Notes under the pieces: generated by a model | Database searches by the model: none | The model's input: only the letters and a program-made list of their open reading frames with translations | What the model was told of the DNA's origin: nothing | Part shown: piece by piece, positions 1 through 64,000 of the stretch | Numbering within the stretch: the first letter of the stretch is position 1 | Layout of the letters: each line of letters opens with the position of its first letter | DNA from: an uncultured Phycisphaerales bacterium | GTDB lineage: Bacteria; Planctomycetota; Phycisphaerae; Tepidisphaerales; Tepidisphaeraceae | DNA: 64,000 bases | Direction of reading: 5' to 3' | Assembly (NCBI GenBank): GCA_963758525.1 | Contig: CAVWVQ010000003.1 | Coordinates: 2,592,001 to 2,656,000, forward strand | Position numbers and translations under genes: made by a program

Positions 1-743
1 GGCGAGTGGGGCATCGACAGTCCGCGAGTGATGACCTCGCCCGATACCACATCCATGAGAACTCCGCCTGAGCGTTTGTTCTCGCGCCAGCCGCTGCGGG
101 TGTCAGTCTCTCCCAGAGCAGTGACGTACCGGAGGGCGCCATCCCGCAGGCATGCCCCGTTGAGGTGACATCGATCCTCGGGCGTCAGCGCCGTAATGAA
201 CGGCGGCTGCCAGAAGGGCACAAAACTGTAGATATCGCTTCGTGTTGCCAGGCAGGAAAAGCGGGTGTTGATAAAACACAAGCTCGAGAGCTCCGACGGC
301 GCACGATTTACGCCCGCCGCTTGGCGCGGCACCCAAACCATCTCATGAATTTGGATGTCGCCGGTGGCGTGGCGCGTGCGGGGCATGAATGCAGCGTCAC
401 ATGCTTGGGGGGATTCGGGCGTGTCCAGCTTGCGGGCCACGGCGGGCATGTCGTGAAACTCCCACACCTCGCTGGCCGTGCCCAGGGCAAATCGCCCCGG
501 CTCCCAGACGAATCCCATCGGCTTCTGGAAGTTGCGAAAATGGGTATTGAGGACCGGAGAGCCCCCATTGGGGTCAGCCCGGAGCAGGACCAGCTTTCCC
601 GCTTGGTACGTTGTGACGGCTAACGAGACGCCGAAACTTTCGAGGATCCGAGGAACCGTCGAGGTGTGGATGCTGCGCAGCGGGGGAGTCGCTGGCGCCG
701 CTGTGTCTGGCTCGATCGTGCTCGGAACCGACATGCCGGGCAT
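1..743 (-). CDS. TIGR03032/DUF4915 family protein (3' end outside window)
   Basis: Manual minus-strand translation (absent from the ORF track because it has no stop in the window): LRSIHTS..GVSLAVTTYQAGKLVLLR..LNTHFRNFQKPMG..TGDIQIHEM..PEDRCHLNG..GWRENKRSGGVLMDV..RGLSMPHSP, typical family motifs. Confidence 0.85.
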   Translation of the reverse strand, partial: MPGMSVPSTIEPDTAAPATPPLRSIHTSTVPRILESFGVSLAVTTYQAGKLVLLRADPNGGSPVLNTHFRNFQKPMGFVWEPGRFALGTASEVWEFHDMPAVARKLDTPESPQACDAAFMPRTRHATGDIQIHEMVWVPRQAAGVNRAPSELSSLCFINTRFSCLATRSDIYSFVPFWQPPFITALTPEDRCHLNGACLRDGALRYVTALGETDTRSGWRENKRSGGVLMDVVSGEVITRGLSMPHS

Positions 744-967
744 GGAGGGTCAATCGGCTAACGGCTGGACAATGATGCACAATTAGAGACGAGCGGAGGA
801 ACGTTCAACCGCCGGGGGCATGACCGTCGCTGCGCGGGGCGTGACACTTTCCGCGCGGCTGGTCTTTCCCCCTCCCCCGGAGTTTTTCATGAGGGCGCCA
901 CGCCCGGAGAGAATGAAAATGGGGTTGCGTCTGGCATTGGGTGGCGTGGGTGGCGTCTCTTTTCAGA

Positions 968-1083
968 GCAAAAATGTCCAAGGCCCAATGGCCAAAAAAG
1001 CCCCAAGGTCCAGGGCCCAAGGCTGGTTCTTCCATTGGTCATTGCGATTTGGGATTTTGTTGGCCATTGGGCATTGGGCATTT
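968..1083. repeat. Intergenic imperfect inverted repeat built of CCAAGG/CCAATG and CATTGG units
   Basis: ccaaggcccaatggccaa... followed by ...ttggtcattg...ttggccattgggcattgggcatt. Confidence 0.6.
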
Positions 1084-1268
1084 CTTTGTTTCCCACATCT
1101 CTTTTGAGCAGTACCAGGGGAGGGGGAAAGAGTCGCGAATTCGAAAAATCGTGCACTCCCCCAGAGCGTCCCAGAGTGCCTCCCAATGTCGTGGCTTGCT
1201 TGCTCCGGGGTTTTTGGAGAGACTTTCAGCCGTTTCGATGCTCGATCTACCCAGACGGAGGAACGCTC

Positions 1269-2434
1269 ATGTCAAACTACAAAGCCGATCCAACTTTGAA
1301 ATTCAGCTTCGGTCTCTGGACCGTGGGAAACCCCGGCCGCGATCCCTTCGGCGAGCCGGTCCGGGAGAAAATCTCCGCGCCCAGATCTGCGACATGCTCG
1401 GCGAAGTCGGCGCATACGGCGTCAGTTTCCACGATAACGATCTGGTTCCCATTGACGCGTCACCGAGCGAGCGCGACAAAATCGTCAAGGACTTCAAGGC
1501 CGCGATCAAGAACAACGGCCTGGTCGTCCCGATGGCTACGACCAACCTCTTCACCGATCCGGTCTTCAAGGACGGCGCGTTCACCAGCAACAACGCGAAG
1601 ATCCGCGCCTACGCGATCCAGAAGACCATGCGGGCGATGGATCTCGGCGCCGAAATGGGCGCGAAGATTTACGTCTTTTGGGGCGGACGTGAAGGCGTCG
1701 AAAGCGATGCCACCAAGTGCCCGATCGAGGCCGTCAAGCGATTCCGCGAAGCAATCAACTTCCTCTGTGAATATTCGATCGACAAGAAATACGGCTACAA
1801 GTTTGCGTTTGAGGCCAAGCCAAATGAGCCGCGCGGACATATGTATTTCGCCGTGACCGGCTCGTACCTGGCACTGATTCCGTCACTGGCCCATCCGGAG
1901 ATGTGCGGCGTGAATCCCGAGGTCGCTCACGAGCACATGGCCGGGCTCAACTTTGTCCACCAGGTCGCTGCCGCGATCGAAATGGGCAAACTCTTCCACA
2001 TCGATCTCAACGATCAGGAGTTCGGCCGATACGACCAGGATTTTCGCTTCGGGTCGGCAAATCTCAAACACGCATTTTTCCTTGTGAAGCTGCTGGAGGA
2101 TTCGAAGTATGACGGCCCGCGCGCGTTCGACGCGCACGCCTATCGCCAGAGCGATTTGGCCGACGTGAAGGAGTTCGCCCGCGGGAACATCCGCACCTAC
2201 ATGATTCTCAAGGAGAAGGCGGCCAAGTGGAACGCTGACGCGGAGATTCAGGGTCTGATCAAGGAGATCAATGCGAAGGACGAGGGGCTATCGTCACTGA
2301 CGAAAAAATACAGCTCGCAGCACGCCGCCAAGCTGCTGGAAGCGCCGCTGGATCGCGTCGAATTGGCGAAGGCGCCGCTGCCATACGAGAAGCTCGATCA
2401 GTTGACGATGGAAGTATTGATGGGCGTGCGATGA
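1269..2434 (+). CDS. xylA: Xylose isomerase (frameshift near 1380, probably a sequencing error)
   Basis: [15 protein letters not shown] in one frame joins [40 protein letters not shown] in the next. Confidence 0.95.
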
Positions 2435-2595
2435 CAGGGGATCTGTGGCCCACCGCGAAAGCTGTGCAACTCATCGATGGCTCACTTTTCTTTAGTCGGC
2501 GGCGACGGTAGAGCTTTGGCGGCTCGGACGGTTGTGGCCGCGTTCAAGAAGTAGAATTGGTGAAGACCAAACGCGCCAATTTGGAGACCACAAGC

Positions 2596-3231
2596 ATGTC
2601 AATCCAAGATTTTTGGATCAACATACGGATCGGAGCGAGTTCAATTGCGCAATCGGCGAAGGCAGACTCGTCGAAATTGGATGCCGAAGGTTTCCAGCAG
2701 GCAATTCGCGGAGGCGTTTTATGGCTCACGCCCAAGGCCGTCCAGGGATTTGAAGATGTGGAATTCGATTTCTTAACGGACCCGGAAAGAACCGAGTTGG
2801 CACGGGCGGTTCGGAACTTTCGACGGGCTGCCGAGAAGGTGCCCCCTGGCAAGCCGGCGTCCGACACACAGTTGAAGGAAGCTCGACGGGCGTTTGCTGG
2901 TGTGCTTGAGGTCATGCGCCCAGATAAGTACGCGGACCTCGAGGCCTTTAAAATCGGCAAGAGGGTTGAACAGCAACTAGAGCAACGACCAAGCTGGGTC
3001 AAAGATCTGCGGTTCGAGACTGGTGAAGACAATGCCGGGCAACCAGCCGTCTGGGTGTGGGTGGAAGTGGACGATTCCGCTTTGAAACAAGAGGTGCTTC
3101 TGCAGAATACGCAGATGATCAAAGGCATCATCGAGCGTGCGGTGGCCGAAGTCGCGTCCGATCGCTGGCCTTACGTCAGGTTCCGCTCCACTTCCGAGCA
3201 GAATTTAGGTGCGAGCGGAGTGAGACGGTGA
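2596..3231 (+). CDS. Hypothetical protein, probable antitoxin partner of the downstream HEPN protein
   Basis: ORF overlaps the HEPN gene by GTGA; C-terminal GEDNAGQPAVWVWVEVDD..WPYVRFRS segment looks like a degenerate nucleotidyltransferase-like fold. Confidence 0.55.
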   Translation: MSIQDFWINIRIGASSIAQSAKADSSKLDAEGFQQAIRGGVLWLTPKAVQGFEDVEFDFLTDPERTELARAVRNFRRAAEKVPPGKPASDTQLKEARRAFAGVLEVMRPDKYADLEAFKIGKRVEQQLEQRPSWVKDLRFETGEDNAGQPAVWVWVEVDDSALKQEVLLQNTQMIKGIIERAVAEVASDRWPYVRFRSTSEQNLGASGVRR

Positions 3232-3734
3232 GTCTGCACGGTGACCTCTTAATCCAGGCAGGCTTTCTCGCGCTCCGCGAACCCAAGCGACCCAGGCAGG
3301 CGAGCCTTCGTCGAGCCGTTTCGGCGGCGTACTACGCGATCTTTCATCTGCTGACGAGTGAAACGTCTAGACTATTTGCGAAAGATGACCGAATTATCGC
3401 CGCTATCAACAGGGCGTACGCGCATGGCGACATGAACACCGTTTCGAAGGCTGTGGCGGCCGGAAACTTCCCCAAATCAATCAATCCGTTGAAAGCGACG
3501 TTCGCGGTGCCGCCAAAACTTCAAAGTGTGGCGAAAACGTTCGTTGATCTTCAACAGGCGCGTCACGAAGCCGACTACAATCTTGGCAAGACATTTACCC
3601 GAAGCGAGGCGCTGGCGCTCATCAGCCAAGTAAAGCAGGCGTTCACCGATTGGGAGGATGTCCGCAAGGATCACTACGCTCGACTGTATTTGGCCTGCTT
3701 CCTGCTCTGGCAAAAGTGGGATCTGGTCCGATGA
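3228..3734 (+). CDS. HEPN domain protein
   Basis: LRRAVSAAYYAIFH and LQQARHEADY motifs. Confidence 0.75.
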   Translation: MSLHGDLLIQAGFLALREPKRPRQASLRRAVSAAYYAIFHLLTSETSRLFAKDDRIIAAINRAYAHGDMNTVSKAVAAGNFPKSINPLKATFAVPPKLQSVAKTFVDLQQARHEADYNLGKTFTRSEALALISQVKQAFTDWEDVRKDHYARLYLACFLLWQKWDLVR

Positions 3735-3791
3735 GACGGACGGATGCATCTCCCTCGGCAGCGTTTTCCCGGCGCACCGCATTCAATCTCC

Positions 3792-4613
3792 TCACGTTTT
3801 CTTTCGAAACTCGATGACACGATAGCGAGCGAGAATCAGATCATATGAGCCGTACGCGATGAAACCCGCCGCTACGAAAGCGAGGAGCCATCGTCCGGCG
3901 GGTTGACGGCTTAAAGCCCGCAGCGCACCGTCGAGTCCCTGCGCCTTGTGCGAATTGAGGCTGACGGCGGCGATCAGCAGGAAGAAGCCAACAATTGCAA
4001 AGACGATGGCGCGCGAGACGATGCCGAATTGAATCATCCAGTGCACCCATCGGCGGGTGTGCTCGGGAATTTTCAGGCGATCGTTCGCCATTGGATGTCC
4101 CGAGCGGACGAACTCCGCGGCGACGTAGATCAGGAATCCGATTCCCACTCCAGCCACCGCCCAGCGGCCCAGGGGAAATGCCATCAGCGTCGCGGTCCAG
4201 TGCCGGGCATTGCGGTCCCCCTCATGGCGTCCGACGGTTCCCCGCACGGTGCGCAACGTCAGAACGACCAGCCCCCAGTAGAGAATCGACGTGAAAAAGA
4301 AACTCACCCGCCGCATCCATCCGCGCGGCTTGCGTGTCTCCCCCTCCGGATCAAAGGTCGCGCGGAGGAAGGACCAGAGGGCATACGCGAGCAGCCCGAT
4401 CGCGAGAATGATCAGCAGCACATCGCCAAACGGGCTGTGATGCACGAGCGATAGCGCCCCCTGCGTGTCATCGGTTCCCCGCTCGAAACCCGCTGAGGTC
4501 ATCGCCGCCAGCAAACCGGTGAGGACATACACGATCCCCCGCGCCGCATACCCGACGCGCGCCAGATAGCGCAGATACTTTCGTTGGCCGCTGGTCTTGC
4601 CGAGACTGCTCAT
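3792..4613 (-). CDS. DUF1206 domain membrane protein
   Basis: LARVGYAARGIVY, GLDGALRAL..QPAGRWLL..VAAGFIAYG; several TM helices. Confidence 0.85.
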   Translation of the reverse strand: MSSLGKTSGQRKYLRYLARVGYAARGIVYVLTGLLAAMTSAGFERGTDDTQGALSLVHHSPFGDVLLIILAIGLLAYALWSFLRATFDPEGETRKPRGWMRRVSFFFTSILYWGLVVLTLRTVRGTVGRHEGDRNARHWTATLMAFPLGRWAVAGVGIGFLIYVAAEFVRSGHPMANDRLKIPEHTRRWVHWMIQFGIVSRAIVFAIVGFFLLIAAVSLNSHKAQGLDGALRALSRQPAGRWLLAFVAAGFIAYGSYDLILARYRVIEFRKKT

Positions 4614-5668
4614 GACTTTTTGTGCGGCCAGACGAGCATTTTGGCGATCAGCGCGTGCGGCCGGGGCAGTGGATAGCCTTCCAGTTCCTCAAGGCTGACC
4701 CAGCGATTGGAGCCGGCAGCAATGCGCGGTTTCATCCCGCTTGCCAAGCAGTGAAAAACGTCGAACTCGTATTGGCGGTGCGTCAGTGTGTGCGAGACTT
4801 TTCCGATCGCTGTCGGAGGCGTGGTCGTCACGGGCAACTTGAACGGGCCGTCGGAATGCAGCGTGATGAACTGCCACATCGCGGCCCAGCGTCCCTTGGC
4901 GGGCCGCTGCTCGATCAGCCAGCGGTTGCCGTTTTGAATGCAGAAGGTCCGCCGTCGCAGGAGCGGGATCGCTGACTTCTGCTTGGGCGCGGGGATGTGA
5001 TCCGCCATGCCGGCGGCGAACGCTTCACAGTGCGAGCGCACCGGGCAGATCAGGCATTGCGGAGAACGAGGCGTGCAGATCATCGCCCCCAGTTCCATCA
5101 GCGCAGAATTGAAATCGCCGATGCGCCGCGACGGAAGAATCTCCCCGGCCCGCTGCCAGAGCAGTTCCCTCACCGACGGTTCACGCGGATCGGCTTCGAT
5201 TTTGTCCAGACGCAGTATGACGCGCGTCACGTTCGCGTCGAGAATCGGCGCGCGCCTGCCGAAACCGATGGAGCTGATCGCGCCGGCTGTGTAACGCCCG
5301 ATGCCGGCCAGCGTTTGCAGGTGCGTCACGTTTGCGGGCAGTTTCCCGTCGTATTCGGCGACAACCTGCCGGGCGCACCGCAGCAGATTGCGGGCTCGCG
5401 CGTAATACCCCAGCCCCTGCCACTGCCGCAGCACCTGTTGCTCGTCAGCCGCTGCCAGGTCGGCAAGGGTTGGGAAATGCTCCATAAAGCGTTGGAAATA
5501 GGGGATAACGGTCGCGACCTGTGTCTGCTGCAGCATGAACTCGCTGACCAGCACGTGATAGGGACAGGGATGCCGAACGCGCCCGCGCACCCGCCATGGC
5601 AGATCGCGTTGCGATCGGTCGTACCAACCCAGCAATCGGCGGGCAAAGTCAGCGTGGCGAAGCAGCAT
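4610..5668 (-). CDS. mutY: A/G-specific adenine glycosylase
   Basis: RDLPWR, VSEFMLQQTQV, WQGLGYYARARNL, HhH GIGRYTAGAI, 4Fe-4S CTPRSPQCLICPVRSHC. Confidence 0.95.
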   Translation of the reverse strand: MLLRHADFARRLLGWYDRSQRDLPWRVRGRVRHPCPYHVLVSEFMLQQTQVATVIPYFQRFMEHFPTLADLAAADEQQVLRQWQGLGYYARARNLLRCARQVVAEYDGKLPANVTHLQTLAGIGRYTAGAISSIGFGRRAPILDANVTRVILRLDKIEADPREPSVRELLWQRAGEILPSRRIGDFNSALMELGAMICTPRSPQCLICPVRSHCEAFAAGMADHIPAPKQKSAIPLLRRRTFCIQNGNRWLIEQRPAKGRWAAMWQFITLHSDGPFKLPVTTTPPTAIGKVSHTLTHRQYEFDVFHCLASGMKPRIAAGSNRWVSLEELEGYPLPRPHALIAKMLVWPHKKS

Positions 5669-5700
5669 GCGGCGGCCGGATGATACTGGATGAGGGGGCA

Positions 5701-5746
5701 GGGCGTCAGGGTTCAGGGCGTCAGGGTTCAGGGTGTCAGGGTTCAG
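5701..5746. repeat. 15-bp tandem repeat (GGGYGTCAGGGTTCA) x3
   Basis: Directly visible; same unit as at 13863-13972. Confidence 0.85.
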
Positions 5747-5834
5747 GAAGAGGAAAGGAGAGGCTGTTCGCCGAACCGGGCTCTTCATCGGAAGGGTGTA
5801 ACTTTTATTTGTGGCGATTGCAGATTTTGCGATC

Positions 5835-5902
5835 GTAGGGCGGGATTCATCCCGCCGTTTTCTCAGCCGGCCAACAAATCGGCGGGATGAATCCCGCCCT
5901 AC
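5835..5902. repeat. GTAG-type REP inverted pair
   Basis: gtagggcgggattcatcccgcc (5835-5856) and its perfect reverse complement (5881-5902). Confidence 0.85.
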
Positions 5903-6062
5903 TCGGAGCCGATCGCCACTTTCGAGCGCCACACCCCATCGGAATCCTGTCGCGAAATGTTGCTTGCGTTAAGATGCGAAAAGGTTATTATGTGTAGTGC
6001 TGCCATGGACTGGCGATTCTGTAGAGTGATGGGAATCACACTAGCAAAGCATGGAGGTTCGT

Positions 6063-6290
6063 ATGCGAAGACCACACGTTGACGATCGGGTCCGTCTCAC
6101 GCAGGACATCCCTGAACTATCTCTGATCCGCGGCGAGCTTGGCGTTGTGCGCAGCACATGGTTCGCGCCATCGGTTGCGTACGAAGTCGAGTTTCACAGC
6201 ACCGGTTCGGATTACGAAACACGCGCCCTGCTCCTCGCCGAGCAGGTCGAGGTGGACGAGTCGGCGGAACTGCAGATTGCCGGCGCGTAG
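6063..6290 (+). CDS. DUF4926-like small protein
   Basis: DRVRLTQDIPELSLIRGELGVV..AYEVEF; GGAGG RBS upstream. Confidence 0.7.
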   Translation: MRRPHVDDRVRLTQDIPELSLIRGELGVVRSTWFAPSVAYEVEFHSTGSDYETRALLLAEQVEVDESAELQIAGA

Positions 6291-6339
6291 GCGCGATACG
6301 AGCGCGCGAAGCAGTTCACCCGTTCCGCGTGAAGCGGGT

Positions 6340-7668
6340 TCAGTGCGGCGCCGCGTCGGGGTTGGTCGTAGGCATCAGCGCCGGTGGCGGCCAATCGAAG
6401 GGGCCGGCATCATAACGCTGCATGCGAAAGTAATATGTTGCCTCGCCGGTCGAGGGCGCGACAATTCCGCGCCAGGTCTGGCTCATGCCAATCACGCTCT
6501 CGAAGTTAATCGTCAGATCGTGCTTGCCAGGCGAAAGAGTCAACGGAAGCAGAAACGTGGTTCGCGGCAGCATTTCCCACTGTCGGACGTCGGCCTGACT
6601 GGTCGCCTTCAAGAGGACGCCTGTCGCTATCAGACCCAACGCGAGGCCCGGGTCGGCCCGGCCGCGCAGGCCTTCATAGGCGCCCGCGGCGATCAGCCCG
6701 GTTCCCAGCGCTGACTTGATGACGCGGAACGTATCGATGCTTTGCCAAAGCCGGTCCTGCGCCAGAGCCAGAAGATCGAGCGGCGGACGATCGGTGTACC
6801 CCAGAGCGAGCAGTTGCCCGTCGAGGGCGACCAACGGCCTTGGTATCGGGCCGGCCTCTTCGGGAGTCGGGGCGAAGCCAACGACTGCCCCGTCATAATT
6901 CTTGCGCTTGTAGGGGCCATACCCCAGGTCCACCACGAGCAGCACGTTGGACTTCTGATTCAAATCGAAGTCCGCCAGTCCGCGCAATCCGGGCCGCAAT
7001 TGCACGGCCCGGTCGAACATTTTGCGGGCGTCCGCGGGACGGTCGAGACGCTGGTATGCCTTGCCCAGCATGAGAAATCCCAGCACGAAGTTGGACTCCA
7101 CCTGCCTGTATTGGTCCTCCTTGTCACCTTCCTCCCCATAGTCGCGGAGCTTGAACAGCGCGTTTTCAAACGCGGCGCGGGCGTTGTCATAATCCTGCTG
7201 CATGTAGTAGGTGAGCCCGAGATAGAAATTCGCCATCGCCCGCTCGAACGGCTCTCCCTTCCACACCTTGATTTTTTCATCCAGCAGCACCGCGCCCAGC
7301 GTCCGGCCGCCGTTATTGACGCCGACGCTGTTGATCACCTCGTAAGCCCGCAGAAAATCCTTCTGGGCGTCGTTGATGTGATAGTCCGCCAGGTCGGTCG
7401 AGCCGAGCCGGCAGTTGTTCAGCACGAAATTCTCGTCGGTCTTGTCCGCGAGGGGGCGCAAAGGGCTGCGCGCGCCGGCGTAGTCTCCGACGACATAATC
7501 GGATACCGCGTGATCGATGATCGGGTCGTCGGTGCAACCCGCAAGAAACAGCAGCGCGATAAGGCACAGAGCCGTCAGGGGCAGCTGAAATCGAACCAGA
7601 GAAGAGCCGCGAAGGCGCGAAGGCGCGAAGGAGAATTCAAGAACGGCGATTTTTGCACGAATATTCAT
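6340..7668 (-). CDS. TPR lipoprotein, COG3014-like (true start probably nearer 7600)
   Basis: Lipobox LAGC, WKGEPFERAMANFYLGL, DNARAAF, ADVRQWEMLP. Confidence 0.7.
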   Translation of the reverse strand: MNIRAKIAVLEFSFAPSRLRGSSLVRFQLPLTALCLIALLFLAGCTDDPIIDHAVSDYVVGDYAGARSPLRPLADKTDENFVLNNCRLGSTDLADYHINDAQKDFLRAYEVINSVGVNNGGRTLGAVLLDEKIKVWKGEPFERAMANFYLGLTYYMQQDYDNARAAFENALFKLRDYGEEGDKEDQYRQVESNFVLGFLMLGKAYQRLDRPADARKMFDRAVQLRPGLRGLADFDLNQKSNVLLVVDLGYGPYKRKNYDGAVVGFAPTPEEAGPIPRPLVALDGQLLALGYTDRPPLDLLALAQDRLWQSIDTFRVIKSALGTGLIAAGAYEGLRGRADPGLALGLIATGVLLKATSQADVRQWEMLPRTTFLLPLTLSPGKHDLTINFESVIGMSQTWRGIVAPSTGEATYYFRMQRYDAGPFDWPPPALMPTTNPDAAPH

Positions 7669-7725
7669 GCGGACCGGCGACAGTGGACAACGTCACAATC
7701 GATATTCTTTCTCAACTGATCATTG

Positions 7726-7838
7726 CCCCCTCTCCCGGTAATCCGGGAGAGGGTTGGGGTGAGGGTGATTTCGAGGACCAATGGCGTCCGGCGCTCAAAA
7801 TCACCCTCACCCCTGCCCTCTCGGATTACCCGGGAGAG
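7726..7838. repeat. REP-like inverted pair (CCCTCACCCC..CCCTCTCC family)
   Basis: ccccctctcccggtaatccgggagagggttggggtgagggtg ... caccctcacccctgccctctcggattacccgggagag. Confidence 0.8.
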
Positions 7839-7870
7839 TGGGTAGGTTGCTCGCAGTTCTGAAACGTTCC

Positions 7871-8457
7871 CTAATCCAAAAAACCCTTCACGGCCGTCTT
7901 CCTGACTTCATATTTCTCGGTCCAGAGGATCGTGCGGGTTTGCAAATCGCTCAACTCATAAACGCACAAATACGCATCGGTGCGAATATGGCTGGATTCG
8001 TCGGCCAGCGAACGAAACCGCGCGACCAGCGCGTATCGCGGGTTGATCGCGTCCGGCGCCGGGCCGAGCGGCACGTCGAGTTCCTGCGCCCGCAGACGGT
8101 AAAAGGCGTCGCGATTCATGATCCAGGTGAAACGGTCCGGCGCATGCTTGCTCAGCAAATATCGCACCCGCGCCGTGAACGCCTCCGCCTGCCCTCGCGG
8201 CAACACCGCGGCTTCCATCTCATTACGCACCGGCTCAACGACAACGCGCAGTTTCCCCTCGCGCTGGATCGCCGCCTGCACCTCGGAATCACCGGCGATG
8301 CTCGCCGCCATGCGATCGGTCATGACCGTCAGATCCAGGCTGTCCAGCGCAGTGTTGTGCCCGCTTTCCACGGCAGAGCGCAGCCCCCCATGAGTACCGC
8401 AACGAGCACAATAAGCCAGCCGGCACCCGGCAAGCGCGCCGGAACAGACATGGGCAT
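7871..8457 (-). CDS. LpoB-like lipoprotein (frameshift near 8378)
   Basis: Lipobox LMGGC in one frame joins SAVESGHNTALDSLDL..MAASI..YLCVYELSDLQTRTILWT. Confidence 0.6.
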
Positions 8458-8478
8458 GACAGCTCCTCTGCTGATCAT

Positions 8479-9078
8479 TCAGCGGGCCGAGCGCATTTCA
8501 TATTGCCCGCTCCAGACCTGCTCGCGGGTGCTGAAATTCGTCAGATCAAACTGAAGCAGGTAGTAGTTTGTGCCCCGGTTGGGAAGGTCCATGACTTTGC
8601 CGTACAGAACGTAATCCGGTTGCACCGCCGCGGGCTGCGGAGCGCGATCGCCGCTTCCCTGCCCGAAATCGTCACGCTCGCTGCTTTCGAGTTCCTTGTT
8701 CTGCAGATCGTGATATCGCGCTTTGTTTTCGATGAGACGCACACGGCCCTTCCCGAGCTGAAAAATACGCGTGCGGAGGCGCTCGATGAAGATGTCGTAG
8801 TTGTGCCGGTAAACGTTGTCGGTCGTGTGGTCCTCCACCTGGGCGACAACGATCGTCCATTGCGTCCGGCTGGCATTCAGCTCCTGAAGCGACAGCAGCT
8901 CGTTAGCCATTTTATCGGACGCGGCAATCACGTCGTAGCTTTGCAATCCGTTGTCACGCGGATCGACCTGATCGGCAGGGGGCCGATCGCTCCCGTAATC
9001 GCTCGGTTTGTCAGAAGCGCATCCCGCCGCAATCGCCAGTGCAACAAACACCGCCCCGTATTTCCATCCGCTGAACAT
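8479..9078 (-). CDS. LpoB-like lipoprotein (penicillin-binding protein activator family)
   Basis: Lipobox AAGC; GLQSYDVIAASDKMANELL..PDYVLYGKV..YYLLQFDLTNFSTREQVWS. Confidence 0.7.
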   Translation of the reverse strand: MFSGWKYGAVFVALAIAAGCASDKPSDYGSDRPPADQVDPRDNGLQSYDVIAASDKMANELLSLQELNASRTQWTIVVAQVEDHTTDNVYRHNYDIFIERLRTRIFQLGKGRVRLIENKARYHDLQNKELESSERDDFGQGSGDRAPQPAAVQPDYVLYGKVMDLPNRGTNYYLLQFDLTNFSTREQVWSGQYEMRSAR

Positions 9079-9390
9079 GTTCAATCTCCTGCAAGTGAAT
9101 CAGTTGAAGATACTAGCACCCGGCGGCAGTAGCCGTCATCCCGGCAAGGCGGACGGGCCGCCTGAGTGCGCGGCCGTCTCCGCGCTACCCTCTCCCGGAA
9201 ATACCGGGAGAAGGGGTAGTGCGCCGAAACGGTCATGAACTCATGCCGCCTTGAACGCAACTGCGAGCCCTTCTACGCTTTAGACACGCCGCCTGCCGCA
9301 AAGGATGGCGCCAGGGAGCGACGGTGAACCATCCTTTTATCGTCAGGCGTGTCTAACACATTGCTTTTTTGCCTCGAAGAGGAGGTTTTC

Positions 9391-10401
9391 GTGAAGGGAC
9401 TTGCAGCAATTCTCTCCGTCGGGCTGGGTGCGGCGGCGTTCGCGGCCGGTTGCGCAGACAATTCGCCCGCGCCGGCGCGGGTGCCGATTCCCCCCACTGA
9501 CCAGGTGCGAGCCAGCGAGCAGCCGGAGAACAAACCGCTGCCGCAGCCCGATTCCGCCAATCCACTTCCGCCGCCGGTGTTTGACGACGCGCCGCTGGTC
9601 AGCCAGCGCCTGCCGGAGGAGCGGGCCTTTGTCGGGGCCTACGAGCAGGTGGGCCGGCCGCGTATTTTGATCTTCGTCAACCGCACACTGGAGGGCCAGA
9701 TTGTCCCGGTCAACCCGGACACTCCGCTGGCCACCGTCGAGCACAAGGCGCAAACAAATGGCGCCATCACGGCAGACGCGTCGCGCACCTCGGGCACGTA
9801 CGGCTACTGGTACGACTCCCATCACGACAGCACCTCCCATTTCCAAAGCACTGGCCCGGCGGACTTCACCGAGACAACCAGCGTCTATTTGCATCCTGGC
9901 GAGTACGACGAAGCGGCCGCCAAATCGCTCGACTATGAGGCAGTGGAAAACGTGCTGACCGACTGGCTCTCCGCGGGCGGCAAAGTCGCGATCGTTTCCC
10001 CGACGATGGCTCGCCAGCGCCTGACCGAGGAACAGCTCAAGGATCTGAAGAGCGATCGCCCCCGCATGCTCGGCGAGGTCGCCCGGCAGTTGGATGCGGA
10101 TATTCTCATTCAGGTCCAGGTGCATCCGACGCAGCAGACGCAGGACGGGCTGGAATTCCGGCTGGTCGCCGAGGCGATCAACGTGCGTGGCGGGGAATCC
10201 ATCGCCCGCGCACTGGTCGATGTCCCGCCGCCGTTGGATAAGCCGAAGATCAACAAGTACACGCGTTTTCTGGCGCGGAAGCTGATGGACGGGATGGTTG
10301 GGTCATGGGAATCGTTTGGCGGACGCCCCGAAGGCGCACCGCCGGCGCCCGCCACCGTGCCGGCGACCCAGCCTGCGGCCGAGCCGGAACCGCCGAAATA
10401 A
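9391..10401 (+). CDS. Lipoprotein with CsgG/TolB-N-like domain
   Basis: GGAGG RBS, lipobox AAGC, RPRILIFVNR, VARQLDADILIQV. Confidence 0.6.
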   Translation: MKGLAAILSVGLGAAAFAAGCADNSPAPARVPIPPTDQVRASEQPENKPLPQPDSANPLPPPVFDDAPLVSQRLPEERAFVGAYEQVGRPRILIFVNRTLEGQIVPVNPDTPLATVEHKAQTNGAITADASRTSGTYGYWYDSHHDSTSHFQSTGPADFTETTSVYLHPGEYDEAAAKSLDYEAVENVLTDWLSAGGKVAIVSPTMARQRLTEEQLKDLKSDRPRMLGEVARQLDADILIQVQVHPTQQTQDGLEFRLVAEAINVRGGESIARALVDVPPPLDKPKINKYTRFLARKLMDGMVGSWESFGGRPEGAPPAPATVPATQPAAEPEPPK

Positions 10402-10426
10402 ATTGCTTCTCTTGCGAGGATTGCCC

Positions 10427-10816
10427 ATGAGATCTCTGCTGCTGTTCTCCGTTTTGGCGATGGCTGGTTGCGGCGTGAACCCGCCGATCGAAGGCCGCGC
10501 CGATCCTTATGCTCCCGCGCAGGTACACTTCGACAGCGATGAGATTCGCCGCGACACCGCTATCGGGCAACCCGTCGTCACGCGCGACCAGTTTGGGCTG
10601 CTTCACGTGTCGCTCCCTGTCCGCTCGGCAGTCGATCTGCAACTTCACGTGCAATACCGCGTTTCGTTCTTCGATCAGAACCGCGGTCTTCTCGATCAGC
10701 AAAGCTGGATCGACAAAACACTGACTGCAAACACGCCGGATCAGATCGACGTCAACAGCGTCGACAAGCGTGCCGCGGATTTCCAGATCGACTTCCGATA
10801 TCCGCCGGGGTATTGA
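10427..10816 (+). CDS. YcfL/DUF1425 family lipoprotein
   Basis: Lipobox MAGC; LHVQYRVSFFDQNRGLL..W..AADFQIDFR. Confidence 0.7.
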   Translation: MRSLLLFSVLAMAGCGVNPPIEGRADPYAPAQVHFDSDEIRRDTAIGQPVVTRDQFGLLHVSLPVRSAVDLQLHVQYRVSFFDQNRGLLDQQSWIDKTLTANTPDQIDVNSVDKRAADFQIDFRYPPGY

Positions 10817-10936
10817 AGCCGTGCGGGAGCGCGAATTTCGGGCGAGAAAGAGACGAAGTGCGTTTGCACGGCCGGAACTGCAGGCTGGAAGCCTGCACCA
10901 CAATGGGCGGGAAGTTCGCGCACCCATAGCCCAGGC

Positions 10937-11962
10937 TCATACGGCCGATTCGATCTTGACCGATAGTTGCTGCAGCGCCAGCGCGACGTTGACATTGGCG
11001 TCGAGATATGTTTCGGACTGTGCGATCGCCTCGATCATGTCACACAGGGTATCACGCAGCTCGGCGTCTTCATCGCGGGCCAGGCGTTTTCGCAGGTGCT
11101 CGGCGGCGATCATCAAATACATGTTCAGCCCTTCGCGGGTGGCCTGCTCCTTGCTCGAAAGCTCGTCGCGCTCCAGTTGCCGGGCGGCATAATCTTCAGC
11201 CGCCTTGCGCAGCCAGCCGGGAAGATCGGATGGGGCTTCTCCGCGCAGCAGGGCATCCATCTGTTCGATCAGTTGCCCGGCCGGCTCGACGACGCCGTCC
11301 TCAATCCATTTCAGCGCCAGTCCGAGGGAGCCCTCAGCGAGCTTCGCCGCGCTGGCCGCGGTTTCCGGCGGGATCTTTCGTTTTGCCAGTTCGCGCAGCA
11401 CGGTTGCCCGATCCAGCGCCGCGAATCGCACCAGCCGCGCCCGGCTCCGGACCGTCGCCAGCAGCAGGGAGGGTTGATCCGTCAGCAGAATGATCAGCGT
11501 TCTTCCGGCGGGTTCCTCGAGTGTTTTGAGCAGGGCGTTCTGGGCCGCCGCGTTCATCACCTCGGCCTGCTCGATGATGAAGACCTTCCCGCGTCCCATC
11601 GCCGGCTTACGACACGCCGGCTCGATCAGCTCCGGGCGAATCACGTTGATCGACAATTCGATCCCCTTCGACTTACCGGTTTTGTCGTGATAGCGGATCA
11701 GCTCCTTGGCGATCACGTGAAAATCCGGATGGTTGCCCGCGGCAAAAATCCGGCAGCTCTCGCACTTGCCGCACGCGATGTCCCCCTTGGGCTGCTCGCA
11801 CAGAAAAAGCCGGGAGAGCACGCCCGCCGTCATCGCTTTCCCCACGCCGATCGGACCGCCAAAAATCAACCCGTGCGGCAGCCGATCCGCGGCATACGCC
11901 GATCGCAGCGCGTTCACGGCTTCGTCCTGCCCGAGGATGTCGGTCCAGGTGTGTTGATTCAT
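10937..11962 (-). CDS. holB: DNA polymerase III subunit delta'
   Basis: ILGQDEAV, HGLIFGGPIGVGK, CGKCESC..GNHPDF, AQNALLKTLEEP, TVRSR; follows tmk. Confidence 0.92.
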   Translation of the reverse strand: MNQHTWTDILGQDEAVNALRSAYAADRLPHGLIFGGPIGVGKAMTAGVLSRLFLCEQPKGDIACGKCESCRIFAAGNHPDFHVIAKELIRYHDKTGKSKGIELSINVIRPELIEPACRKPAMGRGKVFIIEQAEVMNAAAQNALLKTLEEPAGRTLIILLTDQPSLLLATVRSRARLVRFAALDRATVLRELAKRKIPPETAASAAKLAEGSLGLALKWIEDGVVEPAGQLIEQMDALLRGEAPSDLPGWLRKAAEDYAARQLERDELSSKEQATREGLNMYLMIAAEHLRKRLARDEDAELRDTLCDMIEAIAQSETYLDANVNVALALQQLSVKIESAV

Positions 11963-12587
11963 GGCAATTCGCCAATTACCTGCTTTACCGTCTCCCATAC
12001 CCGTGCGTGCACCTCTTCCACGGTCCCCTCCGCGCTGATCAGCCGGAACGATTCGGGCGACTCATTTACTTGCGCCAGATAGTTCTTCCGCACCTGCTCG
12101 TGGTACTCCAACGGCCGCTGCTCGATACGATCGCGCGCTCGTCGCACTCGTTCCAAGCTCGCGCCGTGCGGCATGTCGAGGATTAACGTTAGATCGGGCC
12201 AGCGCCCTTGAATCGCAACCTCCGCGACGCCGCGAATCTCGGCAGCGGTCAGTCCATCTCCGCCGAGCTGATAGGCCAGCGTGCTGGAGACAAAGCGGTC
12301 GCAAATCACCGTCTTCCCGGCGTCCAATGCCGGCAGGATCAGCTCTGCCATGAGCTGCGCCGCGCGGCCATGTAGAGGAGCATCTCGCAGCGCATCGACA
12401 TTTCCTGGCACTGCGGGTCGAGCAGGATGGAACGGACCTTTTCGCCGATCGGCGTCGTTCCCGGATCGCGCACCAGGATCGCGTCAACGCAGTGGCGAAC
12501 GAGCCGCGCGCGCAGCAACTGGCTCTGCGTGCTTTTCCCGCAACCTTCGTTCCCGTCGAAAACAATGAAACGCCCGGGCGTCGGCAT
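11959..12587 (-). CDS. tmk: dTMP kinase (frameshift near 12360)
   Basis: FIVFDGNEGCGKSTQ, RDPGTT, EMLLYMAAR joined to AQL..VICDRFVSSTLAYQ, PDLTLILD. Confidence 0.92.
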
Positions 12588-12670
12588 CGCAGGGAGTATA
12601 TCGTTCGATCGCGGCAAGTGGTCACTCGTATTTCTTGACCCCCCTTCCCTACACCCGTAGATTTCACCGC

Positions 12671-13840
12671 ATGGAAGCGGCCGTTTCCGAAATTCGCCAG
12701 GAGTTTGCCCGCGTTTTCGGCGAAGCGGGGCGCGTCTGGGTCATTCGTGCGCCGGGCCGCGTCAATCTCATCGGCGAACACACCGATTACAACGACGGCT
12801 TCGTTTTCCCGATGGCCATCGAGCCTGAGGTCCGCATCGCCTGCCGGGCCCGCGACGACGGGGTAGTCCGGCTGGCTTCCACCGTCTTTCCAAATCAGAT
12901 CGCGGAATTCAGCCTCGAGAAAAAAATCGAACCTGGCAACCCCGCCTGGGCCAACTACTCGCGCGGCGTCGCGGCGGAATTTCTGGCGGCGGGAATTCCG
13001 CTGCTGGGGATGGATGCGATGTTCGTCAACACGCTTCCCGTGGGCGGGGGCCTGTCGAGCAGCGCCGCCATTGAAGTGGGGACCGCTCGCGCGCTGCTCA
13101 CGCTGAGCGGCCGTGACATGGACGAGCGGCGTCTGGCGCTGCTCTGCCAGCGGGCCGAGCACAAATTCGCGAACGTGCCGTGCGGAATCATGGATCAGAC
13201 GATTGTCGCGTCGGGACGTGTGGGACACGCGATGCTGCTCGATTGCCGCGATCAGAGCCGGACGTTCGTACCGATCGACGGCAACGAACTGCGTGTCGTC
13301 ATCGTCAACAGCATGGTTCGCCACGAGCTGTCCGGCAGCGAATACGCCGATCGGAGCCGGCAATGTGAAGAGGGCGTCGCGTATTTCGCCAAAAGCGACG
13401 CGAACGTGCGCGCCCTGCGGGACGTGACGCTCGAGCAGTTGCATGCCGCCAGCGGCGCGCTCTCCGATGTGGTGTTCAGACGCTGCCGGCACATCATCAC
13501 CGAGAACACGCGAACGACGCTGGCCGCGGAGAAACTCAGACAGCGACATTACGAACAAGTTGGCGAGTTGATGGTGCAATCGCACAACTCGCTGCGCGAC
13601 GACTACGAAGTGAGTTGCGTCGAACTCGATTTTCTCGCCGCCGAGGCGGCTGGCGTGAAGGGCGTGTACGGCGCCCGCATGACCGGCGGTGGTTTTGGCG
13701 GCTGCATCGTCGCGCTGGCGCAGCCGCGCGCGGTGGAGCGTCTCTCGGAACATCTGAAGACGGTGTATCCTCCGAAGTTCGGAAAAACTCCCGGAATTTA
13801 TGTCACTACGGCGACCCAGGGCGCGAGCGTGATCGCTTAG
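12671..13840 (+). CDS. galK: Galactokinase
   Basis: APGRVNLIGEHTDYNDGFV, GGGLSSSAA, CGIMDQ, GARMTGGGFGGC. Confidence 0.96.
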   Translation: MEAAVSEIRQEFARVFGEAGRVWVIRAPGRVNLIGEHTDYNDGFVFPMAIEPEVRIACRARDDGVVRLASTVFPNQIAEFSLEKKIEPGNPAWANYSRGVAAEFLAAGIPLLGMDAMFVNTLPVGGGLSSSAAIEVGTARALLTLSGRDMDERRLALLCQRAEHKFANVPCGIMDQTIVASGRVGHAMLLDCRDQSRTFVPIDGNELRVVIVNSMVRHELSGSEYADRSRQCEEGVAYFAKSDANVRALRDVTLEQLHAASGALSDVVFRRCRHIITENTRTTLAAEKLRQRHYEQVGELMVQSHNSLRDDYEVSCVELDFLAAEAAGVKGVYGARMTGGGFGGCIVALAQPRAVERLSEHLKTVYPPKFGKTPGIYVTTATQGASVIA

Positions 13841-13862
13841 AAGCCGTTTCCGAACTCTTCGC

Positions 13863-13972
13863 TCAGGGTGTCAGGGTTCAGGGTTCAGGGTGTCAGGGTT
13901 CAGGGTGTCAGGGTTCAGGGTTCAGCAGATCAATTCCCCGCTGAACCCTGACACCCTGAACCCCGAACCCTG
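13863..13972. repeat. Tandem CAGGGTT/CAGGGTGT units followed by inverted copies (hairpin-forming)
   Basis: tcagggtgtcagggttcagggttcagggtg... then ctgaaccctgacaccctgaaccccgaaccctg. Confidence 0.85.
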
Positions 13973-14035
13973 GTCCGGGAGTACGACATCAGGGGTTTGA
14001 ACGGCCTCTTGGCGATCGCTCGCAGCGTAATTCTC

Positions 14036-15052
14036 ATGCCTCTCCTCCGCGACATTCTCCTCAAGCTCTGCCGCCGCGAAGATCTGACGCGTTCGGAGAC
14101 GCGGGAGGCATTTGCGCACATCATGGCGGGGGAGGCCAACGACGCGGAAATCGGCGGGCTGCTGGTCGGGCTGGCGGCCAAGGGAACCACCGTGGAGGAA
14201 CTCGTCGGCGCGGCATCGGTCATGCGCGACAACGCGATCTGCGTCGCCGGCGATCCCGACGGCGTGATCCTCGACACCTGCGGCACCGGCGGGGACGTGC
14301 GCGGGACCTTCAACATTTCCACCGCCGCCGCACTGATCGTTGCCGGGGCGGGCGTGCGCGTCGTGAAGCACGGCAACCGCTCCGCATCGAGCCGATCCGG
14401 ATCGGCGGACGTTCTGGAAAAGCTCGGCGTTCGCATCGACGCCTCTTCCGAGGCGCTGGCCCGCTGCCTGAAGGAAGCCAACATCTGCTTCGCGTTCGCC
14501 CGCGCGCATCACCCGGCCATGAAACATGTCTCCGCGGCCAGGGCCGCGCTGGCGATACCCACCATCTTCAACCTCCTTGGGCCGCTGACGAATCCCGCGC
14601 GCGCACGGCACCAGCTTCTGGGTGTCTTCGCGCCCGAACTGACCGAACGCATGGCCACCGTTCTGCGCGAGCTGGGAAGCGAGCGGGCATGGGTGGTGCA
14701 TGCTGACGATGGGCTGGACGAACTTTCCACGCTGGGACAAACGCGAGTCAGCGAGCTGGCCGCCGGCGAGGTCCGCACCTGGAAGCTGGATCCAAAGACG
14801 CTTGGCATTCCCTACGCGCGGCTTTCCGATCTCCAGGTGAACAGCGCGCGAGAGTCGGCTGACGTCATTCAAAAAATTCTCGCTGGAGCGAAGGGCGCGG
14901 CCCGCGATATTGCGGCGCTCAACGCCGCCGGAGCGCTGATGGTCGCGGGAGCCGCTCCCGATTTATCCACGGCAATGTTCCACGCGCAAACTGCGATCGA
15001 TGACGGCTCTGCGAAGCGTGCGCTGGAATCCCTGGCGCGTTTTTCTCAGTGA
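14036..15052 (+). CDS. trpD: Anthranilate phosphoribosyltransferase
   Basis: DTCGTGGD, FNIST, KHGNRSASSRSGSADVLE, TIFNLLGPLTNP, DGLDE. Confidence 0.96.
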   Translation: MPLLRDILLKLCRREDLTRSETREAFAHIMAGEANDAEIGGLLVGLAAKGTTVEELVGAASVMRDNAICVAGDPDGVILDTCGTGGDVRGTFNISTAAALIVAGAGVRVVKHGNRSASSRSGSADVLEKLGVRIDASSEALARCLKEANICFAFARAHHPAMKHVSAARAALAIPTIFNLLGPLTNPARARHQLLGVFAPELTERMATVLRELGSERAWVVHADDGLDELSTLGQTRVSELAAGEVRTWKLDPKTLGIPYARLSDLQVNSARESADVIQKILAGAKGAARDIAALNAAGALMVAGAAPDLSTAMFHAQTAIDDGSAKRALESLARFSQ

Positions 15053-15220
15053 ATGCGCGGGCTCTGCGGAATTCGCGTTTTCGCGCAATTGAACCGCGCA
15101 CCTTGCATGGGCAGGATGTCCATGCCACAGGGGCGCGATTCACTGGCTTGCCCTTCGCGGGAAAAAAGTCTGTTCAGCGCCGGTCCGGTGAGACAGGTGC
15201 GACATTTCGAGAACCTCACA

Positions 15221-16113
15221 ATGCCCGGCGAATTTGATTTCATCCAGTGGATCAGAACCCGGTCGCCTGCGACGGCGGTCGTGCAGATCCCCCCTGGCGA
15301 CGATCTGGCGGCGCTCAAATGGGACCCGTCCGACCTGCTGCTCGTCGGCGTTGATCAGGTTCTCGACGGCGTCCATTTCGACTCGGCGGTTCATTCTCCG
15401 CGCAACATCGGTCACAAGGCAATGAATCGCAATCTTTCCGATTGCGCCGCGATGGCCTGCCTCCCGGTTGCCGCGCTGGCGTCGGTCGCGCTGCCTGGAG
15501 GCGCGGGCGTCGAATACGCAAAGGAACTCTACGGAGGTCTTCGCGCGGCTGCCGACCCGTTTGATTGCGCCATCGTCGGGGGGGACACCGGCGCCTGGGC
15601 CGGTAAGCTCGCGCTGAGCGTGACGATTCTGGGCGCAGCGCCGGGATCGCGCCGACAACGCGCAGCGGCGCCAAGCCTGGAGACACGCTCTACGTCACCG
15701 GCCCCCTGGGCGGCAGCATCCGCGGCCGGCACATGCGCTTCGTGCCGCGCGTCTACCTGGCGCGGGAGCTGGCCTCGCACGGGCGCATCACCGCCATGAT
15801 CGATTTGAGCGACGGATTGGCGCGCGATCTGGGGCACATCTGCCGCGAGAGCGGCGCGGGCGCGATCGTTGATGCCGATCGAGTGCCTATTCACAACGAC
15901 GCTCTGGAATTATCACAGGCCGATCGGGTCGATCCGCTCGCGCATGCCATTGGCGACGGCGAGGATTATGAGCTGCTTCTGACCAGCGCCGACGATCTTT
16001 CAAGGTATGGCGCGATACCGATCGGACGGATGATTGCAGGGCGCGAAATACTGATACGAACCGAGGCGGGGGTGAAGCCGCTCGCAACCGGCGGATGGGA
16101 GCACACGCTGTGA
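15221..16113 (+). CDS. thiL: Thiamine-monophosphate kinase (frameshift near 15635)
   Basis: GEFDFIQWI, PGDDLA, NLSDCAAM, IVGGDT, then AMIDLSDGLARDL, GEDYELL, GWEH. Confidence 0.92.
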
Positions 16114-16541
16114 CACCCGCGGTGGAAGAAACGATTACCGCGAACGTCGGCGAGACCGAGGCGCTCGCCGCCCGATTCGCACAGACGCTTCGCGGCGGCG
16201 ACTGCGTCGCCTTGCACGGGGAGATGGGCGCGGGCAAAACGCAATTCGTTCGCGGCCTGGTCCGCGGGATCGGTGCGAATCCCGCCGCGGTCAGCAGTCC
16301 GACATTTGTTCTGCTTCATGTTTACGATGGCGGGCGGCTGACGATTTACCATCTCGATGCGTACCGCGTTGCCGGCCCGGAGGACTTTGAGACGATCGGC
16401 TTTGCCGAACTGCTGGAGCAGGGGGGTATTGTGGTGGTCGAATGGGCGAAACGAGTGGAATCGCTGCTGCCGTCAGGGACCGTCAGTGTCAGGATTGAGT
16501 CGATCGGCGAATACGAACGTCACATCGAAATTCGTCGCTGA
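16110..16541 (+). CDS. tsaE: tRNA threonylcarbamoyladenosine biosynthesis ATPase
   Basis: LHGEMGAGKTQFVRG, VSSPTF, YHLDAYR, VVEWA. Confidence 0.95.
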   Translation: MTPAVEETITANVGETEALAARFAQTLRGGDCVALHGEMGAGKTQFVRGLVRGIGANPAAVSSPTFVLLHVYDGGRLTIYHLDAYRVAGPEDFETIGFAELLEQGGIVVVEWAKRVESLLPSGTVSVRIESIGEYERHIEIRR

Positions 16542-16710
16542 AGCGGCCGCTTTTTCAAACGTGTCCGCTGAAATGTGCGCGTTCTGCTAACACGCGATCA
16601 TTGGCCGGTAAAACCCCCGGCTTCATCAATAAAAACCATCTTTTGGGGTGGTATCGAGCACAGCCATGGCATAAGATGCCGCGCCAACCCGAACTCCTTA
16701 CGGAGCGGAT

Positions 16711-17055
16711 ATGCGTTGTAACTACTGCCAGAGCAATGATTTTCGTTACTCAGCCTTCAAGCCGGAAGACTTTTTTCTGCTGCTCGTGCTGATTCGGCCT
16801 TTCCGTTGCAAGGAGTGCGAAGAACGCACCTATCGCTTCGTTGGAGCGCTCGTTCTCAGCCAAATCGCACGCCGGCTGGGCCTCGACGACTACTTTTCGC
16901 GAGCCATGGACCTCGCCCAGCAGCAAGCGATCAAGTTCCGCGAGTTCACCACGTGGCGCAGTTCGCCACCGAGATTGCAGGAACGGGCTATAATGCCTGC
17001 ATTCTCGCCAAGCGAAGATGATGAAGCCACCATGGACGACTCGCTCTCGAATTGA
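16711..17055 (+). CDS. Hypothetical Zn-ribbon protein
   Basis: GGAG RBS; CNYC...RPFRCKEC. Confidence 0.55.
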   Translation: MRCNYCQSNDFRYSAFKPEDFFLLLVLIRPFRCKECEERTYRFVGALVLSQIARRLGLDDYFSRAMDLAQQQAIKFREFTTWRSSPPRLQERAIMPAFSPSEDDEATMDDSLSN

Positions 17056-17851
17056 AGCCGCCCTGGCGTGCTATCGGCAGTGCTCTCTGTGCGAACATCG
17101 CTGCAACGTGGATCGGACCGTCTCGCCCGCCGGATTTTGCAAAGCGCGCGACAACGCCAACGTATTTCGGCATCGCATCGAATACGGCGAAGAGCTGGAG
17201 CTGATCCCGTCCCATCTGTTTTATCTTTCGGGGTGCGATCTGCGCTGCGGCTTCTGCATCGCGGGCATCAACGCGTTTGATCCTTCCCGAGGAACCAGGC
17301 TGACGAGCAGCTTTTTCAATGACACTATTTCTTGGGGACTCGATCGGGGGGCGCACAATATCCAGTGGGTAGGCGGCGAGCCGACTATCCACGTGCCGGC
17401 CATTCTCGACGTGATGTCCCGCTGCTCGAACTTGCCGCCCGTTGTCTGGAAATCTGATTTCTATGGTACGCCCGAGGTTTTCGAATTGCTGGATGGTGCC
17501 GTCAACGTCTACGTTGCCGACTTCAAATTCGGCAACGACCGATGCGCTCGGCGGATTGCGGGGATCGACAACTACGTTTCAGTGGTCACTCGAAATCTGA
17601 AGATTGCAGCAAGTCAGTCCAAATTGATCATCCGCCATTTACTGCTGCCCGGCCATGGTGAGTGTTGCTATCGTCCGATTGTGAATTGGCTGCGCGACAA
17701 CATGCCATCCGCGCGATTCAGCCTGCGCGACAGCTATTTGCCCAGTTGGCGGTCGGCGCAATTTGAAGACCTCGCGCATCCCTTGAACCCGCAACAGGGC
17801 CGAGACGCCCTAGACCTGGCCAATCGGATGGGGCTCACGGTGATCCAATGA
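17018..17851 (+). CDS. PflX-like radical SAM protein (start uncertain)
   Basis: CSLCEHRCNVDR..GFC, GEELEL, CxxxCxxC (GCDLRCGFC), WVGGEPT, YVADFKFGN, IIRHLLLPGH. Confidence 0.85.
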   Translation: MMKPPWTTRSRIEAALACYRQCSLCEHRCNVDRTVSPAGFCKARDNANVFRHRIEYGEELELIPSHLFYLSGCDLRCGFCIAGINAFDPSRGTRLTSSFFNDTISWGLDRGAHNIQWVGGEPTIHVPAILDVMSRCSNLPPVVWKSDFYGTPEVFELLDGAVNVYVADFKFGNDRCARRIAGIDNYVSVVTRNLKIAASQSKLIIRHLLLPGHGECCYRPIVNWLRDNMPSARFSLRDSYLPSWRSAQFEDLAHPLNPQQGRDALDLANRMGLTVIQ

Positions 17852-18051
17852 CCAACCGCGAAGATGCAATCGAGGACGAAACCACGATGACGGAAATTAC
17901 CATTCAGCCGGATGGACGTGTTTACATATTTGGGACATCCCGCCAGGTTCTGGATATTCTGGCGGACCTGGATCCGCTCTCGCCAAAACTGCAACTGCTG
18001 CTGAATGAAGTCAAACGCCAGGAAAAGATCGACACAACTGCGAGGCTCTGA
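17848..18051 (+). CDS. Small hypothetical protein
   Basis: ATGA overlap with the radical SAM gene; EITIQPDGRVYIFGTSRQVL. Confidence 0.6.
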   Translation: MTNREDAIEDETTMTEITIQPDGRVYIFGTSRQVLDILADLDPLSPKLQLLLNEVKRQEKIDTTARL

Positions 18052-18085
18052 ATTGAGACAGCAACGTTTCACCGATTCCTCTGAT

Positions 18086-18215
18086 CCCCTCCCCTGGCAC
18101 TCCGGGGGAGGGCCAGGGTGGGGGCCCGATCCGCGGAAGTCGATCGCCACTGAACGGAAATTCGAACACGCCCTGCCCTCACCCCAGCCCTCCCCCGGAG
18201 CACCGGGGGAGGGGG
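18086..18215. repeat. REP-like inverted pair, same family as 7726-7838
   Basis: cccctcccctggcactccgggggagggccagggtggggg ... ccctcaccccagccctcccccggagcaccgggggagggg. Confidence 0.8.
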
Positions 18216-18230
18216 AAAGCCACTCTTAAA

Positions 18231-19918
18231 GTGTCACGGATTCAACCCGCAGCTCAGCCCCTGCCCGCCGCCGCAACTGCATCGCCGACGGTTCCACAAC
18301 CGCCTGCCGCGCCGGGCTCTGAAATGATCGCTGCCGCGGGCAAGCGATTGGTCGATTGTCTTCGCCCCGAAGACGAGCTTGAGGTTCTGATCCGTGCCCG
18401 GTATCCGATCATCTACGTCCTCACCTGGGAAGAAGAGCGGGTGGAAAAAGTGCTGGCGGAAATCGCCGCCGCGCGCAGCAAGAAATTCCACGTCTGGTCT
18501 TACACCCAGGGAATCGTCAAGTACGGCGCCGAGCCGCAGCGCGCCAAATCCGGTACGGGCAGCACCACCGATCCGCTGTCGGCCCTGGACGCGGTGTTGC
18601 AGCACGTCGAGCCCGCGATTTATCTCTTCAAGGATTTTCATCCGTTCACCGAAGAGAACCGCGCTAATCTGGCCGTGATCCGGCGGCTGAAGGACGTCGC
18701 ATATCATCTGCGCGACACCTACAAGACGATTGTGATCGTCGCGCCGGTGATGCGAATCGCTCCCGAGCTGGACAAGGACATCACCGTGGTGCAGTTCCTG
18801 CCGCCGGATGTGAATGACTTCAGCAAGCTGCTCGATCGGATCATCGAGGATTTGAAGGACAAGCCGCAGATCAAGATCAATCTCGACGCCGCCGGCCGCG
18901 AGCGGCTGGTGCACGCGGCGCTGGGCCTGACGCTCAAGGAGGCAGAAAACGTCTTCGCCAAAACGCTGGTTCTGGAAGGCACGATCGACACGGAGGACAT
19001 CAGCATCGTCTTTAGTGAAAAGCAGCAGATCATCCGCAAGAGCGGCCTGCTCGAGTATTTCGCCAGCGACGAGCAGTTCTCCCATGTCGCGGGGATGGAC
19101 AATCTCAAGCAGTGGCTCGTGAAGCGCAGCAGCGCCTTTACCGAGCGCGCCGCCAAGTTCGGTCTTCCCTCGCCTCGCGGGCTTCTGCTGCTGGGCGTGC
19201 AGGGGTGTGGAAAGAGCCTTTGCGCAAAAGCGGTGGCAAGTCTTTGGAAGTTGCCGTTGTTGCGATTCGACGTCGGCCGCATGTTTGGGAGCCTGGTGGG
19301 CTCCAGCGAAGACAATATTCGCCGTGCCATTCAGACTGCCGAGAGCGTCGCTCCCGCCATTCTCTGGGTGGACGAGATCGACAAGGCCTTTGCCGGGTCC
19401 GTCGGCTCCGGCGGAAGCGACGGAGGCACTGCCGCCCGCGTGTTCGGCACGTTCCTCACCTGGCTGTCAGACAAAACCGCGCCGGTCTTCGTCATCGCGA
19501 CGGCCAATGACATCAGCCAGTTGCCGCCCGAATTGCTCCGCAAAGGCAGGCTCGACGAAATATTCTTCGTCGATCTCCCCAACGCGCCGGAGCGGCGGGC
19601 CGTCTTTTCGATTCATCTGCAAAAGCGCGGACGCGCGCCGGAAAACTTCGATCTCGATACGCTCGTGCAGCGTTGCGACGGCTTCAGCGGCGCTGAGATC
19701 GAGCAGGCGATCGTGTCGGGTTTGTTCGACGCATTTGACGCGGGGCACGAGCTCGACACCGCCACGCTGCTGGTCAGTCTGGAGGAGACCGTTCCCCTCT
19801 CCAAGACAATGAGCGAAGATCTCAATCGACTGCGCACCTGGGCGCAGGGCCGGGCGCGCCCGCTTCGGGCGCCATTGCGTCCGCGGCGCCCGCAGCGCGC
19901 CGGAAGATCGAACTGTGA
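18231..19918 (+). CDS. Ycf46-like AAA+ ATPase (frameshift near 19860; true end ...RRKIEL*)
   Basis: [67 protein letters not shown]. Confidence 0.88.
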
Positions 19919-19943
19919 AGATGGAATTTCACCGGAGGCATCC

Positions 19944-20411
19944 ATGAGTTCCTGCATCATCGTGACCCCGTTGATCATTGCCGGCTGGCCTGTCATTTCC
20001 GCCGCGGTGACTGCCGCAGTGGGAAGCCTGGGATACAGCATCGTCGTTGCGCCTTCGACCGCGGCCCTTGCCGCCTCGAAGCTCAAAACCCTCAATCGCG
20101 CGGAAATCGATCTTGAGGACAGCGAAGTGCTTCAGGAGACCGGATCAACAGGCGGCCAGATCGTTGTCGAACGGGCCGGCATTCGGGCCGTCTTCACGCG
20201 CGACGCTCGCGGCGCGCTGAAGCTGTGCGTTGAAGGCGAAGGGCATTCCAAGTCTGACTTGAAAAAAATCGGCGAAGAGCTCATCGGCCGGGTGACGCAG
20301 CAATATGCCTATCACAAGATCGTCTCCGAGCTGCAAAACCGCCACATGTCGATCGTGGACGAAGAGGTGACCGCCGACCGGACTGTGAAAATCCGCGTCC
20401 GCAATTTGTAG
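19944..20411 (+). CDS. DUF1257/Ycf35-like protein
   Basis: GGAGG RBS then ATG; C-terminal LIGRVTQQYAYHKIVSEL..IVDEEV..TVKIRVR. Confidence 0.75.
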   Translation: MSSCIIVTPLIIAGWPVISAAVTAAVGSLGYSIVVAPSTAALAASKLKTLNRAEIDLEDSEVLQETGSTGGQIVVERAGIRAVFTRDARGALKLCVEGEGHSKSDLKKIGEELIGRVTQQYAYHKIVSELQNRHMSIVDEEVTADRTVKIRVRNL

Positions 20412-20420
20412 AGGAATGCC

Positions 20421-20630
20421 ATGGCTCAGGAAGAACTCGAGATCGAAATCGCACCGGATGGGAAAGTGACTGTCACAACGAAAGGGATTAAGGGCCCCGC
20501 CTGCATGGACTACGCGGATCTGATCGCCCAGATCGTCGGCCGCGAGGAAAGCCGAGTGAAGACCGCCGAGTACTATGAGGAAGCCGAGCAGACCGAGCGC
20601 CGCGTCGATATCAAGCAACGGCGAGGATGA
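20421..20630 (+). CDS. DUF2997 family protein
   Basis: LEIEIAPDGKVTVTTKGIKGPAC..KTAEYY. Confidence 0.85.
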   Translation: MAQEELEIEIAPDGKVTVTTKGIKGPACMDYADLIAQIVGREESRVKTAEYYEEAEQTERRVDIKQRRG

Positions 20631-20921
20631 TGGATCACCGTCCGACGCTATCACAATCTTCCGTCCATGGTCAGATCTGGAATAGATCGTCGTTCAATAT
20701 CCCCCGCGCGTTTTCCCCTCCCCTAATACGCCGGAGAAGGGTCATTGTCGCCCGATGTTTCACCTGGAGGTGCAGGTGACGCGGTGGTGAGGTCATCCAA
20801 CTGTCCCTAGGAATTTGTCGCGTTGGTTGAAGCCTTCTGAGGTACTCGCAAACAACCGCCCAGCCCCAACCCACCCCTCCCCGCGAGTACCAAGGGAGGG
20901 AGAAGAGCCGGACCGCCTCCC

Positions 20922-21940
20922 ATGCAATGCACCAACTGCGGCTTCCAGAACATGCCGGGCAGCGAATTGTGCGGCAGGTGCAGCACATCGCTGGGCCTCG
21001 CCACCGCGGTCATCGACGTAAACCCCCCGCGCACAGCGCCGCCAGCAAGCGGCTGCGCCGGTTGCTCCCATTCGGCAGAGCGTACTACCGCACCCGCGAT
21101 GCAGTACGCGCGGCTGACATTGCCGCGGGGGTGCGCCACGCGAACGCGATTCTCCCCGCTGGACTCCTCCTGCGCCTGATCGTTCCCGGCTGGTCACACT
21201 TTGCTCTCAAGCAACCGATCCGCGGACATCTTTTTCTGTGGAGCTTCGTGCTCTTTGTTCTGCTGAGCTTGTTCTGTCTCGGATCAACATGGGGAGCCAT
21301 CTGGCTGGGGATGGCCTTCAGCGTTCACTCGTCGGCGGCGATGGATATCGTGACCCAGACATTCAGCGACGCCGGCGTTCGCGATCGAATCGTGCGCTCC
21401 CTGGTCATCTCGGCGATTCTGGGAGTACTTCTCTATTGGCCGGCGATCTGGTTCATCGGCGGAGTGGCGCAGCCTCATACGGTCCAGACTGCTCTTGCGG
21501 CTTTTCAGCCCAATGATGTGGTGCTCGTCAACCAGTGGGCAGTGCCCAAACGCGGCGATATCGTTTTGTACGAGATCAATTACGCCCCGATGAATCTGCC
21601 CAATCGGGGACGCGAGCATGTGGTAGTCTGGTACAATGGCGAAAATATAGATCGAATTCTCGCGGTTCCCGGCGACCGTGTGCAATGTGATTCCGGCAGG
21701 CTCCTGGTCAACGGCTCTCCGTCCGCGTGGCAGCCGTTGAATTCTCATCCGATGCCGCAGTCTCTGAGTCTGACCATGCAGAGCGAACATTATCTCATTC
21801 TCCCCAGCGGCGCGCCCGGTGTTGTCACCTTCCAGGATGTAAACTTCTGGAAGAGCACCGGCGACGTCGAGCGAGGGCAGATTGTCGGGCGGGCCTGGCT
21901 GCAGACCCAGCCGTTGTCTCGCTTTCACGTCATTCGTTGA
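20922..21940 (+). CDS. Zn-ribbon + TM + S26 signal-peptidase-like protein (frameshift near 21040)
   Basis: CTNCGFQN..CGRC N-terminus, TM segments, PKRGDIVLY, IDRILAVPGDRV, IVGRA. Confidence 0.65.
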
Positions 21941-21950
21941 TCGGAGCGGG

Positions 21951-22738
21951 ATGATGAAGAGATTCGATCTGCTTGAATTTGATGATCGGCAGGAGCCCTC
22001 TCGGGCGCAATTGCAACATCCGCCGATCGCCCGCGCCGAAGATCACGACGAACAGTACTGGATTAAGGCGGCCACTGAGGATCGTCGCAATGGATTCCAT
22101 GAGTCGGCGCTGCGTCACTATTCCCGGGCATTGGAGCTGGACAAATCCGTCGTTGCCGGCTGGGTCGGACAGGTGCAGATGCTGATCGCGCTGGCTGAAT
22201 ATCCCGAAGCCGAATTGTGGAGCCGCAAGGCGCTCGAACTGTTCAAGAATAACGTCGATCTGCTCGCCGCCCGCGGGCAGGCGCTCTGCCGTACCGGCGA
22301 TCTCAAAAACGCCCAGGCGAGTTGCGACGCCGCCATCAATCAGCAGGGAATGCACAGCTATCCCTGGGTCGCGCGCGGCGAGCTGATGCTGGCGCAAAAT
22401 GAAGATCTCGATACCTTCTGCTTCGACAAAGCCGTTCAATTCGACAATGACTGGCTGCTTCTGCTGGAGATCGGCGCCATCTATCTTCATTACGGCCGCG
22501 GCACCAAAGCCCTGCAACGCACCCGCCTTGCGGTGGAAAGAGCGCCGGAGCATGCCTATTGCTGGTATCGTCAAGGCGTCTGCGAGATGGCTGTCGATCT
22601 GACCGGAGCCGCGGAAAAGAGCTTCAGGCGTTGCATGCAACTGATGCCCCAACACGTGCTCGCGCGCGGGCGCTCAATGAACTGAAGCAGAAGAACGGCG
22701 CAGTCCGCGGCTTCCTCCGCCGGTTATTTGGTTCCTGA
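21951..22738 (+). CDS. Tetratricopeptide repeat protein (frameshift near 22665)
   Basis: ALRHYSRALELD, WVGQVQMLIAL..A, further TPR-like helices. Confidence 0.8.
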
Positions 22739-22853
22739 TGACTTGCGATGACTCAACCCCTCATCAACCCGTCATTAGCCGCTGCCCTTGGGCAGCGTAC
22801 CTCCCGGCGTGTGTGCGTTTTTGCACACACTCATCAGTTGGAAAGGTGAGCTT

Positions 22854-23912
22854 ATGCCCGTCAGCCTCGATCACATTCTGCAGGCCGGACGCGAGCTGGG
22901 CGCCAGCGACATCCATCTCGTCCGCGGCGTCTCCCCCGCCTTTCGCATCCACGGTCAGATCCGTCTGGCGAAGCACGAGCCGCTGACGGAAGAGATGCTG
23001 CGCTTGCTGCTCGACCAGTTGCTCACGGAAAAGCACAAGAAAATTCTCGAGGACGAATGGCAGCTCTGCTTTTCCAAACACTGGCCTGGCATCGGCCGGT
23101 TCCGCGCCAGCATCTATTTCCATGGCGGGTGCCCGGAGATGGCGATCCGCGTCTCGGAAAGAGAGATTCGCACCCGCGAGGCGCTGCGGCTCCCGCCGGT
23201 GATCGACGAGCTTACCCGCCGGCCAAACGGCCTGATTCTCATCACCGGCCCCACCGGCGTCGGCAAAACGACAACGCTCAACTACATGGTCGATCTGATC
23301 AACCGCGAGCGCCGCGCAAAGATTGTGACAATCGAAGATCCCGTCGAATACGTCCACGAGAACCGCAACAGCATCATCATTCAACAGGAGGTGCACACCG
23401 ACACCCCCTCGTTCAGCAAAGCGCTGATTCACGTGCTGAGGCAGGACCCCGATGTGATTGCCGTCGGCGAGATGCGCGATCTGGAGACGATGGCCACCGC
23501 GCTCACCGCCGCCGAGACCGGCCATCTCGTTCTCGCGACGCTGCACACTCCCGACGCCGTGCAGACGGTGCAGCGCATCTACGGCGCGTTTCCCGCCGAT
23601 CAGCAGAACAACGTCGTCTACCAGTTATCCAATTCACTGCAGGCGATCGTCGCTCAAAATCTGCTCCCCTGCGCCGATGGCAAAGGACAGGTGCTCGCCT
23701 GCGAGATCTGCGTCGCGACCCCCGCCATCCGCAAGCTCATCCGCGACGGCGAATCGCACCTGATGAACAACGAAATTCAGATGGGCAAGAAGTTCAACAT
23801 GCAGAACATGGACACCGCCCTGATGGACCTTTATCAGCGCGGCGAAATCACCTACGACACCGCCGTCTCCTCCGCCCGCGATACCAATGCCTTCCGCCAT
23901 AAGACAGGGTAA
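22854..23912 (+). CDS. pilT: PilT/PilU family type IV pilus ATPase
   Basis: ASDIHL, GPTGVGKTTT, TIEDPVEY, LRQDPDVIAVGEMRD, AAETGHLVLATLHT. Confidence 0.9.
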   Translation: MPVSLDHILQAGRELGASDIHLVRGVSPAFRIHGQIRLAKHEPLTEEMLRLLLDQLLTEKHKKILEDEWQLCFSKHWPGIGRFRASIYFHGGCPEMAIRVSEREIRTREALRLPPVIDELTRRPNGLILITGPTGVGKTTTLNYMVDLINRERRAKIVTIEDPVEYVHENRNSIIIQQEVHTDTPSFSKALIHVLRQDPDVIAVGEMRDLETMATALTAAETGHLVLATLHTPDAVQTVQRIYGAFPADQQNNVVYQLSNSLQAIVAQNLLPCADGKGQVLACEICVATPAIRKLIRDGESHLMNNEIQMGKKFNMQNMDTALMDLYQRGEITYDTAVSSARDTNAFRHKTG

Positions 23913-23929
23913 AGAAAAGGTACAGAAGA

Positions 23930-24106
23930 AGGCACGGAGGCACGAAGGGAAGGAGAAGCAAGCGCAACTTGGAGGTCAACAATGCATCGATTCGCCAAAC
24001 GGCACCGCCGTGGCTTGCCCTTCGCGGCCGGTTCCAAGGACGCACCGCTTCCACCTCTCCTGTTCCTTCCCTTCGTGCCTCCGTGCCTCCGTGCCTTCGT
24101 GCCTTC
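23930..24106. repeat. 25-bp perfect inverted repeat built of GGCACGRA octamers
   Basis: aggcacggaggcacgaagggaagga (23930-23954) and tccttcccttcgtgcctccgtgcct (24064-24088), plus extra units. Confidence 0.8.
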
Positions 24107-24167
24107 CCCTCGTTGCCTTCCCCTCAATTGACTGCCTTTTTAGCCACCGATACGATACCCCCTCGCT

Positions 24168-24258
24168 GGAGAGATGGCCGAGTGGCTGAAGGCGACGGTT
24201 TGCTAAACCGTTATACGGAGTCAAATCCGTATCCGGGGTTCGAATCCCCGTCTCTCCG
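24168..24258 (+). tRNA. tRNA-Ser (anticodon GCT), CCA not encoded
   Basis: Acceptor GGAGAGA/TCTCTCC, anticodon arm ACGGT-TTGCTAA-ACCGT, long variable arm ATACGGA/TCCGTAT, T arm CGGGG-TTCGAAT-CCCCG. Confidence 0.96.
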
Positions 24259-24395
24259 TTCTAAAACTGGTCTCGTTCGCAAATGGCTTAATTGAAGCAC
24301 TTTCGCAACGGTGGTATGCTGTTTATCCGCCGTTGTGAAACTTTTTGTGAAAGAATCGGCATCCATTCAGCCGGTTCTTTCGGAGCTTCAAGATT

Positions 24396-25772
24396 ATGCC
24401 CACCACAAAAAAGCCACGTCCGACTGCTCATTCCGGTCACACCGATAGAGGGAACATCCGCGATCTGAAAATTCAGCGAGTGGGAAATGTGACCATCTAC
24501 AAGCGGGGACCAAGCTACTACCTGTATTACCGCGAGGATGGCAGCAGTCAGCGGCGCAAGGTCGAAGGCAACCTGGCAGTCGCCAAAGCCTCCGCCGCCA
24601 AGGTCGCCGCGGCTCTGGCCGAACAGCGACCCTCGCCGCTGGGATTTCAGCGGACCGCCCCTGGCGCGTTTGTCACCGGGTATCTGGACTTTGTCGAGAA
24701 TGTCCAGGGCCTGGCTTGGCGTACGGTCGACCGTTACCGGGCGGCCCTCGACCGCCTTCTGGACTTCTGCACGGACACGGGTGTCACTGCGATCGACGCC
24801 ATCGATGAGGCCACCATCGAGGATTTGGTCCGCTGGCTGCGTGGACAGACTCGAACCCGCAACGGCTGCGAAAAGGGCACCCGGGACTTGTACAAGGTCG
24901 GCGGAATCAAGTTCATCCTGAGCACCTGCCGCACCGCCTTCAATTGGGCTGGCCGGCGACGGATGCTCCCTCCGTATGTCGAGAATCCCTTTAGCCGGTT
25001 CCCCATTGATCAACTCCGCGACTCTGAGGCGGATGAGGAGGACCTCCACGTCTTCACCCCGGAGCAGGAGAAGGCATTCTTCGCAGCCTGCTCGGACTGG
25101 CAGAAGGCGCTGTTTCTGCCCCTGGCGACGTACGGCATGCGGGTCGGTGAGTGGACCCACGTGCTGATCGAGAACGTCGACTTCAAGGACGGGACGATCC
25201 AGATCTCCTCCAAGCCCGAGATGTTCTGGCGGGTGAAGACGGCCCGGCGGCGCTGGCTCCCCCTCACGGCCGAGATGACCGTGTTGTTGAAGAAGCTGAT
25301 CGGCCGGCGTACGGCGGGGTTCGTGCTGCTCAATGAGCATCAGTTCAAGGGTGACAAACTTCCCGCGAGCGAGTTTGTCTCGGATGAGCAGTTCCGCAAG
25401 CACCTGGCAACGCTGGTCGCGGAGCTAGAGGGCAAGAATCCCCAAGCAAGTAAACGCGACAAGCGGCGGGTTGTCACCGCCTTCTGCCGGTCACTCGGGC
25501 AGGTGCCAGTCAAGCGGGTGCAGAGCGAGTTCTGTGAGCTGACACGAGAAATCGGATGCCCGGACTTCACCCGGACGCACGACTTGCGGCACCTTTTTGC
25601 CACGCGTGCCCAGGAAACCGGGACTAATCCGATCTTGGTGTCGCAGATCACGGGGCATCGCTCGCTAGAGATGCTCAAGCGCTACACACACGCGAGCGTG
25701 GCCGCAAAACGCGAGGCGGTGGAGCGCATGACATCCCCGCAGCCTGAACTTCGAGAACCGAAAGATCCATGA
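24396..25772 (+). CDS. Tyrosine recombinase/integrase
   Basis: Catalytic set YGMRVGE (R), VKT (K), HDLRH, ITGH, KRYTH (Y). Confidence 0.93.
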   Translation: MPTTKKPRPTAHSGHTDRGNIRDLKIQRVGNVTIYKRGPSYYLYYREDGSSQRRKVEGNLAVAKASAAKVAAALAEQRPSPLGFQRTAPGAFVTGYLDFVENVQGLAWRTVDRYRAALDRLLDFCTDTGVTAIDAIDEATIEDLVRWLRGQTRTRNGCEKGTRDLYKVGGIKFILSTCRTAFNWAGRRRMLPPYVENPFSRFPIDQLRDSEADEEDLHVFTPEQEKAFFAACSDWQKALFLPLATYGMRVGEWTHVLIENVDFKDGTIQISSKPEMFWRVKTARRRWLPLTAEMTVLLKKLIGRRTAGFVLLNEHQFKGDKLPASEFVSDEQFRKHLATLVAELEGKNPQASKRDKRRVVTAFCRSLGQVPVKRVQSEFCELTREIGCPDFTRTHDLRHLFATRAQETGTNPILVSQITGHRSLEMLKRYTHASVAAKREAVERMTSPQPELREPKDP

Positions 25773-26795
25773 GCAAAAGTTCGAAGGACAAACGGCAACC
25801 AGAGCGATCCACGTCGGAAGTGAGTCGTCCGGCCCAGTGGCGGTCTCTATGGCGAGCCTTCAAGCAATCGTACCCCGATTGGATTGCCAGACTTCCCGTT
25901 GGAGAGGCAGTCTACGTTTTACCGGAACCGATCATTCGAGAGCTGACTTCGCCCCGCGGCGGACATCGGCGGCTTCCACCCTTGCTCGACGAGAACGGAT
26001 GCCCAGGCCGAACGTGCCTTCGAGCAAACCTGCCGGGAATTCGGAAAGTGGGTGATTGGGGTGTGCGAGGACAGCCCACTGCAGTTCCCATTACTCTTTG
26101 AATCGTGGAATGACGAGGCAAACCGGTCTGAAAATCCAGACTTCAGCGATGGCATTGTCCGTGCTCACCAGCAAATGTTGGCCTACGCAGGTTCGTTGTC
26201 GTTCTATAAACCCTACCGCCAGGAACTTGAACAGGTGAAACAGAAGTGGCTCGCGCTGCCAGCGCCGAAACCGGCTGCCGGCCCCTGGGCGTCAGAGCGC
26301 CTAGCTCGTCATTTCGGGGGGAGCCAAACCGGTGAAGAATACTATCAGCTTTATGATACCTTCCGTTCCAGGCGGCATCTGGCGATGTTGGTGAGCTGGG
26401 ACGTGCCGTGGCCGATGGGACCGGATGAATTTATTCCCGCCTCTTTTGCCAGCATTCCTTTCGGCCAATCCGGCGTGTTTGAGTATCACCCGCCTTTTTT
26501 GGACACGCCCCCAATGAGCGTTCGGCAAAAGCATGATCTCGCGGCAGCAATGGCGGAAATGTTCCCATACCTTCCCAAACTGCCCCCCATGCGGGTCGTC
26601 AGGCAAGGTTCCGGCCCCAATGAGTACGAGACGTCATTCCGAATGTGGCTGGTTGAGCTGACCGCTCGCCGACACTACAGCAACCTCCGGGGTATGTCGG
26701 AGGCGATGATTCGCGGTTTTGCAACACACCTGAATCGCACTGAGGAGCACGTGAAACGGCTGCGAAGAATGTACACCCGATTTCTCACATCCTGA
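25769..26795 (+). CDS. Hypothetical protein (frameshift near 26000-26050)
   Basis: ATGA overlap with the integrase; two abutting ORFs in different frames. Confidence 0.5.
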
Positions 26796-26837
26796 GCCAT
26801 TTCGTCCCCGCCGCACAAAAACAACACTTCCCGAATA

Positions 26838-26867
26838 AGGGCGCAATCCACATGCGGATTGCGCCCT
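26838..26867. promoter_or_regulatory. 12-bp perfect inverted repeat upstream of the xis-like gene (operator or terminator)
   Basis: AGGGCGCAATCC-ACATGC-GGATTGCGCCCT. Confidence 0.55.
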
Positions 26868-26901
26868 CGTTGAGTCTTTTGGTGTTTTGATAATCAGGTT
26901 C

Positions 26902-27222
26902 ATGTTAGTTCATCGACCACGGCATGAGGTCCATGCTGGCTCATTTCCGGAAGAGCCAGCGGCCACGCCCACCATGGGTTTAGGCTCGCCGTGGATGACA
27001 CCGCCGGCGGCTGCTGAGTACCTCGGCATTGCCTTGGGCACGCTGCGCAACTGGACGTCCGCTCGTTTTGTTCCATTCGCAAAAAAAGGTCGCCTCGTCC
27101 GCTACCACCGCGACGCCCTGGATCGATGGCTGTCCCGTGGTAGTTGTCCTGGTCGTGCCACCTTCGCGGCCACGATGCATAGCCGTTCCAACTCGCCGGA
27201 AGACAACGGAGCAAACCCCTGA
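26902..27222 (+). CDS. Excisionase-like helix-turn-helix protein
   Basis: WMTPPAAAEYLGIALGTLRNW..PFAKKGRLVRYHRDALDRWL. Confidence 0.85.
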   Translation: MLVHRPRHEVHAGSFPEEPAATPTMGLGSPWMTPPAAAEYLGIALGTLRNWTSARFVPFAKKGRLVRYHRDALDRWLSRGSCPGRATFAATMHSRSNSPEDNGANP

Positions 27223-27277
27223 CAAAAAATTAGGCGGCATTCCGGTCAAGGTTACGCCGCCCGTGAGGAAACGAACT

Positions 27278-28015
27278 ATGACACATTATAAATCACAATC
27301 CGCCAATTCGCAAGATAATTCCAATGTTGATTTGCGTGAAAAACTCTATAACGACCGAGAAATCGGTCCCGTCACCATCTCGGATCCCGAGTCGATCATC
27401 ACACGACTGCACGGAATCTTGCTGGACGTCGATCCGCTGAACTATCGCAAGTCGCGAGGTGCAAATGTACGGAGCAACCCAGAAAAGTTTTACCTAAGAG
27501 TCATTAAGACGATGCTCCTCCGGCACGCTGTACTGGCGCGTGCGGAGGTCCGTCTCAGCGGCACCGGGCTGCACATCATCATCTGGTTCGCCGAGCCCGT
27601 GGAACTGAAGACCGAGGGTGATCGGCTCAGGTGGGTAGCGATCATCAAAGCCATCCAGCGACTGCTCCCGACGGACCATCTTGCACCGGCCATCACCGCG
27701 ATGACCCGCCCGTTAGGCAGCCGCAATGGCAAGAATCAGAAAAAAGTAAAATGTCTGCACAGGGGCGAACCGGTGCCGCCGGCCGACATTCTCAAACTCT
27801 TCGATCAACTGTCCGCCAAACCCTTCGCAACCGTCGCTCAAGTGCTGTTCGGGGAAGGTCCAATCCGACCTTGTCCCATTTGCAATGGCGAAGGTAGTTC
27901 GCTTGGTGTCCTCAGCGCGACGGGAAAATGCTATGGGGGATGCGGGAAGGTGAAGCTCAGCCAACTGTATGACGTCTTTCTGGAAACGAAGCTTTCTGCC
28001 GGAAAGGGAAACTAG
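27278..28015 (+). CDS. AEP/RepB'-like primase with C-terminal Zn finger
   Basis: ILLDVD (DxD), SGTGLHIIIW, RPLGSRNGK, CPIC...CYGGC. Confidence 0.75.
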   Translation: MTHYKSQSANSQDNSNVDLREKLYNDREIGPVTISDPESIITRLHGILLDVDPLNYRKSRGANVRSNPEKFYLRVIKTMLLRHAVLARAEVRLSGTGLHIIIWFAEPVELKTEGDRLRWVAIIKAIQRLLPTDHLAPAITAMTRPLGSRNGKNQKKVKCLHRGEPVPPADILKLFDQLSAKPFATVAQVLFGEGPIRPCPICNGEGSSLGVLSATGKCYGGCGKVKLSQLYDVFLETKLSAGKGN

Positions 28016-28017
28016 CG

Positions 28018-29439
28018 ATGCCAGCAAAGTCCCCGACAACCGGCGATCAGCTCGCCGAGCAACTCATGCAGGCGATCCGCGACGCCCAGCATGCACCGCT
28101 GCTAGGTGCGAGGGATCTCCCGATCCTTCGGGGACTGTCGCCCTATGGCACTTTTAGCGAGCCGCAGGAGAACGTGCTAGTCCGTGCGATAGGATTGTTG
28201 CGGGCAACAGGCCGCGTGTATGCGTATGGCAACTCGGTGGTGTTTGACACTACGATCGCCGGTCAGGGTAGATGTCTGCTGCCGTTGCGAAACGGCACCA
28301 CAATCGAACCAACCGCCAAACGTCTGCTGAGCAATGTAATGGTATGTGCTGACGGCGACGAGCAGTTTCCGCCGCCGGACTGGTTTGTCAGCATGCTTTT
28401 GCTCGCTGAACCGCTGCTGGACCACCTGCCCCGCATCCAGACGTACATGCGACGTCCGGCGTTTGACGCCAATTTCAATCTTTGCGGGCCGGGCTTCCAT
28501 TCTTCCGAAGGGATTCTTGTACACGGGCCGGAGATTGAGCCCGTTATCTTTGTACCGGCTGATCCAAATCTGTCGGCCGTGCAACGGCTGCCGATCCACT
28601 TGCGGACATTTCTCGGCGGCTTCTGTTTTCGCTCGGATGCGGATTTGGCGAACACGATCGCAATCCTAATTACCGGCCTGCTCGTCAATCACTTCATCAA
28701 ATATGGCAAGCCAATTGTACTGATCGACGGAAATCAGCCTGATGTTGGAAAGTCCCTGCTCGTCCAAGCCATCGGCGTGTTGTTTGACGATAGCGTCCCG
28801 CCGGACATTCGGTACACATCGGACGACGAGGAACTCGCAAAGTTGATCTGTGCAGCTCTGCGTGAAGCAGCAACTTCGATTTTACATATCGACAACGCCA
28901 AGAACGCCAGCAGCGTCGGCATCTCCAGCCCCACCATCGAATCACAATCATTGGCTCCCGAAATTTGCCTGCGCATCCTCGGCCATTCCAGCATGCTGCG
29001 TCGGCCCAATGACTTGATCTGGTGCATCACGATGAACAAGACGAAGGCGTGCGGCGACATTGTTTCACGGGACGTGCCGGTCCAGCTTTTCTACGACGGC
29101 CGCACAGAAGATCGCAGGTTTGAAGGTCCCAACCCGCTCGATTATGCACGCGAACATCGCATTCAAATCCTGGGTGAACTGGCGGGAATGATCATCCAGC
29201 ACAATCAGCACGGACGGCCCGACGGAATACGCACACATCGCTGTCGCCACTGGGCTCGGCTCGTAGGGGGCATCATGCAGTCAGCGGGATTCCCAGAGTT
29301 CCTCTCAAACGCCCAAACGGTTGCCGCAACATTCAACTCAGAACTCGATGAGCTTGCCGCTTTGATCGAAGTCATGGTCGCTGGCGGCGGACCATTTATG
29401 GTGGTTGGAAATAACCCAACTGATACTGATGAGGTTTAA
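28018..29439 (+). CDS. SF3-like P-loop helicase/ATPase
   Basis: IDGNQPDVGKS Walker A, ILHIDN Walker B, RILGHS, WCITMN, DIVSR. Confidence 0.7.
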   Translation: MPAKSPTTGDQLAEQLMQAIRDAQHAPLLGARDLPILRGLSPYGTFSEPQENVLVRAIGLLRATGRVYAYGNSVVFDTTIAGQGRCLLPLRNGTTIEPTAKRLLSNVMVCADGDEQFPPPDWFVSMLLLAEPLLDHLPRIQTYMRRPAFDANFNLCGPGFHSSEGILVHGPEIEPVIFVPADPNLSAVQRLPIHLRTFLGGFCFRSDADLANTIAILITGLLVNHFIKYGKPIVLIDGNQPDVGKSLLVQAIGVLFDDSVPPDIRYTSDDEELAKLICAALREAATSILHIDNAKNASSVGISSPTIESQSLAPEICLRILGHSSMLRRPNDLIWCITMNKTKACGDIVSRDVPVQLFYDGRTEDRRFEGPNPLDYAREHRIQILGELAGMIIQHNQHGRPDGIRTHRCRHWARLVGGIMQSAGFPEFLSNAQTVAATFNSELDELAALIEVMVAGGGPFMVVGNNPTDTDEV

Positions 29440-29440
29440 T

Positions 29441-29944
29441 ATGTCTACACCAAAAGAAATTGCAAAACCGGGCTCGGAACTGGATAGACACTTTCGCGCT
29501 GCAAACGTTCATGTCGAAGAACTTGAATCGTGCAAAAGCAATCGCGCCAAGGCGATCAAGATCGGCCAGTTCCTCGGACCAGTCGTGGGGCGTGAGGTTC
29601 CCATTCAGGTGAAGGGCCGCACAGGAAAAGCGATTCTCAAATCCCTCGACGGCCGGAGTGGACAGAAGCTCTATTACGCCGAGATTCGCTGGGACAGGCA
29701 ACAAGGCAGCGAATCGTCGCCTGCCACGATGCCCAAGATGCCCGCGGCAAATATGACTCCTGGCGGTGAACCTCGGCAAGCTGCGAAAAAGACAGGCGGC
29801 AAAACCCAAACCGCTCAAGAGCGTGAGACAAATGAACAGGGACGTCGACCAACACAACCTGCCGCCAAAGACAAGCTGAAGGTGACGACCCCAACGAGAA
29901 CAAAGGCAAAACCAGACGCTGCCGGCAACGTGGAGAAATGGTGA
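29441..29944 (+). CDS. Hypothetical basic protein
   Basis: GAGG RBS; coupled to the helicase; Lys/Thr-rich tail. Confidence 0.6.
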   Translation: MSTPKEIAKPGSELDRHFRAANVHVEELESCKSNRAKAIKIGQFLGPVVGREVPIQVKGRTGKAILKSLDGRSGQKLYYAEIRWDRQQGSESSPATMPKMPAANMTPGGEPRQAAKKTGGKTQTAQERETNEQGRRPTQPAAKDKLKVTTPTRTKAKPDAAGNVEKW

Positions 29945-30199
29945 ATGGTGAATAGCGTCAGACGGTATTCACCACTGATATTCATCACAGTTATGTCTCT
30001 GTAGGACAGAGGTTTATGCGAAAGTGGTGAATGTGGTGAATGTTTGCAGGGTCTATACACATGAGTACCAATCACAAACAACCAAATACTACCCTGCCGC
30101 GACGAGGGTAATTTTTAGCCCCAACATTCACCATTTGCCGTAACTGACCAGCAGACAAAGTTTTACCGGTGGTGAATGTTGCCGTGCGGGTATTCACCA
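29939..30199. repeat. Iteron-like array (TGGTGAAT x8, both orientations), putative replication origin
   Basis: Forward copies at 29939, 29946, 30025, 30034, 30170; reverse ATTCACCA at 29967, 30126, 30192; AT-richer context. Confidence 0.75.
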
Positions 30200-30215
30200 A
30201 CAAGAGAAAAAAGCC

Positions 30216-32474
30216 ATGAAAGTCACTTTTGGCCACAAGTCCTACCCCTTCCGCCCCTGGAAGCCTGAGATGGGTAAGGTGTTCTCCACGGTGTTCTCGT
30301 TCGACTCAGAAACGACGCTAATCGACACCGACCGCCCCTGGATCACCCCCGCATACGTGATCGGCGCAGTCTGCGGCGTCACCAGGAACGGCGGTGTTGA
30401 AGGTTTTTTTCTTCACCGCCAGCATGTCGCCGCATTCTTCGAGCTGCACCGCAATGTGCTGTTCGTGGCGCACCACGCTACGTTCGATTTGGCGGTCATA
30501 GATGTGGTTGCGCCCCGTCTGGACATCTATGGATGGGTCGACCGAAATCAAGTGTGGGATACGCAACTGCTGCACAAGCTGCTGGCGCTGGCGACTGAGG
30601 GTCATGTCGCCGGGGGCAAAGACCAATCCACACTCGAAACCTGCGTTCAGAAATACCTAGGAGTTGAGTTACCGAAAGACGTGGTGGATTCACGGGGCCA
30701 AGCTGTGCGACTTTCCTACGGACGCTGGTTGCGGGCGGCACCGTCAGAAATCGAGCCCATCTACCTTAATTACTTGGCAAAAGACGCCATCGCCACATTT
30801 CGGCTGTTCCTTGAGCTTCGCCGCCGCCACATTGACATTCTGTACAGTGCTAGTGACACGTGGGGGTTTGTCTCGGAGACGTGGCTCAAACGACAAATCT
30901 GTCTGTGGGGTTTCCAGACGCACCACATTCAGCTTCGCGCCGAGATTGTCCTCGGCAAGATCAGCGGCAACGGTCTGCATCTTGACCTGTCTCGCCGTGA
31001 CGCTCTGGCCGATACATTTGAAAACGTCGTCGTCGAAAAGAAAGAACAGCTCCGTGAATTCGGCTACCTTCCGGGTAAAGGGTCGGAGAAGGCGTTGCAG
31101 GCCATCTTCGCCCGACTGGAACGCAAGAATCCTGGGCTGAATTTTCCAAGAACTGATACGGGGAAGTTTTCCACCGCGCATGATGCGATCCAGGAGCTGT
31201 CAGATCATATCCCGTTTGCCAAGCTCCTGTTGGAATACCGCGAGGTGGAAAAACTGCGGGGGACATTTCTCACCAGAATGGTCAGACCCGTTCTTCATCC
31301 TTCGTTCCGCGCGATGACCCGGTCGGGCCGAGCGTCATCGCATGGTGAAATCAACAGCCAAAATCTTCCCAAGGACGATCGAATCCGCTCCTGTTTTGTG
31401 CCGTCGCCTGGTCACGTATTCATCGATGCGGACTATTCGACAGTCGAGATGGCCACACTCGCCCAGGCTTGCATCGGCCAGTTTGGATTGACATCGGGAA
31501 TGGGCAACGCGATCAATGCGGGCCAGGATCTGCACAAGCTGGTTGCCGCGAGAGTCACTGGCAAGCCGGTGGACCGGATCTCGAAGGCAGAGCGTCAGAA
31601 TGCAAAGCCAATCAATTTCGGCAAGCCCGGCGGGATGTCGAACAGAACATTGAAAGCGTACGCAAAGGCGAATTATGGCGTCGAGTTGACCGAACAAGAG
31701 GTCGAGGAGTTGTCCGATGCCTGGTTTGAACTGTTTCCTGAGATGAAAACATTTCTCAGCGATGAAAACAACCTCGGTCTGGAAATCGCAACACTATTCG
31801 AGCTGACCCCACAGTCGCACCACGAGCACTCCGGCGACACTCGATTTCTTAACCATCCGGAGAACGTAGGCTGTGGTGAACTGCCTCATCCGATTCTCGG
31901 CTGGATGTTGCTCAAGACTTCGGGGAGTCCAGATCCAGTAACACGAGGCAATCGGCCTTACCCAGCTTCCGACATAGACTATTTCTGGAGTGCCGTTGAG
32001 ACTAAAGTGGATCTTCTTCCGAAGAATCTGCGACCAGCCGTTCTCACCCGAAAACCCTCCATTAAGCTGCGGCGGTCGGTGATGGGGTTGGTGGGGCGTG
32101 CCGGTGTTTTCACTTTCACGGGTAGGTTGCGGGCCGACGCCCCCTATTGCGCAAGGCACAACACGGTGTTCCAGGGCCTCGCCGCCGACGGGATGAAGCT
32201 GGCTCTCTGGCTTCTCTTTCGAGCCGGCTACCGAATCGTGAATGTAATCCACGATCAAGTGCTCGTTGAAGTGCCGGCGAACTCGGACCTCAAGGCACAC
32301 GCCGACCGAATCAGGCAACTGATGATCACCGCAATGAAGCTCGTCGTGCCGGATGTCAACATCGACGTGAGCTATGCAGCCACCGACCGTTGGCACAAGG
32401 ATGCTGAGGCAGTATTTGCTCCAGGCGGTAAGCAACTGCTCGTGTGGCGGCCTGCCACCGCAGCCTGTGCGTAA
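30216..32474 (+). CDS. Family A DNA polymerase with 3'-5' exonuclease, no 5'-3' exonuclease
   Basis: Exo FDSET, HHATFDL, YLAKDA; TRSGRAS, NSQNLP; motif A DADYSTVEM; motif B RQNAKPINFG; NTVFQG; motif C IHDQ. Confidence 0.92.
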   Translation: MKVTFGHKSYPFRPWKPEMGKVFSTVFSFDSETTLIDTDRPWITPAYVIGAVCGVTRNGGVEGFFLHRQHVAAFFELHRNVLFVAHHATFDLAVIDVVAPRLDIYGWVDRNQVWDTQLLHKLLALATEGHVAGGKDQSTLETCVQKYLGVELPKDVVDSRGQAVRLSYGRWLRAAPSEIEPIYLNYLAKDAIATFRLFLELRRRHIDILYSASDTWGFVSETWLKRQICLWGFQTHHIQLRAEIVLGKISGNGLHLDLSRRDALADTFENVVVEKKEQLREFGYLPGKGSEKALQAIFARLERKNPGLNFPRTDTGKFSTAHDAIQELSDHIPFAKLLLEYREVEKLRGTFLTRMVRPVLHPSFRAMTRSGRASSHGEINSQNLPKDDRIRSCFVPSPGHVFIDADYSTVEMATLAQACIGQFGLTSGMGNAINAGQDLHKLVAARVTGKPVDRISKAERQNAKPINFGKPGGMSNRTLKAYAKANYGVELTEQEVEELSDAWFELFPEMKTFLSDENNLGLEIATLFELTPQSHHEHSGDTRFLNHPENVGCGELPHPILGWMLLKTSGSPDPVTRGNRPYPASDIDYFWSAVETKVDLLPKNLRPAVLTRKPSIKLRRSVMGLVGRAGVFTFTGRLRADAPYCARHNTVFQGLAADGMKLALWLLFRAGYRIVNVIHDQVLVEVPANSDLKAHADRIRQLMITAMKLVVPDVNIDVSYAATDRWHKDAEAVFAPGGKQLLVWRPATAACA

Positions 32475-33424
32475 CCATGCGATGGTGGGACGCTGGCGGA
32501 GCAAGAATGTTCCCAAGGTAGAAGCAAGAGAGCCACGTCGATCATTGTTCCAGAGCTTGCCCAAAAATAGCGGAACTGAGTTTCCGCGTTCGACGTGCAC
32601 GAACCATAAGCTCGGGCCAGCGGCCTGCCGTCCTTCCACGCCGTAGCCAAACTCATCGCCGTGGCTCGATGACCCCGGCATGAATCGCCTCTTCGAGCCA
32701 AAGATTGAATTGCTCAACGGGGTCGGGCCTGAGGTTGACGCAACGTAAGCAGCCCTGGCGATACTCAGTGCGTATATCTGCCGGATTCATCGATAGCCAA
32801 AAAGTAGCCTCAGGGTGGTTTCAAGTAAACAGAATCGGGCCGACCGAGGGCTGCCGTAACCACGGGGCACCGCACTGAGCCGCCGCATGGCCATGAACCG
32901 AGCCGTTAGCGATCCCGCATGCCCGTCGCGACAGCTCATCGCGCGCCCATAGCCACAGCGCGTCGCGCGGCCTCCACGATCGCAAGCCTGAGACGGTCGT
33001 GGTGGATCCTGACCCACCTGGAACAGTGATCACAAAGCGGGAAATCTCCTCGATCAGCGGACGGCTTACACAGTCGGTCGTGTCAGAGGTAACCCCAGGC
33101 GGGCGGTTTTCGCAATGATGCGGGAGGATCGCGGGCTGAGGTATTGAATGCGCCAGGCATGAAACTGACATTACACCGGCCCTTTCATTGACCCTGTAGA
33201 TTCAAAAACCGTTTTTTGAATTTGCCATCAAGCCGGAGCTAGGTGGAAATGCAAGTTGCCGGTTAGACTGAAGTTATGCAGACGCGCGAGACCGATGTCC
33301 GGCGTTCTGTTCTCGACGCTTCGCTGGGTCGCGATGTGCAAACGCCGTCAAGCATGTGGCCGCAACAAGAGCGTTCTCGTGGCAAGCGGGGATCACGGGA
33401 AATGTAGTACAAGGAAACAGAACA

Positions 33425-33760
33425 GTGACGTGGGAAAAACGCGGTAATCACTCGTACGTGTATCGCAGCGCTCGCATGCCTGATGGGCGGGTGAAGAAGG
33501 AGTACATCGGCCACGGCCTGGTCGCCGCCAACGCCGAGCGAGAGGCAGCGATGAGTGTTGCCGCTCGTAAAGCCGATCAAGTGGCAGCCGAGCACCTGCA
33601 TGCGGAGCTTGAGCCCGCGGATCAGCTCACGGATGAGCTGGAGGTGGGAGTAAATCAGCTGGTTGAGGCACACTTACTCGTCGCGGGGTGGCATAAACAT
33701 CACGGGACATGGAGGCATAGACGTGACAGAAACAAGCACAGAGCCGTCCAAGAAAGATGA
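33425..33760 (+). CDS. Hypothetical protein (mobile-element associated)
   Basis: GTG start with AAGGA RBS; WEKRGNHSYVYRSAR..GRVKKEYIG. Confidence 0.65.
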   Translation: MTWEKRGNHSYVYRSARMPDGRVKKEYIGHGLVAANAEREAAMSVAARKADQVAAEHLHAELEPADQLTDELEVGVNQLVEAHLLVAGWHKHHGTWRHRRDRNKHRAVQER

Positions 33761-34391
33761 AAAGCCGAAGTTGTCGCCGCTGCAGGCGGTATTGGAGTTG
33801 GCACGCCGCGGCAAAACTGAGATCCTTCCAGAATTGGCGAAGATTCTGGATCAGCATCCCGAGATCTGGAAAGCTCAAGGAGACCTGGCGCGGTTGGTCG
33901 AGCAGTCGTGGCTGGATCGCATTTGCCGCAAAGACCTTCTCCACGGTCAAAGCGTCCGCCGGCAGCTTGAGGAGATGCGCCGGGAACTGGCGGGCGAAAC
34001 TCCCACACGTCTGGAGCGGGTGGTGGTGGACAGGATTATCGTTGCGTGGCTCGCTGCTCAACATGCAGAGCTGACGGAAGCAACATCCCAGGGTGACGGC
34101 GTCAAGCTCAGCGAACTGTGCCTCAAGCGGATGGAAAGTGCGAATCGCAGGATGCTGGCGGCCGTCCGGTCACTGGCTCAGGTGAGGCGTATGGCAGCGG
34201 GGTTGCGTGTGGAGATCCACCACGCCACCGCAGAGACTGCGCCGTTGCGCCCGGCAGCCGCGGTGCCGCACTGCGTTCAGCCGACTGCGCCGGGCAGTGA
34301 GGGCGCGGCATCAGCACACGATCGGCTCAATGCGTTGTTCGGGCGCGAGGTTGCGGCCGAGAAAGCAATGGTGCAGGAAGTGCCGATATGA
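33723..34391 (+). CDS. Hypothetical alpha-helical protein (mobile-element associated)
   Basis: GGAGG RBS; PEIWKAQGDLA..ELAGETPTRLERVVVDRIIVAWL..RRMLAAVRSLAQVRR. Confidence 0.65.
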   Translation: MTETSTEPSKKDEKPKLSPLQAVLELARRGKTEILPELAKILDQHPEIWKAQGDLARLVEQSWLDRICRKDLLHGQSVRRQLEEMRRELAGETPTRLERVVVDRIIVAWLAAQHAELTEATSQGDGVKLSELCLKRMESANRRMLAAVRSLAQVRRMAAGLRVEIHHATAETAPLRPAAAVPHCVQPTAPGSEGAASAHDRLNALFGREVAAEKAMVQEVPI

Positions 34392-34449
34392 CCACTGACG
34401 ACTTGACGGCGGCCGCCTTACGCAACGCACCGGGGATTTTCGATGTAGA

Positions 34450-34854
34450 TCAATCCTTCAGCTTCAGCTCTTCAAACTTCAGCCTCGGATTGATGAGATG
34501 ACCCACACCGTTCTCGATGGGCTTCAGTAAACCATTGACCAAGTCTGCGACCGTAAGATATTCCGCAGGTAGCCATTGATCAGGGTTGGCGTCGTAACGA
34601 GTAACGCGGGAGATGCGGTACAAATCAAGATATTGTTGCCGAACAGATGCAAACGATCCGTTCGTTCGCACCTGGTCATTCCGTTGAGCGTGATCGCATA
34701 CCTGGACGTCGAGACTGTCGAGAGCGGCGTCGATCAGGTGGAGGGCGGTGTAAAAAATAGCGGTGATCTGCCAGTCGCGGTAATTGCCGTCAATGGAACG
34801 GGCAAAACGGCGATTATGCTTCCATTGGTCGATGTGTTCCTGTGCGGTGGCCAT
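34450..34854 (-). CDS. HEPN-like protein
   Basis: EHIDQWKHN, DWQITAIFYTALH, HAQR, YLDLYRISRVTRY. Confidence 0.7.
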   Translation of the reverse strand: MATAQEHIDQWKHNRRFARSIDGNYRDWQITAIFYTALHLIDAALDSLDVQVCDHAQRNDQVRTNGSFASVRQQYLDLYRISRVTRYDANPDQWLPAEYLTVADLVNGLLKPIENGVGHLINPRLKFEELKLKD

Positions 34855-34878
34855 TCTCGCAGCGTTCCCCCCACATGA

Positions 34879-35358
34879 TCAGGCTGGCGATTGGCTGACC
34901 CAGACCATCAGCGATGCTTCGCTGACGAATCTATCCATTGATCGTTCAGGAACTTGAAGGCTTTCGACGAGTCCGATCCCGAAATTTCCGCCTAGTTCCA
35001 CCTCAAGCTCTGTCATGCCGCCACCGAGCCGGAGGTCATAGCGAGCAGAGGTCGGCACAAAATAGAAGACCACTTTGTTGGAGCGCACATCCACGAGCGC
35101 AGAGCGAACGGCATCGGCGTGATCGTCACAAAACTTTCTGACGCGGGTGATCGCCGCACGAAAATTTGCAGTCCAGAGCAACTTGTTCTTGAGAAGCCGG
35201 CTGCCCTCGAATAACTGCTGGGCAGTCTGCTCCATCGAAGTGCCGTCAGTTTCGATCAGGCGATATTTCCGATGCGCTTCCTGAGCGTGGATCTCATGTA
35301 CGGTTGCTGCTGCTCGCTCAACTTCCGAGCCCACTTCCGTTCGCGTCTTGTCGCTCAT
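34879..35358 (-). CDS. Hypothetical protein, putative antitoxin partner of the HEPN-like gene
   Basis: Directly upstream of and co-oriented with the HEPN-like gene. Confidence 0.5.
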   Translation of the reverse strand: MSDKTRTEVGSEVERAAATVHEIHAQEAHRKYRLIETDGTSMEQTAQQLFEGSRLLKNKLLWTANFRAAITRVRKFCDDHADAVRSALVDVRSNKVVFYFVPTSARYDLRLGGGMTELEVELGGNFGIGLVESLQVPERSMDRFVSEASLMVWVSQSPA

Positions 35359-35786
35359 TATACTCATTATCATCGGCATCCATGCCACGATCACGCGATC
35401 CGTCGACCGCTTTCGGTATGTCCAACAATAGCGACAACGTTACGACTGGTGCCACATGGTGTCAACCTTTATACCGCCGCGTCAGTTATCCAAACGCCAA
35501 TTCGAACGTTAAACTGTGACGGTTATTCCAGTGCGACCTGCTGGACTGCTGTGCCTGGTGTCGAATTGTCGGCCGGGCTCTTGGGCAGTCGCCAGCCATC
35601 CGTCCCCACGGACCACACGCGTCGTGACGGGTGAACTCGATCTCGAAGCTCGCTGGCTCGCTTGACCCTCGACCAAGATGCATTTTTTCATGAATTCTAA
35701 TGCAGCAACAATTCACGCGACGCGACGTTAGTAATTGAGTGGATGTGAACAGGCGACGTGCTCGTGTCCTGTCTGGCGGAGGTCCA

Positions 35787-37547
35787 ATGCGGAAGACGCG
35801 GAAGTGGCGTTTCAACGGCTTGCATTTTGTGGCCGTGGGCATCGTGACCGGGATCTCGTTGCTGCTACCCGCATTAGTTCTGGCTGCGGTCCCGGCAACG
35901 GCCCCCACGGCAGATTCCCCGGCGATCATCGCGAGCGAGAACGCCTGGAGCAGCGATGACGCCGCCCACCTGCTGCGGCGGGCCGGGTTCGGCGGGACTC
36001 CAGCGCAGATCGACGCGCTCCATGAGATGGGCCGTGACGCGGCGGTCGATTACCTTCTGACCGGTCAAACGCCTGCAGGAACGCAGACCGTATTTGCCAA
36101 GACGGATCTGCCAGAGTTCGTCCCGTCCCCGCCGATGGATGCAGTCGCGATCAAAGCTCAGGAGCAGCTGCAGGCCGCCCGAAAGGCAGCTAAGCTGGCG
36201 GCGCAGACCCCGCAAACGCAGCCGGCGCAGGTCGCCACAACCCAGGTCTCCGCGCCGGCCACGACTCAGCCCAACCTGGCTTTGAAGAAGCAGCTCCAGA
36301 AAGCAAACCGCCAGAACGATCGGGGAGATCTCCAGCGCCTTCGGACCTGGTGGGTGGACCGCATGATTCGCACTGACAGCCCGCTGGAAGAAAAGATGAC
36401 TCTCTTCTGGCATGGCCTGTTCACCAGCGGCGAAAAGGAAGTCCGTTCCGCGGCGTTCATGGAGCAGGAGATCGACCTGTTCCACCGCCAGGCATTGGGC
36501 AACTACAAGAAGCTCACCGACGACGTGGTCCATGCTCCGGCCATGCTCAGATACCTGAACAACGAACAAAATGTCGCCGGGAAGCCAAACGAAAACCTCG
36601 CCCGCGAGCTGATGGAATTGTTCACCATGGGCGAAGGACAGGGATACACCGAGGCGGACATCAAAGAAGTGGCGCGTGCATTAACCGGGCTTGCCCCGGC
36701 GGGCGGGAAGGGAGCTGCGGCGGCAAACGACACTGCTGTGGCGCTCCGGCCGAAAGCTCACGACTCGGGCATGAAGACGATCTTCGGAAAGAGCGGCAAC
36801 TTCGGTCCGGACGATGTAGTGAACCTGATCTTCAGTCGCCCGGAACCAGCGCGGCATTTGGCCCGGAAGCTCTGGGAATTCTACGCCTACCCTGATCCCA
36901 GCGATGCCGACCTCGCTCCTGTCGTCACTGCGCTCGAGCAGAATAACTACGAACTCAAACCGGCGCTGCGGGCGCTGTTCACCAGCCCGGCGTTCTACGG
37001 AGAAAAGGCCAAGTTCGCTCTGATCAAAAGCCCAGCCGAGCTGATGGTCGAGGAAGTCCGCGAACTGGGAATCACGCCGAGTCAGGAGCAGGACACTTAC
37101 ATTCAGCTACAGCTCAAGGGCATGGACCAGGAGCTGCTCCAGCCGCCGAACGTGCGCGGCTGGGTCGGTGGTGACAACTGGATCACCGCCGCGACGCTGT
37201 TCACCCGTTACAACGCATGCAGCGCCGTGGTCAACGGCGCGTTTAAGCGTGGAGGCAAAGTTCGGAAGACCAAGGTGATCGATGTGGTCTACGACTCCAC
37301 TGCAACCGCTGGGGCCGTTACCCCGGCAAAGCTCTTCGCATCCCTGGGCGATACCCCGGTGCCCGACAAAGTGGTGGATGCGGCCATCGATCGCTTCCTC
37401 CAGCGGCCTCTCGCCGCCGACAAGCGTGATGCACTGCTCGACGTCATTGGCCGCGAACCATTGCACATGGGTGATGCCGCAAGTGATACGCGCGTTCGTC
37501 AAATGATCTGCCTGCTATTGAGCACCCCCGAGTACCAAGTCCATTGA
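35787..37547 (+). CDS. DUF1800 family protein
   Basis: AAHLLRRAGFG, LEEKMTLFWHG, PAMLRYLNN, PNENLARELMELFTMG, PPNVRGW, LLLSTPEYQ. Confidence 0.93.
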   Translation: MRKTRKWRFNGLHFVAVGIVTGISLLLPALVLAAVPATAPTADSPAIIASENAWSSDDAAHLLRRAGFGGTPAQIDALHEMGRDAAVDYLLTGQTPAGTQTVFAKTDLPEFVPSPPMDAVAIKAQEQLQAARKAAKLAAQTPQTQPAQVATTQVSAPATTQPNLALKKQLQKANRQNDRGDLQRLRTWWVDRMIRTDSPLEEKMTLFWHGLFTSGEKEVRSAAFMEQEIDLFHRQALGNYKKLTDDVVHAPAMLRYLNNEQNVAGKPNENLARELMELFTMGEGQGYTEADIKEVARALTGLAPAGGKGAAAANDTAVALRPKAHDSGMKTIFGKSGNFGPDDVVNLIFSRPEPARHLARKLWEFYAYPDPSDADLAPVVTALEQNNYELKPALRALFTSPAFYGEKAKFALIKSPAELMVEEVRELGITPSQEQDTYIQLQLKGMDQELLQPPNVRGWVGGDNWITAATLFTRYNACSAVVNGAFKRGGKVRKTKVIDVVYDSTATAGAVTPAKLFASLGDTPVPDKVVDAAIDRFLQRPLAADKRDALLDVIGREPLHMGDAASDTRVRQMICLLLSTPEYQVH

Positions 37548-37568
37548 ACCTCTCTCCAAAGGTCCGCC

Positions 37569-38945
37569 ATGTCTTCCAACCCCTTTTTTTATTCGCGACG
37601 TGCGTTCCTGAACCAGGGCGTACAGCTTCTGAGCGCTGCTGCAACGTTGCCGCTGTTTCTGGATCGGACATCCCGGGCTCTGGCAGCGGATTTCGCGGCC
37701 AACCCGCAAGGCAATGGCCGGCCGGATAACGTCTTAGTCATCGTGCAGATGGCTGGTGGCAACGACGGTCTGAATACGGTCGTCCCGGTGCGGAACGACG
37801 ACTATTACAAGGCGAGACCAACCTTGGCGATTTCCCGCACGGAAGCCCTCCATGCTACCGATGATTTCGGCTTCCACCCCAGCGCGACCGGGTTCAAAAA
37901 AATGTGGGACGACGGGCACCTGGCGGTCCTCCACTCGGTGGGCTACCCGAATCACAACCGTTCGCACTTCCGCAGCACCGACATCTGGCAGACGGCCGAG
38001 CCGGAGAAGGTGGCGTCATCCGGATGGCTCGGGCGGTACTTTGACGCCTGTTGCTCCGGTGAGGATCCCGGTCATGAACCGCAGCCCAAAGCCGCCGATC
38101 CGAATGCCGCGATCGCCCTGACCGCGGAGCCTCCCACGACGCTCATCGGCAGAAAGTTCATCCCGCTGGCCTTCCGGTCACCCGCCGAGCTGACCTTCTC
38201 CGCCGCAGCCGGCAACGATCGCCTCAAGACTGCCTTCGAGCGCCTGAACAGCGACATCGGGCTGCATGATCCGATCAACGATGCCGACCACATGGCACCG
38301 GGAAGTGGCACCATCCACATTCCCCGCGGCTCCGAAACGTCCGTTCAGACGGATGATTTCCTGCAGCGCTCTGCTCTCAACGCGCGGGTCTACGCCGACA
38401 CGATCAAGCACTCCGTCGCGACCGTGCAGAACAAGGTTGCCTATCCAGCCTCCCCGTTCGCGGTGGAACTCAAGCTGGTGGCCCAGATGATCGCCGCCGG
38501 GCTCCCGACGCGCGTCTACTATGTGCAGATTGGCGGATTCGATACGCACTCGGGCCAGAAGCAGCGTCACGTCAAACTGATGAGTGATCTGAGCGGCAGC
38601 CTGGCGGCGTTCGTCGATGACCTCAAGGCCCTGGGCCACCTCGATCGCACAACCGTCATGACCTTCAGCGAATTCGGCCGTCGCGTCCACGAAAATGGCA
38701 GCGGCACCGATCACGGCGAAGCTGCGCCGCTCTTCGTCATGGGCACCGCCATCAAGCCCGGCTTCCACGGTGCCGACCCGGAACTCCGCCCCGACAAACT
38801 ACACCGCGGCGACGTCCCCTTCGGCCAGGACTTCCGCAGTCTCTACGCCACCATGCTCGGGCAGTGGCTCCGCGCGGACGATGCGAAAGTGCTCGGGCAA
38901 AGTTTCCCGCGACTCGATCTGTTCCAGCAGGAACGCGTGGGATGA
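37569..38945 (+). CDS. DUF1501 family protein (Tat signal)
   Basis: SRRAFL, QMAGGNDGLNTVVP, YPNHNRSHFRS, GGFDTH, FSEFGRR..ENGSGTDHG. Confidence 0.93.
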   Translation: MSSNPFFYSRRAFLNQGVQLLSAAATLPLFLDRTSRALAADFAANPQGNGRPDNVLVIVQMAGGNDGLNTVVPVRNDDYYKARPTLAISRTEALHATDDFGFHPSATGFKKMWDDGHLAVLHSVGYPNHNRSHFRSTDIWQTAEPEKVASSGWLGRYFDACCSGEDPGHEPQPKAADPNAAIALTAEPPTTLIGRKFIPLAFRSPAELTFSAAAGNDRLKTAFERLNSDIGLHDPINDADHMAPGSGTIHIPRGSETSVQTDDFLQRSALNARVYADTIKHSVATVQNKVAYPASPFAVELKLVAQMIAAGLPTRVYYVQIGGFDTHSGQKQRHVKLMSDLSGSLAAFVDDLKALGHLDRTTVMTFSEFGRRVHENGSGTDHGEAAPLFVMGTAIKPGFHGADPELRPDKLHRGDVPFGQDFRSLYATMLGQWLRADDAKVLGQSFPRLDLFQQERVG

Positions 38946-39443
38946 GGCTACGGTTCAGACGTCATCGTCTTTCGGATCCGGAACACAAACCGAAATCTTC
39001 TACGTTCTCAACCCAGTATGGGAGCTCGAATGAATTGCCCCTTGACTGATCAAATGACCGAGTACGGAAGTTGCGATGGGGGCGTATCCCGGGCGTTTCC
39101 CATTTTTTCTCAGATTCCAGTTTGCCCACGCTTCAGGCTGCTCGCTCGTCAAATCGTCACGGGTCATGGGGAAGCGTAGGCGATGAATTCACAGCGGGGA
39201 TGTCGAGAAAGCGGGAATAGCTTTGCCACCGTCAAACGCCAACGTATCTTCACCGTCTGGCCCGCAGCTACCCCGTCGAGGTTTCCCCCCCTTTCCTTGG
39301 CACCTACGGGCTTTTTCATGCGCCAAATGTGAAATGCCTTGGGAGATACAGACCCAAGCGCCTCGTCGTGCTTGCTGCTCTGTGGCCAGCTTCAGACCCG
39401 TGTGATGGCGTCATCCTGTGCGTGGCGTGTAAGATCAGTCGTC

Positions 39444-40070
39444 ATGAGCAAATCTCGGATCATCGCCCTGCTTGTCGTCTGTGCGAACGTCACTGCCTTG
39501 GCTGCCGATACGCCAGCGACTGCACCAGCTGCCATATCTGACCTCTCAACGCCCGTGGCAGCCGTCATTACATATTTTCAAGCAGTGGATCGCCATGATG
39601 CCGCCGCCGCCAAAGCAGCAGCAGTGATCGATGCGCAAAACGAGAAGTTCATCGACGGGGTGATCGCCGAGCTTGCCGCACAGCAAAAGTACCGAGACGC
39701 CGCAGTGAAGAAATTTGGCGCTGACAGACGCCTCTCGCATTTAGGCTCCTCAGCGATGCTGATAGGTTTGGCAAAGGACGGTCAAGTTCACGAGAAAGGG
39801 GACGTTGCTGACATCGGCGAGCACGGTGACTTTCCATGCCGGAGATTTGACGGGAAATGGCATCTCGATTTGATTCGTCAAAACGCTGACGGCAAGCTCT
39901 TGGACGAGACAATCCTTTACCTGAGCAAATCCGCTGAGGTCTACAACAGCTTTGCATCTCAAGTTGACACGGGCGACTGGAAGTCATTGGACGAGGTGGA
40001 GAAAGCGAGAATCGCTGCAGCGCCGAAACCGCCAGAGCCGCCAGATTCCAATAACGGATCGCCTTCTTGA
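39444..40070 (+). CDS. Secreted hypothetical protein
   Basis: Signal peptide MSKSRIIALLVVCANVTALA; DLSTPVAAV, DGKWHLD. Confidence 0.6.
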   Translation: MSKSRIIALLVVCANVTALAADTPATAPAAISDLSTPVAAVITYFQAVDRHDAAAAKAAAVIDAQNEKFIDGVIAELAAQQKYRDAAVKKFGADRRLSHLGSSAMLIGLAKDGQVHEKGDVADIGEHGDFPCRRFDGKWHLDLIRQNADGKLLDETILYLSKSAEVYNSFASQVDTGDWKSLDEVEKARIAAAPKPPEPPDSNNGSPS

Positions 40071-40148
40071 CGGCGCTGGATGGATTAGCGCTGAAGCCTC
40101 GGACTAAGCCCATCAAGCAATCCTCCTTCAGTATTGGCCAGTTCGTTC

Positions 40149-40523
40149 ATGCTCCAAGAGCATCTCCAACTCAACTACCCGAATCGGCTCCCAGTCTGGC
40201 ATCAACGACGAGCAGTAAAGTGGGCGCTTGCCACGTCAATATTTGCGACGTTGATGTGTGTGCTTTGGTGGACATGGAATTCTGCCCTCGGTGATTGGGT
40301 GAGGTTTAGGTACTGGGAACACCGCTGCGAACGGTATTCGGCGTCGCCTGAGACAATGATATATTCTACTGACCCAGCGGTGCTACGCAGGAACGCCGTC
40401 GTGAATTCGCCATGGCGGTTGCCCGCCTTCTTCGGGGCACGTAGCTCCGTCTTGCCGGTAAAGATGTCGAGTTCGTACAGGGACGGCACTCGGAACTTCC
40501 ACAGCATCCATTCGGGGATGTAG
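40149..40523 (+). CDS. Hypothetical membrane-anchored protein, probably truncated
   Basis: One TM segment followed by RYWEHRCERY. Confidence 0.4.
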   Translation: MLQEHLQLNYPNRLPVWHQRRAVKWALATSIFATLMCVLWWTWNSALGDWVRFRYWEHRCERYSASPETMIYSTDPAVLRRNAVVNSPWRLPAFFGARSSVLPVKMSSSYRDGTRNFHSIHSGM

Positions 40524-40772
40524 TGCGTGATTTGGCTCTTCGGCTGACTCATGGTGAGACCATCCGTCCAGAAAACCTAGCCTAACCAAAGGTAACAGAC
40601 AGCAGTGAGAGCATGTAGTCGATTGCGACGCAGCACTGACGCAGTGCTGAGTCGCTGGAGTAAAATGGAGTGCCGAATCGGCAAGTGCTACGTTGCGTTA
40701 GTCATTTCGGGGACAGAACGTGCCAGGGACGAGGCCCGCTGCACCCAGAAACAAAGACAAAGGATATGTATC

Positions 40773-40958
40773 ATGGCAAAGGGTTATGACGCGTACTGCG
40801 TATTGCTGGTGTCAGCTAATGAGTTCCCGACAGATGTGATCGGGCGTGCCAGCTTCTACGTGGGCTGCACGCGGGCGATCGAGTATCTCGAAGTGTTCGC
40901 GTACGCGAACAAGGGCCTGGCGGCGGAGATGGAGGAAGCTTTGCGTCGATTGCCATGA
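40773..40958 (+). pseudogene. Remnant of an SF1 (UvrD-like) helicase C-terminus
   Basis: AKGYD..VLLV and FYVGCTRA resemble SF1 motifs V/VI; no N-terminal part present. Confidence 0.6.
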
Positions 40959-41077
40959 AACGCTGATGGGTTCATAAGTATGGCGGCAACGGGGGGAATG
41001 CCGGCTAGATCTTATCTGGCTCGTCACTGCATGAATTCACTTCCGCGTTGCCATTGTTGACACTGCACATCGCGAAA

Positions 41078-44000
41078 TCATCCATCTAGAAGTTCGCCTT
41101 CTTTCTTGGATCGGTCGATTTCCATATTCGCGTGCTTCACGAGTGACTCAAAAAACCCGCGTTCCGGAGCGCCGATGGGAAGGGATCGAACCAACTCGTC
41201 GCAGCGTTCCTTCAATGCGAGGTCCGCGGGGAATGGCTCGCCAAGTCTTCCCTGTCTGCCGCCACACGTCACAGCCGCATAAAGGTAGTCGCTTACGTTA
41301 CGGAAGCACTCTTCGCCCAATGTCGAAGCATTCTTCAAGAGTTCCATGACCCACTTGGCGTGTGCGAAAAAAGTGTTCTGCCCAGCCTTTCGAAAGAGCG
41401 GCGGAATCCGTTACGGTCGTGGTATCATGAGCACGCGACATTGCGGCGAGCAACTCCATCGAGGCTGGTGTCGTAAAATGCGCGGACATTCCCTCAAATA
41501 TATCGCCAAGTCTATGCCGCGCCCGACCATCGGCCGAGCCGAATGCCTGCGCGACCCTTCGGAGCAGTTCAGGAGCTCGCTCGTGTCCGGACATGCCATT
41601 TACTGCTTGCCCTATTTGAAATGGAACTGCTTCGTAACCAGATGATGCAGCACCGCTATCTTCTTTTTCCATTCGAGCGAAAAGCAAATCGAGCACTGTT
41701 TCGGGCATTCGCAGAGAAAGGAAGTTGAGAAACTCCAGAACCCAGTGGTCATTAATGGCAGGCACCTCGATCAGTTTTTCTGTAAGGAGGCAAAGCTGCG
41801 AATCGGTTGCCACACTCATCGGCCCTTTCTCAGTTCCATTTCCAATAAGCCACAGAAAGAGATCGTTGCACACCTCGGGCTCGCCATCGAGCTTTGCCGC
41901 AAGCGCGACTGCAAGCGCGCCGCATGGGTTGGAATCCCGCAGCGAGGCCATGGTTCTGAAGGCCGCGCGGCGGACGGCTCCATCTGGGTCTCGCACCAGC
42001 TCATGCACCAGTTTTGTTTCGGAGTCCGTGAGGCCGGTACGGGCGCGTGCAGACAAATACACCGCAGCGCCGCATCTTAGGGCCGGAGAGGCCGCCCCAG
42101 CTGCGGTCTGTGCTATCTCGAACGATTCGGTCAGGTGCTCAGCTTTCGCATGGATAAGCAGGGCCGTTAGGTGCGTTCCAACTTCCTCCAGTCCTGGTTT
42201 GATGGCGCGACGAGCCAAACTCAGTGCAAACTCTGGGTTGATCTGACCGAGAGTGCACAGAAATCGCTCGATCTGAGGTTGGATACCGCACCGCTGCAAC
42301 TCCTGAATTGCGCCAACGATCGTCGTGATAGCGGCGTCAACCGAGGGGTTTGTTGTCAAGAACTCGTTGACGAGACGGCCTCGCCGCTCTTCACGACGCT
42401 GCTGGGCTCGTTCGAATCTAGCTGAGGGATTGACTTGGCTTTCATCATCGGCGTCCTCCGTCTCGTCCCAAACATTGGTATGCCGAAGCTCTCGCAAAAG
42501 CCGAAAGGAATAGTCATCGGGAACGGATTGGATAATTCGCCTGGCGGTCTCGGCGGTGGCTCGGTTGCCGTTGTCTTCGCAATCGACCGAAACTGGTCGG
42601 TGAAGAACAGCGAAGGGCAGCAAAGCATCAATAACCACGAGCTTAACAACCGCGCTTTGATCGGATGCAGCGATGCTCGCCAAGATTTCCATCGCCTCGT
42701 TCCGTTCTCCATCCCATTGCGCATAAAAGTCGTCGGGCATCTGGAGACCCAATGGCATGGCGATGCCTGCCAGAAGATGGGTCAGACTCTGGATGACTCG
42801 AAGAACGATCCGAGGCTGGCGATTTTGAGCAAGCTTCCGGAGAAGTTCGACGGCGCGACGCCGAACGTCGGCTGTATTCTTCAGGTCTACCCCAAATGGT
42901 TCCATCGTGTTCTCGCACCGGTCGATCGGTGGGAAATCCCAGTACGCTCCAGAATTGGATCCAGCACGTCGAGCGGAGAATGCGGGTGCCTTTCTACGTC
43001 TGCATCGTTCATCCACTTTTCAATTGCGTTAAGCGTTTCAGCTTGGACTGCCACAGGCTTGTCCAAATCGTACTCGGCAATATCGAGCAAAATGCGCATT
43101 CCGTGTCCCGGATTGGGATTCGTCGCGCGCGAATCATCTCTCCCAAGTATCCATAGAATATCCAGACAACGAGGCAGGTAATCCAGATGGAACGCGATCT
43201 GCTTTAGGATTGAAGGGAGATGGTCCATTACCCTCGAATGAGAAGAGCGCAAAGCGAAGTATTCGGCAAACGCACCCGATTCGGGCACGGTCGATGGATT
43301 TGCTATCGCGTACTCAATGAGACCGAACGTGCGCTCGGGCTGCAGATGGGCGACGTCTCTGAGTGAATCCAGAAGACGCCCGCGTCCGACATGTGATGCC
43401 GATTCGAAGTTTGCCCTGATTTTCCGCCACACATTGTCGAGGATGGTGTCAGCTCCGGGCGTGGTGGATCGCAATCGCCAGTCAAGTTCGGCCAAGTTCG
43501 TGAGCACGGCACCGCTGAAGGGTTGATGGAACGCATCAAACACGGAATCAGCGTATCCTGTCGACATCCCGCCGGCCGCAACACTAGCACTATGTAGCAG
43601 ATGGTCCGCTAGCACATCCGGGACGATTCGCGCCGTGCCGCCTCGACGAATTAGCACGCCAGCCGCTTCAAGTTGTCCGAGTATCCTCGCCACATCCACC
43701 GCTGACGCACGGAGAAATTGCGCCATCATACGATGCACGTCGGTATTGCCCGCGGGTAGCGGTTGCAATGCAGCAACGAGCGGGAGTAGTTTCCGCGCAA
43801 TCTCGGCGTCATTGCCGGACGTGAAACCTGCGCTGGCTTCTTCAGCAAACCGGTCGAGCACCAGTCTCTGGAACTCCTCATGGCGCTCCAGAAGTCGGGG
43901 ATCCACTGCCTCCCTTCGAAGAAAGTATGCGGCGACTATGAGCACGAGAGGTGAGTCGCCCACCGCACCTGCAAGTGCTTCGGCATGGTTTGCATGTGAG

Positions 44001-45175
44001 GGTCCAAGCGCGTCCTTTGCCAACTGAAGTAACTGCTTCCGATCGAGGCGCGTAAGACCCGCAGGAAGCACGGTCATTTGGGAAAGGTTTGCCCACGAAA
44101 TGTCTGCCCGCAACTGACGAACTGCATATGGCCTGGTGATCAATATAAGTTTCGTGCGCCCGGGCCGATGTTTGGTGAGACTGAGTAGGGCACGAACATC
44201 GTTCCGTCTGTGCGCATCCTCCGCAATGATAACGCAGCTGCCCACCGGCAGCTCGCGGGCAGAAGTGGGGGTGAGCTGCACGCCGTCAGTCACGACACGC
44301 GCATGCCAGTCCGAGTGTCGCTCCGGGAATTTGTGCGCGAATCCCCAGACCAGACGAGATTTTCCGCTGCCTCCGACCCCGCTGAGGACGAGGACTTGCT
44401 GGTCTGCCGATTCGACAAAGGCATCCAACTCCGTGAGCTCCCGACTTCGGCCAATCAGCGGCAATGCATGATGAAAGGCACGATCAGGATTTAGAAGTTC
44501 ACGGTAAAAGAGGCCCGGCGACATAAAGGTGGGGATTACCTTGACACCCAAAAAGTCCTCCGCCCATTGCGCACCAAAATGTGAAGCAATTAATGCACGC
44601 ACGTCTTCAGCATCCATCTTCCTGATGCGCAGGACGACATCCGTCGCGTCGAGTAACTTCCATTTCCGATGTCTCTTGATCTCATCGCGAATGGGAGTGC
44701 CGACGGTACAAGCGACGATGATCGTATGGTGGGATGCGTCATAGGCGTCCTCCGCGATGGTTTGTTGTACATCAGCCTTGGTGAACCGTTTGTATTGACG
44801 GCACTGGTACGTGCCTTCGCGACCACCCGGAAGCTTGGCGACAAGATCAATGCCCTTCTGCTCGCTGCCACGCGTTCCGTACCGATGACAGTCCTTCACT
44901 TTGGGTAAAAGGCTGACAAAGTGATGCGCGAACTCCTCAAATCGCTCCCAGCCGAAATTCGGGTCAAGAAGAGGAAGAAGGGTGGGCGTGGGCTTCGCCG
45001 CCGCACCAAGAGTTGCGTGCCGGCCTGCTTTTTTCATAACCTTCTGGCTTCTTTGAACAGAATGGGCCGGGCTCTTCTTCCCACGTGAAGTGGCCACAGC
45101 AGTCTTTTTCCGCCGTGATGTTGCTTTTCGTTGCCGACTTCGGGAGCCTGGGAGATGGGCGCGTTTTTTTGCCAT
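41078..45175 (-). CDS. Restriction-endonuclease-fused STAND-like NTPase, about 1365 aa (frameshifts near 42915 and 41390)
   Basis: N-terminal WERFEEF..GSEQKGIDL..YQCR (PD-(D/E)xK type); Walker A SGVGGSGKSRL; Walker B IIAEDAH; long helical C-terminus. Confidence 0.75.
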
Positions 45176-45394
45176 TTTTAGTGCCTCCGACACCGGACGA
45201 CGTCACCAACAATGAAATTGCATCGGTCGCTAGCGCGAGTTTACAAGTTATTCGCGGTTGTGCCGAAAACCGCGGGTTTTTGGGGGTAAATCTGTATGAC
45301 CTACCTCTGGCCCTGAGAGGACCTCACAACAGCGGTTTTCTCGACGTTTACAGACATTCCTGGCATTTTTTCGTCCGTAACTTGTAAACTCGCG

Positions 45395-46450
45395 CTAGCC
45401 GGCGGCGGGGCAGGGATACGGTCCGGGGCCGATGCTACCGACGATCCGGTGGTAAAGCTTCTTCCGCAGATCTTCCGGCGATTTCCAAAGCACATGATTG
45501 AGCTGTACCGTATCGAAGTGGGCCGAGCCAAAGTGTTCTTCATGGCAAGTATGGATGACTGGGATTTTCAGACCACGCGCAAATCCAGCTTCGAAATAGA
45601 CGCCGTTCCGGTTGCCCGTGAAGTCCGCGACGACAAAGGGCGCGAGGCGGATGTCGCCCAGAATCTTGTCCATTATCCAATCGTTATGCTCCGCGAGGTC
45701 GACCCGTGTTGCGCGATACCCCGCCTGTTCAATTGCCGGCTGAATCGCCTGCTGGAAGGCCGCGTCCATGCTCTTTCTTTCGTCACTGCCGCCAAACCAC
45801 ATTGCCACGAAGACCGGGTTCTGTGGGGCGCTGGTGCCACCAGTCAGTTTCTCGAAGTGTGCCCAGCCCTCAGGCGTCAGCGTAACCTCATACCCCAGAC
45901 TGTTTGACTGCATGCCCACGAAACCGTAATCACTCAGCGCAGTCAGGTTGTAGTCGATCTCACGGGGCAACTCTGCGAACGCAATTGCGGTGTCATCCCG
46001 CCTCAGGTCTATCCGATACCCTCCCGTCGGCGAAATGCTTGCTAAGTTGCACAACGTACGATCAATCCGCTCCGGCACGGTGCGCGGCCATCGTCCCATC
46101 AATTCCTCCAAGGCAACGGGGGCGAGATCTGTGCGTTGAAGTGGACCATATGGCTCCATTCCATACTGAAGCCAGAATCGAGGCAGTGGCCGGATGGATT
46201 GCTCGCGTAGTAACGGGGAAAGATGACCGGCATTCCATCGACCCCGCAAACGCTCGCTTCGCAAGTTAACGTCGTCATGCTCGGTCACAACAAACTCCCC
46301 GCACGCTGAGCAACACACCAAGCTCGCGTCAGCGCTGTGGGCACGGTCTTCCATCGTCAGTTCGAAAGTAAACGGGACGGCAGACCCGATGCGTGTCATC
46401 GTGCAGTCTGCTCGCAGGCACACAGGACAACTGGAATCTGAAGATCTCAC
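45395..46450 (-). CDS. Zn-ribbon/wHTH protein with C-terminal nucleoside 2-deoxyribosyltransferase (TIR-like) domain
   Basis: CPVC..CSACGEF; LTPEGW; VFVAMWF..IRLAPFVVADFTGNRNGVYFEAGFARGLKIPVI. Confidence 0.75.
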   Translation of the reverse strand: MRSSDSSCPVCLRADCTMTRIGSAVPFTFELTMEDRAHSADASLVCCSACGEFVVTEHDDVNLRSERLRGRWNAGHLSPLLREQSIRPLPRFWLQYGMEPYGPLQRTDLAPVALEELMGRWPRTVPERIDRTLCNLASISPTGGYRIDLRRDDTAIAFAELPREIDYNLTALSDYGFVGMQSNSLGYEVTLTPEGWAHFEKLTGGTSAPQNPVFVAMWFGGSDERKSMDAAFQQAIQPAIEQAGYRATRVDLAEHNDWIMDKILGDIRLAPFVVADFTGNRNGVYFEAGFARGLKIPVIHTCHEEHFGSAHFDTVQLNHVLWKSPEDLRKKLYHRIVGSIGPGPYPCPAAG

Positions 46451-46544
46451 GATTTACTCCGAGGTTGAGGTGGACGATCAACATTGCTACTGCGTTCGTT
46501 TACAGTCAGATGATTCTATCCCACGCTTCTATTTCGAGACGCGT

Positions 46545-47537
46545 TCATTCCCTCGGTGGACCGTAGTTCCGCCGGATGCGCGGGCGGTAGGGGGCCGTGG
46601 TCCCTTCGCCCGTCGCCACTTTCGGGAACACTTGGAGATGCACGACCACCTCGTCGTTCCATACCAGTGACGCCGCCGCCAGATCGCTTTCTTCCATCCG
46701 CCATTCCTTGCCGTCGCCGGGCGGATTGAAACCTTCCCACTTGCCGGCAATGGCACGGTCCAGCACCGCGCGGATCACCTGCCCCTCATCTGATCCCGGC
46801 TGCGCCGGATCAACTGGCGCTGCGAGCAGGTCGATTGCGTAACTGTCCACCAACGATTCCCAGAAATACTGGAGCGTGGTGTGACGGTCGAAGAGATCGA
46901 GCCCCTGGAACTTGCCGCCGTGAAGGACAGCCACGCCCACAGCGTCAGTCGGCAGTTGCAGGCTGCCGCGGAAGGCGCGGAGATCTGTCTCCCGCTTCGC
47001 ATATGCATCGCTCAACGCGCTGGTCGGGCTGCTGGAACCGGATGCTTCCAGAGATTGTGCCACTTCATTCCAGACCGCCCCCTGGTCGGCATCGTGCCGG
47101 CCGTCAGACTTGAGGTTCTGGTGCACGCGGGAGAGCTTTGCAGACCGCGTGCGATGGCTGGCGGACCTGCCGCTGGAGAATGACGGGCTGGCGTGACTCC
47201 AACGTCCCTGCTCGACACAGCTGACGGGAATCTTCAAGGTAGCCTGGGCGGGAACCAGCACATCGGTGTTGAGAATGCGGTTCTGCTTGGCCCCGACAAG
47301 TTCCTGGCCGTCCATGAGGAACACCCGCACGTCGAGCTTATTCTCCACTTGCAGCTCCGGTACGCTGCCGCTCTGGCTGATCTCCGTGATTACCACGCTG
47401 GCCAGCGTCTCCTGGCGCAGCAGCTCATACGGCGGCTGATCATGGGAACGGCCGAGTATTGGGACGAACTTGAGCTTCTGGCCCTGGCTGTGATCTGCTG
47501 AAACGGTTCTGGCACGGTGAATAATTGCCTCTGGCAT
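46545..47537 (-). CDS. ARPP-1/DUF6569 family protein
   Basis: ITEISQSGSVPELQVEN..FLMDGQELVGAKQNRILN, IPVSCVEQGRW, DQGAVWNEV. Confidence 0.85.
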   Translation of the reverse strand: MPEAIIHRARTVSADHSQGQKLKFVPILGRSHDQPPYELLRQETLASVVITEISQSGSVPELQVENKLDVRVFLMDGQELVGAKQNRILNTDVLVPAQATLKIPVSCVEQGRWSHASPSFSSGRSASHRTRSAKLSRVHQNLKSDGRHDADQGAVWNEVAQSLEASGSSSPTSALSDAYAKRETDLRAFRGSLQLPTDAVGVAVLHGGKFQGLDLFDRHTTLQYFWESLVDSYAIDLLAAPVDPAQPGSDEGQVIRAVLDRAIAGKWEGFNPPGDGKEWRMEESDLAAASLVWNDEVVVHLQVFPKVATGEGTTAPYRPRIRRNYGPPRE

Positions 47538-47576
47538 TGCGGCTCCTTTTTTGTGGCCCCCCCTTCAATAACAGAT

Positions 47577-47644
47577 GCTCCTGACAGCAGTGTGTCAGTG
47601 GGCTCTGCAAAGAAGTTTGGCGAATCCGTTTTGAGCGTTACATT
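47577..47644. promoter_or_regulatory. TGACA-N6-TGTCA box plus rightward sigma70-like promoter
   Basis: TGACAgcagtgTGTCA (47582-47597); TTGGCG-16 nt-TACATT. Confidence 0.65.
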
Positions 47645-47746
47645 TCGCTCACGGCTTATCGCGACCGAGGACAGCAGACCCGTTGGTGAGGGAGTCGAAC
47701 GGATTCGAGAACCCTGTGGGCAGCTGGTGGGCGAATCGAGGATGCT

Positions 47747-49357
47747 GTGATATTTCCCACGGATTGGATCAAGCAGGCCATCCTCCACCCCGAGCAGGCA
47801 GTCCGAGCGACCGCATTGCTGTACTTCACCGAGTCATTCAGCGATGACCCTGCGGTGATGCCGTTCGTGATCCAGGCGGTCGAACGATACGGCAAAGAAA
47901 CCTCCTTTGATCTGCTCCGTCACGCCGAATGGCTGTGCCAGACTCCGGCGACCGTTGATTGGCTCATCGGCCAGCTTCGCTGTGAGCTCGACACCACAGA
48001 CATCAACGAGGACAACCTGCGCTTTGCCCTCGCACTCATCCTGTGCCACGCCGAACCGCAACTGCTGGCCCACCGTTACGGCGAGATTATCGCTTCCCCT
48101 GCTTTTCCCGAGTCGCTCAGGGAACCGCTGCGTGAGTGTCTGAAAATGGAATTCTCCGACTGGCTGACGCTATGGAAGATGTTTGAGGAACTCGCCCGGC
48201 AGACGATGGAGAATCAGAGACTGTCGAGGGCCGACTACCACCGATATCACCGCATAATGCGGGCGCTGGCCCGCCACACAGCCGCGGACGCGGACTTGGT
48301 GCTGTCATTGTTGCGCGATTACCGAGGTCACGACCAGGCACTGGTGGTGTGGTTGGAGCCGTGTATCGTTGAACTTGCCGGGCGATTGCGGCTGGTCGAT
48401 GCGATCCCACTGATCCTTGAGCGAATCGACGCCGACACGGATGCCGTGGTGGACGAGATCAGCAACGCCCTCATCCGGATCGGGGGCGATGCCGTGGTAA
48501 CCGCCGTCATCAAGAGATGGCCTTCGGCCCGCACGAACTCCCGATACATACTGGCTGAGGCTCTGCAACACATCCACACAGATACGGCCCATAAACATCT
48601 GCTTGACTGCTTGAAAGCGCCTGACGATTGTGATCTGGAAATCTACATCACCAACTGTGCACTGGGGCACTTCAGCCAGCGAGCCAACGAGGCGGCACGG
48701 CAACTGTTGCTCGAATTCGGCGAGGAGGAACTGAGTGGCGAGCATTGGGATTTACGTTACCACCTGATTGCCGCCGCCACATTGATGGAGGAATCTTTCC
48801 CAGAATATGAGGCGTGGCATGAGGAGGCGGTGAGAAGCAACTACGGCAGGACGAAGCTCAGGCAGGACAAGCCCAGGCGATTGGCCGATGCCTTCACGGG
48901 AGACGAGGAAGCACCCTCACCTTCGAGCGGCGGCAGGAGCAGCAGTGTGCCTGCAAAACCGAGGCGCAAATTGGAGGTCCAAAGATCCAGTAGCGGTTGC
49001 GGCGACAATGCTGCGCCCACAAACCAGAACGAATCCGTCAGCACGATCTCTGTCTCGGCCGACCAACTCTGGAAAGATTTCCAGGAGAACGAAGTCGCGG
49101 CCAACATGAGATACAAGGGGAAAACCGTAAGGGTCGAAGGAAGCGTCGCAGCTATCAAGGTCAAATCCGGCAGGCCCCACATTTACCTGCGGAGTGAATA
49201 TGATGGCGTAGACTGCGCATTCACGGATTCTGACAATGCTGATCTGGCGAGGTTGAGCAAGGGCAGCCTTGTTGCCGTTCAAGGTGACTGCACGGGCATG
49301 GTTTACGGGATCGTGGTGGCGCTGGACAATTGTCGATTGATTCAGGGAAGTTCATGA
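47747..49357 (+). CDS. HEAT-repeat protein fused to a C-terminal OB-fold (tRNA_anti-like) domain
   Basis: ILHPEQAVRATALLYF, AIPLIL..ALIRIGGDAVV; C-terminal SADQLWKDFQENEVAANMRYKGKTVRVEG..GSLVAVQGDCTG. Confidence 0.7.
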   Translation: MIFPTDWIKQAILHPEQAVRATALLYFTESFSDDPAVMPFVIQAVERYGKETSFDLLRHAEWLCQTPATVDWLIGQLRCELDTTDINEDNLRFALALILCHAEPQLLAHRYGEIIASPAFPESLREPLRECLKMEFSDWLTLWKMFEELARQTMENQRLSRADYHRYHRIMRALARHTAADADLVLSLLRDYRGHDQALVVWLEPCIVELAGRLRLVDAIPLILERIDADTDAVVDEISNALIRIGGDAVVTAVIKRWPSARTNSRYILAEALQHIHTDTAHKHLLDCLKAPDDCDLEIYITNCALGHFSQRANEAARQLLLEFGEEELSGEHWDLRYHLIAAATLMEESFPEYEAWHEEAVRSNYGRTKLRQDKPRRLADAFTGDEEAPSPSSGGRSSSVPAKPRRKLEVQRSSSGCGDNAAPTNQNESVSTISVSADQLWKDFQENEVAANMRYKGKTVRVEGSVAAIKVKSGRPHIYLRSEYDGVDCAFTDSDNADLARLSKGSLVAVQGDCTGMVYGIVVALDNCRLIQGSS

Positions 49358-49457
49358 ACTGCTGCGGATGGCCAGGACCATCGCCGCACTGTGGTGCCCC
49401 ATGCCTCCCGCCACGCCTGAGGGCTTTTGCCACGACGCTGCTGGTAAACGAGCACAC

Positions 49458-49526
49458 GCTCCTGACAGCATTGTGTCAGCGACGCTCCCAGCAAATTTTG
49501 GCGAAACAGTTTTTCACCGTTAGGAT
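49458..49526. promoter_or_regulatory. TGACA-N6-TGTCA box plus sigma70-like promoter of the WYL gene
   Basis: TGACAgcattgTGTCA (49463-49478); TTGGCG-17 nt-TAGGAT. Confidence 0.7.
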
Positions 49527-49557
49527 GCCGCTTACCACTGACACAGGGGTGCTCGCG

Positions 49558-50598
49558 ATGGCTGCGGACTACTCTCGGATTCACCGGCTGCTCAAGATCC
49601 TCATGCTCATCCAGGGGCAGAAAGATTGGACCGCCAAGCGCCTGGCGCTGGAATGTCACACCACCGAGCGAAGCATCTACCGTGATCTCAAGATGCTGCA
49701 GGGAGCGGGCGTGCCGTATTTCTTTGACAAGGAGAATGGCGGATACGCCGTGCAGAGGGACTTCTTCATGCCGGCGGTGGCTCTCACCCTTGAAGAGTCC
49801 CTGGCCCTGGTGGCGCTGGCCGAGCAAGTAGGGGGGCGCGAGCAGGTGCCATTCACCAAGGCGGCCGCCAAGGCAATCGCCAAGATCCGCTGCAACCTGC
49901 CGCCGAAGGTGCAGCAGGAGCTGCAGAAGATCGACGATCTGGTCGCTATTCACCTCTCACCCGTGAATCCACCGGAGGGCACGGAAGATGTCTACGAGGT
50001 GGTGCGGGCGGCGCTGGCCAACCGCAAGACGCTGGAATGCAGCTACGACTCAATCGGCGCGAGTCAGAAGGGGGTTGATGGCAATGGCGGTGTGAAAGAG
50101 ATCTTTTTGTTCAGGCCGTACACGCTGCTGTTCAGCCAGCGGGCCTGGTACGCGCTGGGGCACCACGATGGCAGAGGTGCCGTGCGGTGTCTGAAGCTGA
50201 ACCGCTTCACACGCTGCAAATCTACCGAGATTCTTTATGACATTCCCAAGAGCTTTGCGGTCGGCAAACATCTGGGCAATGCGTGGCGGATGATCCGGGG
50301 GAGCAAGTCATACGATGTCGAGTTGCGGTTCGATGCCGAGTTCGCCGAGACCATTGCCGACACGCACTGGCACGCAACGCAGGAAGTGATCTGGAACGAC
50401 GACGAGTCAATCACGTTCTGGTGCGAAGTAGACGGTTTGGACGAAATCGTGTGGTGGATCCTGGGGATGGGCCCGCACTGCGTGGTGAAGAAGCCGGCGG
50501 AGTTGGCGAGCCAGGTCAGTGGTCTGGCCGCGGCGATCGTCAAGCAGTACGACGCGAAGCCCTCCAGCAAGCCCCGCAAAAAGATAACTTCACTGTGA
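49558..50598 (+). CDS. wHTH-WYL-WCX transcriptional regulator (YafY/PafBC-like)
   Basis: RIHRLLKIL..LALECHTTERSIYRDLKML; PYTLLFSQRAWYALG..RCLKLNRF; EIVWWILGMG. Confidence 0.92.
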   Translation: MAADYSRIHRLLKILMLIQGQKDWTAKRLALECHTTERSIYRDLKMLQGAGVPYFFDKENGGYAVQRDFFMPAVALTLEESLALVALAEQVGGREQVPFTKAAAKAIAKIRCNLPPKVQQELQKIDDLVAIHLSPVNPPEGTEDVYEVVRAALANRKTLECSYDSIGASQKGVDGNGGVKEIFLFRPYTLLFSQRAWYALGHHDGRGAVRCLKLNRFTRCKSTEILYDIPKSFAVGKHLGNAWRMIRGSKSYDVELRFDAEFAETIADTHWHATQEVIWNDDESITFWCEVDGLDEIVWWILGMGPHCVVKKPAELASQVSGLAAAIVKQYDAKPSSKPRKKITSL

Positions 50599-50662
50599 CG
50601 CGGTGCTGTCAGAGAGCCGCGGCACCGTGCTGCTGGAACATAGAATTAGGCAAGGAAGCCTC

Positions 50663-50944
50663 ATGGCGCAGAAGCGGCAAGAAATCACTGGTGCGAAGAC
50701 CATGTCTGACGAGCGGATATGTCGGTGGGCGATGCTGGCAACGATGCGCACTCTCCGGCTGTCGTTGCGGAAGGGGAGGCCGATCAGTCTGCCCAACCTG
50801 CTGCGCCTGTTCCAGCGAAGATGCGCCGAACGAGCTCTCGCTGGCAACCAGGCACGTGCTCATCACCGGCTGGAGAGTTGGTATCGCCAACATCAGCCGT
50901 TTCAGCAACTGGCCCGACGGTGGTGCTGCCCGCCGCCTCGCTGA
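50663..50944 (+). CDS. Small hypothetical protein, 3' end possibly clipped by the IS remnant
   Basis: AAGGAAG RBS just downstream of the palindromic box at 50596-50611. Confidence 0.4.
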   Translation: MAQKRQEITGAKTMSDERICRWAMLATMRTLRLSLRKGRPISLPNLLRLFQRRCAERALAGNQARAHHRLESWYRQHQPFQQLARRWCCPPPR

Positions 50945-51017
50945 GGCGGACTTCAAGGCTCTGCGCGAGGCCCGAAAGACGATGTTGTTTGAGCGTCTGC
51001 AACAGGGAAGATCTCAT
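50925..51017 (-). pseudogene. N-terminal remnant of an IS21 IstB helper ATPase
   Basis: MRSSLLQTLKQHRLSGLAQSLEVRLSEAAG resembles the IstB N-terminus. Confidence 0.55.
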
Positions 51018-51170
51018 GGATTGAGCTCGGGTACTGAAGGTTGTTGGGAAGCGGTTCAAACTTGACGCTTCCGTGCCTTCGCAACGCGGAATTCTGGCGA
51101 TCCGGTGAAATTTCCTAAGATCGTCGTCCCAGTCGTTTTTTACCCTTCTCGCTGCTATTATTGCCGAGCT

Positions 51171-51557
51171 ATGACCCGAATTCCCGATGAAGTGATCCGC
51201 CGCTTTGCGTACAAACGCCATCTGCCACTCGGGGATGCAAGAGGTGTCTTTTCGGACTTGGAGGACTTCCTTGATGCGGCGTCACGCCGCAAGATGGTCC
51301 CGTCCGTGGCCGTTGATGCAGCTTGGCACGAGTTCATTCTTCACACACGGCAGTACGCACAATTTTGTCAAGACCGTTACGGCTGCATGGTCCATCACGT
51401 CCCGACTTCTCCGTGCTCTCTCAACAATGTGGGCGAGATCACAGAAGATTCAACTGCCGGGAACGTTGAATGCGATTCGGATTGTGCTTCTGACAGTCCA
51501 AGCTCACCAATGGAATCGTCATCGTTGAGAACGCGATTGGTCGAAACTGCTAGATAG
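51171..51557 (+). CDS. GRDP-like (glycine-rich-domain/TIGR04222-like) small protein
   Basis: VPSVAVDAAWHEFILHTRQYAQFC..YG.MVHHVP motif. Confidence 0.7.
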   Translation: MTRIPDEVIRRFAYKRHLPLGDARGVFSDLEDFLDAASRRKMVPSVAVDAAWHEFILHTRQYAQFCQDRYGCMVHHVPTSPCSLNNVGEITEDSTAGNVECDSDCASDSPSSPMESSSLRTRLVETAR

Positions 51558-51691
51558 CTACCCCAGAAATTGGGTGTGAGCGTGCGGGTTCATTCGGTAA
51601 CGCGCTGCCGATGGCTTGCAGCAATTCCACCATTGGGATTACCAGATAGGAAGATTTCCAACCTGCTGTTAACGCATCGGAATCTGTATCG

Positions 51692-52816
51692 TCAGCTGCT
51701 TGGCTGAGCCGGGAGTGCCTTTTGTTGAATCCTTCTGAACAGGTGCAGCAGAGCAGTGAGGGCAGGGGATCGCTCAAACTCATGTGCGCGGTAAAGCATA
51801 CCCATCGGGATGCGAATCTTCTGCAGCTCCTTCGTCAGCAGTCCCTTGCTCAGCTTGCCTTCCGTCTTTAGCGGTGGGTCGTACGATGGCGGCCTTGCAG
51901 CGTGGGCCCAATCCACGAAACTCTTTGTCGCCAGCATCAATGCCGGATCGGGTTGAAATCGCAACACCTGAACCTGGTTCATACTGTCATGTATCTTTGG
52001 CCTTCTCAATGTGAGACGCTCACAACGATCAGAGCCGAGCGACTCGACCAACCACGACCGCGTCACGCCGGGAAGTGGCATATAGGCTAGCCATTGCTCT
52101 ATTTCAACAGGACCTACCGTTAATCCGATCTTCGAAACCAAGGCCGCATTGAGGAGTACAGCCATCTGTTCCTCCCCGATCTTTTCGAAATGAAACCCCT
52201 CCGGAATTCCGACAAGCTCTCCGTTCGTTTCGACGAAAGGCGATAAGAAGCAATCGCAAGTACTAAACTCTGCCTTCACGGCTCCAAAGACATGCCGCGA
52301 GTGGACGGGAGTGATTCGAACCTCCAACTCCGGATTTAACCGCGTGAGATGATACCGAAGGTCCGCCGCGAGACGCAGCATCATGTGCACTGATCCAATT
52401 TCCACCCGCGGCTTCACCTTCGAGGATTGCTCTTCGATTTGCTTCTGAAAGAGCCGTAGGTGTTCCGCTGCCCACCGAGCAAAATGTTCCCCGACAACGG
52501 TTAGCTCGTAAGGTTGTCCGCTACGTCGCTGTTCGGCGACCGTTACCTCCGTATTTAACACCTCCGACAGGAGTCTGGACAGCTTAGTGACACGCCATCG
52601 GACAGATGACGGATCGATGTTCAGCAACACACCTAACTCGCGGGGCGTTTTATTCAGATATAAGTGAGAGGCCAACAGAAGATCGGCGACATCCATCGTC
52701 CCCAGTTTTTCCAAAGCAATCAGGTTCAAGTCGGCCGCCATCGAAGGCCGTTCCGTCGCTGGCGACGTTGGTTCCACAGCCAAGGTCCGCGACGATTTCC
52801 GCACCCGATTTCTCAT
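51692..52816 (-). CDS. Divergent LysR-family transcriptional regulator (start may be 52741)
   Basis: N-terminal HTH (LLNIDPSSVRWRVTKLS..RRSGQPYELTVVGEHF), LNPELEVRI; divergent from the operon. Confidence 0.6.
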   Translation of the reverse strand: MRNRVRKSSRTLAVEPTSPATERPSMAADLNLIALEKLGTMDVADLLLASHLYLNKTPRELGVLLNIDPSSVRWRVTKLSRLLSEVLNTEVTVAEQRRSGQPYELTVVGEHFARWAAEHLRLFQKQIEEQSSKVKPRVEIGSVHMMLRLAADLRYHLTRLNPELEVRITPVHSRHVFGAVKAEFSTCDCFLSPFVETNGELVGIPEGFHFEKIGEEQMAVLLNAALVSKIGLTVGPVEIEQWLAYMPLPGVTRSWLVESLGSDRCERLTLRRPKIHDSMNQVQVLRFQPDPALMLATKSFVDWAHAARPPSYDPPLKTEGKLSKGLLTKELQKIRIPMGMLYRAHEFERSPALTALLHLFRRIQQKALPAQPSS

Positions 52817-53071
52817 CCCCGGGGATTGTATGCCGTGTCGGCGGGTCGCGCAAGCAGGAATTACCTACTGAATTAAAGATTACTCTGTGTATTTTGTGTT
52901 CGCAAGGTTTATTCTGCGGGGGCCGTCAGCGAGAGGAGGCCCTTGATGTCGCTGGATCGAATGCGTGTAAATTCGCCTGAAGTTTCCCAGACACAGAGGG
53001 ACAGCTCCACCCACCGGTGGTCCCAGTACACGTTGGTGCCGCTCGCTCTTTCGTCGTTCAGAGTTTTTGGC

Positions 53072-53905
53072 ATGAGTACTCCATCCACGATCGACATCAA
53101 GGCCCCGATGTTGTTCCACGACGGATCATCACCGCCGACCGCTGTAGTTGTTTTCGATGCGTTCCGGTGTTCGTCCACGCTCCTGGCTTGCTTCGCTCGC
53201 GGATTGCACGCGGCGGTATTGTCGGAGAAGGGCCAGTCGGCGGCCGGTACGACGATCGGTAAGGCGGAGCAACTAGCACAAGAGCTGAAATGCAAATTAA
53301 TCCTCGGCGGCGAACTGCATGGGCGTGCCGTCAGCGGAGGTGTTGTCGGCAACTCACCGATCGAGTCCTGCACAGCAATTCTTGACGACAGAAAGCTTCT
53401 GCATTTTCAGTCTACTAACTTTGCCCGGTCGTTCAACAAGATCACGGACTACGTACATCAGCAGCGGGAGGGTTTGGTGGAGATATTCGTCATTAGCTAT
53501 GCGAACGCCGCCATCACAGCACAACTAATTCAGAGTTCTGGATACGAACGCATCATCGCTGTTTGTGGTGGTTTCTTCGATTGCATGGCCATCGAAGATA
53601 TGACGCTCGGTGGCAGGTTCATTAGCGAGCTCGGGATCGACGACGGGGATCTCGATGACGATTCGCTGGCGATGCTTGCGTGCTACCGTGCTCTAAATCC
53701 GACGCCTGCCCTTGTGGGTGGGGGTTGGGCAGGACGAGTTCTCCGGCACATTGGTAAAGCCGAGGACATCTGGGACGTCATCGGCACGTCGCGGTTGCCA
53801 CAGCATCAACGCCGCCGCATGTCGAACTTAATCTTGCAGGTTAGATGGATTCACGGCACCCCGATGATTCAAGCGGTGGCCAGTCAACTCCTAACGAGAG
53901 TGTAG
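53072..53905 (+). CDS. 2-phosphosulfolactate phosphatase (ComB)-like protein
   Basis: VVVFDAFRCSST, LGGELHG..GNSP, STN, SYANA, IEDMTLGG. Confidence 0.75.
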   Translation: MSTPSTIDIKAPMLFHDGSSPPTAVVVFDAFRCSSTLLACFARGLHAAVLSEKGQSAAGTTIGKAEQLAQELKCKLILGGELHGRAVSGGVVGNSPIESCTAILDDRKLLHFQSTNFARSFNKITDYVHQQREGLVEIFVISYANAAITAQLIQSSGYERIIAVCGGFFDCMAIEDMTLGGRFISELGIDDGDLDDDSLAMLACYRALNPTPALVGGGWAGRVLRHIGKAEDIWDVIGTSRLPQHQRRRMSNLILQVRWIHGTPMIQAVASQLLTRV

Positions 53906-53907
53906 AG

Positions 53908-54321
53908 ATGAATTGCTTCATCATCAAGAAGTCCTTCCACTTTCACGCGGCCCACCGCAACGAAGATCTTTCTAACGATAGATGCTTCTCAATTCACGGT
54001 CATACGTACCACGTAGACTGTCACTTCGCTTTCACAAAAGCCGACTCCCACAGTGTCACGATGCTATTTTCTGATATTGAGAAGCAGGTACTCCCGGTGC
54101 TGGCTCCATTCGAGCACAGCTTCATCGTGAATCGGGTAGACCCCCTATATACGGTGTTGAGGGACCAAGGCATTAAACTCTGTGTCCTCGATCATCCCTC
54201 ATCTGCGGAAAATCTCGCACAACTATTCTTCGATCGAATACGGGCGAACACTGAGCTGAACCTAGTTCGGTTAGACCTTCAGGAGACGGAGAGTTCTGTC
54301 GTTTCCTATTGTGGTTCCTAG
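53908..54321 (+). CDS. queD: 6-carboxy-tetrahydropterin synthase (QueD/PTPS-I family)
   Basis: FHAAH, CFSIHGHTY (CxxxHGH), EHSF, PSSAENLA, LQET. Confidence 0.85.
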   Translation: MNCFIIKKSFHFHAAHRNEDLSNDRCFSIHGHTYHVDCHFAFTKADSHSVTMLFSDIEKQVLPVLAPFEHSFIVNRVDPLYTVLRDQGIKLCVLDHPSSAENLAQLFFDRIRANTELNLVRLDLQETESSVVSYCGS

Positions 54322-54928
54322 GTACAGCAGGCCGAAGGACGTGGCCGAAATGAATCCTCTTTTGCTGATACCGAAGTGGTTGTACATGGCACGCAAACAT
54401 GGCGTGCCGAAGCCGGAGGCGTTCTGCTTGAGCACCATCACAAGGGCGGGAATGCCGTCTTCGCGGATGATGTTGGTAACCGAATGTCTTGACGGGGAGC
54501 TAATCTTTTGCACTGACTGTCGGAGCAATAAGGGTCAAAACATATCTGATAATCCCGCGGCGGCGGCGTTGCTCTATTGGCAGCCAATTAGTCGCCAAGT
54601 GCGGCTCGAAGGAACGATCGAACCCGCACAGGATTCACTTGCAGACGCAGATTTCAATAGAAAAACGGCTGGTCAGCGGTTGATCATTTCGCTGGGCATC
54701 CAGAGCAGCACGCTGCGTCGCTACCGCCGTCTTGCTTTTGACGTTTCTGACAAGCTGTCAGTGATGGCGGACGGTGCTCAGCTGACTAGGCCGTGGTACT
54801 GGAAGGCATATCGCCTGCGAGCTTCACGCGTCGAATTTTTCCGTGGCGGCTCGCATCGGCTGAATCGTCGGCTCTCGTTCCTATTAGATGAGCGCGGCCG
54901 ATGGAAAGCTCAACGTCTATATCCCTAG
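54311..54928 (+). CDS. Pyridoxamine 5'-phosphate oxidase (PdxH/PhzG)-like FMN protein, divergent
   Basis: PEAFCLST..GMPSSRMML, SNKGQNISDNP, YW..RQVRLEG, RPWYW, VEFF, RLYP. Confidence 0.8.
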   Translation: MVPRYSRPKDVAEMNPLLLIPKWLYMARKHGVPKPEAFCLSTITRAGMPSSRMMLVTECLDGELIFCTDCRSNKGQNISDNPAAAALLYWQPISRQVRLEGTIEPAQDSLADADFNRKTAGQRLIISLGIQSSTLRRYRRLAFDVSDKLSVMADGAQLTRPWYWKAYRLRASRVEFFRGGSHRLNRRLSFLLDERGRWKAQRLYP

Positions 54929-54963
54929 CCACCGATAAGGTAACGGCCATCCATCAGGAGTTT

Positions 54964-55935
54964 ATGATCGACGCTGTCCAGTTAATCTCGCACGCGGTGT
55001 TTGATCTGCCAGACGCCGGTGACACGGTCGCAATCCTTTGCCATTTCAACCCGTGCCTCTACATATCACCCGTCCGGAATCTCGCAGCCACCCTCGATTG
55101 GCTTTTGGCGGAAGAACTTCCCACGTATGCAATCGAGCTGAGGTGCGGTCATAGCGTATCTGCACCACCCGTCTTACCAGTTGGCCATCGGAAGGTGCTT
55201 CAACTTACCAGCGACTCCTGGATGTTCGTGAAAGATAATCTTTGGAATGTTCTTGCGAAAAATCTACCGGCTCACTTCTCGAACATAATCTGCGTCGACG
55301 CTGACGTGAGCTTGAGGACACGGGGTTGGAAAAAGACCTTAGCAGATCGCTTAGGGTCATTTCCAGTCGTTCAGCCGTTTAGCCGCGGGGTTTGGCTTGA
55401 TTCCATTGGCAATGTGTTCAAAGAGAAATACTCGTGCGGTTATGCGGCCAACTGCGGCCTCCCGACGCCGCATCTGTCAAAGGAATATCACTGCGGATTT
55501 GCGGTCGCCGTGCGGCGAGATTTCTGGGCGGAGACCGGCGGCTTTTTCAATAGCCCGGTTGGGGGTGGGTCGTTGTTCCTTATGTCAGCTACGCTCGGCG
55601 TAGAAAATGAACTCGAGCCGATCCTTTCCAGTGCAGCTCCAGCGTTTGCTCGCCAGTACCGGGAGTGGGCTGACCGAGTTAGATGTTGGTCCCACCAAAG
55701 GCTGGGGCACGTGGACGGCGATGCTTACCACCTTTGGCACGGATCCCGGGCCAAGCGTCGCTACTTTGACAGATTTGAACTACTCAGCGGCTTCGATCCA
55801 TTCACGGATGTCGAAAGTAAGCCGTCGGGACTCCACGAATGGAGCCCAGTGGCTCGGACGACTAAGCAGACTATGTTGCGGAGAATTGAGGACTACTTCA
55901 AAGAACGCGAGGAAGACGAGCACGTCGTTCCCTGA
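54964..55935 (+). CDS. Putative GT-A glycosyltransferase
   Basis: HFNP, KDNLWN, VDAD (DxD), VVQPF, GFAVAVRR..GGF, HLWHG. Confidence 0.6.
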   Translation: MIDAVQLISHAVFDLPDAGDTVAILCHFNPCLYISPVRNLAATLDWLLAEELPTYAIELRCGHSVSAPPVLPVGHRKVLQLTSDSWMFVKDNLWNVLAKNLPAHFSNIICVDADVSLRTRGWKKTLADRLGSFPVVQPFSRGVWLDSIGNVFKEKYSCGYAANCGLPTPHLSKEYHCGFAVAVRRDFWAETGGFFNSPVGGGSLFLMSATLGVENELEPILSSAAPAFARQYREWADRVRCWSHQRLGHVDGDAYHLWHGSRAKRRYFDRFELLSGFDPFTDVESKPSGLHEWSPVARTTKQTMLRRIEDYFKEREEDEHVVP

Positions 55936-56403
55936 GACCACGGCACGGTCAGGGAAGCTATCGCATTCCATTTGTTATCTGGAGGCACCGGGAAGGCCAC
56001 CCTACCAGCCCGGCCGATCCCGACCGGGGTCTTCTTCTTTGGCGATACATTGAGACTTGCGTAGTCGAATTCCCCCTGGCCTCCGGATCGGCCATCGACT
56101 ACTGGACTGCTACCCTGTTCGCCGGAGTTTCGGCTCATCGATCCCCAGCGGCTGGGTCGGGCGAAGGTCCAGCCAGGCCCGAGCCATCGCAGACAGCCGT
56201 GCCGTAGCTGACATTCGCCTCTGCTCGTGATACGGCTGCGTCAGCCAAGGCAGATTCGGTCGTCAGGGTACCTCGGAGATTCTTGGACGCGCGCCGGATC
56301 AATCGCCAATAAACTCCGAATTATCGGGAACCCGGTTTCACTTCCAACGTCTAACCCTCCGTTCCAAGTCTCCGAACCAAGCTCGCACTGAAAGGGCTCG
56401 ATC

Positions 56404-59400
56404 ATGTTCGCACCTCGCGTGACGGCGTCTTGTTTGGCCCTTGCACTGGTTGTCGCGGGATTGCTCCTGGCGGATGAGCCGGGCAACGCACCCGGGCCGA
56501 AGGATCCGTGTTATCTTGGGCATGTTTCCACGGACAAACCGATCTATCGACCGGGAGAACGGGTCTGGCTGCGCGGCGTCGTCCTGGGGGCGCTGGATCA
56601 CAAGCCCTTGCCGGAGGGACAATCAGCTGATGCCGTTTTGCAGATCACCGGCCCCAGGGGGGAGCAGCTTTTCACGACAAATGGGCAGATTCAAGAGAGC
56701 GTGGCGGGGTTCGCCTGGGATGTGCCTGCCGACGCGGCTGGCGGGCAATATGCGGCCGTCGTCAGTTTTCCCTATAGCGGGTTCCCACCGGCAAAACGCA
56801 TTTTTGACGTGCGAGCCTATCGCGCTCCGCGGCTCAAGGGTGAGATTATCTTCCTTCGCGATGGATTCGGGCCGGGCGACATGGTCAGAGCATCGCTCCA
56901 TGTTGAGCGCGCCGAAGGCGGCCTGCCCGCCGGGGCAAAAGTGTCGGCAACCGCCATCGTCGATGGCCAAGACGCGTACTCGGGCCAGACGGTCATTGAT
57001 CCGGCCGGGAATTGCTCGGTTGCGTTTACGCTGCCGGCCCGGATCGAGCGCGGCGACGGGACGCTCTCGCTGGCGGTAGCCGATGGCGGCGTGGTCGAGC
57101 CGATCGCCAAGACGATCCCAATTCTGCTGAAGAGCGTTGATCTGGCGATCTATCCCGAGGGAGGCGATCTGGTCGCCGGGTTGCCTTGCAGGGTCTATGT
57201 CGAAGCGCGCACCACCGCGCAGAAGCCGGCGGACCTGGTGGGACAGGTGATCGATTCGCATGGCAACGCCGTGGTCGATTTTGCTACCGAGCATGAGGGG
57301 CGCGGCCGATTTATCCTCACCCCCAAAACCGGTGAGAGCTATGCGATCAAGCTTTCGCAGCCCTCGGGCATCACCAGGATCTACCCGCTCCCCGCGGCCA
57401 AGACCGAGGGCGTCGTGCTGCTGGCGTTGGACGATATGACCCGGGGCGGCGAGCCGATCCGACTCAACATCGCGGGGACCGCCGCCGGATCATACGATGT
57501 CAGCCTTTCCAAACGGCAGACGGAAGTGGCGTCCGCCCCCGTCAAACTGCTGCCCGGCGTGGCCGCGCAAGTGGTTCTCACGCCGCCTTCATGGGCGGAC
57601 GGCGTGCTGGTCGCGACCGTAAAGACCGCCGACGGCACTCCCATCAGTGAACGGCTGATCTTCCGCCAAAGCGCCCGGGCCATCCACGTGAAGGTGACAG
57701 CGGATCGACCTTCCTTCACGCCCGCCGACCAGGTGAACATCAGCGTCACCACCACGGACGACGCCGGAAAGCCGGTGCCGGCGGTCGTTGGCGTCACCGC
57801 CACCGACGAAGCCGTACTGCGCATCCCAGAAAAGCGCGATCGCGCCCCGCGGCTGGGGGCGATGGTGCTCCTGGGAAATGACGTGCGTGACCTGGCCGAC
57901 GCCGGGGCCTATCTCGACCGGGCTGATTCCAAGGCACCGCTGGCAACCGATTTGCTTCTTGGGACGCAGGGATGGCGCAGGTTCGCGACGGTCGATGCGA
58001 AAAAGTTCATCGCCGCCTACGGCGATCCCGCCCGGCGCGCCTGGGAGATCTGCTGCCGCCGCAACCGATGTTCTGGAATGTTGCCGGTGGCCGGGGCGGA
58101 GGCGGTCGGTTCTTTGCAGTGACCGCCGCCCGGGCTCCTGGGCCGATGGTACGTGAGCAGAACGCGGCGGAAGACGCAAAGCTCAACGATCGCGCTGCAG
58201 AGAACAGGCCGCCTGCCGCCCCCGCGATGGTCGACCAGTCGCAAGCCGGGCAACAGGTAAGGAAGGACCTGCAATTGCAGCCGGCGGCTGACATGCCGGC
58301 GACACAGCCGGCAGCAATGCCGATTGCGATGCCGCCGCCGCTTCCCGTCGTTCGCATCTATGCCCACGATCTCCAGCCCAATCGATCCAGCAGCGATCGC
58401 ACCGATTTCACCGAGACACTGTACTGGGCCGCCGGCGTAAAGACCGACGAAAAGACCGGGACGGCAACACTCTCCTTCCATCTCAATGACTCGGTCACCA
58501 GCTTTGCCATTACCGCCGACGCATTCGATGCTTCGGGAGCACTGGGCGAAGGCAAGACGATCATCACCTCCTCTAAGCCGTTCTACGTTGAGCCCAAACT
58601 GCCGCTGGAAGTGAGCGTCGGCGATCTGATTCACCTCCCGATCGCGGCCGTCAATAACACGCGGAGCAATCTGGATCGCGTCCGTCTCACTCTCAACGGC
58701 GGAGCCGGGCTGAGCATCTCTCCGATCCAGGAGTTTGATCTTCCGGCTGGCCAGCGCGTGCGGCAATTGGTTGATCTGCGCGTTGGCGCTGCGCCGGGAA
58801 CCACAAAGGTCGTTGTCGATGCCCGCGCCGGCGACTTTACCGATCAGGTAACGCGCACGCTGGCCATCGTGCCGCTGGGATTCCCGACAGAAATCAACAA
58901 GGGCGGGCTGGTCAGCTCCGCCGGCAGCGTGGTCGACGAAATCCAGGTTCCCCAGTCTGTGGTGGCGGGAAGCATGAAAACCTCGGCCGCCCTCTACCCC
59001 ACTCCATTGGCCAATCTCACCGAGGCGTTGCAGGGGCTGTTGCAGGGGCCAAACGGCTGCTTCGAGCAGACCACCTCGACCAACTATCCGCTGGTCATGG
59101 CCGACCAATATTTCACGACCCATGCCGGGGTCGACCCATCGCTCATCGCCCACAGCAACGATCTGCTGGATAAGGGATACGCGCGACTGACCAGTTTTCA
59201 GTGCAAGAACAAGGGGTATGAATGGTTCGGCGAAGACCCCGGACACGAATGCCTGACGGCGTACGGGCTGCTTGAGTTCACCGATATGTCCGCCGTTCGC
59301 AGCGTCGATCCCGCGATGCTTCAGAACACACGCACCTGGCTGCTGGCCCGACGTGACGGCAAGGGAGGCTTCACCCACGAACGGCGTGCCCTGCATACCT

Positions 59401-60488
59401 GGGTCACCGATCCCGACTGTGCCAACGGCTATTGCACATGGGCCCTGCTCGAAACCGGCCAGAGCGGCCTCGATACAGAGGTGAAGTGGCTCGCGGAGCA
59501 CGCACAAACCGATCCCAACAGCTATGTCAAAGCCCTGGCCGCCAGCTCCCTGTACCTCGCCGGCGACAAGGCCGGTGCGCGGCAGTTCATGGATCGGCTG
59601 GCCGACCTGCAGGATAAAGACGGCCACGTTCGCGGAGCAGTCACCACCGTCGTCGGCAGCGGCGGAGACAGCCTGGAAATCGAAACCACCTCGTTGGCGA
59701 CACTGGCGTGGCTGCGCGAGCCGGCGTACGCCGCACATGTCGAGTCGGCCATCCGCTACCTGGCCGACTCCTGCAAAGCCGGACGATACGGCTCGACGCA
59801 ATCGACCGTGCTGGCGCTGCGCGCGATCATCGCCTATGACAAAGCCCGCGCCCATCCGACCGCCGCCGGCAAAGTGCTGCTTTTTGTCGATCATCAAGGC
59901 GTGGGCGAAGCGATCACCTTTGACGCCAGTTCCACCGGCGCGATCAAGCTCCCCGACTTCTCAGCGCAGATGACGCCCGGCGAACACGCTGTCGAATTGC
60001 GCATGACCGACGGCTCCAGTCTTCCGGACGCCGTCACGGTGTCATTCAACAGCGTGACGCCCGTCTCTTCCAAGGGGTGCCCACTGACGATGACCACGGC
60101 GCTTGCCGATCCGCAGGTGGCCGAAGGAGCGCCCACCGAGGCGCGGGTGACGATCACCAACCGGTCGGTCGCGACGCTCCCCACTCCGATCGCGATCGTC
60201 GGCCTGCCCGGCGGCCTGGAAGTGCGGCACGATCAACTCAAGGAACTGGTGAAAGCCGGCCGCATCGCCGCCTACGACGTGCGCGGCCGGGAGGTGATCC
60301 TGTATTGGCGTGACATTCAGTCCAAGCAGACCATCGAGGTCCCGCTCAGCCTGACCGCTGCCATCCCCGGTGAATACACCGGCCCGGCCAGCCGTGCGTA
60401 CCTGTATTACTGCGATGAATTCAAGCAATGGCTGCCGGGAATGAAAGTCACCATCATGGCCAAGGCCTCGCAAGCCCAGCGGGGATGA
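56404..60488 (+). CDS. Alpha-2-macroglobulin family (MG2/TED) protein (frameshift near 58040)
   Basis: Signal peptide, STDKPIYRPGE, YPEGGDLVAG, DLLLGTQGWRRF, RTDFTETLYW, thioester GCFEQ, AYLYY. Confidence 0.9.
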
Positions 60489-60586
60489 CGCAACTCTTTT
60501 CTTTACTCCGCGACGATTCACCCGTCTGACGGATGCGTTCTCAAGGAAGCTCGCGGGCCTGGATTTCTCATGTAGACTTCCCTCTG

Positions 60587-61285
60587 GTGAAACGCCGCTT
60601 TTTCAACGTGCTGGCCGGGGTATCACTGCTATTGTGCGTCACAATGGTGACGCTGTGGGCGCGGAGCTACCGCGTTGCAGACAGTTTTGCGGTGAAAGTT
60701 CCTCCGCATTCAATCGCACCTGCCACACATCAGCCTTTCATCGCCTGCGAGCTGGATTCATACCGGGGTATCGTGAGGTTCATGGATGTTGATGTTCGGT
60801 TCGGCATTGCCTACTGGCGAACTGGGATTCGATGGGGCTGGGGAACAGTTCAACCGCAGGATGCACCAAGGTTCTGGACCGACATTATTCCCCTGCGTCA
60901 GCAGCACACCTGGCTCCATGCTGGCTTCGGGTATGCCGCCGGGCGCGCACGCGGATTTTACTACTATCCTGTCGGCGCGGTGGCCGCGCCTGATTGGGTT
61001 CTCGTAATACTCACCGCGGTAATTCCATGTCTATGGGTGGACCGCTTCCGGCGTCGAGTGAGTCGCTTGAGGGGAGGGCTTTGCCCTTCATGCGGTTACG
61101 ACCTCCGTGCCACGCCTGCCCGCTGCCCCGAGTGCGGAACGGCCACCGCGGGTGCGGGAATCTCAAACTGCCCCAATATTCGCCCTCGAACGGTTTCGCT
61201 GCAGGGGTGGTCGACGCCGGCGGGCCATTCAAAGGCTGAAGATGGGCATTGGCCATCTCGGGGAAAGGGGATGTGCCGTCGCTGA
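60587..61285 (+). CDS. Membrane protein with C-terminal Zn ribbon
   Basis: KRRFFNVLAGVSLLLC..LWARSY; GLCPSCGYDLRATPARCPECG. Confidence 0.75.
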   Translation: MKRRFFNVLAGVSLLLCVTMVTLWARSYRVADSFAVKVPPHSIAPATHQPFIACELDSYRGIVRFMDVDVRFGIAYWRTGIRWGWGTVQPQDAPRFWTDIIPLRQQHTWLHAGFGYAAGRARGFYYYPVGAVAAPDWVLVILTAVIPCLWVDRFRRRVSRLRGGLCPSCGYDLRATPARCPECGTATAGAGISNCPNIRPRTVSLQGWSTPAGHSKAEDGHWPSRGKGMCRR

Positions 61286-61721
61286 GCATTGGCCGCTTTA
61301 GCACTGCCTATAAACCCATATGATTTTGGCACTTACATCACGGCCCCGTCTCAGACGCTCAAAACAGGGGTACTCGCGGGCCATCTGAGCCCCGCAAACT
61401 GCCTCAGCGAGGCGGGAAATCGCAGCAAACCACATTGTGGCGAGGGCCTGGCATCACCAGACGCTATGGCTCGCTGCAATAAACCTCTAATTCAAAAACC
61501 GGTTTTTAGATTATCCGCCCGGGTCGAGTTGCCGGATGAACCAGAGTTAGCCATAGAAGTAGAACGACGGGGGGGCTAACGGGAACCGCCGTCGCGGCTG
61601 GTCACGCGCCCGATCCGTCCCGATCGGGTTGTTGAGAGTTCTCACAGTTTTCAGCGGTCGCTGCCACAACGTTGTCAGTGGCGTTGTGCATACTCCCTTC
61701 ATCAATTGAAAGGAGCCCGCG

Positions 61722-62315
61722 ATGGCAAAGAGATCGAACGCAATGGCGCGGTTGAAGCAGTTTCTGAACCGCAGTGGCTGGCAGTACATGACCGACAAGG
61801 AGCAGACGCTTCGCGGCCTGATGAGCGGCGACAACGGCCAGTGGAACTGGATCGCCACACAAACGGATGATGACCGGTTTCTGATGTTTTGCGCAAGTTC
61901 CCCCGTGAAGGTGCCGCCAAAGAAACGTCTCGCGGTCGCGGAATATCTCACTCGCGCCAACTGGTGTTTCCAGTTCGGCAACTTTGAAATGAACTGGTCT
62001 GACGGGCAGGTGGTGCTCCGCACGTCCATTCCCATCACGGCGGGGTCTGCGCCACCCGACGCGATCGAGCACCTGGTCTATGGCAACTGCTCGTTGATGG
62101 ACCGTCACCTGCCGGGCTTGCTGGCAGTGAGCATCGGCAATGTGAAGCCGGCGCAGGCGATAGCGGACGTGCAGCGCGGCCCTGATGTGCCCAGCGCGGA
62201 AGAGAACTCCGCAGTGACGGCTGGCGATTGCCCTCAGACACCCGATGCCTCGACGGTGATTCCGCGGCCGGTGTCGCCGAGCGGGCTCGATGGATTTTCC
62301 GCCGGCAACAACTGA
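61722..62315 (+). CDS. YbjN domain protein
   Basis: AAGGAG RBS; KRLAVAEYLTRANW..GNFEMNWSDGQV. Confidence 0.8.
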   Translation: MAKRSNAMARLKQFLNRSGWQYMTDKEQTLRGLMSGDNGQWNWIATQTDDDRFLMFCASSPVKVPPKKRLAVAEYLTRANWCFQFGNFEMNWSDGQVVLRTSIPITAGSAPPDAIEHLVYGNCSLMDRHLPGLLAVSIGNVKPAQAIADVQRGPDVPSAEENSAVTAGDCPQTPDASTVIPRPVSPSGLDGFSAGNN

Positions 62316-62481
62316 GCCGGGGCTTGAACCCGCCCCGGAGCGGAGGCATAGCCGGTATGTGTGTTCCCCAGGCCTTCCGAGTCAGCGAGCTTGTATATGG
62401 TGACGTGAACTGACCAGTTCCTCCACGGTCGTGGCACGCTGCTTCAAGCGACGGGCGACGGAAAGTCTTTTTCTGATTCAC

Positions 62482-63482
62482 TCATTGTTTGCCTCCCGGA
62501 TGTCCAACAGTCCAGTTCTGGACGGACCTTAGCAGACCAATCGCGGTGTCAATTAGGTCATCTATTAGCTTGGCAGTGAGCGTACCCGTAAGCGGAAGCC
62601 TGTCTCCAGTTTTCAGCAGAGGAATATCCTGCACCAGCATCGTTTGCTCGGTAAATTCCTTGTCCACAAAACCGCTCTTGTGAATGAGCACATTTCGGAC
62701 GGCGGCCGCATACTGAAGTCCTGGCGAATCCAAAAGTTCGATGATTGCGTCAGCATGCACATCAAACGCGAGATGATAGGCAAGCCGTATGTCTGGAAGA
62801 GATCGAAACGACACCTTCCGGATGCCCGATAGAAGGTCCCCCATTTTCGCTCGGACATCAAAACCGTATCGCTCCAACTCTCCAATCGGAATGCTTTTCG
62901 CGTCATTTTTGCATGCCCCTGTTCTATTCCGGCTCGCTTGCTTTCGTTTGAATATTTCCCTCGCGGTTGCCCCTTCAACGATCCCAGCCTTGATGGCCGT
63001 GCATTCACGGCGTCGATCCAAACGTCTTCCGCCAAGCTTTCGAAAACCGTCCACGCTTGAATCAGCATCGCGCGATAAAAGTACCTGATCGCATCGTCAT
63101 CAAAAAACCGCGCGAATTCCTGCTCTATGGTTTGCCAGATGATGGGCGTCAAAATGATTACGTTGTTCACGACTGGCGGCACATAGCCAGAGGCTACTGC
63201 CTCCCAAATCCTTTTATCGTACTCGCCGACTCCCTCGCCCTCATGGCGTGGCAATTGACGCATCGTGAATTGGAATCGTTCTTCATAGATCGAAAGTTGT
63301 GCGGGAAATAAAATAAACTGCTCAAGCCCATGCAGATTCTCAAGGAGAGCATCGGCGGAATGGCGAAACAGTTCGTCGGGCTCTGGTCGCGGCTTGCGCG
63401 TTGTTTCTCCAACCAGACGAATCGCCGCAGCGAAGTCGGCAACTTTGCCGACGCGGTCTGCTGGAAGTTCCTTTTTGCTCAT
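62482..63482 (-). CDS. HEPN-domain protein (frameshift near 62910)
   Basis: LIQAWTVFESLAED and the RxxxxH motif RNVLIH(KSG). Confidence 0.65.
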
Positions 63483-63718
63483 AGCGCGCATTTTCGCGCG
63501 GGGATCACCTTCGTCAAATATATTGTTGCCCAAAATAGATTTCGTCCAAATCTCGAAAATCGCAGTTCATCACTGACCAGGTGTTGTCACTGTGGCCAGA
63601 TACACATCGCCCGTAACCGAGATTCGGTCTCGCGTCATTCATGAAACCCTTCAGAACTTGCAACCGGCAGACCGGCAGGGCAAGCTGAAGAAGAGGCAGC
63701 CCTTCGGGGAAGGTCGCA

Positions 63719-64000
63719 ATGTACCACGACACAGAGGGCCTGCGCTTTTCGCCCACCGACCTGATCGTCTACCTGGAGGGTGAGTTCGGCTCATGGATGG
63801 ACCGGTCGTATCTGGAGCAGAGGCGAGAAATGAACGCACCGGCGACGGCCGCAGGCGCGGCGCTGGCGTATCGGCCGGATGGCGACAGCGCGGAAATGAA
63901 GCTGATCAAGGTCAAGGGAATAGAGCACGAGCAAGCATTCCTGCAGTCGCTCAAGACAGCGGGTTACAGAATTGTCGAGGTTATCCAGGGCGATGACGCC
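63719..64000 (+). CDS. TM0106-family RecB-like nuclease, N-terminus (runs off window)
   Basis: Manual translation MYHDTEGLRFSPTDL..FGSWMDR..KGIEHEQAFLQSLK. Confidence 0.7.
   Translation, partial: MYHDTEGLRFSPTDLIVYLEGEFGSWMDRSYLEQRREMNAPATAAGAALAYRPDGDSAEMKLIKVKGIEHEQAFLQSLKTAGYRIVEVIQGDDA

Follow-up and report, generated by a model that had tools for sequence, protein, structure and literature searches.

An 18-bp palindrome along a genomic island

The window, meaning the whole 64,000-nucleotide stretch analysed here, holds an island whose likely left end is a tRNA-Ser gene with a neighbouring integrase (24167..25772, plus strand, the strand of the tRNA aside); a search for a repeat of the tRNA end gave no clear right end. 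An ARPP-1 gene (46545..47537, minus strand; paralogue at G000 C3:805050-806043), assigned by Pfam, forms divergent cargo; behind it, in the same orientation, come a nucleoside deoxyribosyltransferase-like ORF and then an AAA_16 ORF. On the plus strand lie a 536-aa ORF with a C-terminal tRNA_anti-like OB fold (47747..49357, Pfam), which occupies the place of wyl in a paralogous cassette, wyl itself (49558..50598), encoding a 346-aa wHTH-WYL-WCX regulator, and a small ORF for a 93-aa basic helical protein (50663..50944). Further along the same strand come a YbjN-family gene (61722..62315, Pfam) and the start of a TM0106-like RNase_H_2 ORF (63719..64000), which continues past the window and is followed by an SF1 helicase ORF. 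Pfam upheld the WYL (HTH_11-WYL-WCX) and YbjN identities proposed in a first-pass annotation of this DNA. Its labels ARPP-1/HEAT-OB and TM0106/HEPN stood in part: ARPP-1, the OB fold and RNase_H_2 were recovered, but Pfam and PADLOC gave no HEAT match in 47747-49357 and no HEPN match in 62613-63533.

The five 16-mer palindromes listed in that annotation (47582, 49463, 50596, 61662 and 63574) were all found, each being a copy of one 18-bp box, STGACA-N6-TGTCAS. Searching the window for TGACA-N6-TGTCA with at most one mismatch returned these five sites only, against 1.27 ± 1.05 expected, and none of 100 shuffles reached five. With a box matrix trained on 28 sites, all from other genomes, the five ranked 2, 4, 8, 10 and 14 in the 6.47-Mb genome, and 7 of the 19 sites scoring at least 15 fell within a 62-kb island stretch (0.18 expected, the bounds of the stretch being chosen post hoc). 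The bare 10-bp core was barely above background genome-wide (6 perfect copies at spacer 6, compared with 0-5 at the other spacers from 0 to 15); the signal lies in clustering and position. Outside the box, the sites at 47582 and 49463 share 51% identity, and a third copy (G000 C3:806086) is 73% identical to the former and 54% to the latter, while all other pairs reach only 21-38%; of the six perfect copies in the genome, three are these homologous promoters. The homology of their flanks indicates that 47582 and 49463 are one duplicated promoter, so that the five sites, though all present, are not five independent ones.

Elsewhere in the host genome, a perfect box separates an HNH gene from a BREX pglW/pglX cluster, and the type I-G cas3 has a box (score 13.7) with TAGAAG at 10 nt; no box was found at the third WYL gene or at the type I-C cas3. 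A hairpin or terminator reading was dropped: a terminator scan of 47300-51300 returned none, and the fixed spacing to the -10 element suits a DNA site.

Two promoter geometries and a small gene heading cas operons

Toward the cargo genes, the box is followed after 10 nt by a TA-type -10 element, which is the spacing of PafBC: in its motif, tGTCgg(N10)tA(N3)T, GTC stands 12 nt ahead of the -10 (PMC8635444, PMC6789036), and at the level of sequence this distance is kept in the cargo promoters, which lack a -35. Toward wyl the -10 lies at 39-41 nt, with TA-N3-T found there in 8 of 14 wyl-side boxes and at 10 nt in none. The earlier proposal of PafBC-like promoters is supported by the conserved 10-nt spacing, but does not extend to wyl and the 47747 gene, which show another geometry. 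The four hexamers that it placed 10 nt after TGTCAS (TATTGA on the minus strand, CACCGT, CATACT and TACACA) are all there.

Box 1 (47581..47598; score 23.6, rank 4), a paralogue of the G000 C3:806086 box, lies between ARPP-1 and the OB-fold gene, with a predicted -10, TATTGA, 10 nt away toward ARPP-1 (47565..47570, minus strand). On its other side stands a predicted sigma70-type promoter, TTGGCG-16-TACATT (47617..47644, plus strand; -10 at 40 nt from the box), whose homology to the wyl2 promoter suggests that it is likely a former wyl promoter now ahead of the OB-fold gene. Box 2 (49462..49479; score 24.6, rank 2), the second copy of the divergent promoter, lies upstream of wyl and of its predicted promoter, TTGGCG-17-TAGGAT (49498..49526, plus strand; -10 at 41 nt); on the side facing away from wyl it lacks a -10 at the 10-nt distance. 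Box 3 (50595..50612; score 15.9, rank 14) overlaps the wyl stop codon, TGA at 50596-50598, as first described; its -10 candidate, CACCGT (50623-50628), is poor, and hexamers of the ARPP-1 type have no final T. Box 4 (61661-61678; score 17.5, rank 8) with CATACT at 61689-61694 (together 61661..61694, plus strand) precedes the YbjN-family gene, and box 5 (63573-63590; score 17.2, rank 10) with TACACA at 63601-63606 (together 63573..63606, plus strand) precedes the RNase_H_2/helicase gene pair.

Conservation upstream of orthologues, which the annotation had put forward as a check, was uneven. A TA-start hexamer at the 10-nt spacing precedes four of four full-length ARPP-1 homologues, at loci retrieved through the WYL or the box, and a degenerate box followed after 10 nt by CATACT precedes three of eight YbjN homologues, all three divergent from a wyl gene, but the box was absent before both TM0106 orthologues, so that site 63574 is not conserved there. 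In a low-threshold scan of the host genome, 15 sites had a -10 at 10 nt compared with 4-18 at other spacings; given this lack of excess, weak sites are untrustworthy and we did not extend the regulon by them.

The small ORF at 50663 belongs to a Phycisphaerae-centred family without a name, whose members are small and basic and in relatives often stand first in type I-G cas operons. A box precedes 23 of 34 small-ORF loci (11 of the 22 outside the matrix training), leaving 11 without one, and in 12 of the 23 TA stands at 10 nt, compared with at most three at any other spacing. When type I-G operon heads were picked by Csb1 alone, the box was present at 12 of 14 in genomes with the WYL (WYL+), ten of these 12 with TA at 10 nt, and at 2 of 7 in genomes lacking it (WYL-); type I-G itself is present in 25 of 51 WYL+ and 8 of 70 WYL- genomes. 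The first-pass annotation contained neither this main target class nor the conservation of the small family. Pfam, NCBIfam, PHROGs and PADLOC gave no family match for the ORF or its relatives, and in the Atlas there were unnamed clusters only, or no usable match. Foldseek returned nothing at E<=0.001 for the small protein, and a wide fold search returned generic helical bundles only (best Z 8.0, rmsd 3.3, 73 aligned, the usual range for helical models), with no HTH fold match in these structure searches. A conserved small gene heading cas operons, missed by the family libraries, is defined here.

The WYL protein and the box in relatives

The window WYL has HTH_11, WYL and WCX all above the Pfam cut-off, the class A WYL domain set, and its R38, R42, W197-Y198, R210, K213 and R216 are conserved in at least 90% of 40 homologues. 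Its only PDB sequence matches were Caulobacter DriD entries (E about 2e-4). RCLKLNR aligns with the ssDNA-binding loop of DriD, RSWRLDR, one arginine being lysine here, and R38/R42 would be the counterparts of R37/R41 in DriD and R46/R50 in PafB, an equivalence taken from residue spacing since the PDB alignment did not span the HTH.

Exact boxes number 175 in the 51 WYL+ genomes and 25 in the 70 WYL- genomes, compared with 14 and 19, respectively, for a spacer-9 control; all ten genomes with at least five boxes are WYL+. These genomes are kin, so that p-values from their counts overstate significance. Of 28 wyl relatives, 7 have a box within 250 nt upstream (other spacers give 0-2) and the other 21 have none; here spacer 5 occurs in none of the 28 and spacer 7 at background. 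The motif tracks the WYL protein across relatives, which supports the regulon first proposed, but a paralogous WYL in the same genome (63% identity) shares the box, and the window WYL cannot be named its sole regulator.

Certain relatives hold 10-26 boxes, many within housekeeping genes, and in the high-count genomes TA stands at 10 nt on just 13 of 182 box sides. By eye, in six genomes, the flank of the dispersed boxes (G- or C-type) matches that of the genome's own wyl operator. In a quick tree the WYLs of the high-count genomes fell on several branches, and the nodes between these were weakly supported. Intragenic boxes were judged solely by counts against controls, a codon-probability test (median 0.004) being discarded because any chance match scores equally low. 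Their excess in some relatives is unlike an ordinary regulon and may hint at a second use of the site.

A predicted activator of island and defence genes

The box, its tie to this WYL subfamily, its two set distances to a -10 and the genes that keep recurring beside it are all directly observed; from them we infer WYL binding, activation and an ssDNA signal. The box is probably the operator of the adjacent WYL and its paralogue, predicted activators of island and defence genes on a nucleic-acid signal, likely single-stranded DNA, with type I-G CRISPR-Cas operons foremost among the targets. A WYL homodimer would read one GTC per half-site through R38/R42. At cargo promoters the downstream GTC, at about -26, would substitute for the -35, an arrangement described for PafBC and SiwR. 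Toward wyl, the box would be centred near -61 ahead of an ordinary promoter and could mediate autoregulation of either sign. The mobile cassette would run [ARPP-1 or YbjN or other] <- box -> wyl - box -> small ORF (-> cas), and distant boxes may recruit further genes, such as the window's YbjN.

Each known system shares part of this arrangement. SiwR of Mycobacterium smegmatis is a WYL activator that, as predicted here, controls adjacent genes through a palindrome over -26, but it has GGA as the conserved triplet at -26 and acts on dinB-like genes (PMC10693628), whereas here the triplet is GTC, remote sites exist and the predicted targets are defence cargo and CRISPR. PafBC is a heterodimer with a non-palindromic site and about 150 repair targets (PMC8635444, PMC6789036); here there is one wyl gene per cassette and a symmetric box, which precedes none of the repair genes tested. 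The Caulobacter crescentus regulator DriD is described as a homodimer that binds its own promoter and a palindrome over -35 at a fixed -10 distance, with didA, recA, recJ, bapE and dnaG as targets; its motif, CGAC-N7-GTCG, is one base shorter between the triplets than GAC-N8-GTC in our TGACA-N6-TGTCA box (PMC10853764, PMC13004042). DdaA of Moraxellaceae, a WYL activator whose motif also precedes CRISPR-Cas and restriction systems, was first a mobile local regulator whose regulon spread later, but it belongs to another phylum and supplanted LexA for repair genes; its motif is CGWCA-N5-TGWCG, from which our matrix and the absence of spacer 5 upstream of wyl differ, and its description, in the portion available, includes no small leader gene (PMC12392091). 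ARPP also adjoins WYL in the published ARPP-WYL and ARPP-HIRAN neighbourhoods, with HIRAN and YbjN-like chaperones in the network, an account that in its available portion mentions neither an operator or promoter geometry nor a small ORF or a link to CRISPR (PMC9503650). In a literature search outside subscription journals we found no description of the STGACA box or the small gene, nor of a WYL operator, promoter geometry or target list in Planctomycetota.

A WYL that binds the box but represses, covering the -35 region until released on signal binding, is an unlikely alternative to activation. BrxR, CapW and Sll7009 are repressors, WYL factors at defence loci with inverted-repeat operators as here (PMC9122601, PMC6789036); the predicted targets, like those of BrxR, are defence genes, the box covers about -40 to -23, and ARPP-linked WYL factors have been proposed as negative regulators in the literature. 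Those repressors, however, form a clade apart from WYL activators (PMC12392091), the BrxR box lies downstream of its promoter, the window WYL has an activator-class WCX domain and matches DriD alone in the PDB, and repression would not need the exact 10-nt spacing kept at the small-ORF, ARPP-1, YbjN and cas promoters. It is more improbable still that another protein, such as a core factor that binds the chromosome or the small basic protein itself, occupies the box with the WYL as mere neighbour. The many boxes inside housekeeping genes of several relatives, without promoter geometry, would suit such a binder, as would the slight excess of spacer-6 over spacer-9 sites in WYL- genomes and the box at two of their seven cas heads; yet high box counts are confined to WYL+ genomes (10 vs 0/70), boxes sit at fixed places around wyl itself, dispersed flanks match each genome's wyl operator, and the small protein gave no HTH fold match.

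We give very little credence to a DNA-damage regulon of the PafBC/DdaA kind, with repair genes among its targets, even though the -26 geometry is the same and single boxes lie near recA (G095), lexA (G185) and ssb (G004). The latter are 200-570 nt off or intragenic and do not recur, the host genome also has LexA, and no box precedes its recA (best 4.8), lexA (1.7), uvrB (-2.1), ssb (-6.5) or priA (2.1), all scoring below 5. This absence argues that the predicted regulon is one of defence cargo rather than repair, with island and defence genes as its cargo, as first proposed. That the sites are chance matches or mere relics of promoter duplication has a negligible probability: the near-background core and the share of homologous promoters among perfect copies would fit, but box and spacing are conserved over dozens of genomes, with controls, which refutes it for the motif as a whole. 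It may fit site 63574 alone.

Under the activator reading, then, the boxes are likely docking sites by which the WYL would turn on the defence genes of the island and a small protein of an unnamed family. A more ambitious combination, that the mobile WYL cassette is a dedicated type I-G inducer with microprotein feedback and a spread box array, we regard as possible but doubtful. If true, type I-G in Tepidisphaerales would be switched on by the WYL cassette, one box would serve cargo at -26 and wyl at -61, and the basic microprotein, made first, would be a feedback brake or Cas accessory. The 10-26 promoterless boxes held by WYL-keeping lineages, many in essential genes, would then form a chromosome-wide docking or decoy array, which would set the threshold of the trigger or label DNA as self. 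For a Planctomycetota WYL regulator, the analysis provides an operator, a promoter geometry and a set of targets, all open to test, and with them a candidate switch that may govern expression of type I-G CRISPR-Cas. A homodimer on a palindrome with the exact spacing of PafBC would connect the way in which DriD activates with that of PafBC.

The box and its WYL subfamily

All five palindromes reported by the first-pass annotation, at 47582, 49463, 50596, 61662 and 63574, are present in the window (C3:2592001-2656000, C3 being the source genome's contig), and with up to one mismatch allowed they are its only matches (chance expectation 1.27 ± 1.05; 0/100 shuffles reached five). Over the whole genome the bare core, with six perfect copies at spacer 6 vs 0-5 at other spacers, barely exceeds background; five of the six are intergenic in our gene calls. 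A scoring matrix trained on 28 sites near relatives of the window's WYL regulator gene (wyl, 49558..50598, +), none from the source genome, yields STGACA-N6-TGTCAS, hereafter the box. In the genome-wide matrix scan that the annotation had proposed, the window sites ranked 2, 4, 8, 10 and 14; the sites at ranks 1, 3, 7 and 16 comprised one in a paralogous promoter, one flanked by an HNH gene and a BREX cluster, and two from just past the window.

The closest relatives of this WYL protein come from Tepidisphaerales and other Phycisphaerae. Among 28 loci (32 taken, four left out as cut off), seven have a box (one mismatch allowed) in the 250 nt upstream of wyl, against 0-2 for spacers of 3-5 and 7-10, and further boxes lie directly after wyl or 1-2.6 kb beyond. 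Across 121 family genomes, in which kin are non-independent and many assemblies incomplete, 175 exact boxes occur in the 51 carrying the subfamily (WYL+) and 25 in the 70 lacking it (WYL-), compared with 14 and 19 for a spacer-9 control; at least one exact box is found in 43/51 WYL+ vs 20/70 WYL- genomes, and leaving out the source genome and G283, which is unpublished, gives 170 exact boxes in 50 WYL+ and 24 in 69 WYL- genomes. By these counts the box goes with the window's WYL subfamily, and it is very probably the operator of the window's WYL protein and its paralogue.

The paralogue belongs to a second cassette (C3:805050-807489) with ARPP-1, a perfect box, a further copy of the small ORF 50663 and a WYL protein that shares 63% identity with the window's; a weaker box sits on the stop codon of its wyl, and its ARPP-1 (L034:5050-6043) is broken into two ORFs. 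Outside the box, sites 47582, 49463 and C3:806086 share 51-73% identity vs 21-38% in other pairs; since the 47582 and 49463 promoters are thus homologous beyond the box, the window sites are not all independent. The window cassette may be a mosaic, in which the OB-fold gene (47747..49357, +) would occupy the paralogue's wyl position and wyl would lie downstream of a second promoter copy. The TGA of the box is often the stop codon of wyl or another upstream gene (window 50596-50598, C3:807211, and loci L013, L142, L146, L093-L095 and L098). Neither a broken wyl remnant (C3:4753022-4753492) nor a third WYL gene of the source genome has a box; the genome also encodes an exonuclease-WYL fusion (C3:80029-80913). 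At the locus L001:11134-18022, MukF, MukE and MukB homologues come after wyl and the small ORF, and a second wyl-small ORF pair is found 8 kb on.

Nine relatives in the family sample carry 6-26 exact boxes each (spacer-9 controls 0-2), with 10-26 per genome in G034, G042, G409, G026 and G397 vs a background near 1; the source genome has no excess of dispersed boxes. By our gene calls many are intragenic (11/22 in G026, including gyrA and priA; about 11/26 in G397; at least 6/13 in G042), and TA stands at 10 nt for just 13/182 box sides in the many-box genomes. Many exact boxes in G026, G397, G042, G409 and G185 (L092-L111, L151-L221) fall within the coding sequences of housekeeping genes (gyrA, priA, cysNC, fliI-like, transketolase) or on stop codons, and lack a -10. 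Judged by eye, outer bases are G-type in 33/44 half-sites of G026 and 14/14 of G411, whose wyl operators are also G-type, and C-type in G042 (25/26), G440 (14/14), G034 (19/20) and G409 (34/38); G034's own wyl operator has mixed flanks, and no operator was found before wyl in G397. The agreement in flank type may be a lineage effect, since the genera concerned look closely related.

Predicted targets and the small gene

Type I-G CRISPR-Cas is the main recurrent target predicted from box positions. Its Csb1 gene occurs in 25/51 WYL+ vs 8/70 WYL- genomes. In an operon-head sample of 24 of the 33 Csb1-positive genomes (nine already seen were left out, and three heads were truncated), 12/14 WYL+ vs 2/7 WYL- genomes had a box with a score of at least 10 no more than 600 nt from the first cas gene; about 1% of source-genome genes carry such a score within 300 nt. 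TA stands at 10 nt in ten of the 12 WYL+ boxes and CA-N3-T in two. The two WYL+ exceptions are G431, whose wyl is fragmentary, and G408, whose contig may stop short of the operon head. In the source genome the type I-G cas3 (C3:1788909) has a box scoring 13.7 with TAGAAG at 10 nt; its type I-C operon has none. Further neighbours, each in one or a few cases, are cas4-cas1, type I-C cas3, HIRAN, DUF932, hsdM, ResIII-HNH, an SNF2 helicase, and HD and EVE proteins. A perfect box at C3:4810578 (L035) has an HNH gene on one side and a type 2 BREX cluster (pglW/pglX) on the other; pglW in this cluster is called as two ORFs.

The region with the window sites begins at a tRNA-Ser and integrase, and its part beyond the window carries type I restriction and GmrSD genes. 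Boxes just past the window (C3:2666227, with three half-sites in a row, and C3:2670075; L033) precede small unannotated ORFs. Behind ARPP-1 (46545..47537, -), ORFs at 41298-46450 (-) encode a nucleoside deoxyribosyltransferase-like protein (weak PADLOC effector match), AAA_16 and a weak HEAT match, and may form a defence operon under the 47582 box. Downstream of the small ORF, an AT-richer cluster (52943-55935) with 2-phosphosulpholactate phosphatase, PTPS and pyridoxamine oxidase domains has neither a box in front nor a PADLOC match; at 56404-60488, within the island region, an alpha-2-macroglobulin gene of host-like GC is split into two ORFs.

The annotation's 63574 site, upstream of the TM0106-like ORF, scores well, yet neither of the two orthologues found has a box in front, which makes this site the least certain of the five. 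Here the TM0106-like nuclease and SF1 helicase are two ORFs (63719 to C3:2659168); the two orthologues sit in frames of about 1150 aa.

ORF 50663 (50663..50944, +) is, on its codon pattern and distribution, a real, conserved gene. Family identity by codon position is 0.53, 0.56 and 0.35, the third being most variable; one database gives 43 matches and a second 214 clusters (50% identity), and the family is present in 26/401 class genomes; a sample of the phylum (n=251) showed no strong match beyond the class. Homologues follow a box or wyl in many relatives: a box lies upstream of 23/34 loci (11/22 among those outside matrix training), and type I-G cas genes lie within 2.5 kb downstream in 12/34. 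The protein, about 23% Arg+Lys, has no Pfam, NCBIfam, PHROG or PADLOC match, and searches with its predicted four-helix fold (pLDDT 79.8) gave no clear structural match. As a working guess, it may be a feedback factor that binds nucleic acids, or a Cas accessory, and would be the first product upon induction.

Promoter geometry and mode of regulation

The box is associated with two promoter geometries. On the cargo side a -10-like hexamer starts 10 nt past it: TA at 10 nt in 12/23 small-ORF promoters (no more than three for each of the other spacings between 6 and 15), and TATTGA, TATTCA, TATTTA and TACATA in four ARPP-1 homologues. In G229, L002 and L003, where YbjN is divergent from wyl, CATACT, the hexamer of the window's YbjN gene (61722..62315, +), recurs at 10 nt past a degenerate box (scores 5-10); five other YbjN homologues examined lack this arrangement. 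On the wyl side TA-N3-T stands at 39-41 nt in 8/14 boxes and never at 10 nt (TTGGCG-17-TAGGAT in the window), which would centre the box near -61, the class I CRP position.

The proposal of PafBC-like promoters is supported by the 10-nt spacing toward cargo and is not supported on the wyl side. The PafBC motif tGTCgg(N10)tA(N3)T places 12 nt between GTC and the -10, identical to the distance at the box (PMC8635444); SiwR likewise acts from -26 (PMC10693628). The window protein has HTH_11, WYL and WCX domains, and its PDB sequence matches are DriD entries only. Judging by spacing, R38/R42 would correspond to the guanine-reading arginine pair of DriD and PafB, and its loop RCLKLNR, aligned with DriD RSWRLDR, has Lys in place of one Arg. 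By analogy with DriD and PafBC the signal would be ssDNA.

A repair regulon was considered for the source genome, which encodes LexA, and rejected, with best upstream scores of 4.8 for recA, 1.7 for lexA, -2.1 for uvrB, -6.5 for ssb and 2.1 for priA; boxes near recA, lexA or ssb are single cases in three relatives, distant from the start or intragenic. G185 and G034, two genomes of one genus, share an unknown gene of about 200 aa that has a box in front in each (L105, near lexA, and L216, respectively); the source genome's orthologue has none. Repression by the WYL protein would follow BrxR, whose box lies downstream of its promoter (PMC9122601); because of that difference and the exact spacing, we prefer activation.

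Palindromic operators have been described for the WYL activators DriD, SiwR and DdaA (PMC10853764, PMC10693628, PMC12392091), as have DdaA control of CRISPR-Cas and restriction systems (PMC12392091) and the ARPP-WYL gene pair (PMC9503650); in the parts of the published literature covered, we found no description of this box motif, lineage or small gene. The annotation's interpretation, a nucleic-acid-sensing WYL protein co-ordinating dispersed stress or anti-phage cargo, is supported in part and extended here: we think it fairly likely that these WYL proteins act via the box as activators of defence cargo.

Follow-up and report, generated by a model that had tools for sequence, protein, structure and literature searches.

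A cassette of four co-oriented enzyme genes, divergent from a LysR-like gene, lies in DNA of foreign composition in an uncultured Phycisphaerales bacterium, and we consider the chances about even that it is a rare mobile cassette that turns host dihydroneopterin triphosphate into an oxidized, glycosylated pterin. More tentatively, the four enzymes may form an undescribed pathway, in which a QueD-type enzyme uncoupled from QueE, a tetrahydropterin oxidase of PdxH/PhzG fold, a ComB-fold phosphatase acting on a pterin phosphate or a sugar phosphate, and a GT-A glycosyltransferase (GT) related to viral ones would make a new pterin glycoside spread on islands among uncultured bacteria. Each reaction, the reaction order and the product are what we infer. 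Coordinates are those of the window, the whole 64,000-nt stretch analyzed (contig CAVWVQ010000003.1 of GCA_963758525.1, forward strand).

51171..51557, plus strand: 128-aa open reading frame that carries a D-x-x-W-H motif and converges on the LysR-like gene, within the low-G+C block, membership uncertain
51692..52816, minus strand: atypical LysR-like gene (its actual start is possibly the ATG at 52741)
52817..52945, strand not applicable: A+T-rich intergenic region between the divergent genes, with a Shine-Dalgarno sequence, GAGGAGG, at 52933-52939
52946..53905, plus strand: predicted ComB-like phosphatase, 319 aa
53908..54321, plus strand: QueD-like T-fold enzyme, 137 aa, after a 2-nt gap from the ComB-like gene
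54311 (GTG, 11-nt overlap with the QueD-like gene) or 54350 (ATG) to 54928, plus strand: predicted PdxH-like oxidase
54901 (28-nt overlap with the PdxH-like gene) or 54964 (ATG) to 55935, plus strand: predicted GT-A glycosyltransferase
56016..56039, plus strand: terminator-like hairpin and T-run 3' of the GT gene, from a consensus scan

The ORF calls gave five intact reading frames, the LysR-like gene on the minus strand and then the touching ComB-like, QueD-like, PdxH-like and GT genes on the plus strand. Together with a cassette G+C content of 54.3%, they bear out an earlier sequence-only reading that had described four close or overlapping co-oriented genes, divergent from a LysR, in DNA of lower G+C. 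The GAGGAGG motif ends 6 nt ahead of the ComB-like ATG, and a consensus scan of 52817..52945 identified no sigma-70 consensus site. Terminator-like sites numbered 8 in the scan versus a shuffle mean of 5.6, which makes such a site weak alone; the gene packing and the hairpin together indicate an operon-like cassette. The genome averages 60.7% G+C (sd 1.7), and equally low values occurred in 2 of 1521 equal-size genome windows (fraction 0.0013); other parts of the 64-kb window are likewise depressed, at 54-56%. The composition of the cassette is thus foreign. The neighboring 128-aa frame (G+C 52%) had no Pfam or PHROG match; weak relatives are present in 123 plasmid records, and the one neighborhood inspected was unrelated to the cassette. 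The LysR assignment comes solely from the ESM Atlas, whose first matches to the protein were LysR/HTH_1 (score 0.98, 215 of 256 features in common); no Pfam or NCBIfam HMM matched it at E 0.1. The gene layout suggests that this protein regulates the operon.

The QueD-like enzyme matched PF01242 (E 2e-22) and scored 57.1 bits against the TIGR03367 equivalog cut-off of 89.25. Its residues H16, C26, H30, H32, H70, E101 and E126 are invariant across 20 relatives, and it satisfies the PTPS-I motif, with Cx3HGH (C26-x3-H30-G-H32), the N-terminal Zn histidine and the pterin-binding glutamates. A profile search gave 7v0f as its sole PDB match. D24 and L53 occupy the positions of H25 and D54 of E. coli QueD, a second His/Asp pair that Miles in 2014 reportedly tied to the retro-aldol step. 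In a tree, the protein grouped with P0195 and P0045 (support 98/99). None of 80 viral QueD relatives has H or D at the H25/D54 sites, and 79 of the 80 have L for D54; identity to the QueD-like enzyme is 40-45% in the best loci (range 36-45%). These loci, all from uncultured viruses, also carry QueE-like (78/80), FolE (76/80), TGT/DpdA-like (70/80) and QueC (32/80) genes. Since QueE-like genes stand beside 78 relatives without the pair, its loss may not block formation of CPH4, and the subfamily without D54 can probably make it. CPH4 itself has no side-chain hydroxyl for glycosylation, a point against a pterin glycoside. PMC9894224 defines the Cx3HGH motif for QueD, describes a reaction via a sepiapterin-like intermediate and gives 6-carboxypterin as the oxidation product of CPH4. 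QueD2 was rejected as an identity despite the 7v0f match: it needs Cx4HGH, Cys18 as a second site and a C-terminal extension, whereas the QueD-like enzyme is 137 aa long, carries Cx3HGH and lacks a counterpart of Cys18.

The third enzyme matched PF01243/PF10590 and scored 133 bits against TIGR00558 (cut-off 180) and 131.7 bits against the PhzG model NF038138 (cut-off 270). Its best PDB matches are PhzG structures (1t9m, 1ty9, 4hms). At four positions it carries T57, D114, K118 and Q122, where three of three family-level PdxH proteins have K, Y, R and S or A; we take the K/Y/R/S columns to be the PLP-phosphate residues, with roles as in E. coli structures. PhzG enzymes bind FMN and do not bind PNP. 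Nine of 11 FMN-contact positions are kept (R52, L55, K74, Q131, S132, E175, R183, R187, P205), as mapped by motif, not direct alignment, from the yeast Pdx3 list in PMC4556617. The PNP-oxidase motif of the same source, EFWxxxxxRxHxR, is lost, reading EFFxxxxxRxNxR (W to F177, H to N185). Canonical PdxH is disfavored by this motif, the changed phosphate-binding residues and the missed TIGR00558 cut-off, and canonical PhzG by the NF038138 score; phzA/B (PF03284) was not found in the genome, in a search for which control genomes equally gave no signal. The protein is predicted to be an FMN oxidase of PdxH/PhzG fold with an altered substrate site.

The first gene of the cassette encodes a predicted, divergent phosphatase of the ComB family (2-phosphosulfolactate phosphatase fold). 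It matched PF04029 above the Pfam cut-off (73 bits, E 2e-20) and fell under every ComB equivalog cut-off in NCBIfam (best 46 vs 330 bits). Eleven relatives at 34-50% identity keep the DxxR[CS]SxT, GE, GNxP, xxTxF and ExxxxxG motifs, and the catalytic motifs align with all three profile matches (2z0j, 2yyv, 1vr0). Identity to the host comB is 26% over 146 columns. A coenzyme M role is disfavored by the equivalog score and the missing comA partner, which was not found in the genome (91% complete; controls positive in 3/14). ComB-family enzymes act on 2-phospho hydroxy-acids. QueD disposes of the triphosphate itself, so it is not evident what a phosphatase would act on after the QueD-like enzyme, a point against the pterin reading.

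The fourth protein had no match in Pfam. Its AlphaFold model (pLDDT 91) is GT-A, as are all its Foldseek and VIA matches (best VIA Z 13.5, rmsd 3.6, 205 aligned). It contains DAD (133-135) and HLWHG motifs, with D133-A-D135, H277 and H280 near-invariant, and has 11 relatives at 49-58% identity. On the model, it is a GT-A-fold protein with a DxD and a C-terminal metal histidine. The pterin glycosyltransferases BgluT and CtPGT were absent among the listed fold matches. Its more distant relatives, most of them viral, have core genes of giant viruses or structural genes of phages as neighbors, a setting that points to protein or glycan acceptors and counts against the pterin reading.

The enzyme families of the cassette come from unrelated cofactor pathways. 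Their usual partners had been noted as missing, which holds for the 64-kb window; most of them (two copies of folE, queC, pdxJ, queE) are elsewhere in the genome, together with canonical queD, queF, comB and a single tgt. The only queE-like gene found adjoins the canonical queD on a different contig. The QueD-like and ComB-like enzymes are thus extra copies beside canonical ones and free of housekeeping duty. With the altered substrate residues of the PdxH-like protein, this agrees with the family calls of the sequence-only reading and its proposal that divergent paralogues serve a new pathway. Canonical pdxH was not found in the genome (91% complete), and no full-length PdxH-fold gene besides the PdxH-like one turned up there; in a pdxJ-positive genome, this keeps a salvage reading alive.

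Direct reading identified no second locus in GTDB, JGI and IMG/VR scans. No close GT or ComB relatives were found in GTDB genome contigs, IMG/VR or plasmids, nor a close GT relative in JGI metagenomes, where the GT was searched alone; the PdxH-like search returned itself only, among 96 candidates. Two observations bear indirectly on recurrence. A QueD-like relative (P0049, 62%) and a GT relative (P0004, 57%) are each on a 3,998-bp contig, a coincidence with a chance of 0.008-0.038. In 3 of 10 GT relatives, a frame overlapping the GT N-terminus could encode W-x3-R-L-x-P-stop, a PdxH-type C-terminus, compared with 1 of 400 shuffles and 3 of 185 control proteins; decoy motif orders beginning with W gave 2 of 10, so that the motif order is separated by one overlap case only. 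None of 13 contigs of ComB relatives equals a GT or QueD contig in bp, and ComB may therefore be no fixed member. The combination thus appears to recur in part: on this indirect evidence queD-pdxH-GT probably co-travels in other uncultured microbes, while links to ComB and LysR were seen at this locus only. Our literature search found no paper describing the combination.

In the proposed pathway, the LysR-like protein would switch the operon on and the two host FolE copies would supply dihydroneopterin triphosphate. From this the QueD-like enzyme would form a reduced pterin, which might be CPH4 or a sepiapterin/6-pyruvoyl-type intermediate; absence of the H25/D54 pair makes the latter, with its side chain retained, an option. 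The PhzG-like FMN enzyme may then oxidize the reduced pyrazine ring, as PhzG does a reduced phenazine ring, and the GT-A enzyme would attach a sugar. Least constrained is the step of the ComB-like enzyme, which might remove phosphate from neopterin phosphate or from the sugar adduct. The cassette contains no QueE to carry CPH4 to a deazapurine, which we count in favor of a pterin; its lack of sugar-nucleotide and export genes counts against the pathway.

It is unlikely that the product is instead a deazapurine glycoside, the extra QueD lifting CPH4 flux, host QueE and QueC yielding CDG or preQ0, and a 7-deazapurine base or nucleotide then being tailored by the three remaining enzymes (oxidase, GT and phosphatase), huimycin-like. 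The QueE-like genes beside the viral QueD relatives (78/80) and the host queE, queC and queF favor this route, and its nucleotide intermediate suits a phosphatase. AvpGT, a nucleoside GT, shares the top rank of GT folds (Z 12.5), but it is tied there with many unrelated GT2 enzymes. The cassette, moreover, lacks queE, queC and folE, whereas the deazapurine clusters of bioRxiv 10.64898/2026.04.15.718813 retain preQ0/CDG core genes, and oxidase, phosphatase and pyridoxamine go unmentioned in its main text. Distinctly unlikely is a cofactor backup or loose mosaic, each gene doing a roughly canonical job with no joint product and the PdxH-like protein replacing the missing pdxH. The presence of pdxJ with a sole PdxH-fold gene fits this, as do the canonical pdxH in both same-genus genomes searched (2/2), the links to ComB and LysR seen at this locus only, and a score that narrowly clears the cut-off of PRK05679, a broader subfamily model (129.7 vs 129). 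However, the PNP phosphate and ring residues are altered, identity to the pdxH of relatives is 30-33%, a true pdxH may be absent from the 91% complete assembly, the canonical QueD and ComB copies make those of the cassette redundant, and three genes recurring in order, on indirect evidence, argue for selection on the set.

We regard as very unlikely a non-pterin glycoside or glycan, for which the GT as synthase and the ComB-like enzyme as phosphatase would act jointly, either on a phosphorylated hydroxy-acid or on an acceptor that is a protein or lies at the cell surface; a redox cofactor would come from the pterin and flavin enzymes. The hydroxy-acid substrates of the ComB family, the chiefly viral GT relatives near structural genes and GpgS among the GT-A matches (Z 9.4) are consistent with it, but in the indirect links the partners of the GT are the PdxH-like and QueD-like genes and not ComB, and the cassette has no pterin-dependent enzyme. 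Least probable of all is a role in phage defense or DNA modification, in which the cassette would produce a modified base or put it in place. The neighborhood holds a WYL regulator, a TIR-like effector, a STAND/Mrr protein and a tRNA-Ser integrase element, and both QueD and GT have many viral relatives; nevertheless, PADLOC matched none of six cassette-block proteins, the genome yielded one canonical tgt and, by tblastn with a viral query, no DpdA-like gene, the cassette has no DNA-binding or nuclease part, and LysR control fits a metabolite pathway. The nucleotide-modifying defense option of the sequence-only reading accordingly finds little support.

If the pterin reading is true, the glycoside would be a signal, photoprotectant or antimetabolite, and three uncharacterized subfamilies would gain their first functions together. 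According to PMC13259868, signal and pigment roles of bacterial pterins are coming to light, and some pathways still have unassigned steps, the phosphatase among them. A product would establish a pterin or deazapurine glycoside as new, assign activities to one subfamily of ComB, one offshoot of PdxH/PhzG and one GT-A family that giant viruses and phages commonly carry, and reveal whether a QueD without the H25/D54 pair still makes CPH4. Depending on the host for FolE only, the 3-kb cassette is testable whole in E. coli.

Known pterin glycoside pathways use a Cx5HGH PTPS-II, or hydroxymethylpterin and a reductase, with a GT-B-type transferase. In contrast, the cassette combines a Cx3HGH enzyme and a ComB-fold phosphatase with an oxidase in place of the reductase and a transferase of GT-A fold. 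The pathways of cyanobacterial biopterin glucoside and cyanopterin and of the Chlorobium pteridine glycosyltransferase (PMC5683033) likewise start from a pterin made from GTP and involve a glycosyltransferase and an enzyme of the PTPS family. The 7-deazapurine glycoside clusters for huimycin and dapiramicin, as presented in bioRxiv 10.64898/2026.04.15.718813, share a QueD-type entry and a tailoring glycosyltransferase; they keep preQ0/CDG core genes and methyltransferases, whereas the cassette, which has neither queE nor queC, also encodes a phosphatase and an FMN oxidase. Phage 7-deazaguanine DNA modification (FolE-QueD-QueE-QueC-DpdA; PMC10516641) is related through the QueD-like enzyme, which belongs to the same sequence subfamily as the QueDs of the 80 uncultured viral loci; the cassette differs in having no FolE, QueE, QueC or DpdA. 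Dpd-type modification is disfavored by the lack of DpdA and QueE in the cassette and by a tblastn search of the genome with a viral DpdA-like query, negative at E 0.01. The PdxH-like enzyme shares its fold and most FMN contacts with PhzG and PdxH, and differs in falling under both equivalog cut-offs, in the H to N change in RxHxR and in having no phenazine genes alongside. In the pepteridine island of Photorhabdus (plu2792-2799), the available text of PMC5384830 names a GTP cyclohydrolase I, a pteridine reductase, a pyrophosphokinase and an acylating NRPS/E2 fusion, and no GT, ComB or PdxH-like gene. That system is likewise a genomic island with its own PTPS homologue, a regulator and recourse to host pterin metabolism, and as a precedent for an island-borne pterin pathway with its own PTPS we count it in favor of the pterin reading.

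All five ORFs that the sequence-only reading had assigned to a LysR-linked operon were found where it had placed them by ORF calling in the window, and the lower G+C content that it described was confirmed: the block has 54.3% G+C as compared with 60.7% for the genome (G000), a level this low being seen in 2 of 1521 windows of equal size.

Features of the cassette and of the integrated element upstream of it
24167-35400: integrated element; tRNA-Ser, then tyrosine integrase, primase-like protein and family-A DNA polymerase
51692-52816, - strand: LysR-like gene
52946, + strand: start of ComB-like gene; GAGGAGG ahead, N-terminal stretch common to relatives
2 nt after the ComB-like gene, + strand: start of QueD-like gene (ORF)
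54311 or 54350, + strand: start of PdxH-like gene (ORF)
54901 (overlapping the PdxH-like stop) or 54964, + strand: start of glycosyltransferase (GT) gene (ORF), which runs through 55935
56016, after GT: terminator-like hairpin (sequence scan)

A DNA search did not find the cassette block in five same-family genomes, where the matches were confined to a short repeat and to the WYL gene that lies upstream of the block; in genome G401, the gene that comes after the WYL gene and its small neighbour is unrelated. The tRNA-Ser and integrase lie 27 kb upstream of the block, and because 16 nt of the tRNA 3' end recur 150 kb further on (G000:C3:2766305; E 0.31), a large island of ~150 kb is possible.

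Window positions 41298-50598 hold a defence-like cluster that includes an Mrr-like/STAND NTPase split into two ORFs, a TIR-like/NDT effector (PADLOC PDLC00733) with a perfect 22-nt inverted repeat on both sides (45229/45378), ARPP-1, a HEAT plus OB-fold protein, and the WYL regulator. The near-palindrome TGAC-N-TGTCAG, repeated around the WYL gene (47572-47598, 49453-49479 and, by eye, ~50592-50612), is a candidate WYL operator; a regular expression for such operators gave 0 sites in the window, its pattern not capturing this repeat. A 128-aa ORF at 51171-51557 with DAAWHEFILHT and a Cys/Ser/Asp-rich tail, which has weak relatives on 123 plasmid records, presumably resembles bacterial GRDP/DUF1399-like proteins. 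The alpha-2-macroglobulin gene at 56404-60488 occupies two overlapping frames, probably as a result of a sequencing indel or frameshift.

Aligned with its relatives, the QueD-like protein retains the Zn ligands, the catalytic Cys and the pterin-binding glutamates, and carries D and L at the equivalents of H25 and D54 of E. coli QueD, the two residues reportedly needed for the retro-aldol step (Miles 2014). Its Cx3HGH motif ruled out the QueD2 identity raised by a match to 7v0f. In a tree of 53 rows, it forms a clade with the metagenome proteins P0195 (67%) and P0045 (54%) with support of 98/99. P0115, a close QueD relative, has its N-terminal half in another frame and could be either a frameshifted call or a pseudogene.

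A broad subfamily has this loss in common. Of the best 80 among 430 viral loci, 79 have L at the D54 position and one has I, and the neighbours comprise QueE-like (78), FolE (76), TGT/DpdA-like (70) and QueC (32) genes, an adjacency which implies that these D54-less QueDs would make CPH4. The proposition that loss of D54 proves a BH4-type PTPS was rejected, the loss being common to 80 viral relatives that sit beside QueE-like genes in 78 cases. These loci (L101-L180; IMG/VR), from uncultured phages, have FolE, D54-less QueD, QueE-like and TGT/DpdA-like genes near terminase; the FolE often bears an extra N-terminal domain, a 111-aa protein (phrog_17812) is found in 30/80, and a GT-B glycosyltransferase in 17/80. 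Also rejected was a D54-less QueD as the sole QueD of other genomes, since four other genomes of the phylum each have a D54-bearing Cx3HGH copy too; in three of these four, which are the other phylum genomes having this subfamily, folE accompanies the D54-less copy, there an extra one. Three genomes of one genus (loci L199, L200 and L202) share a conserved extra folE and D54-less queD pair, each alongside two other PTPS genes.

The PdxH-like protein is about equidistant from the PdxH and PhzG HMMs, and its nearest PDB structures are PhzG (94.6 bits vs 78.9 for human PNPO). It retains nine positions matching FMN contacts, has T, D, K and Q at the phosphate-binding positions, and reads EFFxxxxxRxNxR, not the EFWxxxxxRxHxR that PMC4556617 gives for PNP oxidases. 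It is probably a flavin oxidase acting on a non-phosphorylated ring. The ComB-like protein belongs to a distinct subfamily in which the catalytic motifs are conserved (11 relatives, 34-50% identity). The GT has a confident GT-A model that matches many GT2/GT7-type enzymes equally well. Eleven of its relatives form a close clade (49-58%), and 14 further proteins are distant (24-31%); distant relatives are mostly viral, their neighbours being core genes of giant viruses or structural genes of phages. On Burkholderia and Cupriavidus plasmids (L181:8037-9889 and L183:7995-9701), the gene after a distant GT relative encodes a conserved coiled-coil protein bearing DxxLWLYxLTDLP. ESM Atlas is the one source that supports the LysR-like family call.

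The sequence-only reading had suggested a gene-neighbourhood search for the four-gene set; no second cassette was read, and by indirect tests a part of the set probably recurs. For the GT, direct searches returned 14 pattern matches with 0 relatives in GTDB genome contigs, 61 loci at just 24-32% in JGI metagenomes, 0 in one IMG/VR search and 1 distant in another, five plasmid relatives at 26-27% in unrelated contexts, and matches in 16 of 401 phylum genomes that were close only in G000 (543 bits, next 139). The ComB-like protein gave 1 distant match in GTDB, 0 in IMG/VR, 0 on plasmids and 1 of 301 class genomes, which was G000 itself; the LysR-like protein had no plasmid match. The PdxH-like search found only itself among 96 candidates, and was insensitive, missing canonical PdxH at ~31% too. 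With no second locus in these searches, the cassette is rare and known only from metagenome proteins.

Those proteins provided two indirect tests. The longest contig recorded for P0049, a fragment of 87 aa in the P0195 cluster with 62% identity, measures 3,998 bp, as does that of the GT relative P0004, a match whose chance by simulation is p=0.008 when 26 GT/ComB sizes are compared with the 4 closest QueD sizes and p=0.038 with all 18. In the window, the first GT codons overlap the PdxH-like C-terminus W-x3-R-L-x-P-stop, which is readable in the overlapping frame at the N-terminus of 4/12 other GT sequences (P0003, P0027, P0004 and P0008), or 3/10 by cluster representatives, with N-truncated P0012 left out and relatives with a downstream called start unable to show the overlap. 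Shuffled controls averaged 0.24 (1/400 reaching 3), and the motif occurred in 3/185 other proteins and 30/974 long genome ORFs. Five decoy motif orders also beginning with W gave 2/10; the motif order is therefore set apart by one case only, which we infer to be P0004, the record with the 3,998-bp match. For ComB, 0/13 contig sizes equalled a GT or QueD contig, and the QueD N-terminal motif was present in 0/12 ComB C-termini. We consider it highly likely that queD-pdxH-GT recurs elsewhere, and slightly favour recurrence of all four genes together.

G000 (6.47 Mb; 91% complete, 6% contamination) holds two folE, queC, queF, one tgt and pdxJ; comA was not found in this 91% complete assembly, nor was a DpdA-like gene. 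Our preferred chemistry, which we infer at every step and regard as evenly balanced, runs from host H2NTP to an oxidised, glycosylated pterin. The host would supply H2NTP, a precursor on hand because of the two folE, and the QueD-like enzyme would turn it into a reduced pterin; according to PMC9894224, QueD enzymes reach CPH4 by way of a sepiapterin-like intermediate, and oxidation of CPH4 gives 6-carboxypterin. A PhzG-like flavoenzyme could oxidise the reduced pyrazine ring, a role that would fit the PdxH-like protein by analogy, since PhzG crystals bind reduced phenazine dicarboxylates. Where the GT would attach a sugar depends on the QueD-like enzyme: if this stalls with the side chain still in place, a hydroxyl of that chain would be the site, and if it makes CPH4, the carboxyl or a ring nitrogen. 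The phosphatase step has no assigned position in the route because QueD eliminates the triphosphate itself. That the GT and phosphatase act as a pair on a non-pterin acceptor is improbable.

A deazapurine glycoside made via host QueE/QueC is unlikely but the strongest of the rivals. The canonical QueD of G000, with H25 and D54, has a queE-like gene ~2 kb away. Somewhat less likely is a backup or mosaic, stand-in pdxH included. Against it, G000 has four PTPS-family genes (canonical QueD, a Cx5HGH type, an Ex2HGH type and the cassette copy) and two ComB-family genes, so that the cassette QueD and ComB are spare copies. Canonical pdxH was not found in G000, and was over the cut-off in 19 of 41 genomes searched, both same-genus genomes included. 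Relocation of a native pdxH into the island was rejected, identity being only 30-33% and pdxH synteny not conserved among three relatives. Least probable is defence or DNA modification, against which PADLOC returned 0 matches for the cassette.

The cassette is a real, rare orphan biosynthetic cassette whose genes probably travel together, with a putative pterin chemistry, and it is cheap to test. We found no description of the queD/pdxH/comB/GT combination in literature outside subscription papers and supplements. In membership tests, the cassette differs from PdxH, PhzG, QueD2 and the coenzyme M pathway and from Dpd systems (PMC10516641). It borders on deazapurine glycoside clusters (bioRxiv 10.64898/2026.04.15.718813), and in mode of working resembles the known pterin-glycoside pathways and the island-borne pteridine pathways (PMC5683033 and PMC5384830, respectively). 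We place it as an undescribed variant of pterin-tailoring clusters.
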